Positions 1 to 57,086 are shown, counted from the stretch's first letter. The stretch is DNA of 57,086 bases from Silvanigrellaceae bacterium (GCA_044356935.1 JBIKVI010000001.1:1-57086), one strand, 5' to 3'. The notes: generated by a model from the letters alone, not told the origin. A program made the numbers and translations.

Positions 1-306
1 CGAGAGGACAACCTCATAGCCGTACTGGACGTTCAAGAGCCGTCCTTTCCCCTTATGTGTCGTCAGGGGAACGATTTGGACGACGCGCCCAGCGCCAAGC
101 ACCCCCACCACTATGGCGGGCCTGACCTTCGTGTCCTCGGAGCGGAAGCATGCAAGTCCCCGGAAGCACGCCCCACCAAACCGCCCAAAAACTACGCACA
201 AACCTCTCCTCACCCCGCACTTTGAGTTCCCGCCGCAGAAAGATTACTGTCGCAGAGGACGATCCCCGCAATTCAAGTGAACTCCCGCCTTACGGACGGT
301 TGAACT

Positions 307-2202
307 GTGCTGAGTCTTCAACTCGTGCTCGCCTTCACGGCCTCGCTCGTGTGTTCGTTGGCGCTCATGCCCATCGTTCTCAGGTTCGCACGTGCGCTGA
401 ATTTGTACGATGTGCCCGATGCCGTCGGAGCCGGAGTTGGGACAGGAGCTGGAGCCGGCGCACCTCCTGGGGCAGGCCTGCCGAGCGAACCTGCCGGGCT
501 CAACCCACCGCCCCTTCGACTGCCTGGCGATGCTCCCGTGTCAGACCCGGCAAGGCGCATCCACACCCGCCCCATTCCCAGGCTCGGCGGCATTGCCATT
601 GTGTGCGGGTTCTTCCTGGGGCTTCTGTTCTCCAACATTCCGCTAAACCTCGGCGGAGTGTTCGCCGCTTCTATCGTCATGTTCCTTACAGGCCTTACTG
701 ACGACGTTCGGCCCCTGCCGGCAAGGCTGCGTCTCGGCATCCAGGTGGCCGCCGCCTCCTTCGCCGTGTGGAGCGCGGGCCTCACCCTCACGGCCCTGCA
801 CCTCACCTCCACCACGAGCATCGCCCTGCCGCTGGGCGTTGGCGTGGCGTTGAGCCTGTTCGTTATCGTGGGCGCCATCAACGCCATCAACATGATTGAC
901 GGCCTCGACGGCCTAGCCGGCGGCGTGGTGCTCATCGGCATCCTGTTCCTGAGCTACCTGCACTTCCTCAACACAGGCGACCTGTATCTCCTGCTCGTGT
1001 TGTCGCTGCCCATGATTGGCGCCATCCTCGGCTTCCTCAAGTACAACACGCACCCGGCCTCGGTGTTCATGGGCGATGGCGGCAGCAATTGGCTCGGCTT
1101 CATGACCGGGGTGCTGTTCCTCATCGTGGCGCGAGGCAAGGCTCTGGCCCCGGTGGCGGGTGTTCCCTCCCTCGACGGCACGCCCGCACTCGAGCTCGTG
1201 GATGCCAGCGGAACCTTCCTGGTAAACGCGGTGCCCTTCGTCACAGTCATTCTCTGCCTGGCCGTGCCCGTGTTCGATACAGCCTGGGTCATCGTGAGCC
1301 GCATGCGCGCGGGGCTCTCCCCCATGGCGCCCGACAAGCGGCACTTCCATCACGGACTCATGAAGCTCGGCCTCTCGCACTCGCAGAGCGTGGCGGCAGT
1401 CTACTTCGTGGCGGTGGTGTTCGCTGTTATGGGCGTGCTGCCCGTGGCCTTCCCTTCGTACAAGCTCGCATGGGCCCCTTACGCGAGCGCGGCCTTTCTG
1501 TTCGTGGTCATGCCACTGGTGCTGCGACTCGACGAGGGCCTGCTTCTACGCCTGCGCACGCAACGCATGCTCTTCGCGTTCAACACCAACACAGGGCCCC
1601 AGCTCTCGCGCCTCATTCGCCTGTGGGAAACCTCGAACCGCTACATCATCTACGGCATCCTTTTGGCCACCCCCATTTTCGCCGGGGTGCCGCCGCGCAT
1701 GTTGGGCTTCGTGGCCGTGCTCGTGCTCGCACTTCTGGTGGCGAGCATCCTCATTCCAAGGCGCAAGGTCGACTTCCTCGACAGCCTTGCCATTGCCACG
1801 GCTGCCACAGTGGTGCTCGTGGCCAACAACGCGAACTCCATTTTTATCACGTGGATGGGCGAGCGCGCCAACATCCAGTTCATTTACAACTACGTGTTCT
1901 TGTGGCTTGCAGTGAGCACGGCGCTGCTGGTGCTCGTCACCTTCCGCCGCCAGTACTTCGTTGTGACTCCCAGCGACTTCCTGATGGTAATTCTGCCTTT
2001 GGTTCTTCTGCTCGTGCCTGAGCCTTACCGATCCGAGTATCGGCTCAACATCATCGGACTGCGGAGCCTCGTGTTGTTCGCGGCCATTCGGACCATGCAG
2101 AAGCGCCACAAGGGGAACGTGTACCGGCTGAAGGTGCTTTCGAGCGGGGCTCTCTTGTATGTCATACTCGTTTCAATGTTCGGATTGAGGGTCATTTATT
2201 GA
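307..2202 (+). CDS. WecA/MraY-family polyprenyl-phosphate HexNAc-1-phosphate transferase with a low-complexity loop insert and a long extra C-terminal membrane domain (631 aa)
   Basis: Polytopic hydrophobic ORF with the family hallmark NAINMIDGLDGLAGG and RRIHTRPIPRLGG. GTG start at 307, so the exact start is uncertain. Confidence 0.85.
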   Translation: MLSLQLVLAFTASLVCSLALMPIVLRFARALNLYDVPDAVGAGVGTGAGAGAPPGAGLPSEPAGLNPPPLRLPGDAPVSDPARRIHTRPIPRLGGIAIVCGFFLGLLFSNIPLNLGGVFAASIVMFLTGLTDDVRPLPARLRLGIQVAAASFAVWSAGLTLTALHLTSTTSIALPLGVGVALSLFVIVGAINAINMIDGLDGLAGGVVLIGILFLSYLHFLNTGDLYLLLVLSLPMIGAILGFLKYNTHPASVFMGDGGSNWLGFMTGVLFLIVARGKALAPVAGVPSLDGTPALELVDASGTFLVNAVPFVTVILCLAVPVFDTAWVIVSRMRAGLSPMAPDKRHFHHGLMKLGLSHSQSVAAVYFVAVVFAVMGVLPVAFPSYKLAWAPYASAAFLFVVMPLVLRLDEGLLLRLRTQRMLFAFNTNTGPQLSRLIRLWETSNRYIIYGILLATPIFAGVPPRMLGFVAVLVLALLVASILIPRRKVDFLDSLAIATAATVVLVANNANSIFITWMGERANIQFIYNYVFLWLAVSTALLVLVTFRRQYFVVTPSDFLMVILPLVLLLVPEPYRSEYRLNIIGLRSLVLFAAIRTMQKRHKGNVYRLKVLSSGALLYVILVSMFGLRVIY

Positions 2203-2346
2203 CCCGATCATTCGATCAGCCGAAATCGTACGCAGGGCAATCGGAGCAACCGCGGACCTGCGCCTCTCGTTCTTTAGCAGTTCCTGACTTCCTCACCCTT
2301 TGACGCATGAATATCGCGTCTCGAATCCTAAACACGGGGCTCCAGA

Positions 2347-3810
2347 ATGCCAGTCTCGACCATAAAGCGAGTCATCCAGCTCGAATTGAACGAAGTCTCC
2401 AAGGTTTTGCTCGACGAGCTCGTCGGAAACGGAGAGTTGCCGAATTTTCGACGCGTCGTTCAAGACTGGGAGTATGGCGAAACCGTAAGCGAATCGCGGT
2501 ACGAATGGCTCGAGCCTTGGATTCAGTGGGTCACTGTCCACACCGGCAAGTCATACGAGGAACACCGCATCTCCCACCTGGGAGACAGCAACTTGTTATC
2601 TCATCCACAGATCTGGGAAACCCTCGAGGACAATGGCATCGAATCCTGCATCTTTGGATGCATGAATGCGCGACGGGGACGAGCAACCGGGGGGATGTTT
2701 TTACCGGACCCGTGGGCAAAGGTGAACGAAACCTACCCTGCGCACCTCGCCGCACTCTGGGAGTTCCTCAGTACGCGAGTCCAAGCTCATGCGACGCGAG
2801 GACCAAAGGTTCCTCTCAGAAAGGGTCTCGCTGCGTCCTTGCGCCTAGGTGTGCCGATTCCCTTTCTCGCGGCGGTCGCTTGCCAAATCGCCAGGCAGAA
2901 GATCGAACCTCACAGCGCGTGGAGGTTGGCGTCTCTTTTCGACGAGTACCTGGCGCACATGTTCACTTCTGTCGTGGAAAGATGCGACTACGGATTCAAT
3001 GCACTCTTCCTGAATTGCGTCGCACACTACCAGCACCACTTCTGGAGAAGACGCCAGCCCTCTCACTTCGCACCGCATGTCGTTGCGCCCGACTGCGGTC
3101 CGAACGATGACCCCGTGCGCCACGGCCTGCGAGCCTACGACAGGATCCTGGGAAGGATTCTCCAGCCCCTGGATGGCCGCGACGACACCCTGGTCCTCAT
3201 AGTAACTGGACTTTCGCAGGTACCTTACACCGAGGAGGAATCTCGGGGCGGTATGCATTACTATCGACTAAACGATCACAAACGTTTCGTTGAGAAACTG
3301 GGGTTGTCCGCATCCCGGGTGCACCCTCTCATGAGCCGTGACTGGCAAATAGGGGCGGATTCTCCCGCGGAAATGGCTGCCCTCATGGCCTCCCTCGCAG
3401 GGGTGACCGTCGATGGCGAGCCGCTCTTCCGCGTCCGTGAGGGCCAAACGGGCTATCTCTTCATAGAAACCTCGTGCACGAAAGCACTCCCTGCAACGTC
3501 CCTCATCCTTGACCGCTCAGGACGGACCATAGGTCGGTTCCACGACCTCGTATCCAGCACGGCGATAAAGTCGGGCGCGCACTCGACGACGGGAAGCGTG
3601 TGGGCTTCACGTCCTGGATTTCTTCCTAAACCTGGGCGCCCTTTTCCCCTTGGGCAAGTGCGAGACGTGCCCTTGAAGGCGCTCGGAGTGCTTCCACAGC
3701 GCGTCGAGATCAACCCAACCCGTGCTTCGAAAGATAGCGACAGTAGTTCGTCAACTGGATCCAAGCCATTCGAGGCGAGCGCTTCCACGCACGCCCCCAG
3801 TCATGGGTGA
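2347..3810 (+). CDS. Soluble hypothetical protein, alkaline-phosphatase / type I phosphodiesterase superfamily-like
   Basis: 487-aa ORF. N-terminus (VIQLELNEVSKVLLDELVGNGELPNF ... LEPWIQWVTVHTGKSYEEHRI) follows the layout of AlkP-family GLDG...LPN...SP..W.S..TG..P..HGI motifs, but with substitutions. The last ~100 nt overlap the convergent GT2 gene. Confidence 0.55.
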   Translation: MPVSTIKRVIQLELNEVSKVLLDELVGNGELPNFRRVVQDWEYGETVSESRYEWLEPWIQWVTVHTGKSYEEHRISHLGDSNLLSHPQIWETLEDNGIESCIFGCMNARRGRATGGMFLPDPWAKVNETYPAHLAALWEFLSTRVQAHATRGPKVPLRKGLAASLRLGVPIPFLAAVACQIARQKIEPHSAWRLASLFDEYLAHMFTSVVERCDYGFNALFLNCVAHYQHHFWRRRQPSHFAPHVVAPDCGPNDDPVRHGLRAYDRILGRILQPLDGRDDTLVLIVTGLSQVPYTEEESRGGMHYYRLNDHKRFVEKLGLSASRVHPLMSRDWQIGADSPAEMAALMASLAGVTVDGEPLFRVREGQTGYLFIETSCTKALPATSLILDRSGRTIGRFHDLVSSTAIKSGAHSTTGSVWASRPGFLPKPGRPFPLGQVRDVPLKALGVLPQRVEINPTRASKDSDSSSSTGSKPFEASASTHAPSHG

Positions 3811-4510
3811 CCCTCGCGGAGGCGACGATGTAGTTGAAACCCAGCGATTGCGCCCGGCGCGAAAGATCCGCGTCCTCGTAATAGAGGAAGAAATCCTCGT
3901 CGAATCCTCCAAGTTTTCGGTACTGCGCAATCCGTAAAGCAAAGAAACAACCGGAAACGAACTCCGTGCGGGTATAGCCGCTCCCTGGCGGCTGAATCTG
4001 CACTTCTGAAGCGACCTCGCCGAAAAGCCTCGATAACTGCCGAGCAATCCAGCGCCTCAAGGTGGGATGGCGACGGATGACCGGCTGAAGCGATCCATCG
4101 GAATTGAGCACCACCGGAGCAAGAACGACCGCGTCCGAACAGGCTCTGCCTGCGTTCACGAGCTCCCGGATACAATGCGCGTCTACTTCGACGTCAGGGT
4201 TGCAGCACACGTACCACTCGTGACCCCGTGCGAACTCACGAACGATTTCGTTGTGCGCCGCTCCGAATCCCGCGTTCGGCCGTCGCAGCCAGGACCACGC
4301 CCCATACCTGGTCGCCAGCGCGCCCATGGAAGCATTCTGAGCCTCACGCTTCGAATTGCACAGGAGGACGACGTCGACGGGGGTCAGCGATGCCTTCAGG
4401 GATTCGAGAAGCCGTTCAACCTTCGGGGGCGGCGTTTCGTGCACCACGATACCACACAGAACCTCGGACACTGCACTCACTCCCGCACCCAGTTTAAGCC
4501 GCCGGAACAT
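3710..4510 (-). CDS. Family 2 glycosyltransferase (rhamnosyltransferase-like)
   Basis: Motif LGGFDEDFFLYYEDADLSRRA and the GT-A style N-terminus VVHETPP...VVLLCNS. ATG at 4510. Confidence 0.85.
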   Translation of the reverse strand: MFRRLKLGAGVSAVSEVLCGIVVHETPPPKVERLLESLKASLTPVDVVLLCNSKREAQNASMGALATRYGAWSWLRRPNAGFGAAHNEIVREFARGHEWYVCCNPDVEVDAHCIRELVNAGRACSDAVVLAPVVLNSDGSLQPVIRRHPTLRRWIARQLSRLFGEVASEVQIQPPGSGYTRTEFVSGCFFALRIAQYRKLGGFDEDFFLYYEDADLSRRAQSLGFNYIVASARVTHDWGRAWKRSPRMAWIQLTNYCRYLSKHGLG

Positions 4511-4637
4511 TGAAAATCGACATGGATTGCACTAGGGTCGTGGGATTCAACCCACTATCAATGAGGGCTGGGATGGCAGCGGACGCGTGCGTAGCCGCTC
4601 CACCACACAGCACGGCATTCTATTCAGAGGATTACCC

Positions 4638-5636
4638 ATGCGATCCGATAAAGGCAAGGCGCTCGTTACGGGAGCCGACGGATTCATAGGTAGCCACCTC
4701 GTGGAAACGCTCGTGCGCGAAGGTCGTAAAGTACGAGCTTTTGTCCAGTACAATTCTTTCAACAGCTGGGGGTGGCTCGACGACAGCCCCCTGGAAGTCA
4801 GGAATGCGATCGAGGTCGTCGCCGGTGACGTCAGGGACCCCTTCGTTGTTCACGAAGCCATGCAGGGCGTGGAGTCCGTCTTCCATCTAGCCGCGCTCAT
4901 CGGCATCCCCTATTCTTATGTTGCACCCCAGAACTACGTCGAAACGAACATCACGGGCACGCTTAATGTCCTCCAGGCGGCGCGCACCCTCGGCAACGCG
5001 CGCGTGCTCGTAACTTCGACCTCGGAAGTCTATGGTACCGCGCTGAGCGTGCCCATCGACGAAACCCACCCCAGGCAACCTCAGTCGCCATACTCCGCCA
5101 CTAAAATCGCCGCCGACTGTCTGGCGGAGTCATTTGTGCGTAGTTTCGGACTTCCTGTCACCATCGTGAGACCATTCAATACCTTCGGACCCCGGCAATC
5201 CGCGCGAGCGATCATCCCGACCATCATCGCGCAAGCCCTCTCTGGCAGAGAGGAAGTCAGCCTCGGTGCTCTCCATCCCACTCGCGATCTCGTGTTCGTC
5301 CGAGACACCGTAGAAGGCTTTCTCCGCATCGAGGATTGCGACTCACTCATCGGCGAGGACGTCAATATCGCCACCGAGTCGGAGATCGGCATGAGTGATC
5401 TCGCAGAGCGTATCCTTGAGATCGTGGAGGTGAAGGCGAGAATCGTTTCGAAGGGGGAACGCCTCCGTCCAGGGAAGAGCGAGGTCGAGCGCCTGCTCGG
5501 TAGCGCGAAGAAGCTCGCGCAGCACACGAAGTGGAAGCCCTCCACGACCCTCGACGATGGACTTCGCGCCACCATCGAGTGGTTCAGGAATCCCGCGAAT
5601 CTCTCCAAGTACAAGTCCGACCGATACAATGTCTGA
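4638..5636 (+). CDS. legB: NAD-dependent sugar-nucleotide 4,6-dehydratase (extended SDR), LegB-type first step of the legionaminic acid pathway
   Basis: ALVTGADGFIGSHLVE Rossmann motif and YSATK catalytic YxxxK. ATG 4638 is preceded by AGAGGA. First gene of the NeuB/NeuC operon. Confidence 0.8.
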   Translation: MRSDKGKALVTGADGFIGSHLVETLVREGRKVRAFVQYNSFNSWGWLDDSPLEVRNAIEVVAGDVRDPFVVHEAMQGVESVFHLAALIGIPYSYVAPQNYVETNITGTLNVLQAARTLGNARVLVTSTSEVYGTALSVPIDETHPRQPQSPYSATKIAADCLAESFVRSFGLPVTIVRPFNTFGPRQSARAIIPTIIAQALSGREEVSLGALHPTRDLVFVRDTVEGFLRIEDCDSLIGEDVNIATESEIGMSDLAERILEIVEVKARIVSKGERLRPGKSEVERLLGSAKKLAQHTKWKPSTTLDDGLRATIEWFRNPANLSKYKSDRYNV

Positions 5637-6789
5637 GGGAGTTATGGAAATCGACGATTTCGTGGGCTTTGTGCGCTCGCTGTATCCCGGACTCGCTTCC
5701 ATCCCCCTCCATCAGCCGACGTTTGGCGAAAGCGAAAAGCGCTACGTCGCGGACTGCATCGATTCCACATTCGTCTCCTCGGTTGGAAAATACGTGACGC
5801 AATTCGAAGGAATGCTCGCCGCCTTCACGGGTGCGTCGCATGCCGTGGCCGTGTCCAACGGCACATCGGGTCTGCATCTCGCACTCCACGCGCTGGGGGT
5901 TGGTCCGGGCGACCAAGTGTTGACACAGGCACTCACGTTCGTGGCGACATGCAATGCCATTCGCCTTTGCGGAGCCAACCCGGTCTTTGTCGACGTGGAT
6001 CGAAACACCCTTGGAATGCATCCGGCTCGACTCGAAGAATATCTCTCGCGATTCGCTCGTCTCGACGGAAACATCTGCGTCGATATTCAGACCGGAAAAC
6101 GCATTGCCGCGGTCGTTCCCATGCATACCCTCGGACATCCTTGCGATATCGGCGCGATACAGGACATCTGTCGCCGTTGGAACCTTCCCTGCGTCGAAGA
6201 CGCCGCGGAATCCCTCGGATCGTTCGTAGGGAGCAGGCATACCGGAACTTTTGGGAACGTCGGAGTCCTCAGTTTCAATGGCAACAAGACCATCACGACG
6301 GGAGGCGGCGGAGCGCTCATCACGAACGATTCCAACCTTGCCTCACGGCTGAAGCACCTCTCGACGACTGCGAAAATCCCGCACGCGTGGGAGTTCTATC
6401 ACGACTCCATGGCGTTCAATTACCGGATGCCCAACATAAATGCCGCGCTTGGATGCGCCCAGTTGGAGAAGCTTCCTGCGCTACTGGAAGCCAAGCGCAC
6501 CCTGGCCAAGGCATACCACTCGTACGGAGTGGCGAAGGGACTTGATTTCGTCGATGAACCCTCGGGAACACGGGCGAATTTCTGGCTCAATGCGCTTGTG
6601 CTGCGCGATAGGGCTTCCCGGGATGTTTTTCTCGAAGGTACCAACGGGCGGGGTGTCATGACTCGGCCGTTCTGGACGCTCATGTCCAGACTTCCGATGT
6701 ACGCCGCCTGCCGGTGCGACGACCTTGCCGTTTCCACTTTCCTTGCGGATCGCGTCGTCAATGTTCCCAGTTGGCCACCGGGAGGTTGA
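5629..6789 (+). CDS. legC: DegT/DnrJ/EryC1 PLP-dependent aminotransferase, LegC-type
   Basis: Typical DegT layout with PLP-lysine region SFNGNKTITTGGGGAL. ATG 5629 overlaps the upstream stop (ATGTCTGA). Confidence 0.85.
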   Translation: MSEGVMEIDDFVGFVRSLYPGLASIPLHQPTFGESEKRYVADCIDSTFVSSVGKYVTQFEGMLAAFTGASHAVAVSNGTSGLHLALHALGVGPGDQVLTQALTFVATCNAIRLCGANPVFVDVDRNTLGMHPARLEEYLSRFARLDGNICVDIQTGKRIAAVVPMHTLGHPCDIGAIQDICRRWNLPCVEDAAESLGSFVGSRHTGTFGNVGVLSFNGNKTITTGGGGALITNDSNLASRLKHLSTTAKIPHAWEFYHDSMAFNYRMPNINAALGCAQLEKLPALLEAKRTLAKAYHSYGVAKGLDFVDEPSGTRANFWLNALVLRDRASRDVFLEGTNGRGVMTRPFWTLMSRLPMYAACRCDDLAVSTFLADRVVNVPSWPPGG

Positions 6790-7423
6790 ATTGGAACCAG
6801 TCTTGCTCATAGGTGGAGGAGGTCACTGCCGTGCTTGCATCGATGTGGTGGAGTCTTCGGGCGTGTACTCCGTTGCGGGAGTCGTCGAAACGAACACGAC
6901 CTCACATGGCCAAGTCCTTGGCTATCCCATCGTCGGGACGGATGCTGAACTCCCGGCCCTAATCTCTACCTACCGAAATGCGCTCCTCGCAGTGGGACAC
7001 GTCGGGAGTCCGGGCATTCGGATCCGCCTGTCCGAACACCTCAAAGGGTTGGGAGCAAGCATCCCTGTCGTCGTCTCTCGGAACGCCTGCGTATCGAGAC
7101 ACGCGAAGGTAGGACCAGGCACCATCATCATGCATGGAGCCATCGTGAACGCGGGCGCACTCATCGGAGAGGGATGCATCGTAAATTCGGGCGCTATCGT
7201 GGAGCACGATGCCGTCATCGGTGATCACGTCCATGTGTCGACTCGAGCCGTCGTCAATGGCGCCGCCCGGATCGGAAGTCGAACCTTCATCGGCAGCGGT
7301 GCTGTCATCTTTCAAGGCGTGACTGTTCCACAGGAATCGATCGTCGGCGCCGGTAGCGTCGTCACGAAAACGCACAAGGAGCCGGGAACCTATCTGGGCG
7401 TCCCCGCGAGAAAGGTTGTCTGA
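6761..7423 (+). CDS. legH: NeuD/PglD-family hexapeptide N-acetyltransferase, LegH-type
   Basis: N-terminal LLIGGGGHCRACIDVVE Rossmann-like part plus left-handed beta-helix repeats (IGEGCIVNSGAIVEHDAVIGDHVHV). Start ambiguous between ATG 6761 and TTG 6791. Confidence 0.75.
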   Translation: MFPVGHREVELEPVLLIGGGGHCRACIDVVESSGVYSVAGVVETNTTSHGQVLGYPIVGTDAELPALISTYRNALLAVGHVGSPGIRIRLSEHLKGLGASIPVVVSRNACVSRHAKVGPGTIIMHGAIVNAGALIGEGCIVNSGAIVEHDAVIGDHVHVSTRAVVNGAARIGSRTFIGSGAVIFQGVTVPQESIVGAGSVVTKTHKEPGTYLGVPARKVV

Positions 7424-7425
7424 CA

Positions 7426-8433
7426 ATGACGAAATGCTTCATCATCGCGGAAATCGGCGTGAACCATGACGGCGACGTCGAACGCGCTAGACGCATGATC
7501 GACGTCGCCAAGGAGTGCGGTGCCGATTGCGTCAAGTTCCAGACTTTCCGCGCGGACGCGCTTGCGACGTCGGGGGCATCGAAGGCCGAGTACCAAACCA
7601 GGACAACGAGCGCAGGTGAATCCCAGAGGGACATGCTCCGCAGACTGGAACTGAAGTTCGATGACTATGCCGCGCTGATGACGCACGCAGAGAGAATCGG
7701 CGTCGAGTTCATGAGCTCTCCGTTTGATGTCGAAAGCGCACGCCTTCTGGTCGATCTCGGGCTCAGGAGACTCAAGATCCCTTCCGGGGAAATCACCAAT
7801 CTGCCCTTGCTCCGATACTGCGCCGGAGTGCCGGATGCGAGGTTCATCCTCTCGACCGGCATGGCGACTCTCGGAGAGATAGAATCCGCGCTCGCGGTGC
7901 TCGGCAGGGGACGCCCCGACCTTGCCCACGTCACGGTTCTTCACTGCAACACTGAATATCCTACCCCCGTCGAAGACGTGAACCTTCTGGCTATGGAAAC
8001 ACTACGGCGCGCGTTCCAGGTCGACATCGGGTATTCGGATCATACCGACGGCGTTGAGATTTCGATTGCCGCCGTCGCCCTTGGCGCCACCCTTATCGAG
8101 AAACACTTCACTCTCGATCGCGGCCTCGCGGGTCCCGATCACGCGGCGAGCCTGGAGCCACGAGATTTTGCGCTCATGGTCAACGCCATTAGGAATGTGG
8201 AGCGTGCGCGCGGGAGCGCGGTGAAGAGACCGTCGCCTTCGGAATGGAAGAACAGGAGTGTGGCTCGCAAGAGCATCGTCGCCGCGCGTCACATCGGACG
8301 CGGCGAGTGCTTTTCCGATCAGAACCTCACCGCCAAGCGCCCTGGAACGGGCATCTCACCGATGTCCTGGGACAACCTTCTCGGTCGCCCCGCCACTCGT
8401 GACTACGAACCCGACGAACTCATCGAACCATGA
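7426..8433 (+). CDS. legI: NeuB-family nonulosonic acid synthase (legionaminic acid synthase LegI / NeuB)
   Basis: IIAEIGVNHDGDVERARRMIDVAKECGADCVKFQTF and a C-terminal SAF-like domain. 335 aa. Confidence 0.9.
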   Translation: MTKCFIIAEIGVNHDGDVERARRMIDVAKECGADCVKFQTFRADALATSGASKAEYQTRTTSAGESQRDMLRRLELKFDDYAALMTHAERIGVEFMSSPFDVESARLLVDLGLRRLKIPSGEITNLPLLRYCAGVPDARFILSTGMATLGEIESALAVLGRGRPDLAHVTVLHCNTEYPTPVEDVNLLAMETLRRAFQVDIGYSDHTDGVEISIAAVALGATLIEKHFTLDRGLAGPDHAASLEPRDFALMVNAIRNVERARGSAVKRPSPSEWKNRSVARKSIVAARHIGRGECFSDQNLTAKRPGTGISPMSWDNLLGRPATRDYEPDELIEP

Positions 8434-9668
8434 CGACCCAACCTCCCCATGCGCGACGCATCTGCATCGTGACGGGCACGCGTGCCGAATACGGGCTGCT
8501 CTTCTGGCTCATGAAGGAACTCTCAGACGATCCTCGCGTCGAGTTGCAGATCGTCGCCACCGGATCCCACCTCTCACCCGAATTCGGAAGTACCGTCGAT
8601 CTCATCGGGACGGATGGATTCGAAGTGACGGAATGCGTCGAGATGCTGCTTTCGAGCGACTCGGAGGTCGGCACGACGAAGTCGGCGGGCGTTGCCCTCA
8701 TCGGTTTCGCAGACGCGTTCCGACGTCTCAAGCCGGATGTCGTCGTGCTCCTTGGCGACAGATACGAAGCGTTCGCCGTCGCCGCCGCGTGCCTGTTCGC
8801 ACGCATTCCGGTCGCGCATCTTTGCGGGGGCGAGCTCACCCTGGGCGCCTTCGACGACTGCATCCGGCATTCCATCACGAAGATGGCGAGCCTGCATTTC
8901 GTAACGCACCCCTCTCACCGCCGTCGCGTGTTGCAGTTGGGGGAGGAGGACCATCGCGTCGCGGACGTAGGCAACATCTCGGCGGAGAACGTGGCCCGAA
9001 TGACCTTGCTGGCGAAGGAGGACGCGGAGCGAGCCCTGAAGGTTTCCCTCGAGCGAACGACCTTCCTCGTCACATATCACCCGGCGACGCTTCGCCCCGA
9101 CGATTCCGAAAGGGAACTGTGCGCGCTCATCGAGGCCCTCGCGGGCTACCCAGATGCCACTATCATCTTCACATTGCCGAACGCCGATCCCGCAAGCAGA
9201 AGCCTCCGCGCACGCATTCTCGCGGCGGTCGCACTAAACCCGAAGAGCTGGCATGCGTTTGATTCACTCGGACAACTGAGATACCTCAGCATCATGGCTC
9301 ATAGCGATGTGGTTGTCGGAAACTCTTCGAGCGGCTTGCTAGAGGCACCGCTGTTCGGCGTGCCCAGCGTGAACATCGGCGAACGTCAGTCCGGTCGGCT
9401 CCGCCCTTCATCCGTCATCGATTGCACTGGAGAGAGGAAGGCGATTGGAGATGCCCTCCGTTTCGCCCTGGCGCGCGAGAAGTCGAAGCTTCCTCGCATG
9501 CCTCCCGAGATGTATCCTTCCCGAAAGATGCTGGAGATCCTCGTGAACGTCCGCCTGCGAGAACTGACTCAAAAGGGTTTTGTCGATCAGATGTTCCCGG
9601 ATGCGCCGACGCCCCTTAGCGGAACCGCCGAACCGAGCGGCGCCGATTCCAGAAGGGAATCCCGATGA
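8430..9668 (+). CDS. legG: Hydrolysing UDP/GDP-HexNAc 2-epimerase, NeuC family (LegG-type)
   Basis: CIVTGTRAEYGLLFWLMKEL and HLCGGELTLGAFDDCIRHSITKMASLHFV. ATGA overlap with the upstream gene. Confidence 0.9.
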   Translation: MTTQPPHARRICIVTGTRAEYGLLFWLMKELSDDPRVELQIVATGSHLSPEFGSTVDLIGTDGFEVTECVEMLLSSDSEVGTTKSAGVALIGFADAFRRLKPDVVVLLGDRYEAFAVAAACLFARIPVAHLCGGELTLGAFDDCIRHSITKMASLHFVTHPSHRRRVLQLGEEDHRVADVGNISAENVARMTLLAKEDAERALKVSLERTTFLVTYHPATLRPDDSERELCALIEALAGYPDATIIFTLPNADPASRSLRARILAAVALNPKSWHAFDSLGQLRYLSIMAHSDVVVGNSSSGLLEAPLFGVPSVNIGERQSGRLRPSSVIDCTGERKAIGDALRFALAREKSKLPRMPPEMYPSRKMLEILVNVRLRELTQKGFVDQMFPDAPTPLSGTAEPSGADSRRESR

Positions 9669-10798
9669 CCATTGGACTCTTCTCCCCGTGTTTTCGGCAA
9701 TCCTGCATTTCGCTCGAATCGACCCTGCGGGAAGCCATCGAGTGCCTCAACCGGTCGGGCCTTCTTGTGAGTTGCCTTGTCGACGGTGAGGGACGCCTGT
9801 GTGGCATCCTTACGGATTCCGACGTCAGACGCGCGATTCTGAATCAGGTGGAATTGTCGTCCGCGGCGGTCCTCGTCGCGAACCGTGCTCCTTTCGTCGC
9901 TTCATACGAAACAAATGCGGTTTCACTCGGCGAACTCGCGAAGGAATCGGGAAAACGCGAGCTCCCGCTGGTGGATGCGGACGGCATCCTCAAGGATATC
10001 TTCATCCTGGGGCTCGCGGAACAACGCGTTCTCGGCGATGTGGAGTATGGCCCGGCACCCGCCGGTCGCATGGCTACGCCGTTGAACGTCGACATGTTCA
10101 TTCTCGCTGGCGGGCTAGGAACGCGGCTTCGGCCCGTGGTTTCCGACCGACCAAAGCCGCTCGCCATCGTTGGTGAAAGGCCCATCATCGATCACCTGCT
10201 TCTTCAGGCGAGTCGATGCGGAGTCCGTCGGGCGTACGTGTCGCTGAATTACAAGGCAGATATGATTGAGAACCACCTCGGGTCCACCTCTTACGGCGAA
10301 CTCGAGGTCAAGACGATGCGGGAAAAAGAGCGATTGGGTACTGCCGGGTCCCTCCGCATGATGAGGCGAGAAACCAACCGCGATCTTCTTGTATGCAACG
10401 CGGATCTCCTCACGACGTTCGCATTCGACCGCGTGGTACACAAGCACGAGAAGTCGGGAGCCGACATCACCGCGGTCGTCCGCACGCACGTTCATTCGGT
10501 TCCCTATGGGGTCGTCGATGTCGACGGTGAGCGGATCGTGGGCATGCGCGAGAAGCCTGAGGTTTCGTTCCTCATCAATGCCGGCATCTACGTGGTGAAG
10601 CATTCCGTGCTCGACCATATCGCCGACGGTGAATCGATCGACATGCCCGATCTCATTCGGAGGGTGCTCGAATCGGGTGGCTCCATCAAGCCTTTCCCAA
10701 TGCATGAATTCTGGCTCGACGTTGGAAAACCGGAGGACTTCCTGAAGGCGAATGAGGAAATCGCGACGTTGTTCGATCGCGAAGCGGGCGTGCGATGA
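9665..10798 (+). CDS. ptmE: CBS-domain sugar-1-phosphate nucleotidyltransferase (PtmE/LgaF-type)
   Basis: N-terminal CBS pair (GILTDSDVRRAIL, PLVDADGILKDIFIL) followed by FILAGGLGTRLRPVVSDRPKPLA. ATGA overlap upstream. Confidence 0.8.
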   Translation: MTIGLFSPCFRQSCISLESTLREAIECLNRSGLLVSCLVDGEGRLCGILTDSDVRRAILNQVELSSAAVLVANRAPFVASYETNAVSLGELAKESGKRELPLVDADGILKDIFILGLAEQRVLGDVEYGPAPAGRMATPLNVDMFILAGGLGTRLRPVVSDRPKPLAIVGERPIIDHLLLQASRCGVRRAYVSLNYKADMIENHLGSTSYGELEVKTMREKERLGTAGSLRMMRRETNRDLLVCNADLLTTFAFDRVVHKHEKSGADITAVVRTHVHSVPYGVVDVDGERIVGMREKPEVSFLINAGIYVVKHSVLDHIADGESIDMPDLIRRVLESGGSIKPFPMHEFWLDVGKPEDFLKANEEIATLFDREAGVR

Positions 10799-10822
10799 CA
10801 GGAAGTTTGCTGCGAGGTTTCC

Positions 10823-11515
10823 ATGTTCAAAGGTGAAACCGTTTACGCCGTCATCCCTGCCAGGGGCGGATCCAAGCGCTTTCCCGGAAAGAACCTGTTC
10901 CCCTTGGACGGGAAACCGATGATTGCCTGGACGCTGGAAGCGGCTCGGGGATCTATGCATGTGGACGTCATCCATGTATCGACCGACTCTCCGGAAATCG
11001 CCGATGCCTGCCGAGCCGAAGGCGTGCCGGTCGAACACCTTCGACCCTCAATCCTTGCTGAAGATCAAACACCCACTGTGGACGTCGTTCGCGCAGTCCT
11101 TGGAGGCATTCGATGCACGGGCTGGGTCGTGCTCCTTCAGCCAACGTCACCCTTGCGGATCGGGAAGGATATCGATGCCGCTTTCGACGTGCTCTTGAGC
11201 GCGCGGGGCGAGCGGCTCGTGAGTGTCTCACGCGTCAAGAAGATCAACCCGAACTGGCTTCACTCCGAGAGCGAGCACGGGACGCTCGAACGGTTGCTTC
11301 CTGAAGTTGACCATCGAGAAATAGTCGTCCCAAACGGAGCGATCTACATCGCGCGATGCGAGGATGTTCTCGCCGCCTACGATTTCTCGGCCAGTGGAGC
11401 GATCCCGTTCTTTATGCCTGAAACTTCCGCCATCGACGTCGATACGGTCGAAGACATGGCCACGGCCGCAAGGCTCCTGACATACCGCCGTCTTGAGAAA
11501 GGACGATCTTCATGA
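10823..11515 (+). CDS. legF: CMP-nonulosonic acid synthetase (acylneuraminate cytidylyltransferase family, LegF/NeuA-type)
   Basis: AVIPARGGSKRFPGKNL motif. 230 aa. Confidence 0.85.
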   Translation: MFKGETVYAVIPARGGSKRFPGKNLFPLDGKPMIAWTLEAARGSMHVDVIHVSTDSPEIADACRAEGVPVEHLRPSILAEDQTPTVDVVRAVLGGIRCTGWVVLLQPTSPLRIGKDIDAAFDVLLSARGERLVSVSRVKKINPNWLHSESEHGTLERLLPEVDHREIVVPNGAIYIARCEDVLAAYDFSASGAIPFFMPETSAIDVDTVEDMATAARLLTYRRLEKGRSS

Positions 11516-12366
11516 AGTCCACGCGAGTTATTGCGAGACTCGACGTCAAAGGACCGAACCTCGTCAAAGGAATCCATCTCGAGGGGCTCCGTGTCATCGG
11601 CGACCCGCGAGCGTTCGCACGCCACTATTACGAGTCCGGCATCGACGAGATCCTCTATCAGGACGTCGTCGCGAGTCTTTACGATCGCAACGGGCTCGCG
11701 GATCTCGTATCGGCGGCGGCCCGGGATGCCTTCGTGCCCATCACGGTCGGGGGTGGCCTGCGCACGGTCGACGACATCCGTACCATGCTCCGAGCTGGCG
11801 CCGACAAGGTTTCTCTGAATTCGGCGGCGCTCAAGAATCCGGAAATCATATGTGAAGGGGCACGCGCCTTCGGTTCGTCGACCATCGTCGTGGCCATCGA
11901 ATGCGTTCGCCATCCCGACGGAACTTACCAAGCCTACTACGACAACGGCCGCGAGGCTTCCGGCAAAGAGGTCCTTTCCTGGGCGCGCCAGGTGGAATCC
12001 TTGGGAGCGGGCGAAGTTCTCATCACGAGCGTCGATCGCGATGGCACAGGACGCGGTGTCGATCTCGATCTCATCGGGATGGTGAGCCGGAGCCTGGCGA
12101 TACCTGTGATCGCGCATGGCGGAGTGGGCAATGCGGAACACGCCGTCGATGCGGTCACGGTGGGGAGTGCGGATGCGATCGCGGTCGCGAGTGTCTTCCA
12201 CTACGAAGCCGTGCATCGTATCGGGGGGCAGGAGGCCACGAACGCCGAAGGCAATCGTGAGTTCGTCAAGAGCGGACGGGGCATGTCGCAAATCGAAAGC
12301 ACGGGCGTCGCGGCGCTCAAGCGCGCCATGGCTGCGCGGGGCGTCCACGTGCGGCCCGCTCAATGA
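11512..12366 (+). CDS. hisF: HisF-like imidazole glycerol phosphate synthase cyclase subunit paralog (WbuZ-type)
   Basis: RVIARLDVKGPNLVKGIHLEG and ITSVDRDGTGRGVDLDLI. Sits in a glycan locus rather than a his operon. ATGA overlap upstream. Confidence 0.9.
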   Translation: MKSTRVIARLDVKGPNLVKGIHLEGLRVIGDPRAFARHYYESGIDEILYQDVVASLYDRNGLADLVSAAARDAFVPITVGGGLRTVDDIRTMLRAGADKVSLNSAALKNPEIICEGARAFGSSTIVVAIECVRHPDGTYQAYYDNGREASGKEVLSWARQVESLGAGEVLITSVDRDGTGRGVDLDLIGMVSRSLAIPVIAHGGVGNAEHAVDAVTVGSADAIAVASVFHYEAVHRIGGQEATNAEGNREFVKSGRGMSQIESTGVAALKRAMAARGVHVRPAQ

Positions 12367-12376
12367 GGGAAGAAAC

Positions 12377-13084
12377 GTGACCGTGAAGAGCATTGGTATC
12401 GTTGATTACGGGCTAGGCAATCTTTTCAGCGTCCGCAACACGTGCGAAACCGTCGGCGCCCGGGTTGAGTTCGTGACGCGCCCGGAGGAACTCGGACGCT
12501 ATCATGGGCTGATTCTGCCTGGAGTCGGCGCCTTCGGCGACGCGGCCGCGCGACTGCAGTCGAACGGGATGTGGGATGGACTGGAGGAACGTATCCGTTC
12601 GGGAGTGCCGTTCCTGGGAATCTGCCTTGGAATGCAGCTGCTCTTCGAGAAGAGCGAAGAGTTCGGCAGGCATGAAGGTCTGGGCGTCTTCCAAGGCACC
12701 GTGACGCATTTCCGATCGCTATATCCAGGACTCCCCAAGGTGCCGGAGGTCGGATGGAATACTGTGGAAGCCCTTGATCGCGACCACTGGGAAGACAAGC
12801 GACTCGCCACGGCGCTTCACGATCGTTACTTCTACTTCGTGCACTCCTTCGTGGTGAGGGTCCCTTCACCCGTTCCAGCGGGAATCTGCGCGGCAGCCAC
12901 CCGATACGAAGACGTTACCTTCCTCTCCGCTGTCGCGAAAGACAACGTCCTGGCTGTTCAGTTCCATCCGGAACGAAGCGGCCCCGATGGCTTGGCGCTC
13001 CTCTCGTCCTGGGTCGACGGTGCGACCTGCCCGAGGGGGGGAGTTCGACCCGCACACGAAAACCTGACGGTCTCGCCCAGGTGA
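12377..13084 (+). CDS. hisH: HisH-like glutamine amidotransferase subunit paralog (WbuY-type)
   Basis: IGIVDYGLGNLFSVRN, LPGVGAFGDA, catalytic Cys in FLGICLGMQLLF, VQFHPERSG. GTG 12377 follows GAGGGAAG. Confidence 0.9.
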   Translation: MTVKSIGIVDYGLGNLFSVRNTCETVGARVEFVTRPEELGRYHGLILPGVGAFGDAAARLQSNGMWDGLEERIRSGVPFLGICLGMQLLFEKSEEFGRHEGLGVFQGTVTHFRSLYPGLPKVPEVGWNTVEALDRDHWEDKRLATALHDRYFYFVHSFVVRVPSPVPAGICAAATRYEDVTFLSAVAKDNVLAVQFHPERSGPDGLALLSSWVDGATCPRGGVRPAHENLTVSPR

Positions 13085-13114
13085 TGACCCGTCCCAATTG
13101 GAATCGAGAAACAC

Positions 13115-14335
13115 ATGACCTTCCAGACCAAGTATGGGCTTCCCGAGCACGTGACCTTCTGCGCGCGCTGCGTGATGTCGAACCAAAGACCGGCGTCGGC
13201 AGTGGAGTTCAAGCATACGAAAGAATCCAAGAAGACGACCCTCGCCATCGATGGCGAAGGGGTATGCGATGCTTGTCGCAACGCCGAGGAGAAAGAGCGG
13301 ATCAACTGGGTGGGACGCGAAGAGGAACTTCTGTGCCTCTTGGACAAATACCGTAAGAGCGACGGCTCGTACGACTGCATCGTCCCCGGAAGCGGCGGCA
13401 AGGACTCCGCCTACCAGGCGCACGTCCTCAAGTACAAGTATGGAATGAACCCTCTGACGGTCACGTGGCCGCCGATCCTCTACACGGAGTACGGCTACCG
13501 GAACTGGAAGAACTGGATCGACGTCGGCGGTTTTGATAATCTGTCGTTCACCCGCAACGGGCGCGTCATGAAGCTCCTTACGCGCCTCGCGATTGAGAAT
13601 CTGCTCCACCCCTTCCAGACGTTCATTCTCGGCCAGAAGAACTTCGGTCCCAAGCTGGCCGCCAAGTTTGGCATTCCTCTGGTGTTCTATGGCGAGAACG
13701 AGGCCGAGTACGGCAATCCCATCGCGGAGAACCAGTCGTCGCTGCGGGACAAAGCCTACTTCACGGCGAACAATTTCGACGAACTCTATCTCGCGGGCGT
13801 CACAGTCAAGGAACTCATGGAGCGCCACGACGTGCGCGCATCCGACCTTCTCGCCTTCCTCCCCGCGACCGCGGATGCTCTCCAGGGGCGCGAAGTGGAA
13901 GTCCACTACCTTGGTTACTACCTCAAATGGACGCCACAGGAGGTCTACTACTACGCCGTGGAAAACACCGGTTTCCAGGCACGGCCGTTCCGCACGCAGG
14001 GAACATACAGCAAGTACAACTCCATCGACGACAAGATCGACGACCTCCACTACTACACGACCCACATGAAGTTCGGCATCGGCCGTGCCACGTACGACGC
14101 CTCCCAGGAGATCCGCAACAAGCACATCACCCGCGAAGAAGGCGTGGCGCTCGTGAAGAAGTACGATGGGGAGTTTCCCGACCGGTATTTCAACGAGATC
14201 ATGGAATACATCGGGATGCGTCCGGAACGATTCCACGAGCTGTGCGACGCGGCTCGTTCCGAGCACCTTTGGTCGAAGGTCGACGGGGAATGGCGCCTTC
14301 GCCATACCGTGGCTGGCACCGGTTGCGACGACTGA
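13115..14335 (+). CDS. N-acetyl sugar amidotransferase (PP-loop ATPase; WbuX/WbpG/PseA-like)
   Basis: PP-loop VPGSGGKDSAYQAH. 406 aa. Immediately follows the hisF/hisH paralogs, as in known acetamidino-sugar loci. Confidence 0.85.
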   Translation: MTFQTKYGLPEHVTFCARCVMSNQRPASAVEFKHTKESKKTTLAIDGEGVCDACRNAEEKERINWVGREEELLCLLDKYRKSDGSYDCIVPGSGGKDSAYQAHVLKYKYGMNPLTVTWPPILYTEYGYRNWKNWIDVGGFDNLSFTRNGRVMKLLTRLAIENLLHPFQTFILGQKNFGPKLAAKFGIPLVFYGENEAEYGNPIAENQSSLRDKAYFTANNFDELYLAGVTVKELMERHDVRASDLLAFLPATADALQGREVEVHYLGYYLKWTPQEVYYYAVENTGFQARPFRTQGTYSKYNSIDDKIDDLHYYTTHMKFGIGRATYDASQEIRNKHITREEGVALVKKYDGEFPDRYFNEIMEYIGMRPERFHELCDAARSEHLWSKVDGEWRLRHTVAGTGCDD

Positions 14336-14342
14336 AGGCGCC

Positions 14343-16445
14343 ATGGTGAGAATGAATTCGAAAATGAAAGGCTTGAACCCGCATGCCAATCTTGCAGGCT
14401 ACAGAGCCGACATCGACGGCCTGAGAGCCATCGCGGTGGTGAGCGTCGTCCTGTTCCACGCCTTCCCTCGCGCTCTTCCGGGAGGATTCGTCGGGGTCGA
14501 CATTTTCTTTGTGATCTCCGGATTCCTCATCACTCGAATCATTCTAGGAGAGGTCGGCAAAGGTTCATTCTCGCTTTACGACTTCTACGCGCGCCGCTTC
14601 CGAAGAATTCTACCCGCGCTTCTCGTGGTCGTGGCGGGCTGCATCGCGATTGGATACGCGACTCTGCTCAGCTTCGAATTCGATGAGTTGGCTCTCCAGG
14701 CGATCGCGGGACTCGGTTTCGCGTCGAACTTCTACTACTGGCGGAACTCCGGTTACTTCGATCCCGTTGCAGAACTTCAACCCCTCCTGCATCTCTGGTC
14801 GCTGAGCCTGGAGGAGCAGTTTTACATCTTCTGGCCACTTCTGCTCTTGTTCATTCGCAGGTGGGGCAAGTACCGCCTGCCCTGCATTCTCCTCCTGGCG
14901 GGCGTCTCCTTCGCAGCGCAACTTTTTTTCGTTAAAAACTGGGCGACGGCAACCTTCTTTCTGCTGCCGACCCGCTTTTGGGAATTGGCGGCAGGAGGTG
15001 TCGTCGCATTCATCGCGGTCGAGGCGAATGACCCGAACGACACCTTCCACCGAATGAGTTTGTATCGCGCCTTGGGCAAGCACGCGAAACTGGCGAAGGA
15101 AGGTTTGTTGAGTCTTGGGGTGCTGCTGTTGGTGGCTGCACTCGTATTCGTCCGACCGGAAGGATTTCCCGGTTTCCAGGCTTTGCTTCCCGTCATGGGC
15201 ACCGCACTCGTCATCGCAAATGGGTCGGAGTCCCGAGTCGCCCGCATTCTTTTGGAGCGAAATTTCCTGATCTCCATCGGATTGATCAGTTATCCGCTGT
15301 ACCTGTGGCATTGGCCGCTCCTGTCCTTCGCGCGGATCTACGAACAAGGCATGCCGTCCGCAGGAGTCAGGGCCTGCATCGTGCTCCTCTCGTTCGTCGC
15401 TGCCGTACTGACCTGGAAGTTCGTCGAGAAGCCGTTCGCATCCGTTCGGTTCGGTCGCACCGCGGGGCTGATTCCGTCGTCACGGTTCGTGCATGTTTCC
15501 TTGGCCGGTTTGGCTGGCTTCATTGCGGTTCTTGTTCCCATTCCGGTCGGAGCCGGCCTCCCGAACAGGTTTCCTCACCACGAATCTCTCCGCGAGCAGC
15601 TGAAGTGGGTGGAGTCGTCGAATGGTTGCCGATCCGATGGTTCCATGATGCCTGCCGATGTCGACTGCCAGTCGGAGAATCCCGCGGGGGCGAACATCCT
15701 TCTGTGGGGTGACAGCCATGCCGCGCACCTCTTCCCCGGACTGCGCGATGCGGTCGACGATGAATGGAACTGGTCTTTCATGGGTCACAGCGCCCCCCTG
15801 ATCGGAGTCGACCATTGGGTGGCCGGGGAACCCGAAGGACGACGCTCGGGCCTGAACAAGCTGATCCTGGAGGAAGTCACCACGATGGACCACGTCGGAA
15901 CCGTGGTCCTGGCGTCCCGGGGGCCCTTCTATTACGCCGAGAAACCGCTCTCGGAGCACGACCGACAGAACATCTGGCGATATCGGAGAGCCGACGAGCT
16001 CACCCATCTCGAACCGCTCGATGGGTTCAAGCGCGGATACGGAAACACGATTGATTCACTGACCCGCCTCGGCAAACGCGTCGTCGTTTTCCTCGATGTG
16101 CCCGAACTGAATTTTCTACCCGAGAGCTGCTTGGGAATTCGGCCTTTCCAGATCCTCGCCAAACCGAGGTCGCCTTGCATGATGCCGGTTTCCCAGCTCC
16201 GGGAGCGCAATGAGACGTACCGGGAGGTGTTCAAGGCGCTGCGCGATGAGTATTCCGAAGCGCTTTTTTTCGATCCGACGCCGCACTTCTGCGATGTCGA
16301 AAGTTGCACGGTCATGATCGACGACAAGCTCCTTTACCGCGACGACGACCATCTTTCGTACGTGGGAAGCGCATACATCGCCGAAAAATTCACACGGTGG
16401 CTGACCGAGAACTCAGCCGAGTTGAACGCGAGGACTTCCAATTGA
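14343..16445 (+). CDS. Acyltransferase-3 (OafA/OatA-like) membrane O-acyltransferase with C-terminal SGNH-like domain, copy 1
   Basis: YRADIDGLRAIAVVSVVLFHAF, VDIFFVISGFLIT, LHLWSLSLEEQFY, followed by a soluble ~300-aa C-terminal domain (WGDSHA). In-frame ATG 14343 lies just after the upstream stop. Confidence 0.85.
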   Translation: MVRMNSKMKGLNPHANLAGYRADIDGLRAIAVVSVVLFHAFPRALPGGFVGVDIFFVISGFLITRIILGEVGKGSFSLYDFYARRFRRILPALLVVVAGCIAIGYATLLSFEFDELALQAIAGLGFASNFYYWRNSGYFDPVAELQPLLHLWSLSLEEQFYIFWPLLLLFIRRWGKYRLPCILLLAGVSFAAQLFFVKNWATATFFLLPTRFWELAAGGVVAFIAVEANDPNDTFHRMSLYRALGKHAKLAKEGLLSLGVLLLVAALVFVRPEGFPGFQALLPVMGTALVIANGSESRVARILLERNFLISIGLISYPLYLWHWPLLSFARIYEQGMPSAGVRACIVLLSFVAAVLTWKFVEKPFASVRFGRTAGLIPSSRFVHVSLAGLAGFIAVLVPIPVGAGLPNRFPHHESLREQLKWVESSNGCRSDGSMMPADVDCQSENPAGANILLWGDSHAAHLFPGLRDAVDDEWNWSFMGHSAPLIGVDHWVAGEPEGRRSGLNKLILEEVTTMDHVGTVVLASRGPFYYAEKPLSEHDRQNIWRYRRADELTHLEPLDGFKRGYGNTIDSLTRLGKRVVVFLDVPELNFLPESCLGIRPFQILAKPRSPCMMPVSQLRERNETYREVFKALRDEYSEALFFDPTPHFCDVESCTVMIDDKLLYRDDDHLSYVGSAYIAEKFTRWLTENSAELNARTSN

Positions 16446-18436
16446 AGTATCGGGCCGAAGTTGACGGACTGCGGGCATTCTCCGTTTTGTCCGTGTCCGT
16501 CTACCACGCGTTTCCCTCTGTCCTGAAGGGGGGCTTCATCGGTGTGGACGTGTTCTTCGTCATCAGCGGGTTCCTCATTTCCCGGATCCTCTTCGAGAGC
16601 CTCGAAAAAGGAACTCTGAGCATAACGAACTTCTATGTGCGCCGCGTCAAGCGCATCTTTCCCGCGCTCATCGCCGTCATGGCGGCCACGTTGATTTTCG
16701 GCTGGTTCCTGCTGCTGCCGGACGAGTACGCCCAACTCGGCAAACACATCGCGAGCGGCGCGGGGTTCGTTTCGAATTTCGTCCTTCTCGGGGAGTCGGG
16801 ATATTTCGACAACGCAGGCGACACCAAACCATTCCTGCACCTCTGGAGCCTCGCGATCGAAGAGCAGTTCTACCTGGTGTGGCCACTTCTCCTGTGGGTC
16901 TGCTACCGATTGAAGTGGAGTTTCATCGGCCTCATCGCCCTGGCGGCCGGACTTTCCTTCGCCCTGAACGCCTACTTCATACGCTCGATTCCCGCCGAGA
17001 CATTCTATTGGCCCATGACGCGCTTCTGGGAAATTCTTTGCGGCGGAGCATTGGCCTGGTGGGTGAGCTATGGACGAGAGGCCCTTTTGAAGGGCGAGCG
17101 TTCAACCGGCGCAAAGGCTCTCGCGCGATCACTCTTCGAAAGGATAGATTCGACGCGATTCCCATGGGTCGCTGATGTCATGTCTGGAGTGGGCCTGGCA
17201 CTTTTGGTTGCGGGAGTCTTCACGGTTCCAAGCGGGCCCCGTTTCCCAGGGTTTCTTGCCCTAGTCCCGGTCTCCGGAGCTCTTCTCGTCATCGCCGCCG
17301 GCAGGGAATCATTCCTCAATCGCCTCCTTCTGATGAACCGGCCCGCGGTCTGGATTGGCCTCATCAGCTACCCACTTTACCTTTGGCACTGGCCAATCCT
17401 CTCGTTCCTTCACATCGTGGAAGGGGGAACCCCCTCGGCAACGACGCGAGTCCTGGGGCTTTGCAGCTCATTCCTCCTGGCCTGGCTCACCTATGAGTTC
17501 CTGGAAAAGAGGCTTCGTCATCACGCCACGATGACAACCCCGGCGATTCTTGCGGGCGCGGTGTGCGGGCTTGCCGCGTGCGGGCTCTTGATCTGGACGA
17601 AGTCGGGGCTTCCGGCGAGGGCACACGTCGCGAACGTTCCGAACCTCGATGCGCAGGTGGCTCAGTTCGAAGGTCCCATGTGGAAGTATTCCCGCAACGA
17701 AGCTTGCCTGAACGACCACGATTTCCCCGGACACGAGAACTTGAAATGGTGGTTCTGCGTCAAGAGCGCGCCACGTCCACCCACCGTCATCCTGATGGGG
17801 AACAGTTTCGCCAATCACCTGTACCCGGGCTTCGTCCATCAGCCCGAGTTGAGCGGCGAAACGTTCCTGCACCTCGGCACGTGTCAGTTCGGAGGCGGCG
17901 AATACACGGACCCGTCGCACCCGTGTTTCGGAGAGCGACAGACAGCGCAGCGTGAGTTCATCAAGGGCCTCATCGAGCGCGAGAAGAACCTGAAAGCGGC
18001 CATTGTTTCGGGACTCGGAGATGAACCCGGCGCGGCCGAGATCACCGCCATCCTGCGCGAGGTGGCATGGCTCGAAGACAGGAACGTCAGGCCCATCGTC
18101 TTTCTGCCCCACCTGAAGATTTCGGTCGAGCCTCGGAATTGCATCGCTAGGCCTTTCAAGAGCATCTCGAAGTTCTGTTTCTTCGAAAGAACCGAGACGG
18201 AGAAACTCAGGCGTGGCCTCGAGCCATTGGTGACCGCCCTCGGAAGGGAGCGGCCGAATGCCCTGGTCTACGACCCGAACGAGAGCTACTGCGGCGACGG
18301 CGCGTGCAGTTTCCTTCATGGCGGCATGCCCCTCCAAAGAGACACGGGTCACCTCTCCGAGTACGGCTCCCAGGTTTTCGCGCGGGACTTTCCGAAGTGG
18401 TGCAGGAATAGGCCGGGCGGCCTTTGCCCTCTCTGA
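16442..18436 (+). CDS. Acyltransferase-3 (OafA/OatA-like) membrane O-acyltransferase with C-terminal SGNH-like domain, copy 2
   Basis: YRAEVDGLRAFSVLSVSVYHAF, VDVFFVISGFLIS, LHLWSLAIEEQFY, C-terminal MGNSFANH. Likely TTG start at 16442 (TTGA overlap). The ORF is open from 16304. Confidence 0.8.
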   Translation: MKYRAEVDGLRAFSVLSVSVYHAFPSVLKGGFIGVDVFFVISGFLISRILFESLEKGTLSITNFYVRRVKRIFPALIAVMAATLIFGWFLLLPDEYAQLGKHIASGAGFVSNFVLLGESGYFDNAGDTKPFLHLWSLAIEEQFYLVWPLLLWVCYRLKWSFIGLIALAAGLSFALNAYFIRSIPAETFYWPMTRFWEILCGGALAWWVSYGREALLKGERSTGAKALARSLFERIDSTRFPWVADVMSGVGLALLVAGVFTVPSGPRFPGFLALVPVSGALLVIAAGRESFLNRLLLMNRPAVWIGLISYPLYLWHWPILSFLHIVEGGTPSATTRVLGLCSSFLLAWLTYEFLEKRLRHHATMTTPAILAGAVCGLAACGLLIWTKSGLPARAHVANVPNLDAQVAQFEGPMWKYSRNEACLNDHDFPGHENLKWWFCVKSAPRPPTVILMGNSFANHLYPGFVHQPELSGETFLHLGTCQFGGGEYTDPSHPCFGERQTAQREFIKGLIEREKNLKAAIVSGLGDEPGAAEITAILREVAWLEDRNVRPIVFLPHLKISVEPRNCIARPFKSISKFCFFERTETEKLRRGLEPLVTALGRERPNALVYDPNESYCGDGACSFLHGGMPLQRDTGHLSEYGSQVFARDFPKWCRNRPGGLCPL

Positions 18437-18470
18437 ACACGACCCCGCCATTCGACTGGAGTCACAGGCC

Positions 18471-20309
18471 ATGAAAACAGATGCCGATCGACGTGCGCAC
18501 ACCTTCTATGGGAATGCCATCACGGTGCCCCAGGCGGTCCGGGTCGTCCTGAAAGGGCGCGAGACGAAGCTCCTCGGCATCGTCTCTCTTTTTCTCGTCG
18601 GCACGCTGGTGGATCTCGTGGCCGTCTCGCTGATTGGCGCGTATTCGGTCTATCTCGTTTCAGGTCAGATCGTGTTTCCACGCAGCGTTTCGCTTTTCCT
18701 CGCGCGCCTATGGTCGGGCGCGGGGGAGTTAGACCTGGCGAGTTTCTCCCTCCTCGTCGCCGTCTTCTATGTGTTTCGTTGCGCCGTGGCGGTGGGCATC
18801 CAGAAGGTCATCGTCGATTTCTCCGTCGATCAGCAGATCCATCTCACCCGCAGGTTGATGTCCGCCTTCAACGAGCTCCCTTTCGACGCGGTGCGGCGAG
18901 CGGACTCCGCGAGGACGCTCCAGAACGCCACCGAGAACGCATCCTCGGTCGCCAACAAGTTCGTTTCTCCGCTCTTGCGGCTCGTCTCCGACTTCATGGT
19001 CGTGTGCGCGATCCTCGTGTTCCTTTTCGTCGTGGATTTCCTCGCGACGTCGTTTGTTGCGCTGTGCCTCGGGGTCGCCTCGTTCGCGCTCTCGTGGAAG
19101 CACCGTCGACGCCTTCCGGAGGAGGGCAGGCGTTTCGCGGCGGCCCAGGTCAGCGTCATCAAGACCGTGGACCAGAACATCCGCGGCCTGCGGGAACTCC
19201 GTGTCTTCGGATTGACCGGCAAGTGGAAACGAGCGCTCGAAACCTCCACGGCAGCGATGAAGCATTCGAGCCAGTATTACCTGGTAAGTCTGTCGACCCA
19301 CAAATACTACTTGGAGACGTTCGTCGTCTGCATCCTCGCCGGATTCGCTGTCGTTTCTCGGCAAAGCGCGGATTCGCCCGAGGCGCAGTTGACGGTCCTG
19401 GGAACGTTCGCGGGAGCCGCCTTTCGCCTCCTCCCGAGCATCAACCAGATCATGCACGCCGTGAACAATATCCGCTTCACGCTCAAGCCGTTGAACTCGG
19501 TCGCCATGGAACTGCTTTCCGTGGAGTCTCATTACCGCCTCACCGGGAGTGGCCCGGAAAACGCTTCCTATCACGAGGCGACGAACTTCGAGGCGAAGCC
19601 ATCGGACGCGCCTTTCGTTTCTCTCCGACTGCGCGGCGTTTCCTACACGTTTCCCGAGGCAACCGAAGCGACACTGCGTGATGTTTCCTTCGATCTCGAC
19701 CGGAACGACGTGGTGGGTGTCATCGGCCCATCGGGCTCTGGAAAGTCGACGTTCATCGACCTCCTTCTTGGCCTCGCTCCTTCGTCGTCGGGAGAGGCAA
19801 GGGTCAACGGCGAGAGAGTAACCTTGGAAGGCGAAGAGTGGCGCAGGCGGTGCGCGCTCATCCCTCAGGAAATCTTCATCATAGAAGGGACCTTTCGCGA
19901 GAGCGTCACCCTCCTCGCATCCGTAGACGTCGACGATGCTCGATTGAGCTCAGCACTCCAGGGAGCGCGATTGAACGATGTCGTTTCCCATCTCCCGAGC
20001 GGCCTCGACGCTCGCGTCGCGGAAGGCGGAAAGAACCTTTCCGGCGGCCAGCGGCAACGTATGGGTATCGCACGCGCCCTCTACTTCGGACGCGAAATCG
20101 TGCTCATGGATGAACCAACATCGGCATTAGATGAATCGACCGAAAAAGACATCATCGAGTACCTCGCCTCGCTGAGAGGCACGACAACTCTGGTCATCGT
20201 TACCCACCGCAAATCCCTTCTTTCGCTTTGCAACAAGGTCTACGAGTTGAGCGAGGGTTGCCTCAAACCGGTAGCGGATGCCGCGGGAAGAAACGCCGCG
20301 ACTCCCTGA
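18471..20309 (+). CDS. Fused TMD-NBD ABC exporter (MsbA/PglK-like candidate lipid-linked glycan flippase)
   Basis: N-terminal 6-helix region, Walker A GPSGSGKST, signature LSGGQRQRMGIARAL, Walker B IVLMDEPTSALD. ATG 18471. Confidence 0.9.
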   Translation: MKTDADRRAHTFYGNAITVPQAVRVVLKGRETKLLGIVSLFLVGTLVDLVAVSLIGAYSVYLVSGQIVFPRSVSLFLARLWSGAGELDLASFSLLVAVFYVFRCAVAVGIQKVIVDFSVDQQIHLTRRLMSAFNELPFDAVRRADSARTLQNATENASSVANKFVSPLLRLVSDFMVVCAILVFLFVVDFLATSFVALCLGVASFALSWKHRRRLPEEGRRFAAAQVSVIKTVDQNIRGLRELRVFGLTGKWKRALETSTAAMKHSSQYYLVSLSTHKYYLETFVVCILAGFAVVSRQSADSPEAQLTVLGTFAGAAFRLLPSINQIMHAVNNIRFTLKPLNSVAMELLSVESHYRLTGSGPENASYHEATNFEAKPSDAPFVSLRLRGVSYTFPEATEATLRDVSFDLDRNDVVGVIGPSGSGKSTFIDLLLGLAPSSSGEARVNGERVTLEGEEWRRRCALIPQEIFIIEGTFRESVTLLASVDVDDARLSSALQGARLNDVVSHLPSGLDARVAEGGKNLSGGQRQRMGIARALYFGREIVLMDEPTSALDESTEKDIIEYLASLRGTTTLVIVTHRKSLLSLCNKVYELSEGCLKPVADAAGRNAATP

Positions 20310-21658
20310 GCGAACTCCCGCACCGTGGCATCCGCCAGGAGGTCGGGCGCCACGTAGGGTCGGCCGGCCACAGCTTTCCGAGCTATAGCGATGGCGTCAG
20401 CGCGGAACTTTTCGTGGAGACCATCACGGGTCGCCTTTGCCATGCATGCACCTATTTGGCGGATGTCGTCGACCGCGACGACAGAATGGAAATCGCGAAA
20501 ATAGGGTCTGCCCAGAACGACGGTCGGAGTGCCGTGCACGAGGGAATCGATTCCCGCGGTGGATGCGACCGTGACCGTGCATGTGAACTTTGAAAAGTAA
20601 GGGCGTATCGAGAGCCAGCCAGGCAGGATGCGCAGTTTCTTGTTGTCCTGTCTGGCGGACGCCCACTCGCTCGAGAGAAGCGCTCCGGCCTGTTGCGGGT
20701 GTTCCTTCACCCAAAGCCTCGCTCCGGTAGGCAACGATGCCGCGATCATGCGGACCGCCTCCTGTTGGCTCTCGTATTCGTATCCGCAATAGGAAAGGGC
20801 GGCTTCGGGAACGAGATGAAGCGGGAAGAAAACATCGCCTGATTGAATATCCGCCGGATCGTCGAACTCCGTCACCGTGGAACGGAAACGCCAGACCGCG
20901 TTTCGAACGTGCCCGAGCTTGTCACCTTGCGCGATGTAGTCGCCCGAGTCGCGCCCTCTATCGGTTGCCCAAGCCTTGCACGTCGCGGCCAGAGCTCGCC
21001 CCACACGATAGGTCTCCCGCGAAACCGACGGGCGCCCAAAAAAAGACTTCACGTACGCCAGATCGACGCGTCCTTTGCGGACCTCCGAAAGATACGCATC
21101 CACGAGCCTGGCGGCTTCCGCCTCGTCGTACTGCGGGCGTTCGGGAACGACGACGTGGGAGGCGTCGATTCCGTCGACCATGACGAAGTGGCTGGGAAGA
21201 AACAGCGCGACGCAAAAGAGCGGGCGGGCGCCCTGCTTGCGAGCGAAATACAGGAGGACGTGGGCAGGGAACTGAGCGACGCACTCGTTGAGGACGTGCG
21301 TGATACGATGTTTCGAGAAGATGTCCTCGATGCATCGAAAAATGCGCCCGGCGATGACGGCGGCTTCGTGGGGAGGTCGCTTTCGCAGGAAGCGGTCGGC
21401 AAGAATGGGATCGTAAGGGAAATCCGTGACCGCGCCAAAGTCGTCAGGCAGCTCGAAGGCAGCCTCGGAAACTAGTTCCGCGGTCGATAAGATGCAGAAG
21501 TCCGCGAGAACGTAAACCGCACCCGATGACACGGATCGCACACGTGCGGCCTCGTCGCGGTTCATCACCAGATGCACGGTCTCCTCGACCGGAAAGTGAC
21601 GTTCCGCGCGCGAGAAGAGATCGGCCTGAAAATCACGGGAGAAACACAAGAGCGCCAT
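20240..21658 (-). CDS. KpsS/KpsC-like 'capsule polysaccharide biosynthesis protein' type GT-B enzyme (candidate CMP-ulosonic-acid transferase)
   Basis: C-terminal half FPLHLVPEAAL...LWVKEHPQQ...VTVASTAGIDSLVHGTPTVVLGRPYF resembles the PF05159-type pattern. Assignment from memory only. Confidence 0.55.
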   Translation of the reverse strand: MALLCFSRDFQADLFSRAERHFPVEETVHLVMNRDEAARVRSVSSGAVYVLADFCILSTAELVSEAAFELPDDFGAVTDFPYDPILADRFLRKRPPHEAAVIAGRIFRCIEDIFSKHRITHVLNECVAQFPAHVLLYFARKQGARPLFCVALFLPSHFVMVDGIDASHVVVPERPQYDEAEAARLVDAYLSEVRKGRVDLAYVKSFFGRPSVSRETYRVGRALAATCKAWATDRGRDSGDYIAQGDKLGHVRNAVWRFRSTVTEFDDPADIQSGDVFFPLHLVPEAALSYCGYEYESQQEAVRMIAASLPTGARLWVKEHPQQAGALLSSEWASARQDNKKLRILPGWLSIRPYFSKFTCTVTVASTAGIDSLVHGTPTVVLGRPYFRDFHSVVAVDDIRQIGACMAKATRDGLHEKFRADAIAIARKAVAGRPYVAPDLLADATVREFAQGVAAFLPAASATGLRQPSLNS

Positions 21659-21670
21659 ATGTGATGTTCC

Positions 21671-23116
21671 TCAGAACCCGTGCTCCACCGAGCAAGATCC
21701 GGATTCGGTTTCGGTGGCCGTGTAGACCGTCAGTCCCGGATAATCGGAGAAGATGGAATAATAGCCCGGTCGTTCCCCCAACCGCTCCCCCACGTCGCCC
21801 CAGATGTCGTCGAGCGGAAGGCCATTCTCCAACTCGGGAAGCCGCGCGAGCGGCAGCGTGGCCTTCAAGGGCGAGCTGTGGATCGCAGAATGCAAAGAGA
21901 AGGTGGCAATGGCGTCCGATTCCGGGGGCCCGTAGACCGCAGGAAGCGCGTGGACGACGAGTCGAGAGCGACGCCCCGGAATCCAATGCAGGGGACCCCA
22001 CCACAGCCGCTTTGGCGGCTGTTCCGCATTGATGACCCCAAGAGACATTTCGCTGGGAACCCGACCCGCGGCACCCCGCACGGAAAGTCCCGTCACAATG
22101 CGGCTCGGCAGGGCACCATCGAGCCTTCGGAACTCAATCAGGCCCTCGCCAAAAGGAAGTTCGAATCCCTCACCGTTTCGAAAGCGCCTGGAACCCGTGC
22201 TCCACTTCATTTCGTAGCTGCCCGGATGGCAATCGGGATAAACGATGACTGCCTTGTCGTCGCGACCCAATGCAGGGACGTGCATGAAGCATCGATCGAG
22301 AGTGACAGGAAGCAGGTTCGTTTCGTGCGCGGCATAGTTGAAGTTCGAATGCGTCACTTGTAGCTCATGGCCATCGACCGATTCGTGACCGATGAGCATT
22401 CGCGTAAAGCCTTCCGCAAGCGCGAAGGAAATCGTGGCGAACCCGATGGAACCCTCGAGCCGTCGAACGAGGTCGGGAAAGAGGGCTGAAGGCACGATCT
22501 TCACGGACTCGTAAGGGCGCAGCGCGGGGAGGGCGAAATCCACTTGAGCCAGGGGTCGTTCCTCCGCCGAGCGGCGAATCGAGAGCCTGGCCAGCTGCGG
22601 TTCGACAGCGCGGGGGCCATTATGGATAATGGCGAATGAACGCAACGTCGAAGCGTCGCGCAGAGTCCAACAGCCTTCTTCTCCGACGTCGAGGGTAAGC
22701 CCATCTTCCACTTCGTGCCTCGAGTAGGCACGTGCGTAACTGTGCACCATGGAGTGACTGTTGGGACTTTCATAGTGGGCCACGACTGCGGCATAGGGAA
22801 TCACCATGTTACGCGTCGCAAAAACCTCGATCTCGACGCTGCCTTCGGAATCGCCCCCCAAACGCGGCTCAAAATTGATGACTTCGACGTCTCCGAACTC
22901 CAGCGACTCGCGCGACAGGAGTTCGCCGGAACAACGGCGGGTTGAAGCCACGATGGCCACATCGAGTCCTCGTTTGAGCTTCCAGTAATTGAGCAAGGAA
23001 ACCACGGTTCGCGTGTGGCCATCGTTCCTGACGTAGAATATCCCGGAGGAGCGCAACACCATTCCGAATCGCGCGGCGAAATTGTCCCGCTGATCGATCT
23101 TCCTACCCTGGGCCAC
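21671..23116 (-). CDS. Hypothetical soluble protein (481 aa), no recognisable family
   Basis: Long ORF in operon context with non-shadow amino-acid composition and no TM segments. GTG start. Confidence 0.6.
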   Translation of the reverse strand: MAQGRKIDQRDNFAARFGMVLRSSGIFYVRNDGHTRTVVSLLNYWKLKRGLDVAIVASTRRCSGELLSRESLEFGDVEVINFEPRLGGDSEGSVEIEVFATRNMVIPYAAVVAHYESPNSHSMVHSYARAYSRHEVEDGLTLDVGEEGCWTLRDASTLRSFAIIHNGPRAVEPQLARLSIRRSAEERPLAQVDFALPALRPYESVKIVPSALFPDLVRRLEGSIGFATISFALAEGFTRMLIGHESVDGHELQVTHSNFNYAAHETNLLPVTLDRCFMHVPALGRDDKAVIVYPDCHPGSYEMKWSTGSRRFRNGEGFELPFGEGLIEFRRLDGALPSRIVTGLSVRGAAGRVPSEMSLGVINAEQPPKRLWWGPLHWIPGRRSRLVVHALPAVYGPPESDAIATFSLHSAIHSSPLKATLPLARLPELENGLPLDDIWGDVGERLGERPGYYSIFSDYPGLTVYTATETESGSCSVEHGF

Positions 23117-23164
23117 AATCTGACTCCTCGATGCGAGTTAGCTGCACTTCTTGGGGATCGATGC

Positions 23165-24211
23165 TCAGGACTTCTTCGCGACCACCAAGAATTCCGTCGC
23201 TTCCACAAGGCCCTTCCGACAGAGATGGCCATCGAAGTCGCGCAGGAAACGCGCCAGCTTCGCGTTCGTGTCCGCATCGTAGCGCAGGCCCCCGATGATT
23301 TCATGGAAAAAGGAGTAACGTTTCTCTTCTTCCAGAACCTCGAAACCCTGCGATAGGGCGACCATGATCTCCGCGTAGCCGGCCTCGTTGTCGTTCACCG
23401 ACTGCAGTTTGTCGCCGTCCTCTGACTCGTACTTCATCTTGAGGAACTCGGCCTCGAGTCGCGACTCGATGGCTTCTTTGTTTTCCGGAATAGCCACCTC
23501 GGTGTAGAAATTCGAGCCCGCCGAAGCGAGGACTTTGCAAAGGAACAACATGCTCGAGGCCAGGGGAGTGACCTTGTCGCGGACGGGTTCGTGGCCCAGT
23601 ATGATGCCCCCCTGCCGCAACAGCTGTCGACAACGCGCCACGACGCCGGCCTGATCGGGAAAGTGGTGCATCGAACCCAGGAACACGACCGCGTCGAACT
23701 GTCCGTGCTCGAGCTCAGGACTGGAGAAGAAATCGGCGCACATGTACCGCAGCGGTGCGCGTTCGGCCTTCCACGGGTCCTCGTCGGCGAAACGCTGCGC
23801 GACCCGGATCGCGGAAGGGGCGAGGTCGAGGCCGATGACCGCGTAACCCGACCGGGCAAGCTCCAGGGCAAGGTAACCGGGGCCGCAACCGACCTCTAGG
23901 ATTCGGCACTCCCTGCGTGTCCTACCCACGTGGCGATCGAGAGCGGCCAGGATCCTCTCGACTTGTTCGCCGAAGTCGACGCGAGCCGTTTCCGGATCTC
24001 TCCAGGGATTATTGAAGAAATAGGTGCAGGGCTCCAGCCGACGGAGGTCAGGGATGTGCCCATGGGCCACCCTTTCTTCGATCTGCGAGTCGAAGGCGGC
24101 CGCTTCCAGACGCAGCCGTGTGGCAGGGTCGATGTCCCTATCGTGATCCACGAGATCCTCCCGATGGCGCTCGCGCGCCGATGATACCCAAGATGCGGTC
24201 AGTGACCGCAA
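23165..24211 (-). CDS. Class I SAM-dependent methyltransferase
   Basis: Motif I ILEVGCGPGYLALELARSGYAVIGLDL, with downstream FDAVVFLGSMHHF. Confidence 0.8.
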   Translation of the reverse strand: MRSLTASWVSSARERHREDLVDHDRDIDPATRLRLEAAAFDSQIEERVAHGHIPDLRRLEPCTYFFNNPWRDPETARVDFGEQVERILAALDRHVGRTRRECRILEVGCGPGYLALELARSGYAVIGLDLAPSAIRVAQRFADEDPWKAERAPLRYMCADFFSSPELEHGQFDAVVFLGSMHHFPDQAGVVARCRQLLRQGGIILGHEPVRDKVTPLASSMLFLCKVLASAGSNFYTEVAIPENKEAIESRLEAEFLKMKYESEDGDKLQSVNDNEAGYAEIMVALSQGFEVLEEEKRYSFFHEIIGGLRYDADTNAKLARFLRDFDGHLCRKGLVEATEFLVVAKKS

Positions 24212-24237
24212 AATCTACCTCCTCGCGAGAGGCAGGG

Positions 24238-25566
24238 TCAAGATCGCTCCCGTGTGAACCACACCGCGAGCCAGACGCGAGCGAACGCGAACGCGAAAAT
24301 AGGATAGGACGTCAGGTAGTGCATGGCCTGCATGCCGACGATGAGGCCGGGCAGGAGTATCAGGGAACGGTGGACTCGCGCTTGGCGTACCTTATCCCAA
24401 CTCCGGTAACGTGCGATCCGGCGCAGTGTGAGATGAACGGCGCCCACGAAAATCGCCAATCCAAGAACCCCGAGTTCGCTGGCCATGGAGCCAGGAAAGG
24501 AGAGATGGCCGAGGGGGCAGGTTTGTTCGAACGGCGAGACGTTGAGCGCGTCGAAAAGACCCGGACCCAGGAGATCGCAGGAGGGTTGCTGGCCGGCGCC
24601 CACAAGAATCTGCCACCCCGGCAGGTTCCAGAACATCACTCCCCCCAGCATGCGCCCGAGGATGCTCACAGATGCTTCGGGCAAACTCCCGACGCTCATC
24701 GAAAGCGCAGCCAACCGATGGGCAACGAGGAGATAGGAACCGAAGAAGGCCACGACCAATGCGGAAAGGAATCGCCAGCTCCGGTATCGCCCCGCGAAGA
24801 GAAGGAGGACGTAGACAGGTAGGAAAATGAAACTCACTTTCGAAAACGACAGCAGCTGGCCCGTGAAAGCGGCGAACCATCCCACCGAAAAGGGCCGAAA
24901 GGCCACCAATGCGACGAAACTGATCGCAGCGAGATGCCCGGGTTCGAAAGCCCCTCCACCGACGCGGGAGAACCCAGCCAAGAGATAGTTGTCACCGAAA
25001 GAATGGCCCGCGCTTCCCTCGATTCCCACCGTGAGCCACGAAGTCACGTGGACAACCAGCCGTTTGGGATCGATCCAGTCGGAACCGAGGAAATTGGTTT
25101 CTATAGACTGCAGACACGCAAAAGAGATCATCGCAAGGAAACCCCAAACGAACGTCCGTTCGCCGAAGTGACGCAATCCTTCGCGGAAATAGAAGGCGAT
25201 GAAAACGAACCCCAGGGTCTTCGCGCCCTGCGGGATCCCCTTGGGTCCGCCGAGAACCAGGATGATCAGAACGCCGACGACAAGGAGGCGCCCCCAGCTG
25301 AACCTCAACTGTCCCAGCCGTGCGTTGACGCCCCGCACGAAGTTCGCGTCAAGCAAGACGCAAAGGAAACTGAGATAAAGGCTTAGGCTGTGGACCGATA
25401 GACCAAGCACATTCCAGGATGCGAAGAAGGCGGCGCAGGAGAACAGGATCCGATTTGGCCTCGGCAACGCCCGATTCGAAGCCTTGAACCCTTCGGAGAA
25501 CGCGATTCCGCGATCGGTCGCCATAGCGGAGGTCAAGTGTAGTGCTCCTCGATCTTTCGAAGCCAT
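24238..25566 (-). CDS. Polytopic membrane protein, Wzy-like O-antigen polymerase candidate
   Basis: At least 10 hydrophobic helices, a large loop, no other motif, and glycan operon context. Start ambiguous (25566 or 25524). Confidence 0.5.
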   Translation of the reverse strand: MASKDRGALHLTSAMATDRGIAFSEGFKASNRALPRPNRILFSCAAFFASWNVLGLSVHSLSLYLSFLCVLLDANFVRGVNARLGQLRFSWGRLLVVGVLIILVLGGPKGIPQGAKTLGFVFIAFYFREGLRHFGERTFVWGFLAMISFACLQSIETNFLGSDWIDPKRLVVHVTSWLTVGIEGSAGHSFGDNYLLAGFSRVGGGAFEPGHLAAISFVALVAFRPFSVGWFAAFTGQLLSFSKVSFIFLPVYVLLLFAGRYRSWRFLSALVVAFFGSYLLVAHRLAALSMSVGSLPEASVSILGRMLGGVMFWNLPGWQILVGAGQQPSCDLLGPGLFDALNVSPFEQTCPLGHLSFPGSMASELGVLGLAIFVGAVHLTLRRIARYRSWDKVRQARVHRSLILLPGLIVGMQAMHYLTSYPIFAFAFARVWLAVWFTRERS

Positions 25567-26579
25567 GCCGCGATCGACGCGCTCCCATTCGTCCAGTGGC
25601 CCACGAGCCGTTTGGCTTCGGCTATGACCTGGTCGAAGGGCTTGAGGTTCCCTTGCGCCGCCGTGCTCAAATTCTCTTTCAACTCATCAACGTCTCGAAG
25701 AACCACGACGGAGGACCTCACCTCCTCATCGCCGTAGAGGGAAGGCGTGGGGAAAAACGTGACTATTGGGATGCCGGCGTCGATCATCTCGATGCAGCGT
25801 ATGGTGGCGCCCGTTTGAACGTGCTGCGGCAGATCGATGACGACCCGCGAGGACGCTTGAACGCGAAGGACATCGCAGAAGGGGAGAGATTCCAGGGCCC
25901 AATAGGAATCACGACCGATTAGCAACCTCGCGACCCCTCGTTTCCATGAAGACCCAAAGGGGGTGACGAAGCGGTACGTTGCGCCGACAGCGCGAAAGAC
26001 CTTGCGAAGCCTGCGGAGAAGCAGCAGACGCTCGATGCTCCCCGACCCAACGTAACTCGCATCCCATTGGGCCGGCTCGAGCGGCACGAGGTAAGACCCG
26101 CTAGAGAAAAGGCGCAAATACGCCCAACTTTGACTCAAGGCGTCCTGCTCGTCGAATGTGACTGTGACGAGCGGTAACCCGGACCGGGGCGCCAAACGCC
26201 CTTTCATGTTCTCGAGCGAATCCCATAGATACAAGACGTCGCGTGCTTCCGGATTCTTCTTGAGACGGAGAATCTCGCCCCCCGCGAGAGGCCCGACTCC
26301 CACCCCTCGAATGATGAGTATGCGATCGAAAGTCCTCCCATCCCTGCCCACCAGATCATCGCGAAGACGCCTATCCATGGCGTCGAGCCGCAACTTGCGA
26401 AGAACCGGCCCGATGAACGGGACGGACTCGAATCGACCGAGAATTAATCGCGTGAAACGATGGTTCCCCGGATACTCATCCGTAAGAACGACGTCGACCT
26501 CGTCTCCTCGCGCCTCGAGAGCGGCGCGGATGCGGTCTGAGTATCCATAAAAGGGAACCGCTACGAGTAGCCAGCGCAT
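25533..26579 (-). CDS. Hypothetical protein, possibly a Rossmann-like glycosyl/phospho-transferase
   Basis: 348-aa ORF with beta-alpha style N-terminus MRWLLVAVPFYGYSDRI. No family recognised. Confidence 0.5.
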   Translation of the reverse strand: MRWLLVAVPFYGYSDRIRAALEARGDEVDVVLTDEYPGNHRFTRLILGRFESVPFIGPVLRKLRLDAMDRRLRDDLVGRDGRTFDRILIIRGVGVGPLAGGEILRLKKNPEARDVLYLWDSLENMKGRLAPRSGLPLVTVTFDEQDALSQSWAYLRLFSSGSYLVPLEPAQWDASYVGSGSIERLLLLRRLRKVFRAVGATYRFVTPFGSSWKRGVARLLIGRDSYWALESLPFCDVLRVQASSRVVIDLPQHVQTGATIRCIEMIDAGIPIVTFFPTPSLYGDEEVRSSVVVLRDVDELKENLSTAAQGNLKPFDQVIAEAKRLVGHWTNGSASIAAWLRKIEEHYT

Positions 26580-26585
26580 TGAGCC

Positions 26586-27152
26586 TCAGCTCCTGATGAG
26601 GCGAGCGGGGATGCCGCCCACGATGGAGTGGGCGGCGACGTCTTTGGTGACGACGGCGTTGGCGGCGATTATCGCGCCTCTTCCTATCCTCACCCCTGGA
26701 AGGATGCAGCACCCTTCGCCCAACCAGGCTCCGTCCTCGATTTCCACGGGTCCGGAGGATTCCAGGGGACGCAGATTGGGATGCACCCCGGACCTCGTGT
26801 CGAGTCCGTGGTTGCAGTCGGTGATGAACACCCTGTCCGCGATCAGCACGTTTCGGCCAATCGAAACACGCCGGGCGGCGACGATGTGGCAGTCATGTCC
26901 CAAGAGGCTGTTGTCGCCTATCTCGATCCGTCCCCGGGGAGCATCCGGACCCAAAGGGACACAAAGCAGGTACGAACGCTTCCTCAGATAGACCCGTTCG
27001 CCAATCGTGAGAAACCGAGACCCGACGATGGTGTTCGGAAATCCGACAATCGACCGAAATCCGACGCGTGCGAACACCCTGGAGAACAGGCGCGTCAACG
27101 CCCAGTCGAAGATCCTGTCGACTTTGCCGATGAAAGCGAACACGTCCATCAA
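26586..27152 (-). CDS. Hexapeptide-repeat (LbH) O-acetyltransferase, WbbJ/WcaF/maltose-acetyltransferase-like
   Basis: IGDNSLLGHDCHIVAARRVSIGRNVLIADRVFITDCNHG ... VEIEDGAWLGEGCCILPGVRIGRGAIIAANAVV. Confidence 0.85.
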   Translation of the reverse strand: MMDVFAFIGKVDRIFDWALTRLFSRVFARVGFRSIVGFPNTIVGSRFLTIGERVYLRKRSYLLCVPLGPDAPRGRIEIGDNSLLGHDCHIVAARRVSIGRNVLIADRVFITDCNHGLDTRSGVHPNLRPLESSGPVEIEDGAWLGEGCCILPGVRIGRGAIIAANAVVTKDVAAHSIVGGIPARLIRS

Positions 27153-28282
27153 TCAGACCCCTGAGGCGTCGGCCAGAGCCCTATCGCCATGAGATGTGCT
27201 TCGAGAATCGAAGTGGTTTCGACAGGTAGGCCGCGATACCTACGAGGATCAATCGAGGCGGCGACGAGGGTCCGCGCAAAAGACTTCTCGAATCCTTCAG
27301 GTCCCACTTCGACTCCCGACATCGGGTTTCCGGCGAGCTCCATCGATGTCGGAAAAGGGTAAGCCACAATGGGTGCGCGTGACGTGACGGCTTCGATGAC
27401 GGGCAGGCCCAGCGACTCGAAAGAGGAGAAGAACGCGAGTCCGTATCCTTGAGCGAAACAATCGGCAATGGCCTCCGGTGGCATCCATCCCCTATTCACG
27501 ACGATGTCGCCCAGTCCGGCTCGCTCAAGTTCGTCGAGGAACGCCTTCTCCCCTGGCCGTTCGCCTTTGAGCGTGATGTGGATCCTCAACCGGGCTCCCG
27601 ACGCGCGCAGCTCCCTTGCGATTCCAATGAGCGCGGTGTGATTCTTGTGGGGCTCGAAGGCCGCGGGGTAGATCCAGTTCGAGACTCGATCATCCACCTG
27701 CGGCAACACGGGACTCGCGACCGATCCGGGACCAGCGTGCCGCGGAAGCTTCATCACCTTAACGAACGGGAAGCGCAACTCTGTACGTGATTTCATAAAG
27801 TCGGTTTGAACGACAAACGCAAGACGGGAACCTGCGAACCAAGTCAGGGCCCTCAACAATCCCCGGCGCGCGACCACATCGCGCAAGACGAAACGTGCAC
27901 CCGGGGATTTGGCGAAGTAACGAGGGTATGCAACGAGGTACGGGTTGTGTATCAGCACGAACTCATCGATGCGTGCGCGCTCCGATGCGCGAAGCAAAAG
28001 CGGAAAATTGGTAAAATTCAAAACGCGGACGCGGCCGCTTGACTTCCTGAAGAAGGAGCCGCGCGCGAAAGGGGCGAGGAACGCAAGGGTCCATGGGGGA
28101 CGAAGCTTCTGCTCCTCCATTCTATCCGACAAGGGGAACTTGATGTTTCCACGATGAATCACGGTCGTGGCCATCTCCAGGCCTGACGCCGCGAGCTCCT
28201 CGAGAAACCGTTCGCACAGGCGCGCACCGCCTCCAGTCAAATTGTCGGCAACAACGAAGAGGCGCATCCCTGGCATCGGCAC
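27149..28282 (-). CDS. GT-B glycosyltransferase, family 1 (GT4-like)
   Basis: EX7E region FSSFESLGLPVIEAV. The stop overlaps the downstream start. Alternative start at 28267. Confidence 0.8.
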   Translation of the reverse strand: MPMPGMRLFVVADNLTGGGARLCERFLEELAASGLEMATTVIHRGNIKFPLSDRMEEQKLRPPWTLAFLAPFARGSFFRKSSGRVRVLNFTNFPLLLRASERARIDEFVLIHNPYLVAYPRYFAKSPGARFVLRDVVARRGLLRALTWFAGSRLAFVVQTDFMKSRTELRFPFVKVMKLPRHAGPGSVASPVLPQVDDRVSNWIYPAAFEPHKNHTALIGIARELRASGARLRIHITLKGERPGEKAFLDELERAGLGDIVVNRGWMPPEAIADCFAQGYGLAFFSSFESLGLPVIEAVTSRAPIVAYPFPTSMELAGNPMSGVEVGPEGFEKSFARTLVAASIDPRRYRGLPVETTSILEAHLMAIGLWPTPQGSD

Positions 28283-28342
28283 TCGACCTTTCGAAACAAA
28301 AGACCCAGCAGACGAGTCCGCCTGTCAAAACGCCACACGCGA

Positions 28343-29497
28343 TCAGCGCGCCTGAGCCGCCCGGCCAAGAAGGCCACGCCCCGCCATCTCATTGAGGCTG
28401 CGCTCGTACTCGACGTGAGTGCGTTCCTGCCCGAGCACCCAATCTCCGAATCGACGCACGCCTGTCTCGAAATCTGTACGAGCCTCGAAGCCCAAGACCG
28501 CTCGAGCCTTGGAAGTATCCGCCACGCAATGCCTCACATCGCCTACCCGGAACTCTCCCGTGATTTCGATCTTCGAGTTCGAACCATAGAAGTCCTTCAG
28601 GAAGCCCGCGACGCGTGCCACGGATACTCCGACGCCGGTTCCGACGTTGAAAACGGAAGGCGACTTCAACTCGACCGTCAGCGCGGCGCACATCGCATCC
28701 ACGACGTCATCGATATAAACGAAGTCACGTGACTCCTCACCATCCTCGAAGACCCGGATCGGCTTTCCATCGAGCAGCAGACTCGAAAAAATACTCAATA
28801 TTCCAGTGTAGGGATTCTTGAGGCTCTGGCCGGGTCCATAGACGTTCTGAAACCTCAACGCGACACCATCAAGACCATGCGCCCTGCAGAAAGCGAGGCA
28901 CTGCTGTTCCTGGCTGAACTTCGAGATGCCATAAACGCTGCAGCTTCGCGGGGGAGCCTCCTCCGATGTGGGAACCACCACTCCGGGCCTCCCGAACGGG
29001 TCCAGGGGTTCGAAGACGCCTCGTTCGAGATCCGCGTTGCTGCGCTGTTCGGGATAGAACACTGCCCCGCTTTCCGATCGGTACATCCCCTCGCCGTATA
29101 TCGCTCGGGAACTCGCGACGAGCAGACGCGGCCGGGCTCCCGCCCGGGAAATCGCTTCGAGAAGCTTTGCGGTTCCCATGACATTCGTGTCGAAATAGTG
29201 GGACACTTCATACATCGACTGGCCGGTCCCTGTTTCGGCGGCCAAGTGCACGACCACACTGACGCCCCTTACCGCTCGATCCAGGGAAGCCGAATCCCTG
29301 ACGTCTCCGCGAATGAACTCAACGCGGCCGAGGAGATCTCCGAGCACGAGCTCCTCGCGGGGAGACTCACCGTGGACTTGTCGCGAAAGGGAGTCGAGCA
29401 AGACCACTTCAGCTCCGCGTGAGAGCTGCGCACGAGCGAAGGCGCGGCCGATGAATCCAGCCCCGCCAGTGACAAGGATTCGTCCGTTCGTTCTCAC
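28343..29497 (-). CDS. NAD-dependent epimerase/dehydratase (extended SDR)
   Basis: ILVTGGAGFIGRAF and YGISK (YxxxK). GTG 29497 with GGGGAG 9 nt upstream. The same SD-spacing-GTG arrangement is conserved in the truncated paralog at 30721. An upstream ATG at 29542 is also possible. Confidence 0.85.
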   Translation of the reverse strand: MRTNGRILVTGGAGFIGRAFARAQLSRGAEVVLLDSLSRQVHGESPREELVLGDLLGRVEFIRGDVRDSASLDRAVRGVSVVVHLAAETGTGQSMYEVSHYFDTNVMGTAKLLEAISRAGARPRLLVASSRAIYGEGMYRSESGAVFYPEQRSNADLERGVFEPLDPFGRPGVVVPTSEEAPPRSCSVYGISKFSQEQQCLAFCRAHGLDGVALRFQNVYGPGQSLKNPYTGILSIFSSLLLDGKPIRVFEDGEESRDFVYIDDVVDAMCAALTVELKSPSVFNVGTGVGVSVARVAGFLKDFYGSNSKIEITGEFRVGDVRHCVADTSKARAVLGFEARTDFETGVRRFGDWVLGQERTHVEYERSLNEMAGRGLLGRAAQAR

Positions 29498-30540
29498 AGC
29501 GCATTGCTCCCCTTGATTCGAAGTGTTGCCGGACGCTATCATGATCCGGTAGTAAAGTGAAGATCCGGACTTCGACCGAAGTCGACGGGAGTCTCCCAAG
29601 CCTCTCCACACATCCCAGCGACCTCTTCGCGTCGGCACCGAGGAAGTTCTACGATGCTCAAGGACACTGTCAAAGAAGAGTTTCCGTTCCTCTATTCCAC
29701 CGCCAAGGAGTTGGAGTTCCGTAGGTCCGGCGGAAAGTCGCTCCGCATGCGCACCCCATCGACCGACGACATCGCCGCGCAGTGGAAGTCAATCCTGTCA
29801 TTGAGCGCAAGCTCGCGGCAGGAGGTCCGAAAGGGCGGAAGCAAAGTTCTCTTCGTCACAGGTTTCGGACTGGGCTCCCACTACCACGCGATCGAACCCC
29901 TCATCATGATGGCCCTCCACGCGCGGTGAGCGGAAATAACGTCGTTCTCATGTGGGAAATCCTTGCCCGCCTGCGAGTTCAACCGGGTCGGCAACCAGCT
30001 CCCGCTCTTCGAGATGCATCCTCGTCCCGGGCTGACCAAGTCCACGCTCGCCGCCCAGTGCAACATTTGCGTGGAGAACCTCGATAGCCTGTATGACTTG
30101 TTTCCCATTGGCCGCGATACGTACGAAGATTTCAGGGCCGAAGCGGACGCGAGGATCGCTCGGGAGGCCGCCCAGACCGTGACTCTGGACAGACTCAGGT
30201 CGTGGTGTTTCGAAGGCATAGGCGTCGGGGATGAAGTGTTCGCGTCAATCCTAAGGACTACGTTGAGGGGTCGCATCCGCGATACGCCCTACGAGAATTA
30301 CCTCGCCAAGCGTTATGTGATGTCAGGGGTCATGCATGTGCTGAGCATGAGGAGAGCCCTCGACGCGCATCGCCCAGACAGGGCCGTTCTCATCCACGGC
30401 CTTTACCTCACGCATGGAATCGCGGCCCGCGTCGCCAATTCCATGGGCATTCCACTCGTCGTCATCTGTGGGGGAGGAATCCGGAAAGATACGGTCATCC
30501 TCTGCCACGCACAAACCTACCACCACCAGCTCATTAATGA
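29312..30540. repeat. Diverged direct repeat, copy 1 (5' part of the SDR gene + divergent intergenic region + 5' ~295 codons of the 588-aa gene)
   Basis: Collinear with 30536-31770 at nucleotide and protein level. Offset about 1224-1229 bp. Confidence 0.85.
29654..30537 (+). pseudogene. Truncated paralog of the 588-aa KpsS/KpsC-like gene (first ~295 codons, one in-frame TGA at 29927-29929)
   Basis: MLKDTVKEEFPFLYSTAKELEFRRSGG... aligns residue-for-residue with the N-terminus of 30883-32649. GGC (Gly) is replaced by TGA. Homology ends at ...TYHHQLI, where antisense SDR sequence begins. Confidence 0.8.
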
Positions 30541-30721
30541 ACTCGACGCGTCCGTGAAGATCGCCCAGGATACCGGCGGCGAACGGGCTCTCGCCATGAA
30601 TCTGCTGCGAGAGCGAATCGAGCATGACCACTTCCGCGCCACGATCGAGCATCGCGCGGGAAAAAGCACGACCAATGAATCCAGCCCCGCCCGTGACGAG
30701 GACTCGTCCGATTGAACTCAC
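30536..30721 (-). pseudogene. 5' fragment (~62 codons) of a paralog of the SDR epimerase/dehydratase gene
   Basis: VSSIGRVLVTGGAGFIGRAFSRAMLDRGAEVVMLDSLSQQIHGESP...GRVEFI matches the N-terminus of 28343-29497, then runs into antisense of the neighbouring fragment. Confidence 0.75.
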
Positions 30722-31770
30722 GTCACTGCGCTCCTCTAATGCAAATTGTTCGCGAAAGGTATCATGACCCAATGGCGAAGTGAACCTTTGGACTTCAACT
30801 GAGGATTGCATTAGCTTATGTCGCCAAGCCCCCGACCATAGCGGCCCACCCCTGCCCGCGTCGTTTCCGAGGAAGTTCCAAGATGCTCAAGGATACGATC
30901 AAGGAAGAATTCCCGTTTCTCTACTCCGCCGCCAAGGAACTCGAGTTCCGCAGGTCGGGCGGACAATCGCTGCGTTCGCGCACGCCATCGACCATCGACA
31001 TCATGGCCCAATGGAAGTCCGTCATCGCGTCGAGCTCGCCCGCGCGACTGGCGATCAACGAGGGTGGACGCAGGATTTTCTTCGTCACGGGGTTCGGCCT
31101 TGGTTCGCACTACCACGCCATCGAACCCCTCATCATGATGGCCCTGCAGGCGCGGGGCGCACGCATCACGTCTTTCTCCTGTGGAAAATCCCTGCCGGCG
31201 TGCGAATTCAACCGGGTCGGCAACCAGGTTCCGGCCTTCGAGATGCATCCGCGCCCGGGATTGACCAGGTCGACGCTCGCCGCGCAGTGCGCCGTGTGCG
31301 TCGAGAATCTCGACAGCCTTTACGATCTTCTCCCCATCGAGCGCGACACCTACGAACGCCACAGGCTCGAGAACGATGTGAGAATCGCTAGAGAGGCGGC
31401 CGACACCGTGACCCTCGAGAATCTCCGCTCGTGGTGCTTCGAGGGCATCGGCGTCGGCGACGAGGCATTCGCGTCGATCCTGCGCACGACCCTCAGGGGG
31501 CAGGTCCGCGACACGCCCTACGAACTCTATCTCGCGCGCCGTTACGTCATGTCGGGGGTGATGCACGTTCTCAGCATGCGCCGGGCCCTGGAGGCGCATC
31601 GCCCTGAAAAGGTCGTGCTCGTCCACGGACTTTATCTCACTCACGGGATCGCGTCGCGTGTCGCGAAAGCGATGGGGCTTCCCGTGGTCGTGATGGGGAG
31701 TGGCGGCATCCGGAAGGACACGGTCGTCCTCTGCCACGGACAGACCTACCATCATCAGCTCATCGATGAA
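30536..31770. repeat. Diverged direct repeat, copy 2
   Basis: See copy 1. The junction AATGAACTC at 30536-30544 matches 29312-29320. ATGAA is shared with GATGAA at 31765-31770. Confidence 0.85.
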
Positions 31771-32649
31771 GACAACCGCGTGTGGGAGGACGCGGACCTG
31801 ACGGAACCGCAGAAAGCGACGACGCTACGTTACGCCCTCGAAAAGAGGACCAACGGCGCGGCCGTCGACTACGTGACGTACCACCCCAATCCCAAGAACG
31901 CCCACGACGAGATCCGCGGGGAGCTCGCGCTCCCCGCCACCGACGACCGCCCCATCGTGTCGTTCTTCACGAACGTCTGCTGGGATGCACAGATCCTCTA
32001 CAAGTCGAACGTGTACGAGGACATCTTCGCCTGGGTGAGGAATTCCATCGCCATCGTCGCGCGCAATCCCAGGATCATCGGGGTCATCCGCATCCATCCC
32101 GCCGAAACCAAGGGGTCGATGAAGACGCAGCAGCCCATGGCCGACGAGATTCAGAAATGGTTTCCGCGGCTGCCCGAGAACATCCGCATCGTGAGCCCCG
32201 AGAACGACTGCAGTTCCTATTCTCTCGCTGAGATGAGCAGGCTCTCCGTCATCTATGGAACCAAAATGGGACTGGAGCTGGCGCTCATGCGTGTTCCGTT
32301 GCTCATCTGCGGCGAGACGTTCAGTCGCAACAAAGGATATGGCATCGACGTGCCCGACAGGCAGGCGTACGAATCACTTCTCATGAAGGCCCACGAGCAT
32401 CCTCCGCAATCCGCGCAGGCATTCGACCGGGCGTTGAAGTACGCGCATTATCTCTATTTCCGAAGGATGCTGAAGATTCCCATGGAATCGACGGTCGGGG
32501 CGGGAGGACTCTCGCGGACGAAACTCCTCATCTCGCGCCTCGAAGACCTCGACGCGGGAACCGATCCTGTCATGGACGTCATCTCCCGCGGCATTCTCGA
32601 AGACCAGAGCTTCTGCCTTCCCCACTCGAACTCCGATGCATCGCCTTGA
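30883..32649 (+). CDS. 588-aa KpsS/KpsC-like (PF05159-like) GT-B protein with an N-terminal four-Cys motif; candidate ulosonic-acid transferase
   Basis: Intact ORF. C-terminal half ...IGVIRIHPAETKG...LSVIYGTKMGLELALMRVPLLICGETF resembles capsule-biosynthesis GT-B proteins. Cys100/107/136/139 (CGKSLPAC...CAVC). Family call from memory only. Confidence 0.6.
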   Translation: MLKDTIKEEFPFLYSAAKELEFRRSGGQSLRSRTPSTIDIMAQWKSVIASSSPARLAINEGGRRIFFVTGFGLGSHYHAIEPLIMMALQARGARITSFSCGKSLPACEFNRVGNQVPAFEMHPRPGLTRSTLAAQCAVCVENLDSLYDLLPIERDTYERHRLENDVRIAREAADTVTLENLRSWCFEGIGVGDEAFASILRTTLRGQVRDTPYELYLARRYVMSGVMHVLSMRRALEAHRPEKVVLVHGLYLTHGIASRVAKAMGLPVVVMGSGGIRKDTVVLCHGQTYHHQLIDEDNRVWEDADLTEPQKATTLRYALEKRTNGAAVDYVTYHPNPKNAHDEIRGELALPATDDRPIVSFFTNVCWDAQILYKSNVYEDIFAWVRNSIAIVARNPRIIGVIRIHPAETKGSMKTQQPMADEIQKWFPRLPENIRIVSPENDCSSYSLAEMSRLSVIYGTKMGLELALMRVPLLICGETFSRNKGYGIDVPDRQAYESLLMKAHEHPPQSAQAFDRALKYAHYLYFRRMLKIPMESTVGAGGLSRTKLLISRLEDLDAGTDPVMDVISRGILEDQSFCLPHSNSDASP

Positions 32650-32787
32650 TCCTGCGCGGACGACCATGAATGGCCGAACCCGAGCCTTGCGTCTTCGGTC
32701 GCAACGAAGTTTAATGCGGTTCTAAACCGCGAAGCGGACGACAAGCCCTTCGTGATGATTCCGGCCAGCGCCAAGCAGGGAGTGCAG

Positions 32788-33777
32788 ATGCCGAACTCCA
32801 TCATCCGTGGCATTTCGTCGGCTTTCCCCCGGGGATCCCTTTCGTCGGATGAGGCAGCTCGTTCGACGGGTTTGTCTGCGGACATGCGGCGCTCGAAGTT
32901 GGGAATCGACGAGGTCAAAGTCGCCAGCAGCGAGGAACCGCCGTCCGTCCTGGCGACACGGGCCGTCGAGTCGCTCGTCGCCAAGCTCGCTCTCGACCGT
33001 GCCTCGATCGAGTTCCTCATACTGGTCACTCAGAATCCTGACTTCAAATTGCCGACGACGGCTTGTCTGGTGCAGCACGCGGCCAACCTGCCAACCTCGA
33101 TTCTCGCGTTCGACATGAACCTCGGCTGCTCGGGCTTCGTCGCCGCACTGAGCCAGGCGGACGCGATGATCCGATCGGGCCAGTCGAGGCGCGGTCTCAT
33201 CGTCACGGCGGAAACTTACAACCGAGTGATCTCTTCTGAAGACAAAGACACCTATGGGCTCTTCGGAGACGCCGCGGCGGCTGTTCTCGTCGAAGCGACG
33301 GACGAGGATGCGGGCTGTCAAAAGTTCCGGTTCGGAACAGATGGCTCCGGTTCCAGTAAACTTATCGTGCGCGCAGGGGGATCGCGGTTCGAGCAGGCCG
33401 CCACGCCGCGCGACAGGTTCCTTTACATGGACGGTCGGGGCATTTTCGAGTTCGTTTCGAAGGTCGTGGTCAACGACCTGAAGGCGTTCCTCAGCGAGAA
33501 CGAGCTTGAGACGGCCGACGTCGATCACTGGGTCTTTCACCAAGCCAACAAATACATGAACGACCGGCTCGTCACGCTCCTGGGCATCGATCCTTCGAAA
33601 GCGTTCTTCGACATTTCCGACATCGGAAACACCGTCAGCGCGACGATTCCCATCGCGCTCCAACGTGGACTGCAGGCAGGCGCCATCCCCTTCGGCAAGA
33701 TCGTGTTCTGCGGATTTGGCGTTGGGCTCTCATGGGCTTCCTGCCTCTATTTGAACAGGACGCGGATCGTCGCATGA
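32788..33777 (+). CDS. KAS III (FabH-like) 3-oxoacyl-ACP synthase / KAS III-like acyltransferase
   Basis: Cys-His-Asn triad contexts LGCSGFVAAL, WVFHQANKYMN, IGNTVSATIPIAL. ATG 32788 lies 5 nt after AGGGAG. Confidence 0.85.
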   Translation: MPNSIIRGISSAFPRGSLSSDEAARSTGLSADMRRSKLGIDEVKVASSEEPPSVLATRAVESLVAKLALDRASIEFLILVTQNPDFKLPTTACLVQHAANLPTSILAFDMNLGCSGFVAALSQADAMIRSGQSRRGLIVTAETYNRVISSEDKDTYGLFGDAAAAVLVEATDEDAGCQKFRFGTDGSGSSKLIVRAGGSRFEQAATPRDRFLYMDGRGIFEFVSKVVVNDLKAFLSENELETADVDHWVFHQANKYMNDRLVTLLGIDPSKAFFDISDIGNTVSATIPIALQRGLQAGAIPFGKIVFCGFGVGLSWASCLYLNRTRIVA

Positions 33778-33838
33778 ACGCGAACGGCCGTGAGTCTCGA
33801 CCCCTTGCCATATCAGGCACACGCCAAAGGATCCTCCC

Positions 33839-34078
33839 ATGCACTCGGAACAAACCGTCAGTAAGCTCGAGGCCATCGTCAATCAGTGCGGTGACTACCC
33901 GCGTAATCCGATTTCATTGAATGATCTTTTGCGCAATGGTGAAAAGCTCGAACTCGATAGCCTCGGACTTTTCGAACTCTCGGCTCTTGTCGAGGAGAAT
34001 TTCGGAAAGCGGCTGAGCGACGAGGAATTGCCGCAAGCCGTGCATTTGCCGTTCCTCATTGAATGGGTGGAGAATTGA
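33839..34078 (+). CDS. Acyl carrier protein
   Basis: 79 aa with phosphopantetheine-attachment motif LELDSLGLFELSALVE. Confidence 0.8.
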   Translation: MHSEQTVSKLEAIVNQCGDYPRNPISLNDLLRNGEKLELDSLGLFELSALVEENFGKRLSDEELPQAVHLPFLIEWVEN

Positions 34079-34109
34079 GCCCTCGACGATGCGCGGAAAG
34101 TAGCCTGTC

Positions 34110-35153
34110 GTGACCACCTCGAATCTCAACTTCACTGCGCGCATGTGCCTTGAGCAGGATGTCCCGGCCCTGCGCATGTTCCTGTCGACGCATTGGAAAT
34201 CCGATCACGTCTTCGTGAAGGATCCCGGAGTCTTCGATTGGCAGCATCCCGTCGATCGATCCGGCAGGGTCTCTTTCGCGATCGCTGAAGACCGATCGAC
34301 GCGCGAAATCGTGGGGGCCCTGGGATATGTCCCGCTGGAACGTTTCGATGCCGAACTCGCCTGCCACAGACACTTCTGGTTGGCGCTGTGGAAGGTCTCC
34401 GATCCCAAACGATACCAGGGAGCAGGCGTCGCGCTCCTCAACTTCGTCCGGAAGCACACGGGAGCCTCGTTCCTTGGAGCCATGGGCCTGACGGAGGAGG
34501 TGGTACCGCTGTATCGGGCACTCCGTTTCTCGGTGGGTCGAACGACGCAATGGATCCTCGACAGGGAGTCAACGGCGGCAGCCTCTTCCGTCCACTCCCA
34601 GGTCGTCGAGTGGGCTCAATGGAACCAGAGTCATCCGCACCCCCGAGGGGAGATCCCAAAGCTGTGGACTCCGTTCAAGTCGCTCGCGTTCTTCAGGAAT
34701 CGCTTCGTGGAGAACCCTTTCTACGCATACGATGTCCTGGTTTCCGTTCAGCATGGTGAGCCCCGCGCAGTCCTGGCGAGCCGCATCTGCGAAGGTAACG
34801 GTGTTCGCGTGGCTCGCATCGTGGATTTCTATGGCGACTGGGATTCCCTTCCCTCCCTCGCCGCGCACGTGAAGGCCAGGGCGGAAACACGAGGAGCGCT
34901 CTATACCGACTTGGTTAGCTGGCGCGGCGACGAGGAGACCCTGCGCAAAGCCGGATTCGTCCCCCGTCAGGTAAGCTCGCATCCAAACGCCCCTCACCGC
35001 TTCGAGCCGTTCGACCCCGCTCCGAGGGAGCTCCTCTGCGCGTTTGAAGGATCGCAGGACGATCGAGTTTGTTTCTTCAAGGCCGATGCCGACCAAGATC
35101 GCCCCGCACTGTCGGGACTTCGGAGAAGCCATTTAGTGGTGCATGTTTCATGA
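34110..35153 (+). CDS. GNAT-like (two-domain) acyltransferase, candidate N-acyltransferase
   Basis: N-terminal acetyltransferase-like core (...WKVSDPKRYQGAGVALLNFV...), 347 aa, operon position between the ACP and deacetylase genes. Weak motif-level call. Confidence 0.5.
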   Translation: MTTSNLNFTARMCLEQDVPALRMFLSTHWKSDHVFVKDPGVFDWQHPVDRSGRVSFAIAEDRSTREIVGALGYVPLERFDAELACHRHFWLALWKVSDPKRYQGAGVALLNFVRKHTGASFLGAMGLTEEVVPLYRALRFSVGRTTQWILDRESTAAASSVHSQVVEWAQWNQSHPHPRGEIPKLWTPFKSLAFFRNRFVENPFYAYDVLVSVQHGEPRAVLASRICEGNGVRVARIVDFYGDWDSLPSLAAHVKARAETRGALYTDLVSWRGDEETLRKAGFVPRQVSSHPNAPHRFEPFDPAPRELLCAFEGSQDDRVCFFKADADQDRPALSGLRRSHLVVHVS

Positions 35154-36118
35154 GTTCATCCTTGACGACGATCACCTACCACTACGTCCGTCCCATCGCT
35201 TCGAGTCCGTACCCCGGAATCAAGGGGCTCGAGCTTGAGCTCTTCCGTCGGCAACTCGACTTTCTCATGGAACGTTACAGCTTCGTGTCCATGGAGCGGC
35301 TGATCGCGTTTCGCGAAGGGCGCGACGACATCCCTCACTCTTCCGCCCTGCTAACTTTCGATGACGGCTATCGGGATCACTTCCTCCACGTCTTTCCTGA
35401 GCTCGCGTCGCGCGGCCTCGCCGGAGCGTTCTACGTTCCGGTGGATGCGGTGGAAGGCAAGGTACTCGACGTCAACAAGATCCATTTCGTTCTCGCATCC
35501 GGGGTCGATGTCGAGGAAATGGGAGCACGCATCGACCGGATCGTCGAGGCGCACCGCGACGACCCGCGGGTGCGTGCGGTTGCATGGTATCGGGAAACCT
35601 ATCGGCGTCCGAGTCGATGGGACTCAGGCGAAGTCGTGTATGCGAAGCGGATGTTGCAGACGGCGCTTCCCGAAGACATCCGGTCAGGAATCGTCGACGC
35701 GTTTTTCCGCGAACGGGTCACCGAAGACGAATGCACTTTCTCGGCGGATCTCTACGCGTCGAAGGATGAGTTGCGCACGATGAGGGATCACGGAATGCAC
35801 ATCGGTGGGCATGGGGTGAAGCACGTCCGGTTGAGCACACTCGATCCGAAAGGCCAGCACGCCGAGATCGCGGGAAGCAAAGCATGGCTCATCGAGAACC
35901 GCCTCGCCTCGGAGGACGCATTTTCTTTCTGCTATCCCTATGGGGATTACGACGCCGCGACGGTGGAGGTCCTCCGTGAATGCGGAGCGAAGGTCGGTCT
36001 TTCACTCAAGTCCGGGACATGCGACCCTGCGGTGGTCGATTCCCTTGAGATCCCGCGCCTCGACACGAACGTTTTCCTCAGTTTTCAAGCCACCCCGTCC
36101 ACGATTGGTGGTTCATGA
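35150..36118 (+). CDS. Polysaccharide deacetylase (NodB/CE4 family)
   Basis: LLTFDDGYRDHFLHVFPELASRGLAGAFYV, with later HGVKH. ATGA overlap with the upstream gene. Confidence 0.85.
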   Translation: MSSSLTTITYHYVRPIASSPYPGIKGLELELFRRQLDFLMERYSFVSMERLIAFREGRDDIPHSSALLTFDDGYRDHFLHVFPELASRGLAGAFYVPVDAVEGKVLDVNKIHFVLASGVDVEEMGARIDRIVEAHRDDPRVRAVAWYRETYRRPSRWDSGEVVYAKRMLQTALPEDIRSGIVDAFFRERVTEDECTFSADLYASKDELRTMRDHGMHIGGHGVKHVRLSTLDPKGQHAEIAGSKAWLIENRLASEDAFSFCYPYGDYDAATVEVLRECGAKVGLSLKSGTCDPAVVDSLEIPRLDTNVFLSFQATPSTIGGS

Positions 36119-36372
36119 AGCCGGATTCTCGAAAAGTCCTTGTCCCCATCACCAACCGCGTCCACTGGACGCGGCTTTGCCCGCTGTTGCGGGTGCTGTC
36201 CACCGATTCGGCCTTTGATCTTCAGATCGCTCTCGGGCATGCGGCCCTGCTTGAAGGTAACGGGGTTGTGCGACAGGAGATGTCGTTGGACGGCATCATT
36301 TCCGCGTACTCGTTCGATTTTCTGCTGGAAGGTCGATCCAGTGGTGCCATGGCGAAAACCGCGGCCCTGGGG
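36115..36372 (+). pseudogene. 5' fragment (~86 codons) of a NeuC-family hydrolysing 2-epimerase gene
   Basis: MKPDSRKVLVPITNRVHWTRLCPLLRVL...GRSSGAMAKTAALG parallels the N-terminus of 37681-38856. Homology stops at ~36372, and the ORF then runs 11 unrelated codons to a stop at 36405. ATGA-coupled to the deacetylase. Confidence 0.8.
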
Positions 36373-36839
36373 CACCGCGAATCGTCGCCCCAGCACCTCG
36401 ACTAGGACTGCGACGGACTGGAACATGTGGCCCATAATGAATGCGGGCTTGGAAGGGGGCGCCCAGCCTTGTTCTCTGACTCCTGGAGTAGGGACTTGAC
36501 GGCAGGCATGCGCCTGCCCTCCTTGGGGACCTTAAGGCCATCAACGACAAGTACGACCCTACCGTTCACGCGAACCAAGTGGCTGGCGAATATCTTGAAC
36601 ACGATGCGGGTCTAGGCGTCGGCAAGCGTGCCGGGATCGACGCGAGACCTAAAGAAGCGCAGTAAAGACTTGTAGAAGGCGGGTTTGAGGTCCAGGGCAC
36701 GGACGATGCTGGTGACCCTTCGCAGGTCGGTGCGGACCATGAAGCCGATGACGGCCGTGACGAAGACGAAGAAGGTCGTCTTGCGCGGAAAGACCGGGCG
36801 CAGTTGCGCAAGGACGGGGAGAAGGCGTATCCAGGGCAT
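36373..36839 (-). mobile_element. Degraded transposase-like gene remnant (N-terminal ~155 codons spread over three frames); putative IS scar extending to ~37010
   Basis: Consecutive coding segments: MPWIRLLPVLAQLRPVFPRKTTFFVFV...TSIVRALDLKPAFYKSLLRFF, then ...VVLVVDGLKVPKEGRRMPAVKSL.QESEN, then ...FIMGHMFQSVAVLVEVLGRRF. They need two frameshifts and end abruptly at the neuC fragment. Resemblance to DDE transposase N-termini is from memory, and the family is not assigned. Confidence 0.5.
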
Positions 36840-36926
36840 GGGGCCCTCCTGTCACGTTGTTGTGTAAGCAGCACAACGAAACAGCGAGGGCCTTCCTAAT
36901 TCAAATGACAAAAATACAAAGACCTG

Positions 36927-37008
36927 CCCGGGTTATTGTCCCGGTGGGCGGTTACAAGAATTTCAAGCTACATCAAACCTGGCTCGCCCACCGGGACGAG
37001 AACCCGGG
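36927..37008. repeat. Inverted repeat with 24-nt arms (3 mismatches) and 34-nt AT-richer spacer
   Basis: 36927-36950 is CCCGGGTTATTGTCCCGGTGGGCG. 36985-37008 is CGCCCACCGGGACGAGAACCCGGG, whose reverse complement is CCCGGGTTCTCGTCCCGGTGGGCG. Confidence 0.85.
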
Positions 37009-37013
37009 AATCG

Positions 37014-37208
37014 TGAGTAAAGTAAGCACACTACCTGTACTTTCGCCGCATGCTGAAGATCCCGTGCGATTCCGCGGTCGCGGCCGGTGGGCACTCTGGT
37101 ACGAAACTTCTCATCTCCCGCCTCGAGGATCTCGATGAAGAAAAGGACCCTTCGATGGACGTCATTGCGAACGGCATTATCAATGGCGCCGACTTCTGGC
37201 TTCCGTGA
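37014..37208 (+). pseudogene. 3' fragment (last ~55-60 codons) of another paralog of the 588-aa KpsS/KpsC-like gene
   Basis: AHYLYFRRMLKIPCDSAVAAGGHSGTKLLISRLEDLDEEKDPSMDVIANGI... parallels KYAHYLYFRRMLKIPMESTVGAGGLSRTKLLISRLEDLDAGTDPVMDVISRGI... of 30883-32649. In-frame TAA at 37023, stop at 37206-37208. Confidence 0.75.
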
Positions 37209-37680
37209 AAACCTCAGCCGCCTCACCTGGCGCCAATCAAGACGCGATGAGATCAGATCCGGGAAGCGCGGCGGCCACTGCGACCTTAGGAATCTGCCGG
37301 GGCCGGGTACTCGCGAACGACACCGACGTCGCGTTCCCGATGGCTCGATGTCGCTGCTCGCTGATGTCGCTCTGCCTCGCGAAAAACCATCCATGTCGCG
37401 ACTCGCACACGTTCACCAAGCATGCTACCCTCCTGGCGCTATGAGAACGCGCGACTGCTGTCGGCCCAACCCCATGGCCCATCGTGTCGTGAAGTGTCAC
37501 GTTGCCCCAGATGCGCGTAAAGCTCCTCAACTCTGAGTTGCCAGCGCGGAGTCGGGCGCACTCCCGTCCAGAGGCATCTTCGACATGTTTACCCTGGACC
37601 ATGACGCGAGCACGAAACAACGTAATCAGCGCCGACTCTTCGAACCCAGAACGCCTTCAAACGAACGGTACCGAGTTCAG

Positions 37681-38856
37681 ATGAATTCAAATCCTCGCCG
37701 GATCCTCGTCCCCATCACCAACCGTGTCCACTGGACTCGTCTCCGCCCGCTCTTGCGCATGCTCGCCTCAGATCCCGACTTCGAAGTCCAGATCGCCCTT
37801 GGTCATGCCGCACTCCTCGAAGGAAACGGCGTGGTGAAGCATGAGATGTCGCTTGATGGCATCTTGCCTTCCTATTCGTTCGACTTCCTCATGGAAGGCC
37901 GGTCGAGCGGGGCCATGGCCAAAACCGCTGCGCTTGGGATGTACGAGTTCGCGGGAATCGCAAAGGAGTCGGATCCCGATCTCGTCCTCATTCGGGGCGA
38001 CCGCTACGAGGTCTTGGGACTCGGATTCGCCGCAGCGTGCCTCAACATTCCCATTGTGCACGTCGAGGGGGGAGATGTCTCGGGAAACATCGACGACAAA
38101 GTCCGTCATGCCGTCACCAAACTCAGCGAACTTCACTTCGTGACCAATGAAGCCTCGCGCGATCGCGTCATCCAGATGGGGGAGGATCCCACTCATGTGC
38201 ACAACACCGGGAGCCTCGAGGTCGACACCATACGGATCGCTTCGATCGAGTTTCCTGAATGGCTTTTCACCCGCTACACCGGGGTTGGATCGAAGTGGGA
38301 TCCCAAGGACGGGTACCTCCTCGTGATGCAGCATCCGGTGACGGATGAAATCGACAAGGCGTTCGAGCAGATGCTCACCACCCTGCGAGCCGCCGTTTCC
38401 TCTGGACTCGGTGTCGTTTGCCTCCATCCGAATTCCGACGCGGGTGCCGATGGCATTTCAAAGGCGCTTCGTGTGTTCAGGGAGAGCACCCCGCGTGCCC
38501 AGCTGCACGTGTTCCGTGGATTCACGTCCACGGATTTCCTTTCAGTACTGGCGAGTGCGAGGTGCTTGGTAGGCAACAGCTCCGCAGGCGTGAAGGAGTG
38601 CGCTGTCCTGGGAGTCCCTTCGGTTAATGTCGGAAGCCGCCAGGAAGGCCGACTGCGTGGCGAGAACGTCTTGGACTGCAGCGGAAACTCGGCGACCGAG
38701 CTACTGGAAGCCATTCGATCGCAAGTACAGCATGGCCCCTATCCTCCCTCCCAGATCTACGGCGATGGTCGCGCGGCGGAGAGGATGATCGGACACCTGA
38801 GGAGTTTTCGCGCTTACAAGAAGTCCTTTCAAAGCATCGAGAGGGCACGCACGTGA
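37681..38856 (+). CDS. neuC: NeuC-family hydrolysing UDP-GlcNAc 2-epimerase, second intact copy in the window
   Basis: ILVPITNRVHWTRLRPLL, GDRYEVLG, VHVEGGDVSGNIDDKVRHAVTKLSELHFV. ATG 37681. Confidence 0.85.
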   Translation: MNSNPRRILVPITNRVHWTRLRPLLRMLASDPDFEVQIALGHAALLEGNGVVKHEMSLDGILPSYSFDFLMEGRSSGAMAKTAALGMYEFAGIAKESDPDLVLIRGDRYEVLGLGFAAACLNIPIVHVEGGDVSGNIDDKVRHAVTKLSELHFVTNEASRDRVIQMGEDPTHVHNTGSLEVDTIRIASIEFPEWLFTRYTGVGSKWDPKDGYLLVMQHPVTDEIDKAFEQMLTTLRAAVSSGLGVVCLHPNSDAGADGISKALRVFRESTPRAQLHVFRGFTSTDFLSVLASARCLVGNSSAGVKECAVLGVPSVNVGSRQEGRLRGENVLDCSGNSATELLEAIRSQVQHGPYPPSQIYGDGRAAERMIGHLRSFRAYKKSFQSIERART

Positions 38857-39635
38857 AACACCTGGCCATCATCACGGCAAGAGGCGGATCAAAGGGAATC
38901 CCGCGCAAGAATGTGCGTGATGTTGGCGGGGCTCCGCTCATCGCTTTCACTCTTTCGGTTGCGGGCCAAGCCCGCTGCTTCGATCGCGTCTTCCTCTCGA
39001 CGGACAGTGACGAAATCCTCTCGGTTTGCTCCGCGTGGGGTCTTTCGACGCCATACCGCAGGCCAACGGAATTGGCGGACGACCATTCGACATCTCGGGA
39101 TGTCGTCCTGCATGCGCTTGAGTACCTCGCATGGGAAGAGGATTACGTTCCCGATTTCGTCACCATTCTGCAGCCGACGAGTCCGTTCCGGACGAACGTC
39201 GAACTCGCCGAGTATGCCGGAATCGCGGAGAGGGCCGAACACCTGAATGCGGGCGTCGTCTCCGTCTCGGATGTGGGCCACTTTCACCCGCGCCGAATGT
39301 TCACGCTGGAAGGTGGCTTCGCCGTGCGCCTGCAACCTTCTTACGGAACGAATCCTCGTCGCCAGGATCTCGGGCCGACTTACGTGATGACGGGAGGCTA
39401 CTTCGGTTTCAAGCCTTCCGTCGTCCTAAACACGGCAAGCTGCCTCGCGGACAGGCTCCTGCCTTTTTTCATTAGGGACCCTTTGGCCGTTCTGAACATC
39501 GACGAACCATTCGATTTGGAAGTCGCGGATCTCTTCATGCGCTACTCATCCTCGACCCGGGCGCTGCAGGTTCGCGACGAGCTGGGTGAGTACCGTGCAT
39601 CGCTCGGTGCCACGCTTAAAGGAGGGAAGTCATGA
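38853..39635 (+). CDS. neuA: Acylneuraminate cytidylyltransferase family CMP-NulO synthetase, second copy
   Basis: AIITARGGSKGIPRKNV. GTGA overlap with neuC. Confidence 0.85.
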   Translation: MKHLAIITARGGSKGIPRKNVRDVGGAPLIAFTLSVAGQARCFDRVFLSTDSDEILSVCSAWGLSTPYRRPTELADDHSTSRDVVLHALEYLAWEEDYVPDFVTILQPTSPFRTNVELAEYAGIAERAEHLNAGVVSVSDVGHFHPRRMFTLEGGFAVRLQPSYGTNPRRQDLGPTYVMTGGYFGFKPSVVLNTASCLADRLLPFFIRDPLAVLNIDEPFDLEVADLFMRYSSSTRALQVRDELGEYRASLGATLKGGKS

Positions 39636-40456
39636 CGAGTCCACGCCCCCCAAACGACGTGCTTTCACCCGAGGTGCGAAGGCACCTCGGCCACCTTCAT
39701 ACGAAGGTCTTCAATCCTGGCGGCGATTATCCTCAGTTCGCGGCGATGCTGGACGCCATGGAGGATTGGGCAGCGGGTCATGTCGCCGCAAAATCCCTTC
39801 TGGTTCTGGAGCGAGCTTACATTTACGGAGGCACTTGCCTCTTCGCTCCGCTTTTCGAGCGTCACAAAGTAACGGCTATGGATTGCCATCTCGCATCGAC
39901 GAAGGATCGATACGGGTTCAATAGCCACATGGCGGATAGTCCTGACGTGATTCGCCGTCCACCTGATGCCGAGGGTCCCATTTGGGAGTTGCCGTTTGCC
40001 GACGATTCGTTCGACCACGTCGTTTGTCCGAACGTCGTGCACCACGTCCGCGACCAGGCCTCCATGATCTCCGAGTGGGAGCGTGTCCTCAAACCCGGGG
40101 GAACCGGTTTCCTGTTCGAAGCGCTGGTACGGGAACTTCACCAGGTGCCAGACGACTACCTGCGATACACTCCTTTCGGCATGAAGGCGGAGCTCGAGAA
40201 AAGAGGCTTGGACGTCGTCTGGTGGAAGCCCACGACGGACGTCTTCGACGTCATCCGCTACTGCTTCCTCCAGGCGTTCCAGAATTTCCCGTCCGACCGC
40301 TCAGCCGATACCGAGGAGTGGGTGCGCAACGAGGTCTTTCCTCGGCTCTCGCGTTGGTCGGAGGAGTATCCGTCGAACCTGAAGAACCCCGCCAAGTCGT
40401 TTCCAACAGGATTCCTGCTCGAGTTCCGGAAGCCAGAATCGCTCGAGACGACCTAA
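39632..40456 (+). CDS. Class I SAM-dependent methyltransferase (type 11-like) embedded in the NulO operon
   Basis: VCPNVVHHVRDQASMISEWERVLKPGGTGFLFE. ATGA overlap with neuA. Confidence 0.75.
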   Translation: MTSPRPPNDVLSPEVRRHLGHLHTKVFNPGGDYPQFAAMLDAMEDWAAGHVAAKSLLVLERAYIYGGTCLFAPLFERHKVTAMDCHLASTKDRYGFNSHMADSPDVIRRPPDAEGPIWELPFADDSFDHVVCPNVVHHVRDQASMISEWERVLKPGGTGFLFEALVRELHQVPDDYLRYTPFGMKAELEKRGLDVVWWKPTTDVFDVIRYCFLQAFQNFPSDRSADTEEWVRNEVFPRLSRWSEEYPSNLKNPAKSFPTGFLLEFRKPESLETT

Positions 40457-40467
40457 GGAGCCCACAC

Positions 40468-41472
40468 ATGCACGTAGATTGCGTTGCCGAGATCGCCCAA
40501 GCACATGACGGTAGCGTAGGTATTCTTCATTCCTTCATCGACGCGCTCGCGGAAACCGGAATCGATGCGATAAAGTTCCAAATGCACTATGCCGAAGCCG
40601 AGAGCAGTGCGCATGAACCCTTTCGGGTCAATTTCTCGCGAGTGGACGACACACGTTTCAACTACTGGAAAAGAATGGAGCTCACCCCGGCGCAGTGGCA
40701 CGAAGTGAAGAACCACTGCGATGAGCGAGGAGTCGAGTTCCTCGTCACTCCTTTCTCACTGAAGGCTGTGGGGATCCTCGAAACGCTGGGGGTGAAACGT
40801 TATAAAATCGGCTCGGGCGATATTCTGAGTCTTCCTCTCCTGGAGGCTGTGTGCCGCACCGGAAAAGAGGTCGTACTTTCCACCGGCCTAGCGAGTATTG
40901 ACGACATAAGGATTGCGGTCGAGTTCGTAACGGCATTCGGAAATCCATTGAAGGTGCTTCAGTGCACCTCGGAATACCCTACACCTCCCGAACGCACGGG
41001 GCTTTCGTTTATTCCTAAACTCGCCGCTCGCTTCGGATGCCCCGTGGGCCTGTCGGATCACTCCGGTACGCCGTATCCCTCGCTCGCCGCAGTCGCGCTC
41101 GGTGCCACGTTCATCGAGTTTCATGCTGCTTTCGACAGAAGAATGTTCGGACCGGATGCGCGAAGCTCCCTCCTGATTGACGAGATCGCGGACCTCGTCC
41201 GGGGTATCCGTTTCCTCGAGCGGGCGCTCGCTGCGAATTTTTCGAAGGAGCATCACGCGGAGCACGACACTTCTCGTAAAAACTTTGGAAGGAGCCTTGC
41301 GCTCGCCAAGCCCCTCAGGAAAGGGGATTCGCTTTCGCTTAAGGACATCGAGGTCAAAAAGCCGGCTGGGATGGGGATACCTGCGTCGGAGTACAGGGCC
41401 GTCCTCAACAAGGTCGCTCGCAGGCACCTGGAGGAAGGTTCATTTCTCTCGTGGGACGACTTCGAGAAGTGA
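40468..41472 (+). CDS. neuB: NeuB-family nonulosonic (sialic) acid synthase, second copy
   Basis: VAEIAQAHDGSVGILHSFIDALAETGIDAIKFQMH and C-terminal SAF-like LRKGDSLSLKDIEVKKP. ATG 40468 follows AAGGAG. Confidence 0.9.
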   Translation: MHVDCVAEIAQAHDGSVGILHSFIDALAETGIDAIKFQMHYAEAESSAHEPFRVNFSRVDDTRFNYWKRMELTPAQWHEVKNHCDERGVEFLVTPFSLKAVGILETLGVKRYKIGSGDILSLPLLEAVCRTGKEVVLSTGLASIDDIRIAVEFVTAFGNPLKVLQCTSEYPTPPERTGLSFIPKLAARFGCPVGLSDHSGTPYPSLAAVALGATFIEFHAAFDRRMFGPDARSSLLIDEIADLVRGIRFLERALAANFSKEHHAEHDTSRKNFGRSLALAKPLRKGDSLSLKDIEVKKPAGMGIPASEYRAVLNKVARRHLEEGSFLSWDDFEK

Positions 41473-41657
41473 ACCCGGGCCCCCGGACGGGGAGGTTTGG
41501 CCCGTGGAGCAGCCCGCCTATTCCCGGAACCGGATGGATACTTTAACATCTAAAGGGTTCCCGCATTGCACTTCGCTGCTCGCGGTCGCCCTTGCCGAGG
41601 CGCGCCGGCCAAGCGCGCACAGACGTTTGAGCAAAATGCGAATTTTTGGAGATCTTC

Positions 41658-42809
41658 ATGTCTCACTTCCTCCCCTTCGCCCTCCCCGACATCGGGGAAG
41701 AGGAGATCGAAGAAGTCGTGAGCGCCCTGCGCTCCGGCTGGCTCACCACTGGCCCCAAAACGAAGCAGTTTGAGGCCGACTTCAAGGCCTTCGTCGACCC
41801 AGGTTGTGAAGCCATCGCCGTGAACTCGGCCACGGCGGGTCTCCACCTCGCGCTTGAGGCGCTGGGGGTGGGCCCAGGTGACGAGGTTCTGGTGCCCACC
41901 TACACCTTCACCGCCTCGGGCGAAGTGGTGCGGTACCTAGGTGCCGACGTGAAGTTCGTCGACGTCGACAGGCGCACGTCCAACGTCACCGCGGCCGACT
42001 TCGAGAAGGCCATTGGGCCTCGCACCAAGGTCCTCATGCCCGTGCACTTTGCCGGTTTGGCGTGCGACATGGACCCCATCCTCGCACTCGCCCGCAAGCA
42101 CGGCCTCAAGGTCGTGGAAGACGCCGCCCACACCCTACCCACCACATACAAGGGCAAGCCCATTGGCTCGCTGGAGTCCGACTTTACGGTGTTCAGCTTC
42201 TACGCCACGAAAACGGTGCCCACCGGCGAAGGCGGAATGATCGTTACCAAGAACGCCGAGCTGGCTAAGCGCTGCCGGGTTATGCGCCTGCACGGCATCA
42301 ACCGCGATGCGTTCGACAGGTACACCTCCAAGGTGCCAGCTTGGTATTACGAGGTCGTGGCGCCCGGCTACAAGTACAACATGACCGACGTGGCCTCGAG
42401 CATCGGCATTCACCAACTGCGCAAAGCCCACGCGCTGCGTGACAAACGCGAGGCCATGGCCGACGCCTACGACTCGGCCCTTGCGGGCTTGCCGCTAGAG
42501 CTCCCGGCACGCGCTCCTACGGGCGACCTCCACGCCCACCACTTGTATGTGGTGCGGCTCACCGACCCACGGCACGACCGCGGCAAGGTTATTGAGGCCA
42601 TGGCTGAGGAAGGCATTGGGTGCAGCGTGCACTTCATCCCGTGCCATACGCAGCCCTACTGGCGCGAGCGTTACAGCCACCAGCCTGGAGACTTCCCCAA
42701 CGCGCTAGCGAACTTCGAACGGGCGGTGTCGCTACCCCTGTATACGAAAATGACGCCCGCCGACCAGGAGCGGGTCGTGACAGCCCTCAAGAAGGTGCTA
42801 TTGCGCTAG
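41658..42809 (+). CDS. DegT-family PLP aminotransferase (PglE/WbgX/WcfR-like sugar 4-aminotransferase)
   Basis: [35 protein letters not shown] and PLP-lysine region [18 protein letters not shown]. Confidence 0.9.
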
Positions 42810-42906
42810 AAATGGGCAGACGGGCGACGGGTTGGGTGGAAACACCCGTCGTTGAGAGATACCGTGGAACCGGAGCAGCAGAGCCAGTACGTGCGTCGGA
42901 GGAGAC

Positions 42907-43269
42907 ATGGCGGTGCCACAGAGAGACAAGAGCAGCATGCTTCTTGGCCGGCCCAAGGACGCCCGATCAAGGGTGGGAACTCGCCAAGAAGCTCTGGAAA
43001 GGCTCGTAGAGTTTTTTCGGGCCCACGGAAACCGCTACGAACTTGTTAGTCTCGCGCTTTTCGGAAGCTTCGCGCGCGACGAGGCAAGCGCATTCAGCGA
43101 CGTGGATGTAGCCTTTGAATCCGCGAGGCGACTTTCGATTTCAGAATTAACGAGCCTGCTGCGAAAACTCGAGGAGATGCTTGGACGCGGCGTCGACCTC
43201 TGTGAGCTGTCGAGGGTGCACCCACTTCTGCGACCGTCGATAGCTGAGGATCTCGTCAATGTCGCGTAA
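42907..43269 (+). CDS. Minimal nucleotidyltransferase (MNT) domain protein, MntA-type antitoxin
   Basis: LFGSFARDEASAFSDVDVAFE. 120 aa. GGAGGAG upstream of ATG. Confidence 0.8.
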   Translation: MAVPQRDKSSMLLGRPKDARSRVGTRQEALERLVEFFRAHGNRYELVSLALFGSFARDEASAFSDVDVAFESARRLSISELTSLLRKLEEMLGRGVDLCELSRVHPLLRPSIAEDLVNVA

Positions 43270-43532
43270 AAAGAGCGGGCTCCTTTCCCTCCTCCTAGCA
43301 CGGAGGTCTTGTCTGCTCGCGAAACAGTATGGAGGGTCGGTGGATTTCGCCACTCCGAAAACGACCCAAATGCAAGCCGACGCGCTCGTGAAGAGAATTG
43401 AGGAGATTGGAGAGAAGTTATCGAGCAACGCACATATGGAAGTTACATCTCGACGCCACGCGTGACGGAATCGAACACATCCTCCGATCGGAGTATGGCG
43501 TTTCGGACTTCAAGATTGACGAAGTCGATTGA
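43259..43532 (+). pseudogene. Possible frameshifted/degenerate HEPN (DUF86, HepT-like) toxin gene
   Basis: Overlaps the MNT stop by 11 nt. ...QADALVKRIEEIGEKLS resembles the HepT central helix. After a frame change near 43430, W...ATRDGIEH (Rx4H) reads through to a stop at 43530-43532. Weak. Confidence 0.3.
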
Positions 43533-44173
43533 AGGCTGCGAAGCCGTCGTACCTCCTAGAGACTCTGAGGAGAGACTCCTTGCTCAAACGCATTTTTGAC
43601 GTCGTCGCGGCGGGCGGAGGACTTCTGGTTCTCGCCCCCCTGTTCGTCGTTCTCGCCTTGGTGGTAAAGCTCGACTCCCCCGGACCCGTGTTTTTTCGGC
43701 AGGTGAGGGTGGGGCTTGGCGGCCGAGACTTCCGACTGCTGAAGTTCCGCTCCATGCGTGTCGACGCGAAAAGTCGAGGACCCCAAATCACGGTGGGTCG
43801 CGACCCGCGCGTAACACGTTCGGGGCATTTTTTGCGTCACTGGAAGTTCGACGAGCTCCCCCAACTCATCAACGTGGTGCTCGGAGACATGAGCCTCGTG
43901 GGCCCTCGCCCAGAGGTGCCAAGATATGTGGCAATGTATCCTACTGCCGAGAAGTCCACCATCTTGAGCGTGCGACCCGGCATCACTGACCCGGCATCGG
44001 TGAAGTTCCGCAACGAGAGCGAAGTTCTCGCTGCGAGCGCCGACCCCGAGAAAACCTACGTTGAGGAAATCCTTCCCGAGAAGCTCCGCTTGGGCTGCGA
44101 CTATGCGCGTTCGCGCAGTTTCTTTGGAGACCTGAGAGTGATATTCCAGACCTTCTTTGCAATAATCACGTGA
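43529..44173 (+). CDS. Small monotopic phosphoglycosyl transferase (PglC/WbgY/WcfS-like bacterial sugar transferase)
   Basis: KRIFDVVAAGGGLLVLAPLFVVLALVVKLDSPGPVFF, KFRSM, DELPQLINVVLGDMSLVGPRPE. TTG start assumed. Confidence 0.9.
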   Translation: MKAAKPSYLLETLRRDSLLKRIFDVVAAGGGLLVLAPLFVVLALVVKLDSPGPVFFRQVRVGLGGRDFRLLKFRSMRVDAKSRGPQITVGRDPRVTRSGHFLRHWKFDELPQLINVVLGDMSLVGPRPEVPRYVAMYPTAEKSTILSVRPGITDPASVKFRNESEVLAASADPEKTYVEEILPEKLRLGCDYARSRSFFGDLRVIFQTFFAIIT

Positions 44174-44216
44174 ACGCGATTCGGCCGATGCCCGCAATCG
44201 TGCCCTCTGAGCGTCG

Positions 44217-45704
44217 GTGGTCCGGGTGATTTACGCCAGCTCCTGCCTTCCCACTCATCGCACCGTTGTCTTCGGAGCGCTGGCATTCGCCGGCGTCTTC
44301 GTTGTTTTAGCATTCGCATTGCCGCCAACATGGAGCATGGGTGTAGCCGCTTTGGCTGCCATGGCTTTTGCGTTGGCGTCCCTAGAGAAAACCGCCACTA
44401 CCGCGTTGGCCATCGTCTTTTGCGGAATGTACCCCATCAGCCTCACCTACGGCGATTTTCCCTTCTTGCCCGGAACCGCGGGCATGGCCGCCTACGGTCT
44501 CGTGAGTTTGGCTGCCATCGTGGCTCTGGCGCGTGAGCGGCGTTCACCTTTTCGCTTTGAGCGCAGTGAAGCACTTCTCCTGACACTGGCGACTCTCGTG
44601 GTCATTGCGAGCTTCGCCACGGGTTGGAGTGCAACCAACACAGCCTATTTCCGCCAATCCTTCGCCCGGCTGGCAGGCACGTTGATTCCGGCGTGCCTCA
44701 TCATTGCGAACACGGGAACGGCGCAGACCTTCGAGCGCTTCTGCCGGGTCAACTTGGCCATCGCGAGCGGATTCACCCTAGGCCTCCTTTGCCGCGCGAT
44801 GCTCGCAATGGGTGGCGCCCCGGGAGTCACCACCGCTTCCCTTGCTGTCGACAATACGATCGGCCTCTCCAACGTGCTCTTCACTCATTTCGCTGCTGCG
44901 GTAACCTACGTGCTCTTCGCGCGCGAACGACTAGGCACGGGGACGCGTCTGGCCCTTCTGCTCTTGGCAAGTGCCGACCTCGCCTTCATCGCCTATTTCA
45001 CCCAGCGCAGCGCCCTGTTGGGAATCCTCGGTGCAGTGGTTCTTACACCCTTCCTCTTCAGACTCGAGGTCCCACGTCAGAAACGCCTGCGCTGGCGTGC
45101 CGCCATGGGGGCGTTCGCATTGGCTACGGCTGCCCTGCTGTGGATTGCCACCGCGAAAGGCTTGCTCGACTCAACATTGAACAAGTTGAACCTTAGCTTT
45201 CAGTTCGCACGGATGCTTCGAGTCGGCGACGTGAACCTCTCTGCCGAGTCCATCAGCGGAACGAGCTTGCCTTTGGGTTCTATCTCCGTCCGCATCGACG
45301 GATACCTCACGGCGTGGCGCGCATTTACCGAGTCCCCCTGGACCGGCATTGGATTTAGCCGCTTCGAGGCCTTGGCCGCGCGTTTCTGGCACGGCTACCC
45401 CCACAACATCTTCCTCGACTTCGCGGTAAGCTTCGGAATCGCGGGGCTCCTTGTCGCGTGCGTCTTTGCCGGCTTGGTGATTTACGGCCTTTTGCGCGCT
45501 CGCGCCCTCTCCATTGCCGAAGGCCGCACGCGCCCTGAAGTGGCATTCGCGTCGCTCATGGTCGTGTTCTTCTCGGTGGTCCTCCAGGTTTCGGGCGGCA
45601 TCCAGTCCATTTTCCCGCTGTTCGTCGTGAGCCTCTTCCTCCTCCTGCGCGCAACGTCCATCCCAAATGCGCATCCTGAGACTGCGCCCAAGGACACCCC
45701 ATGA
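44217..45704 (+). CDS. Wzy_C / O-antigen ligase family membrane protein (WaaL- or PglL-like)
   Basis: Polytopic, with periplasmic-loop motif GIGFSRFEALAARFWHGYPHNIFLDFAVSFGIAGLL. Confidence 0.8.
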   Translation: MVRVIYASSCLPTHRTVVFGALAFAGVFVVLAFALPPTWSMGVAALAAMAFALASLEKTATTALAIVFCGMYPISLTYGDFPFLPGTAGMAAYGLVSLAAIVALARERRSPFRFERSEALLLTLATLVVIASFATGWSATNTAYFRQSFARLAGTLIPACLIIANTGTAQTFERFCRVNLAIASGFTLGLLCRAMLAMGGAPGVTTASLAVDNTIGLSNVLFTHFAAAVTYVLFARERLGTGTRLALLLLASADLAFIAYFTQRSALLGILGAVVLTPFLFRLEVPRQKRLRWRAAMGAFALATAALLWIATAKGLLDSTLNKLNLSFQFARMLRVGDVNLSAESISGTSLPLGSISVRIDGYLTAWRAFTESPWTGIGFSRFEALAARFWHGYPHNIFLDFAVSFGIAGLLVACVFAGLVIYGLLRARALSIAEGRTRPEVAFASLMVVFFSVVLQVSGGIQSIFPLFVVSLFLLLRATSIPNAHPETAPKDTP

Positions 45705-47704
45705 CACTCCACGAACTCAAGGCCCGCTACTCGCGCCGAATGCTCCTCCTGGCGGCCGATGCGATTCTCGTGGTGGCTACGCTCCCTTTGGCGCTCGCGC
45801 TCAGGCTCGACCCAGCCGAGGCGGCCCGCTTTTTGGGCCATATAGGCTTCGACTACTACGCTCTGCTCGTGCTTCTTTCGGTGGCCAGCTCCTACATCGC
45901 GAAGTCGCATTTGGCCATCCTGCGCCTGGCGAACCTGTTCACCGCGCTACGCGTTGCGGGCGCCATGACGCTGTGTTTCGTGGGTTTCTACGTGTTTGCC
46001 ACACTGGTGTTCGCCTTCGAACCCGTGCTGCCCCGAACCACTATCCTCATCCAGACGCTCTTGGCGGTTCCCGCTGCCGTAACACTCCGCTTCTCGTTCC
46101 GTATCGGCGAGCGCATGGCGCTCGGAAGGGGGCAAGAAGGCAGGCGCACGCTCATTTACGGCGCCGGCCTCACCACCGACCGCATCCTGCCCATGATGCT
46201 GCGCACGCCCGACAAGTACGCCATCATCGGCCTCCTCGACGACAACCCCAGCAAGCGGGGCGCCGAGGTGCAGGGCGTGCGTGTCTTGGGAGGGCGAGAG
46301 CAGCTCGCACGCGTGGTGAAACGTCACGAGGTCGAACAGGTCATCATTGCCATGCCCAGCGTGCCCGGAACACAGCTCCGCGGCATCGTGCGTGAAATCG
46401 CCGCGTGCGGCGCCACGGCCAAAATCCTCCCCGACCCCGACGCCTTCCTCGCGGGCAACGCCCAGCGCCCCCTCGACGTGCGCGACCTCGACATTGCCGA
46501 CCTCCTGCGTCGTCCGCCCCGCGACCTCGATAGGGCGGCCATCCGCGACACGCTGCAGGGGAAGGTGGTGCTCGTTACCGGCGCGGGCGGCTCTATCGGC
46601 TCCGAGCTGTGTCGGCAGGTGGCTTTGGTTGGGCCCGCGCTCCTTGTGCTCAACGATGCCTCGGAGTTCGCCCTTTACCGCGTGCACCAGGAACTCGGGG
46701 AACGCTTTCCCGAGTTGGCCCTAGCCACAAGCCTCGGCGATGTCACCGACGCCGACTTCTGCGACGCCCTTTTCGCGCAGCGCCGGCCCCATGTCGTGTT
46801 CCATGCCTGCGCCTACAAACATGTTCCCTTGTGCGAGGAAAACGTCGTTGCGGCCTTCCGGAACAACGTCGGCTCGGCCTTCCGGATTTTCGACTCCGCC
46901 ACGCGTCACACTGTGGAGCGGGTCGTACTCATTTCTTCCGACAAGGCCGTGCGCCCAACCAACGTCATGGGTGCCACCAAGCGCATTTGCGAACTCCTCA
47001 CGCTTTGGTACGCGCAGCATCGCGGCAACGTCGCGACGCGCTTTTATAGCGTGCGGTTCGGGAACGTGCTGGGCAGTTCAGGCTCCGTCATCCCGCGATT
47101 CCTCGAGCAAATTCGCGCGGGCGGCCCCGTGACAGTCACCCATCCCGACATGACCCGTTACTTCCTGCTGATTCCGGAGGCCGCGGCGCTGGTTCTGCAG
47201 GCCGTGGCCAAAGCCAAGGCGCCTGGCGACATCTACGTTTTGAACATGGGCGAACCCGTGCGCATCGTCGACCTCGCACGCGATCTCATCGTGCTCATGG
47301 GCTTCGAACCCGACTCCGAAATCCCCATCGTGTTCTCAGGCATGCGGCCCGGCGAGAAGATGCACGAGGAGCTCAGCCTAGCAGGGGAAACCATGGAGGC
47401 GGTGAACGGCGACTACAACCGCATCACCAACCTGGTTGCCGTTCCGGAAGGCCTGCTCGAAGAGATTACCGCACTTCATGCGGAGAGCTGGCGCGTGGGC
47501 GACGCGGAGCTTGCGCGCCGCATCTTCGCCATCATCGGCCGTTTTGAGTCCATCGAGCCGCCGACGGGAGCCAATGCCGGATCCGCTGCCCAAACGCACG
47601 CGGCTTCAGGGGCTGTTCCGTCGCCTGAGACGCTTACCATCGACTCCTCTTCGCGGCATGAGTTCAGTCTGCCTCCCCTTGGACTCTCCCTTAAAAGGAC
47701 GTGA
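45701..47704 (+). CDS. Membrane-anchored UDP-GlcNAc 4,6-dehydratase (PglF/CapD/WbpM/WbgZ family)
   Basis: 4 N-terminal helices, VLVTGAGGSIGSELCRQV, MGATKRICELL. ATGA overlap upstream. Confidence 0.9.
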   Translation: MTLHELKARYSRRMLLLAADAILVVATLPLALALRLDPAEAARFLGHIGFDYYALLVLLSVASSYIAKSHLAILRLANLFTALRVAGAMTLCFVGFYVFATLVFAFEPVLPRTTILIQTLLAVPAAVTLRFSFRIGERMALGRGQEGRRTLIYGAGLTTDRILPMMLRTPDKYAIIGLLDDNPSKRGAEVQGVRVLGGREQLARVVKRHEVEQVIIAMPSVPGTQLRGIVREIAACGATAKILPDPDAFLAGNAQRPLDVRDLDIADLLRRPPRDLDRAAIRDTLQGKVVLVTGAGGSIGSELCRQVALVGPALLVLNDASEFALYRVHQELGERFPELALATSLGDVTDADFCDALFAQRRPHVVFHACAYKHVPLCEENVVAAFRNNVGSAFRIFDSATRHTVERVVLISSDKAVRPTNVMGATKRICELLTLWYAQHRGNVATRFYSVRFGNVLGSSGSVIPRFLEQIRAGGPVTVTHPDMTRYFLLIPEAAALVLQAVAKAKAPGDIYVLNMGEPVRIVDLARDLIVLMGFEPDSEIPIVFSGMRPGEKMHEELSLAGETMEAVNGDYNRITNLVAVPEGLLEEITALHAESWRVGDAELARRIFAIIGRFESIEPPTGANAGSAAQTHAASGAVPSPETLTIDSSSRHEFSLPPLGLSLKRT

Positions 47705-47711
47705 GGACGAC

Positions 47712-50123
47712 ATGATTGCGACACGCGCCAAAGCCTGGCTCGGCCCCCTGCTCCTCGCGCTCCTGCTCGCCTGCGTCGGATGGAGTGCGAGCGCCTTTTT
47801 GGCATCGGCCTTCGAAACGACCGGCGCAGACGAAGTCACTTATCTCGGCGCGCGCGGAAGCCAAGCGCAGTCGCGCACGTGGGCATTGACCCGGGACACC
47901 GGGGCAACGCCTGGTGCCACAGGCACGGCCGAAGCTCCCCCGTTCACAGCCACATTGATTGCGAACGGCCTCTTGCCAGACACGCGCGCCCTCGACCTCT
48001 TCGTTTCCTTTCCGCGCAATGTTCGTTCCGTTGACGCGCAGCTCGTGGACGAGGCAAGCGGCTGTTCTTGGACGCCCGCATCCGGCGACAACGTGCTCGC
48101 TGGAGAACGCATCCGTTTCGTGCGCAATGCCGGGCAGGCCGCCTGCGCCAACTCCGAGGCCGGAGATGCGGCAAGTGCAGTGATTGAGGCGGACTCGTCC
48201 CGCCGCCTGCGCCTGGAGATCAACGCTCCAGGCCTCAGCGCGGCCGCCCTCTTGGGCCATGATCTCGCTGCGCCCACTCAGGTGAGGCGCACTGAGCTCA
48301 TCGTCGCTGACCCTTCTGGGGGCTCGACCCGGTTCGTCGTCGATGCCCATGCGCTAAGGCCGTCGGGCGTGGCGCCCCGAGAGCGTGTTTCCTTGCTGGC
48401 GACGGTCTGGTCGGGTGCCGACTCGGGCAGGCAAACTTCCACCGCAAGCTCCTTGAAGGCCACGCTCGCCGCGCTCACAGTCGCACTTCTTCTGGGCGTC
48501 GTCGTGTTGTTGTTTCCTCGCAGAACAGCGTCGGCTCGCACATCGGCCGTGGCGTTTGGTTTGATCATCGGGCCCCTGTTTGGGCTGTGGGCTTTGGTCA
48601 TGCCTCCCCTTCAGGGCGCCGACGAACCCGATCACCTCCTATCGGGCTATCAGTTGGCTGCTCCACCCGCCGACGTCGCTCCGCTGCAAGCGGCGCTCGC
48701 CGACGAGGCCAAGCGTGTTCACTTCGAGCGCATCAAGTTCCAACGCACGGAAGGTTTCAATGCGGCCGACACGCTAAGCCCTTACCCTGTCGCTTGGGCA
48801 AGGCACGTTGCCGCCTTCGATCTCCCCGGCCGCTCGGCACTGGAGTCGGGCCTGTTCCGCTTCCACAGGCCCCGCGCCGAGAATGCCCCGTTCACTTACC
48901 TCCTGCAGCTGCGGCTCCTCATCGGTTTGTGGGTGGCCGCCTGCGGCGCCGCGTGCGCGTGGGTGCTCACACGGGTCAACGACGGAGAGACGCCCGCGGG
49001 CTTCCACGCCGTGGTGGCCCTGCTCGCCCTCACGCCAAGCGTTCCGCATTTTTCCACGCACGTCTCCAACTACGGTTTCCTTATCGGCTCGCTCCTGCTG
49101 GTGCTCTGCAGCGCGTCGGTGCGACCGCGCACGGAGCGTCAGGGCACGCTCAAGTTCGCCGCGCTGGGAGTGGCCTTCGCCTTCTGCGCCCTCTCGGGGC
49201 GCGCGGGCATCACCGCCTTGGCGCTGGTTCCCCTCGCGTCTTTGTGGAAACCGGCGGTGCCTGGCATTTCGTCGATGCGCCTGTGGAGCACGGCGTTTGT
49301 GGCCTTCGCCGCGCCGCTGGTGTTTGCCAAGCCGCAGAGTTTCGCCTTCCTCGGTCGGGGCTTCAGCGTCATCGCCGCCTGGGCGCCCAATGTTCCCGCC
49401 AATTTGCTGCTGGTGGGACTCTTCGGCGTGGCCTGCGTGGTCATGGCGCTCGTGGATCACGAACTTGCGAAGCGGGCGAGCCCGGCCTCCTACACCACGG
49501 CACCCGAGGGCCGGCGGCCCACGCAAGGGGAACGTCGCATCTACGCCGGGGCGGCTGGGTTCTTCCTGCTTGTGCTCATCGTCCCATGGGCGTTTCCGGT
49601 GACGCCCTTGCGCGACAACGAAACCGTGGAAGCCCTCAAAGGGGTGGCCTACGTGCTCGAGGTGGTTCCGCGTTTCTTTGCGGGCCTGGGCATCTCCAAT
49701 CCGGAATATTTCCTGACCTCATCGTATTGGTCGGGCTTCGGCTGGCTCGACACGACCTTCAGCCGACGACTCCTGCGCGTGCTGAAGTGCGTGCCCGCAG
49801 CGCTCGCACTCCTGGCGATCGCGGGATGGTGGTACCGCTCCGACGGCAAGCGTCCGTTGGCGTTCTTGGCGTCGTCGTGGCTCCTCGCCGGAATCGCCGT
49901 GGCCCTCTTGGCCTTCGCTATTTCCTTCGAGCGGGTGAATCTGCACGGCCGGTCGCTCGTGCTTCCCTACATGGTTCTTCTCGCGGGCGCCCTCCTGCCC
50001 CTAGCTATGGGGCGTGCCAACCGCGAGTTGAACTGGGTGCCCACGCGCCTGCTCGCAGCCGCGGCCATCGGTGTTCAGTTCTACGCCCTGCGGTTCGTGC
50101 TCGAGCGCCACTTTCCCTTTTGA
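47712..50123 (+). CDS. Large polytopic membrane protein, DUF2142-like (candidate GT-C-type glycosyltransferase), paralog A
   Basis: TM1 + ~300-aa extracytoplasmic region + multi-helix domain. Shares the motifs PPLQGADEPDHLL, RVHFERIKF, VLEVVPRFFAGLG and YWSGFGWLD with the convergent paralog. Confidence 0.6.
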   Translation: MIATRAKAWLGPLLLALLLACVGWSASAFLASAFETTGADEVTYLGARGSQAQSRTWALTRDTGATPGATGTAEAPPFTATLIANGLLPDTRALDLFVSFPRNVRSVDAQLVDEASGCSWTPASGDNVLAGERIRFVRNAGQAACANSEAGDAASAVIEADSSRRLRLEINAPGLSAAALLGHDLAAPTQVRRTELIVADPSGGSTRFVVDAHALRPSGVAPRERVSLLATVWSGADSGRQTSTASSLKATLAALTVALLLGVVVLLFPRRTASARTSAVAFGLIIGPLFGLWALVMPPLQGADEPDHLLSGYQLAAPPADVAPLQAALADEAKRVHFERIKFQRTEGFNAADTLSPYPVAWARHVAAFDLPGRSALESGLFRFHRPRAENAPFTYLLQLRLLIGLWVAACGAACAWVLTRVNDGETPAGFHAVVALLALTPSVPHFSTHVSNYGFLIGSLLLVLCSASVRPRTERQGTLKFAALGVAFAFCALSGRAGITALALVPLASLWKPAVPGISSMRLWSTAFVAFAAPLVFAKPQSFAFLGRGFSVIAAWAPNVPANLLLVGLFGVACVVMALVDHELAKRASPASYTTAPEGRRPTQGERRIYAGAAGFFLLVLIVPWAFPVTPLRDNETVEALKGVAYVLEVVPRFFAGLGISNPEYFLTSSYWSGFGWLDTTFSRRLLRVLKCVPAALALLAIAGWWYRSDGKRPLAFLASSWLLAGIAVALLAFAISFERVNLHGRSLVLPYMVLLAGALLPLAMGRANRELNWVPTRLLAAAAIGVQFYALRFVLERHFPF

Positions 50124-50179
50124 AGTCGGCGTCTCTCAGCTGGGCGTCGTTCGTAGAACTGCCAGGTCGAGGCGGTAGA

Positions 50180-50229
50180 GGGGGCGACCCGACGCAGCAT
50201 ACGAAAGGGTATGTGAGGAGGGCGCCCCC
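50180..50229. terminator. Possible bidirectional hairpin between convergent genes
   Basis: GGGGGCG (50180-50186) pairs with CGCCCCC (50223-50229). Inner stem CATAC/GTATG (50198-50202 / 50209-50213). No U-tract. Confidence 0.3.
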
Positions 50230-50269
50230 GAAGACCAACGAAGAGATGGAGGTTCTACGAGCGACGCCC

Positions 50270-52627
50270 TCAGCCGAAGTAACGCGCCAGTACCACAGTG
50301 ACAGCGTACAAGTGGAAGGCGCAGCCCCCGGCAACCAAGGCAATGGGAAGCGTCGAGGTCACGGCCTTGGCGCGCGCCCGCTCAGCGCATTCGAGGAGCA
50401 ATGGCGCCAGGGTGGACATGAGCAAGAGCTGGTATGAAATAATCAGGTAGCGACCGTGCAGGTTAATGGTTTCTTGCGCCACCGCGAAGGCTTGGGCGGC
50501 CGCAATGACCGTCGCGCCCGCGAATCCCAATCCCACCAAGGCGAGCCTCGAGGTGCGGACCGGGGCTCGCGCGTTGAGGATGAGAAGGCCGCAGGCGGCC
50601 AATAAGGGAACAAGTTTCACAACGCGCACGAGCCGCCGCGGCAACTCCACATCGAGCCACCCAAAGCCCGACCAAAACGACTGCACGAGGTACGGGTCAG
50701 CCTTCCCGAAGCCAAGACCCGCAAGGAAACGCGGAACGACTTCGAGCGCGTAGGCCAAGCGTCCGGGCCTCGTGGCCCGCTCGATGCTGTCCAACGGCTG
50801 AAATTTAAAGATGAGGGGCAAGACGGCAATGGCCAGAAGCCCTAGCGCGAGTCCCCAGGGCAGGAACCGACGCACGCCGTGGCGCAGGTGTTTAGGCGTG
50901 AAATGGCGGAACGCTCGCACGATGCCTTCTACGGCCACGCCCGACGCAAGGACGCCCACGATGACCGCGAAGCTCAAGAACTTGCCCCAGCCAAGGGAAA
51001 TGCCGAACTTGCGCAGGGCGAAATCGAGGTGGCCGAAGTTGTCATCGGGAATCAACAAAACCCAGAGCGCAGCAAGGGAACTGGCCCAAGCCCACGGCAC
51101 GAGCCACGCCAAGCGGCGCGCTGGCGCATCCGCTGGCAGGGCGACGTTCTCCTGAGCGCGCAATGCCCGCACCACGGCAACCACGTGGAGAACAACGAGC
51201 ACCGGCAACCCGTTTCGGCTCGCCAAAACGCATGCAACGACGCCGCCACCCAAAAGAAGTCCGTCGACGGATGCGCGCCCGCTCTCGCGCGCCGCGCTAG
51301 CCAACAAGAGCAAGAGGCCTGCGATGATGAACGCGTAGTTGGACATCTGGACGCCGAAAAACGCGATCACAGGAACGAGCAGCGGCACGATGATCCCGAG
51401 TTCGCCCGCTCCTAAGACGTCCGTTTTACGGCGCCACGCCAACACAACCAGTCCGAATGAGAGCACGAGCAGAAGAACATTGGCTCCGCGAAAGGCCGCA
51501 AGCAGAGGGAACGCGGCCATGTCGTCGCCAAACACATTCGAGAACAGGGCGAACAAAGACGCATAGAGCGGCGAGCGATCGACGACGTCGTAGCCGTCCA
51601 CATGCGGCGCCCAGGCTTCGGGGTAAGGTTCCGCCTCGTAGGCGGCATTGAACTTCTCAATGGAGCGGAACTTGACCCTTTCGAAGTGAATACGACGCGC
51701 CTGCTCCTCCATGGAGGCCACAAGCCCGCTCTGCGCGGGTTCCGGCAAGGTGTAGGCGTACGAGAGCAGGTGATCGGGTTCGTCGGGGGCCTGGAAGGGC
51801 GGAAATGCCGAGGCCCAAAGGCCCGTCGTGCCCAACGCGACGCCCACGAGAGCCCATGGCAGGACACGGCGGCGCGCGGCGCCCAAGCGACCTGCAAAGG
51901 CCGCCACCGACAGAAGCGAGGAAACAACGAGGAGTGCCAAGGAAACATGCACCGCCCATAAAACGAGCGGTGAGTCGTGACGGCCCGTCCACTGCCAGGC
52001 GAGGAGCTCGAGGCGCGAACGGGCTGGCTCGGACGTCGCGTACACATAGTGGCCTCGAAGAGATCGATAGTTCGTTCCCCCCGCTCCGATGGGGCGTTCC
52101 CACCCCCAGAAGCCCAGGTCGAGGAGCCTGTCTTTGGTTTTGCGCAGCTCCCACAACTTGCCGTTGGTTCCGCAACTCTTCCAACGCTCATCGAGCGGAA
52201 TGCGGATGGATCCGTCGGCCTCGAAGGTGGCATCCGGAGGCGTTGAAAACACGCATTCACTCCTACCGGGCAGGAGGAGCCTCAACGGGGGAGGACGCGC
52301 AGGGAGCCTCTCGAACGAGGGAAAAAGCGTGATCGCGACTTCATCGCCCCTAATCAGCCCGAGCCGGAATCGTAACGTAGGGATCGCTTTGCGGCCTGAC
52401 CACAAGCGCTGCACTTCCATGGGAAGCATGAGCTCGGGGTTAATCCATCGCTTGGCCTCGGCGGGCACGGGAGTGTGCAGCGACCTCAGAGAGAGCACAG
52501 CGCAAACGACGACTCCCGCCGCGCAAACCCACGGCATGCCGCGCGCCGCGAGTCTCCCGCTGTGGGCAAAATGGGGTAGGCCCCGCGCCACCAGGGCTTT
52601 CCATCGACTGACCCATGATGCCGTCAT
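50270..52627 (-). CDS. Large polytopic membrane protein, DUF2142-like, paralog B
   Basis: Same architecture. Motifs PPFQAPDEPDHLL, RIHFERVKF, ALEVVPRFLAGLG, FWSGFGWLD. ATG 52627 overlaps the upstream stop (ATGA). The ORF is open to 52852. Confidence 0.6.
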   Translation of the reverse strand: MTASWVSRWKALVARGLPHFAHSGRLAARGMPWVCAAGVVVCAVLSLRSLHTPVPAEAKRWINPELMLPMEVQRLWSGRKAIPTLRFRLGLIRGDEVAITLFPSFERLPARPPPLRLLLPGRSECVFSTPPDATFEADGSIRIPLDERWKSCGTNGKLWELRKTKDRLLDLGFWGWERPIGAGGTNYRSLRGHYVYATSEPARSRLELLAWQWTGRHDSPLVLWAVHVSLALLVVSSLLSVAAFAGRLGAARRRVLPWALVGVALGTTGLWASAFPPFQAPDEPDHLLSYAYTLPEPAQSGLVASMEEQARRIHFERVKFRSIEKFNAAYEAEPYPEAWAPHVDGYDVVDRSPLYASLFALFSNVFGDDMAAFPLLAAFRGANVLLLVLSFGLVVLAWRRKTDVLGAGELGIIVPLLVPVIAFFGVQMSNYAFIIAGLLLLLASAARESGRASVDGLLLGGGVVACVLASRNGLPVLVVLHVVAVVRALRAQENVALPADAPARRLAWLVPWAWASSLAALWVLLIPDDNFGHLDFALRKFGISLGWGKFLSFAVIVGVLASGVAVEGIVRAFRHFTPKHLRHGVRRFLPWGLALGLLAIAVLPLIFKFQPLDSIERATRPGRLAYALEVVPRFLAGLGFGKADPYLVQSFWSGFGWLDVELPRRLVRVVKLVPLLAACGLLILNARAPVRTSRLALVGLGFAGATVIAAAQAFAVAQETINLHGRYLIISYQLLLMSTLAPLLLECAERARAKAVTSTLPIALVAGGCAFHLYAVTVVLARYFG

Positions 52628-53817
52628 GTCAAAGCCTTCCGTTCGACTTTCCCTCTGCCCGCATGCCGTCGCGCAAGGGCAACAAGGTAATGCCGCACGA
52701 GATCCCGAACGTTCTCGCGCCAAGAGTAGTGGGAGAGGACGCGGGCACGCGCCGCGGCACCCAAGCGCGCGCGCTCTGCCGGGTCCGCGAGAAGGCGCCG
52801 CAAGGCCGCTGCCGCCGCGGCCGCGTCGCCGCGGGGAACGATGACGCCGCACGACGCATCGCCAACCACTTCCTTAAAGCCGGACACATCGCTCACGACC
52901 ACGGCAAGCTCGCAGGACATGGCCTCCACCACGGCAACGCCGAAGCTCTCGCTGTCGTCGATGCTCAGGGCGCAGAACACGTCGAGAGACGACAGGAAGG
53001 CGGGAACCTCCGCATTCGGAATGCGTCCGAGGAATCGCGTACGCGAGTCAATGCCCAGGGTGCGGGCCAGCTCTTCGAGTGCCTGCCGTGCGCTGCCCTC
53101 ACCAACGATTTGCAGCTCGGCGTCTTGTGTCGTTCCATGGCGCGTGGCCTCTGCAAAGGCGCGCAGGAGGAGGTCAACTCCGTACTTGGGCTCCAGCGCC
53201 TTGCACAGTCCTACTCGCAGCGGGCGAGTAGCCACAGGGGCTGCAGGCGCAATAGGGTAATTAGGGGTGGGTTCGGTGGATGGCGCGATTCGACGAAACT
53301 TCTCGACATCGACGCCAAACGGCACCACGGGAATTTCCCGCAAATCGGGAAAGAGCGCGCGCGTGTGCGCGGCCATGGATAGGCTCGTCGAAAACAGCTC
53401 GCCGGCAGTCCGCAAATTGCGCCCGAGGAGCCAGCGGTTGAAGGCCGACCGGTAAGGGAACTCGTAGACGTCCATGCCCCACACGCTCAGGAACGTGACG
53501 GGGTGATTGACGAAGGAAAGCAGTGTTCCGTAGCCCGATGCGTAATGCGCGTGAACGACGTTGAACCGACCCGCACTTACGATGTTGCGCAAGCGAAGCC
53601 CGTTGAGAAAGTAGCCAAACGGGGCGCGAAAAGGGAGTGCGTGGACGACGATCCCAGAAAGGTACGCATCGTGGGCGCTCGGAAGATGATTGGAGCACGT
53701 AGCCACTTCCACGGCCCACCCTTCCGCCGCGAGGGCATTGGCCCAGCGGACGGTATGAATCGACTTCGCGGGTGCCACGATGAGCACGCGGCGGCATTCT
53801 GTGGGCGACTGACTCAC
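52624..53817 (-). CDS. GT-B glycosyltransferase, family 1 (GT4-like)
   Basis: RVLIVAPAKSIHTVRWANAL and EX7E region ESFGVAVVEAMSCELAVVVSDVSG. Confidence 0.85.
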   Translation of the reverse strand: MSQSPTECRRVLIVAPAKSIHTVRWANALAAEGWAVEVATCSNHLPSAHDAYLSGIVVHALPFRAPFGYFLNGLRLRNIVSAGRFNVVHAHYASGYGTLLSFVNHPVTFLSVWGMDVYEFPYRSAFNRWLLGRNLRTAGELFSTSLSMAAHTRALFPDLREIPVVPFGVDVEKFRRIAPSTEPTPNYPIAPAAPVATRPLRVGLCKALEPKYGVDLLLRAFAEATRHGTTQDAELQIVGEGSARQALEELARTLGIDSRTRFLGRIPNAEVPAFLSSLDVFCALSIDDSESFGVAVVEAMSCELAVVVSDVSGFKEVVGDASCGVIVPRGDAAAAAAALRRLLADPAERARLGAAARARVLSHYSWRENVRDLVRHYLVALARRHAGRGKVERKALT

Positions 53818-53827
53818 AGCATCGTCC

Positions 53828-55039
53828 TCACGCTAAGAACTTTCGCGCGAGCACGCTCGTAAGATGGTTTGCCATGACGAAATCGCGTCCGCGTTGCCCC
53901 ATGGCCTCCCGTTCGGCAGCGGGTAAGGCGCGGAGACGACGCACCGCCTCCGCGAGCGCTTGCGGGTCTTCGGGAGCCGGGCTGAAACCGCAGCCCGCCT
54001 CGGCGACAAGGTCGTTGCCCGCCGCGATGGCCTGAATGATGGGCTTGCCGCTCATCATGTAGTCGAACAGTTTGTTGGGCGAAATTCCGAAGCGGTAGAG
54101 GGGGCTGCCATGGAGCGCGATGCACAGGGCATCGACGTTCGCCAGGAGTTCGGGCACCTGACGTTTGGGCACTGAACCTAAAAACAATGCGTTGGTGAGC
54201 CCAGCGTCTTTTGCTTGCGCTATGAGTTTCTCGCGTTCGGGCCCCTTGCCGACGAACACGAACGCCACCTTTTCGTTTTTGAGAAGCGCGGCAGCACCAA
54301 GGAGCACCTCGAGTGCGTTCGAGAGACCGTGCGCTCCCACGTACCCAACGAGGAAAGTGCCCTGCGCCCGGAGGTTCGCGAGCGTGGCCACATGTTCGCC
54401 GCCCAAGGGTTCGACGTCGGTCCACTCGTCCATCTCGATGCCGTTGGGCACGTGGTGGAACTTCTCGGCCGCCATACCACGGGACATGAGATGTTCCTTG
54501 GCCTTTGGCAATATGGAGACGATCTTGTCGCTGCGGCGGCAAGCGAAGTCTTCCGCGAACTGAATAAGTCGAATGTAGGGATGCGAGGGCGAGTAGCCGC
54601 CCACTTCAATGGGGGCCAGGGGCCAGAGATCGTGGACCTCGAAGACGAGCTTGGCGCCCCCGAGCCGCGCGATGAGCCAGCAAGGAAAGATGTCCAGCGG
54701 GTAGGTGGACGACGCGACGACGACGTCGGGACGGCGCAGGGCGAACCACGGAGCCAGCACCACGAGCCACGTGAGGAAGGCGAGCATGTTGATCATGCGG
54801 CCCAGGCCGTTGCCCTGATAGCTGTTTGTGGGCAGCCAGAAGTAACGCACGCCCTCCACGCGCTCCTCCTTGGGAAGGAAGCCCACCGAAGGTTGCTTGG
54901 AGCGCACGTGCGATTGGCTCGCCGCCGCGATGGTGACGTCGTGCCCGTCGGCGAGCCACTGGCGGGCGAAGTAGAAAGGACGAAACTCCATGCCGTGGCG
55001 CGGACTGCCCGCGTAGTGGTTTACGTAAAGGATGTTCAT
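53828..55039 (-). CDS. GT-B glycosyltransferase, WbuB-like (GT4)
   Basis: MNILYVNHYAGSPRHGMEFRPFYFARQW is a typical WbuB-type N-terminus. Follows the 2-epimerase gene. Confidence 0.8.
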   Translation of the reverse strand: MNILYVNHYAGSPRHGMEFRPFYFARQWLADGHDVTIAAASQSHVRSKQPSVGFLPKEERVEGVRYFWLPTNSYQGNGLGRMINMLAFLTWLVVLAPWFALRRPDVVVASSTYPLDIFPCWLIARLGGAKLVFEVHDLWPLAPIEVGGYSPSHPYIRLIQFAEDFACRRSDKIVSILPKAKEHLMSRGMAAEKFHHVPNGIEMDEWTDVEPLGGEHVATLANLRAQGTFLVGYVGAHGLSNALEVLLGAAALLKNEKVAFVFVGKGPEREKLIAQAKDAGLTNALFLGSVPKRQVPELLANVDALCIALHGSPLYRFGISPNKLFDYMMSGKPIIQAIAAGNDLVAEAGCGFSPAPEDPQALAEAVRRLRALPAAEREAMGQRGRDFVMANHLTSVLARKFLA

Positions 55040-56148
55040 CGCGACTCCGCCAGGGAGGCGACCACGCGCCGTCCGGCGTCACCGAGGCCATAGAGGCCCT
55101 CGCGCGCGCGGAAGGGAGCGCCCAGCCGTTCGCGCACGCGCGAAACGATGGCCTCGGTGTCGGCACCCACGAGCACGTTCGCACCCGCGTCCACCGTTTC
55201 CACCCATTCGGTTTCGTCGCGCAGGGTGACGCAGTGCTTATCGCAGAAGTAGGCCTCCTTCTGCACGCCGCCGCTGTCCGTGAGCACGAGCGCGCAGTTC
55301 TTGAGGAGCCACAGCATCTCGAAAAAGGGAACGGGATCCACCAGGTGAAGGCCCTCGCGGGGCATATCGGCGCGATCCTGGAGAATCTTGCGCGTGCGCG
55401 GATGCACCGGGAACACCACGGGCGTGCGGGCGCAGAGCTCGCGCAGCGCGGAGACGATAGACGCCACACGCGCGGGGTCGTCGGTGTTCTCCTGGCGGTG
55501 GAGCGTCAGGAGCAGGAAGCTCTCGGGTGCGAGTTTCATTTCGGAGCCAAATCGCGGCATCCGCGCTTTGTTACGGTAATGAAGGTTCGCGTCGTACATC
55601 ACGTCGCCCACGTCGAGGACAAGACGCGTTCCCGGGGCATCCACGAGGTTCTCGGTGGCGAGGTTTCGAACTGCCGTTTCCGTGGGGCAGTAAAGCCACG
55701 TGGAAACCCGGTCGGTGAGGATCCGATTCACCTCTTCGGGCATCCTCATGTTGAAGGATCGCAGACCCGCTTCCACATGCGCCACGGGAACATGCATTTT
55801 CACTGCGGCGAGCGCGCCGGCGAGCGTTGAGTTCGTGTCGCCGTAAGTGAGGACCGCGTCGGGGCGTTCCTTCTGGACGACGCTCTCGAAGGCCTCGAGC
55901 ATGCGTCCGGTCATGGCCCCGTGTGAGAGCCCAGCGATGCCGAGGTGGTGGCTCGGTCGGGGAATCTCCATTTCCTCGAAGAACACATCCGACATGTTCG
56001 CGTCGAAATGCTGACCGGTGTGGACGATGAGTTCTTCGAGGGCGGGCAAACCCGAAACACGCGCCGCGTTCCAATCGGCGATGGCGCGGGAAACGACGGC
56101 GGCTTTTACGAACTGGGGGCGGGCCCCGACGATAGTGAGGATTTTCAT
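55036..56148 (-). CDS. wecB: Non-hydrolysing UDP-N-acetylglucosamine 2-epimerase (WecB/FnlC/Cap5G-like)
   Basis: KILTIVGARPQFVKAAVV, HTGQHFDANMSDVFFEEMEIP, HVEAGLRSFNMRMPEEVNR. Confidence 0.9.
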   Translation of the reverse strand: MKILTIVGARPQFVKAAVVSRAIADWNAARVSGLPALEELIVHTGQHFDANMSDVFFEEMEIPRPSHHLGIAGLSHGAMTGRMLEAFESVVQKERPDAVLTYGDTNSTLAGALAAVKMHVPVAHVEAGLRSFNMRMPEEVNRILTDRVSTWLYCPTETAVRNLATENLVDAPGTRLVLDVGDVMYDANLHYRNKARMPRFGSEMKLAPESFLLLTLHRQENTDDPARVASIVSALRELCARTPVVFPVHPRTRKILQDRADMPREGLHLVDPVPFFEMLWLLKNCALVLTDSGGVQKEAYFCDKHCVTLRDETEWVETVDAGANVLVGADTEAIVSRVRERLGAPFRAREGLYGLGDAGRRVVASLAESR

Positions 56149-56226
56149 GCGTTGATGTTCCCTCTCGGGGAAAGTGTGGCGTTCATCGACTGCCTCTGCG
56201 CGGGGAGGAGGTCGCGACTCGTGACT

Positions 56227-57086
56227 TCATGCTGACGAATCAATCGCTCCGGGACACAACGTTTCACGGACTTTCGAGGCCCTCGTATTCCATGAGTGAT
56301 GCGACGAGATCAATCGCGCGCGCTTCGCCGCACTCACGATGCCCTTGGTCGTGATCTCATCGATGACTCCGGGAAGATCCCCCAAACTTCTCGCGTTCCA
56401 ACCGATCTGATTCTCCTGCACGAATCGCGAGATGGTGCCGGTTCCCAAAGAAAGTATCGGAAGTCCTTCCCCCAGGGCCTCGAAAAGTTTCAGCGGATAG
56501 GCGATCCTGAAATACTCGTTATCGGCGACCACGACGCATGCGATATCGCTCTGGGCATACAGGCGCACCAACTCTTCGCCATGGGCATGCACAACCTTCA
56601 CGCGTTCTTTCAGCTTAGAAACGAAGGACTTGTAGAAGTCGAACGACCGCAGCCACTCCTCTTGCCGAGTGACGATCGTCAACTCGAAACCGGGACGATC
56701 GCAGAGCACCTCCAAGAGGGGTCTCAGGTCGTAAAGGTCTGGATGGCAACCGCCAACGTAAATCATCTTCCATGGGGCCAGCTTTTCGGCGCTTGCGACA
56801 ACTGAACCCATCGAATTCAACGGCCCACAGCCGGGGTACCCGCCAGGGGGAAGCTCGACCACACGAGGAAACTTCACGTATCCTGGAAGAAAGCTCGCGA
56901 ACTCGAACGAAGGCACGAACAAAACGTCTGCCAAGGACGCAAATGAGAGCAGGTCGTAATGATAGAACAACGTCGCTACGAGACGCTTCGAGAAAGTGAC
57001 GTTGTTTCGGTACTGGGAAAAGCGCCAGTGCATATCCCGCAAAAACACGCCAACAGGAACACCCCTTCGCTTGAGCGATGCGAGAA
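56227..57086 (-). CDS. Glycosyltransferase-like protein (GT-B C-terminal half), 5' end outside the window
   Basis: The ORF stays open to the window edge. ...AYPLKLFEALGEGLPILS... is a GT1-like C-terminal pattern. Confidence 0.55.
   Translation of the reverse strand, partial: LASLKRRGVPVGVFLRDMHWRFSQYRNNVTFSKRLVATLFYHYDLLSFASLADVLFVPSFEFASFLPGYVKFPRVVELPPGGYPGCGPLNSMGSVVASAEKLAPWKMIYVGGCHPDLYDLRPLLEVLCDRPGFELTIVTRQEEWLRSFDFYKSFVSKLKERVKVVHAHGEELVRLYAQSDIACVVVADNEYFRIAYPLKLFEALGEGLPILSLGTGTISRFVQENQIGWNARSLGDLPGVIDEITTKGIVSAAKRARLISSHHSWNTRASKVRETLCPGAIDSSA

What the first reader, a model, noticed from the sequence alone, without database searches (positions are those of the whole stretch)
32788..36118. 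FabH-ACP-GNAT-deacetylase cassette wired to a NeuC/NeuA/NeuB pathway: candidate ACP-dependent N-acyl remodelling of a sialic-acid-like sugar
Four consecutive genes encode a KAS III-like enzyme (intact Cys/His/Asn), a dedicated ACP (DSL motif), a GNAT-like two-domain acyltransferase and a NodB-type deacetylase. The deacetylase stop is ATGA-coupled to the start of a NeuC-family gene (now only a fragment), so in the ancestral arrangement this cassette was co-translated with a hydrolysing 2-epimerase. A plausible logic is as follows. The N-acetyl group of the HexNAc/ManNAc-type precursor is removed. A short acyl group (for example an acetoacetyl- or 3-hydroxybutyryl-type group made by KAS III) is built on the private ACP. 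That group is then transferred to the free amine before condensation by NeuB. KAS III-like proteins can alternatively act directly as acyltransferases. N-acyl variants of NulOs are known chemically, but I am not aware of a defined gene set like this one for making them.
Basis: inference. Interest (0 to 1): 0.75.

Follow-up and report, generated by a model that had tools for sequence, protein, structure and literature searches.

The report
ACP-fed N-acyl editing cassette for sialic-acid-like sugars
Four intact genes next to a sialic-acid-like sugar pathway look like a kit that removes the sugar's N-acetyl group and replaces it with a short acyl group built on a private carrier protein; its two core genes, one from an unnamed family, recur across many bacterial phyla, offering a testable answer to how bacteria diversify these surface sugars.

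Summary
Window 32752/32788-36118 encodes a KAS III paralogue with an intact Cys-His-Asn triad, a 79-aa ACP (DSL, Ser41), a 347-aa protein with no Pfam or NCBIfam hit, and a cytoplasmic CE4 deacetylase with intact metal ligands. The 347-aa protein ('X347') models as a tandem GNAT. X347/CE4 and CE4/neuC' each overlap by ATGA.

X347 belongs to an unnamed family (at least 1259 clusters at E<=1e-30; at least 363 species genomes). In 46 loci with 8 kb on both flanks:
- a CE4 of one conserved subfamily is adjacent in 35;
- NeuA, NeuB or NeuC lies within 10 kb in 30.

An ACP lies within 5 kb in 37 of 56 loci. The acyl supply is interchangeable: FkbH-like loaders in about half of the loci, AMP-ligase/LuxE in others, and KAS III in only five loci plus the window.

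Best reading: CE4 removes an N-acetyl group, KAS III and the ACP make a C4 acyl-ACP, and X347 re-acylates the amine. Substrate, position, timing and acyl identity are inferred.

The cassette arrived with a transferase gene as a roughly 6.4-kb recombined block.

Novelty: a new variant of a known kind. The logic matches NodB/NodA/NodF/NodE and the Pseudomonas syringae viosamine island.

The parts
32752..33777 (+). KAS III (FabH-like) paralogue; probable ATG start at 32788. Proposed maker of the short acyl-ACP.
   Evidence: Pfam ACP_syn_III and ACP_syn_III_C. Triad C126/H263/N293. Below the housekeeping FabH cut-offs. 54% identical to the KAS III next to the closest X347 homologue (L001), and 41-44% identical to those in L054 and L036.
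33839..34078 (+). Dedicated acyl carrier protein, 79 aa, with the phosphopantetheine serine in the DSL motif (Ser41).
   Evidence: PP-binding 19.4 bits, just below the cut-off. Weak ACP NCBIfam hits. DSL motif read from the sequence. 46-bit match to the ACP of L001.
34110..35153 (+). X347: tandem-GNAT protein of an unnamed family. Proposed acyl-ACP:amino-sugar N-acyltransferase.
   Evidence: No Pfam or NCBIfam hit. AF2 pLDDT 84.6. Foldseek to NMT, MAB_4324, VipF and Eis. Conserved motifs LALWK, RIVDF.G, P..FEPF and GDxDQDRPN. Family size. Gene linkage.
35150..36118 (+). CE4 (NodB-fold) metallo-deacetylase with no signal peptide. ATGA-coupled to X347 upstream and to neuC' downstream.
   Evidence: Polysacc_deac_1 63 bits. 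PgaB-like N-terminal part. D71/D72/H221/H225 and subfamily signatures conserved in 57-58 of 58 X347-linked CE4s. Overlaps read.
36115..36405 (+). neuC' fragment: the first ~89 codons of a hydrolysing 2-epimerase gene. It marks the end of the imported block.
   Evidence: 75% aa and 74% nt identity to the start of the intact neuC at 37681. TIGR03568 hit. Only 24% identity to NeuC1.
30883..32649 (+). GT588: 588-aa protein of an unannotated family, imported together with the cassette. Candidate NulO transferase.
   Evidence: Weak GT4 hit only. About 100 homologues, all named 'hypothetical' where a source gives a name. In the two homologue loci examined, L090 (Aliarcobacter) and L091, the gene sits beside CTP_transf_3, NeuB/NeuC and Capsule_synth genes.
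29654..30616 (+). N-terminal remnant of the resident GT588 paralogue; a pseudogene with an in-frame stop.
   Evidence: tblastn: 74% identity to GT588 residues 1-321, with a stop codon inside. Repeat D1.
36987..37205 (+). C-terminal remnant of the resident GT588 paralogue. Right edge of the insertion.
   Evidence: tblastn: 60% identity to GT588 residues 508-580. Repeat D3.
36406..36986 (.). Junction DNA with no recognisable gene. It holds a strong hairpin at 36927-37008, which runs on into the next part.
   Evidence: No Pfam hit for its ORFs. Inverted repeat I2. Fold energy -51 kcal/mol, z -6.1.
37681..38856 (+). Intact NeuC-type hydrolysing UDP-HexNAc 2-epimerase (the ORF can be called from 37585).
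   Evidence: Epimerase_2 212 bits. TIGR03568 312 bits against a cut-off of 235.9. PDB best matches are the GNE epimerase domain and LegG.
38853..39635 (+). NeuA-type CMP-NulO synthetase.
   Evidence: CTP_transf_3. PseF model 130 bits, below its cut-off.
39632..40456 (+). SAM-dependent methyltransferase inside the neuA-neuB operon.
   Evidence: Methyltransf_11 and Methyltransf_25.
40468..41472 (+). NeuB-type NulO synthase; a divergent second copy in this window.
   Evidence: NeuB and SAF domains. TIGR03569 270 bits, below its cut-off. PDB best match is the N. meningitidis NeuB. 33% identical to NeuB1.

Best explanation
The cassette is an N-acyl editing module for a nonulosonic (sialic-acid-like) sugar. 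The proposed steps are:

1. KAS III condenses acetyl-CoA with malonate held on the private ACP to give acetoacetyl-ACP. A trans-acting FabG may reduce this to 3-hydroxybutyryl-ACP.
2. The cytoplasmic CE4 metallo-deacetylase removes an N-acetyl group from an intermediate of the adjacent NeuC/NeuB/NeuA pathway. My guess is the acetyl inherited from UDP-GlcNAc, which becomes N5. The stage could be nucleotide-sugar, free NulO or CMP-NulO.
3. The tandem-GNAT protein X347 transfers the ACP-borne acyl group onto the freed amine.
4. NeuA activates the edited sugar, and the co-imported GT588 probably transfers it.

Shown: gene identities, catalytic residues, the X347 fold, translational coupling, and the conserved linkage X347 + CE4 + ACP + NulO genes in many phyla.

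Inferred: every substrate, the order of steps, the position edited, and the acyl group.
For: The tandem-GNAT fold with an intact motif A (QGAGVA; G106 invariant in A1 and at least 90% conserved in A4) comes.

ATGA coupling of X347-CE4-neuC' is read directly.

Comparative genomics:
- CE4 adjacent in 35 of 46 loci, NeuA/B/C within 10 kb in 30 of 46, and an acyl-supply gene within 5 kb in 35 of 46.
- ACP within 5 kb in 37 of 56 loci.
- The X347-linked CE4s form one subfamily with conserved metal ligands.
- In about 43 of 85 loci the partner is an FkbH-family loader. By established biochemistry of that family it makes glyceryl-S-ACP, so the ACP carries a short acyl unit, and N-glyceroyl NulOs are known (PMC5378307).
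- X347 clades track the donor type: 53 of 61 nearest neighbours agree, against a permutation mean of 17.5.
- A hexapeptide N-acetyltransferase is retained in at least 10 of 16 loci with a complete diamino-NulO pathway plus X347; CE4 is also present in 9 of these 10. X347 therefore does not simply replace PglD/LegH, which fits a remove-and-replace mechanism.

Literature precedents:
- The KAS III + ACP + FabG + acyltransferase island gives N-(3-hydroxy-1-oxobutyl)viosamine (PMC3927599).
- A deacetylase and a formyltransferase sit inside a Leg cluster, and free-amine CMP-NulOs were detected (bioRxiv 10.64898/2026.04.20.719630).

The cassette was imported together with a transferase allele as one block.
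Against: There is no experiment on any family member.

16 of 46 full-flank loci have no NeuA/B/C within 10 kb. These include L001, the closest relative of the window's cassette.

About a third of loci show no ACP, so some X347 proteins may use acyl-CoA.

The window cassette has no ketoreductase, and none turned up among the ORFs I scanned, so the acyl group may be acetoacetyl or something else.

KAS III-like enzymes can act as acyltransferases or as CoA-to-ACP transacylases.

The window also holds DegT, a PglF-like dehydratase, a PglC-like transferase and a second Leg cluster. The true acceptor could therefore be a different amino sugar.

The census covers only the 80 loci most similar to the query out of at least 363, and it used single-sequence phmmer classification.
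Confidence: 0.6

Rival explanations
1. The module acylates a different amino sugar of the same glycan, not the NulO. An example would be the 4-amino group of a bacillosamine- or viosamine-type sugar made by the nearby DegT and PglF-like enzymes. CE4 would then have a separate role.
For: DegT, a PglF-like dehydratase and a PglC-like transferase lie 5-11 kb downstream. The viosamine-island precedent acylates a 4-amino hexose (PMC3927599). 16 of 46 loci lack NeuABC, while several of these carry DegT/PglF or sugar-nucleotide epimerases.
Against: A free 4-amine needs no deacetylase, yet CE4 is the most constant partner (35-40 of 46). The ancestral ATGA coupling is to neuC. NeuA/B/C are the most frequent pathway neighbours. 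Loci such as L020 and L075 have NeuB/NeuC/NeuA but no DegT or PglF.
Confidence: 0.15
2. The cassette attaches a long fatty acyl chain, giving a lipidated glycan or anchor, as has been suggested for FAS-like genes in flagellin glycosylation islands.
For: X347's best structural matches are N-myristoyltransferases. The literature speculates about a 'liposugar' (PMC4875605). LuxC/LuxE and AMP-ligase sub-modules handle fatty acyl groups in other systems.
Against: The window has only a KAS III, with no elongating KAS I/II, dehydratase or enoyl reductase. The dominant partner elsewhere is FkbH, which supplies a C3 glyceryl unit. The NMT matches have TM scores of only about 0.45-0.5 and reflect the shared tandem-GNAT fold.
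Confidence: 0.06
3. KAS III and the ACP make an unrelated small product, or KAS III itself is the acyltransferase. X347 would use a CoA thioester, possibly acetyl-CoA, and CE4 would act on the finished polymer or on O-acetyl groups.
For: About a third of X347 loci have no detectable ACP. KAS III-like enzymes acting as acyltransferases are known (established knowledge). The PgaB-like relatives of this CE4 act on polymers.
Against: CE4 has no signal peptide (read from the sequence). The ACP and a loader gene flank X347 in most loci, and X347 clades follow the loader type. Removing an acetyl and then re-adding an acetyl would be futile.
Confidence: 0.1
4. The cassette is a silent hitch-hiker: DNA left by a recombination event, not expressed or not functional in this organism.
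For: It lies in a mosaic region with three gene remnants and junction DNA. No promoter-like site was found.
Against: All five imported genes are full length, keep their catalytic residues and keep translational coupling. The promoter scan covers only sigma-70 consensus sites.
Confidence: 0.05

Closest known systems
Rhizobial Nod-factor N-acylation: NodB deacetylase, NodA N-acyltransferase, NodF ACP, NodE ketosynthase (from established knowledge)
   Same: The logic is identical. A CE4/NodB-fold enzyme removes an N-acetyl group. A dedicated ACP and ketosynthase supply the acyl group. An N-acyltransferase puts it on the freed sugar amine.
   Different: The acceptor here is a NulO-pathway sugar rather than a chitooligosaccharide. 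The acyltransferase is a tandem GNAT, not a NodA-family protein. The ketosynthase is KAS III (short chain), not KAS I/II. This is not a member of that system.
Pseudomonas syringae viosamine island: vioA, vioB, vioS (KAS III), acp, vioR (FabG), vioM, vioT; and the P. aeruginosa PAK orfB/C/D genes (PMC3927599)
   Same: KAS III plus a private ACP inside a glycan locus gives an N-(3-hydroxybutyryl) amino sugar. A methyltransferase and a matching transferase sit in the same island.
   Different: There the acceptor is the free 4-amine of dTDP-viosamine, so no deacetylase is needed, and the named 'dTDP-viosamine acetyltransferase' is VioB. Here there is a CE4 and a tandem GNAT, no FabG in the cassette, and the neighbours are NulO genes.
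Campylobacter jejuni flagellin glycosylation locus: Cj1295 and the FkbH-domain gene Cj1302, which give dimethylglyceroyl-pseudaminic acid (PMC3068675, PMC7099621, PMC5378307). That the locus also holds acpP2/3 and fabH2 is from my memory.
   Same: ACP, FabH-like and FkbH genes sit in a NulO locus. A glyceric-acid-type acyl group replaces the N-acetyl at C5 of Pse.
   Different: The only gene tied to the modification by experiment is Cj1295, annotated as aminopeptidase-like. I could not test whether C. jejuni has an X347 or CE4 homologue.
FAS-like genes in Aeromonas and enterobacterial flagellin glycosylation islands: ACP, FabG, AMP-synthetase, LuxE, LuxC, and deacetylases (PMC7874193, PMC4875605)
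   Same: These are the same gene types as the AMP-ligase/LuxE sub-module found next to X347 in Vibrio and other loci (L007, L016, L024).
   Different: Those papers list the genes without a mechanism ('may incorporate a liposugar'). They do not single out the tandem-GNAT protein.
Candidatus Kuenenia stuttgartiensis Leg cluster with deacetylase and formyltransferase (bioRxiv 10.64898/2026.04.20.719630)
   Same: A deacetylase inside a NulO cluster is followed by re-acylation. CMP-NulOs with a free amine were detected, so editing precedes glycan transfer.
   Different: The new acyl group is formyl, from a formyltransferase, and no ACP is involved. I did not test whether its deacetylase belongs to the same CE4 subfamily.
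Tandem-GNAT acyltransferases: N-myristoyltransferase, Eis, MAB_4324, VipF
   Same: The fold is two fused GNAT domains. The N-terminal domain carries the pantetheine-binding motif A.
   Different: Sequence identity is 10-13%. No Pfam GNAT model is matched. The C-terminal signature GDxDQDRPN and the gene context are distinct.

Membership tests
KAS III / FabH family | Thiolase-fold ACP_syn_III N- and C-terminal domains | tested here: met
   Pfam 81 and 83 bits, above the cut-offs. PDB FabH homologues down to E 1e-51.
KAS III / FabH family | Cys-His-Asn catalytic triad | tested here: met
   C126, H263 and N293 in the canonical motifs.
KAS III / FabH family | Housekeeping FabH equivalog score | tested here: not met
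   238.3 against 249 (NF006829) and 204.4 against 292.1 (TIGR00747). It is a paralogue, not the housekeeping enzyme.
Acyl carrier protein (PP-binding) | Protein of about 80 aa with a DSL phosphopantetheine site | tested here: met
   79 aa, with LELDSLG read from the sequence.
Acyl carrier protein (PP-binding) | Pfam PP-binding above the gathering score | tested here: inconclusive
   19.4 bits against 20.8. Weak hits to several NCBIfam ACP models.
Acyl carrier protein (PP-binding) | Modification to holo-ACP and loading with an acyl group | not testable with these tools
   Needs mass spectrometry of the expressed protein.
GNAT superfamily (tandem GNAT, NMT/Eis-like) | Two GNAT folds in one chain | tested here: met
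   AF2 pLDDT 84.6. Foldseek probability 1.0 to NMT, MAB_4324, VipF and Eis2.
GNAT superfamily (tandem GNAT, NMT/Eis-like) | Motif A (Q/R-x-x-G-x-G/A) for pantetheine binding | tested here: met
   QGAGVA in the N-terminal domain. G106 is invariant among the 15 sequences of A1 and at least 90% conserved among the 148 of A4.
GNAT superfamily (tandem GNAT, NMT/Eis-like) | Match to a curated GNAT sequence model | tested here: not met
   No Pfam or NCBIfam hit at E<=0.01. A profile search of PDB sequences gives only E 0.01 to RimI.
GNAT superfamily (tandem GNAT, NMT/Eis-like) | Acyl transfer to an amine | not testable with these tools
   Needs an enzyme assay.
CE4 / NodB polysaccharide deacetylase | Polysacc_deac_1 domain | tested here: met
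   63 bits against 23.1.
CE4 / NodB polysaccharide deacetylase | Asp-Asp and His-His metal and catalytic residues | tested here: met
   D71/D72 are invariant in 58 of 58, and H221/H225 conserved in 57 of 58, X347-linked CE4s.
CE4 / NodB polysaccharide deacetylase | Substrate is an N-acetylated sugar of the NulO pathway | not testable with these tools
   Inferred from linkage only.
NulO (Neu/Leg-type) biosynthesis: NeuC-NeuB-NeuA | Hydrolysing 2-epimerase (NeuC_NnaA) | tested here: met
   312 bits against 235.9.
NulO (Neu/Leg-type) biosynthesis: NeuC-NeuB-NeuA | NulO synthase and CMP-NulO synthetase | tested here: inconclusive
   The Pfam NeuB, SAF and CTP_transf_3 domains are clear. The NCBIfam equivalog cut-offs are not reached: 270 against 400, and 130 against 206. 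Neu-type versus Leg-type is not resolved.
Nod-factor NodABFE system | NodA-family N-acyltransferase | tested here: not met
   X347 has no Pfam hit, NodA included. Its fold is GNAT.
Nod-factor NodABFE system | NodB-type deacetylase plus a dedicated ACP and ketosynthase | tested here: met
   CE4, ACP and KAS III are contiguous. The ketosynthase, however, is class III, not NodE-like.

The most novel reading that the evidence does not exclude
The unnamed tandem-GNAT family (X347) and its dedicated CE4 partner are the general, long-sought machinery that swaps the N-acetyl group of bacterial nonulosonic acids for other acyl groups such as glyceroyl, hydroxybutyryl and aminoacyl-like groups. The acyl group is programmed simply by which acyl-ACP supply sub-module (FkbH, KAS III or AMP-ligase/LuxE) sits beside the pair. 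The window shows such a module being moved between strains together with a matching transferase.
Probability: 0.45. Interest if true: 0.8.

Novelty: new variant of a known kind. Interest (0 to 1): 0.66.

Why it matters
N-acyl variants of pseudaminic, legionaminic and related acids decorate flagella, capsules, O-antigens and S-layers. They shape serotype, phage binding and immune recognition.

The genes that install the non-acetyl groups are largely unknown. A 2017 study of Tannerella forsythia called the genetic basis of the N-glyceroyl and N-acetimidoyl substitutions 'a major challenge' (PMC5378307).

This work yields a recurrent two-gene core with swappable acyl-ACP suppliers, present in cultured Vibrio, Butyrivibrio, Phocaeicola, Chitinophaga, Tepidicaulis and Bradyrhizobium. 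That gives a concrete hypothesis that gene knock-outs can test. It would allow NulO acyl chemistry to be predicted from genomes. It would also provide enzymes for making N-acyl sialic-acid analogues.

Tried and rejected
- I looked for an IS or transposase in the junction (36296-36874, minus-strand ORFs). Pfam found nothing, so 'IS remnant' stays unproven.
- The sigma-70 promoter scan of 30.5-38 kb found none, and terminator-like sites were at background level. It is uninformative.
- A tblastn search of X347 against plasmids gave one unannotated Subdoligranulum hit. No use.
- Cluster look-up and a profile search for source names of X347 relatives returned 'hypothetical protein' wherever a source gave a name. 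I could not link the family to an organism with a solved NulO structure.
- A literature search for the Yersinia ruckeri O1 NulO acyl structure returned nothing. My recollection of a 4-hydroxybutyryl group at N5 is therefore unverified. The O1-specific gene list does show PP-binding, AMP-synthetase, FabG and a polysaccharide deacetylase in consecutive loci, with one locus tag missing from the list (PMC5552943).
- I rejected the idea that neuC' is a decayed tandem duplicate of the resident neuC. At 74% nucleotide identity, and with flanking remnants of a GT paralogue, it points to import from a related locus.
- I rejected 'U554' as a separate unknown family. It is FkbH-like.
- PDB and NCBIfam comparisons could not decide whether pathway 2 is Neu-type or Leg-type.

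Full report
**1. What is in the sequence**

Between 32752 and 36118 the + strand carries four contiguous intact ORFs.

- The first has both KAS III Pfam domains. It keeps the Cys-His-Asn triad as C126, H263 and N293. It scores below the NCBIfam cut-offs for housekeeping FabH, so it is a dedicated paralogue.
- The second is a 79-aa protein with the DSL phosphopantetheine motif. Its matches to ACP models are marginal but consistent.
- The third is 347 aa and I call it X347. It has no Pfam or NCBIfam match. An AlphaFold2 model built from 15 homologues is confident (pLDDT 84.6, pTM 0.84). Foldseek places it among tandem-GNAT acyltransferases: N-myristoyltransferase, MAB_4324, VipF and Eis. The N-terminal half carries GNAT motif A.
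- The fourth is a CE4/NodB-fold deacetylase. It has no signal peptide and keeps the Asp-Asp and His-His residues.

X347 and CE4 overlap by ATGA. CE4 overlaps, again by ATGA, a 96-codon ORF that is the 5' end of a neuC gene.

**2. Surroundings**

Downstream lie an intact NeuC (312 bits against a cut-off of 236), a NeuA-type cytidylyltransferase, a methyltransferase and a divergent NeuB. After these come DegT, a PglC-like transferase, a Wzy_C protein and a PglF-like dehydratase.

The window also holds a second, complete legionaminic-type cluster at 4.6-14.3 kb. It includes the WbuX/HisH/HisF amidotransferase set. Further along are an ABC transporter and a Capsule_synth-like gene. The whole window is therefore a large surface-polysaccharide locus. 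It comes from a 69-kb contig of a JGI metagenome.

**3. The cassette arrived as a block**

- The neuC fragment is only 74% identical in nucleotides (75% in amino acids) to the intact neuC 1.3 kb downstream. It is unrelated to the other NeuC (24% identity).
- Upstream of the cassette is an intact 588-aa gene, GT588. Pieces of a paralogue of GT588 lie on both sides of the block. Its residues 1-321 are at 29654-30616 (74% identity, with an in-frame stop). Its residues 508-580 are at 36987-37205 (60% identity).
- So a segment of about 6.4 kb replaced the middle of a resident GT gene that used to sit directly before neuC. The segment carries GT588, KAS III, ACP, X347, CE4, the 5' end of neuC, and about 0.6 kb of junction DNA with a strong hairpin.
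- The donor locus therefore had the same order as the resident locus, plus the cassette.
- GT588 homologues are unannotated proteins of about 580 aa. In Aliarcobacter butzleri and one other contig they sit beside CTP_transf_3, NeuB/NeuC and Capsule_synth genes. This suggests a NulO transferase that travelled with the editing genes. That last point is inference.

**4. Related loci**

X347 is the most informative marker.

- A word-indexed search found only 15 relatives. A full profile search found 3205 clusters at E<=1e-3 and 1259 at E<=1e-30.
- A scan of one genome per species found at least 363 loci. They span Bacillota, Bacteroidota, Pseudomonadota, Acidobacteriota, Planctomycetota, Verrucomicrobiota and other phyla.
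- Where a source gives a name at all, it is 'hypothetical protein'.

I classified the neighbours in 85 non-redundant loci by phmmer, using the window's proteins and neighbours seen as queries.

Results for the 46 loci with at least 8 kb on both flanks:
- CE4 adjacent in 35, and present somewhere in the locus in 40.
- NeuA, NeuB or NeuC in 30; NeuB or NeuC in 27.
- An acyl-supply gene within 5 kb in 35.

After building an ACP profile, an ACP is found within 5 kb in 37 of 56 loci.

The 58 X347-linked CE4s form one subfamily. Its shared signatures are MYHYxR, LTFDDGY, LDVNKIH, GMxxGxHGxxH, YPYG and RxDxN.

The acyl-supply genes fall into interchangeable types:
- FkbH-like loaders, with or without a MaoC-SDR fusion or FabG, in about 43 loci. 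The 'U554' protein proved to be FkbH family.
- AMP-ligase with LuxE or LuxC, as in Vibrio.
- KAS III with or without FabG: the window, L001, L008, L036 (Verrucomicrobiota) and L054 (Planctomycetaceae).
- No detectable supplier, which is common in Lachnospiraceae.

X347 sequences cluster by supplier type: 53 of 61 nearest neighbours agree, against a permutation mean of 17.5 and maximum of 31. Shared taxonomy contributes to this signal.

The 16 loci without NeuABC show no alternative consistent pathway.

**5. Mechanism**

The constant pairing of a deacetylase with an acyltransferase argues for a remove-and-replace reaction on an N-acetyl group. Three things support this.

- Both enzymes are cytoplasmic and translationally coupled to each other and to neuC.
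- The pair is usually flanked by a carrier protein and an enzyme that loads it.
- At least 10 of 16 loci with a full diamino-NulO pathway plus X347 also keep a PglD/LegH-type N-acetyltransferase, and 9 of these 10 also carry CE4. X347 is therefore not a substitute for that enzyme.

FkbH enzymes make glyceryl-S-ACP (established knowledge). N-glyceroyl NulOs exist, and their genes are unknown (PMC5378307).

For the KAS III variant the best documented parallel is the Pseudomonas syringae viosamine island. There vioS (KAS III), acp and vioR (FabG) are assigned to make the N-(3-hydroxy-1-oxobutyl) group, and deleting vioR abolishes the modified sugar (PMC3927599).

I therefore propose acetoacetyl- or 3-hydroxybutyryl-ACP as the donor in the window. 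I found no ketoreductase in the cassette or among the ORFs I scanned, so any reduction would need a trans-acting FabG.

The position and stage of editing are not determined. The acetyl inherited from UDP-GlcNAc (N5) is the only acetyl that cannot be avoided by leaving out an acetyltransferase, which favours N5. Free-amine CMP-NulOs in Kuenenia show that such editing can occur before glycan transfer (bioRxiv 10.64898/2026.04.20.719630).

Whether pathway 2 makes a Neu-type or a Leg-type sugar is unresolved. Its NeuB and NeuC are closest to those of X347 loci that lack DegT and PglF. That hints at a mono-amino sugar, for which N5 would be the only candidate position.

**6. Comparison with what is known**

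The logic is that of NodB/NodA/NodF/NodE, but with an unrelated acyltransferase and a different acceptor.

FAS-like genes in NulO and flagellin glycosylation loci have been listed repeatedly without a mechanism (PMC7874193, PMC4875605, PMC7099621). In C. jejuni only Cj1295 has been tied to the dimethylglyceroyl-Pse modification (PMC3068675).

In the literature I could search, I found no description of the tandem-GNAT family or of its pairing with a CE4. The finding is best filed as a new variant of a known kind of glycan-tailoring module.

**7. Limits**

- All function is inferred.
- The census used the 80 loci most similar to the query, and single-sequence or small-profile searches.
- 'NeuA' hits could include other cytidylyltransferases, which is why I also give the NeuB/NeuC-only figure.
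- A third of the loci lack NulO genes within 10 kb. These include L001, the closest relative of the window's cassette.
- About a third lack a detectable ACP.

**8. Verdict**

Novelty is moderate. Interest is 0.66, because the result turns an acknowledged open question, the genetic basis of NulO N-acyl diversity, into a directly testable one.

Noticed in passing
window 4587-14335 (+): A second, complete legionaminic-type NulO cluster. It holds a dehydratase, DegT, a PglD-like acetyltransferase, NeuB1, NeuC1, a CBS-NTP transferase, a cytidylyltransferase, and the HisF/HisH/WbuX amidotransferase set for an acetamidino group. NeuB1 is only 33% identical to NeuB2, so one locus encodes two different NulO pathways.
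   Followed up: partly
window 29654-30616 and 36987-37205 (+): Two halves of a disrupted paralogue of GT588 flank the cassette block (74% and 60% aa identity, with stops inside). This shows that about 6.4 kb was inserted by recombination into a resident GT-neuC arrangement.
   Followed up: yes
window 36406-37008: Junction DNA with no recognisable gene. A 75-aa minus-strand ORF at 36612-36839 has no family hit. A strong hairpin sits at 36927-37008 (-51 kcal/mol, z -6.1). Its origin (IS end, MITE or terminator) is unknown.
   Followed up: partly
window 30883-32649 (+); L090 8001-9743; L091 8001-9743: GT588 belongs to a family of about 580-aa proteins with no Pfam model; every member that carries a source name is called 'hypothetical'. 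In the two loci examined (Aliarcobacter butzleri, L090, and L091) it lies next to CMP-NulO synthetase, NeuB/NeuC and Capsule_synth-like genes. It is a candidate NulO transferase or polymerase.
   Followed up: partly
window 14166-18436 (+): Two tandem AT3 + SGNH membrane acyltransferase genes (probable O-acetyltransferases) lie directly after the Leg cluster.
   Followed up: no
L009, L010, L013, L017, L020, L075, L012: Some X347 loci have no detectable ACP or acyl-supply gene. In L009, L010 and L013 the CE4-X347 pair stands apart from any detected NulO or amino-sugar gene. L017, L020, L075 and L012 carry the NeuB/NeuC closest to the window's NeuB2/NeuC2; they lack DegT and PglF, and L017 has a D-2-hydroxyacid dehydrogenase instead. 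This suggests CoA-dependent donors and a mono-amino NulO in that clade.
   Followed up: partly
L003, L023, L038, L043, L061, L070 and about 15 other loci: There is a recurrent sub-module: ACP, FkbH-like loader, X347, MaoC-dehydratase/SDR fusion and CE4, in some loci (e.g. L003, L023, L038) followed by HisH/HisF. The dehydratase-reductase implies that the glyceryl-ACP is processed further before transfer. The product is unknown.
   Followed up: no
literature: Yersinia ruckeri O1 (PMC5552943): The serotype-O1-specific gene list holds consecutive loci: PP-binding protein, AMP-dependent synthetase, 3-oxoacyl-ACP reductase, one unlisted locus tag (BI323_13900), then a polysaccharide deacetylase. 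These lie far from the O1-specific legionaminic acid cluster. The unlisted gene may be an X347 homologue. I could not check the genome.
   Followed up: no
window 39632-40456 (+): A SAM-dependent methyltransferase is wedged between neuA and neuB with overlapping stop and start codons. It could methylate the NulO or its acyl group, as vioM does for viosamine and as seen in the C. jejuni dimethylglyceroyl group (PMC3927599).
   Followed up: no
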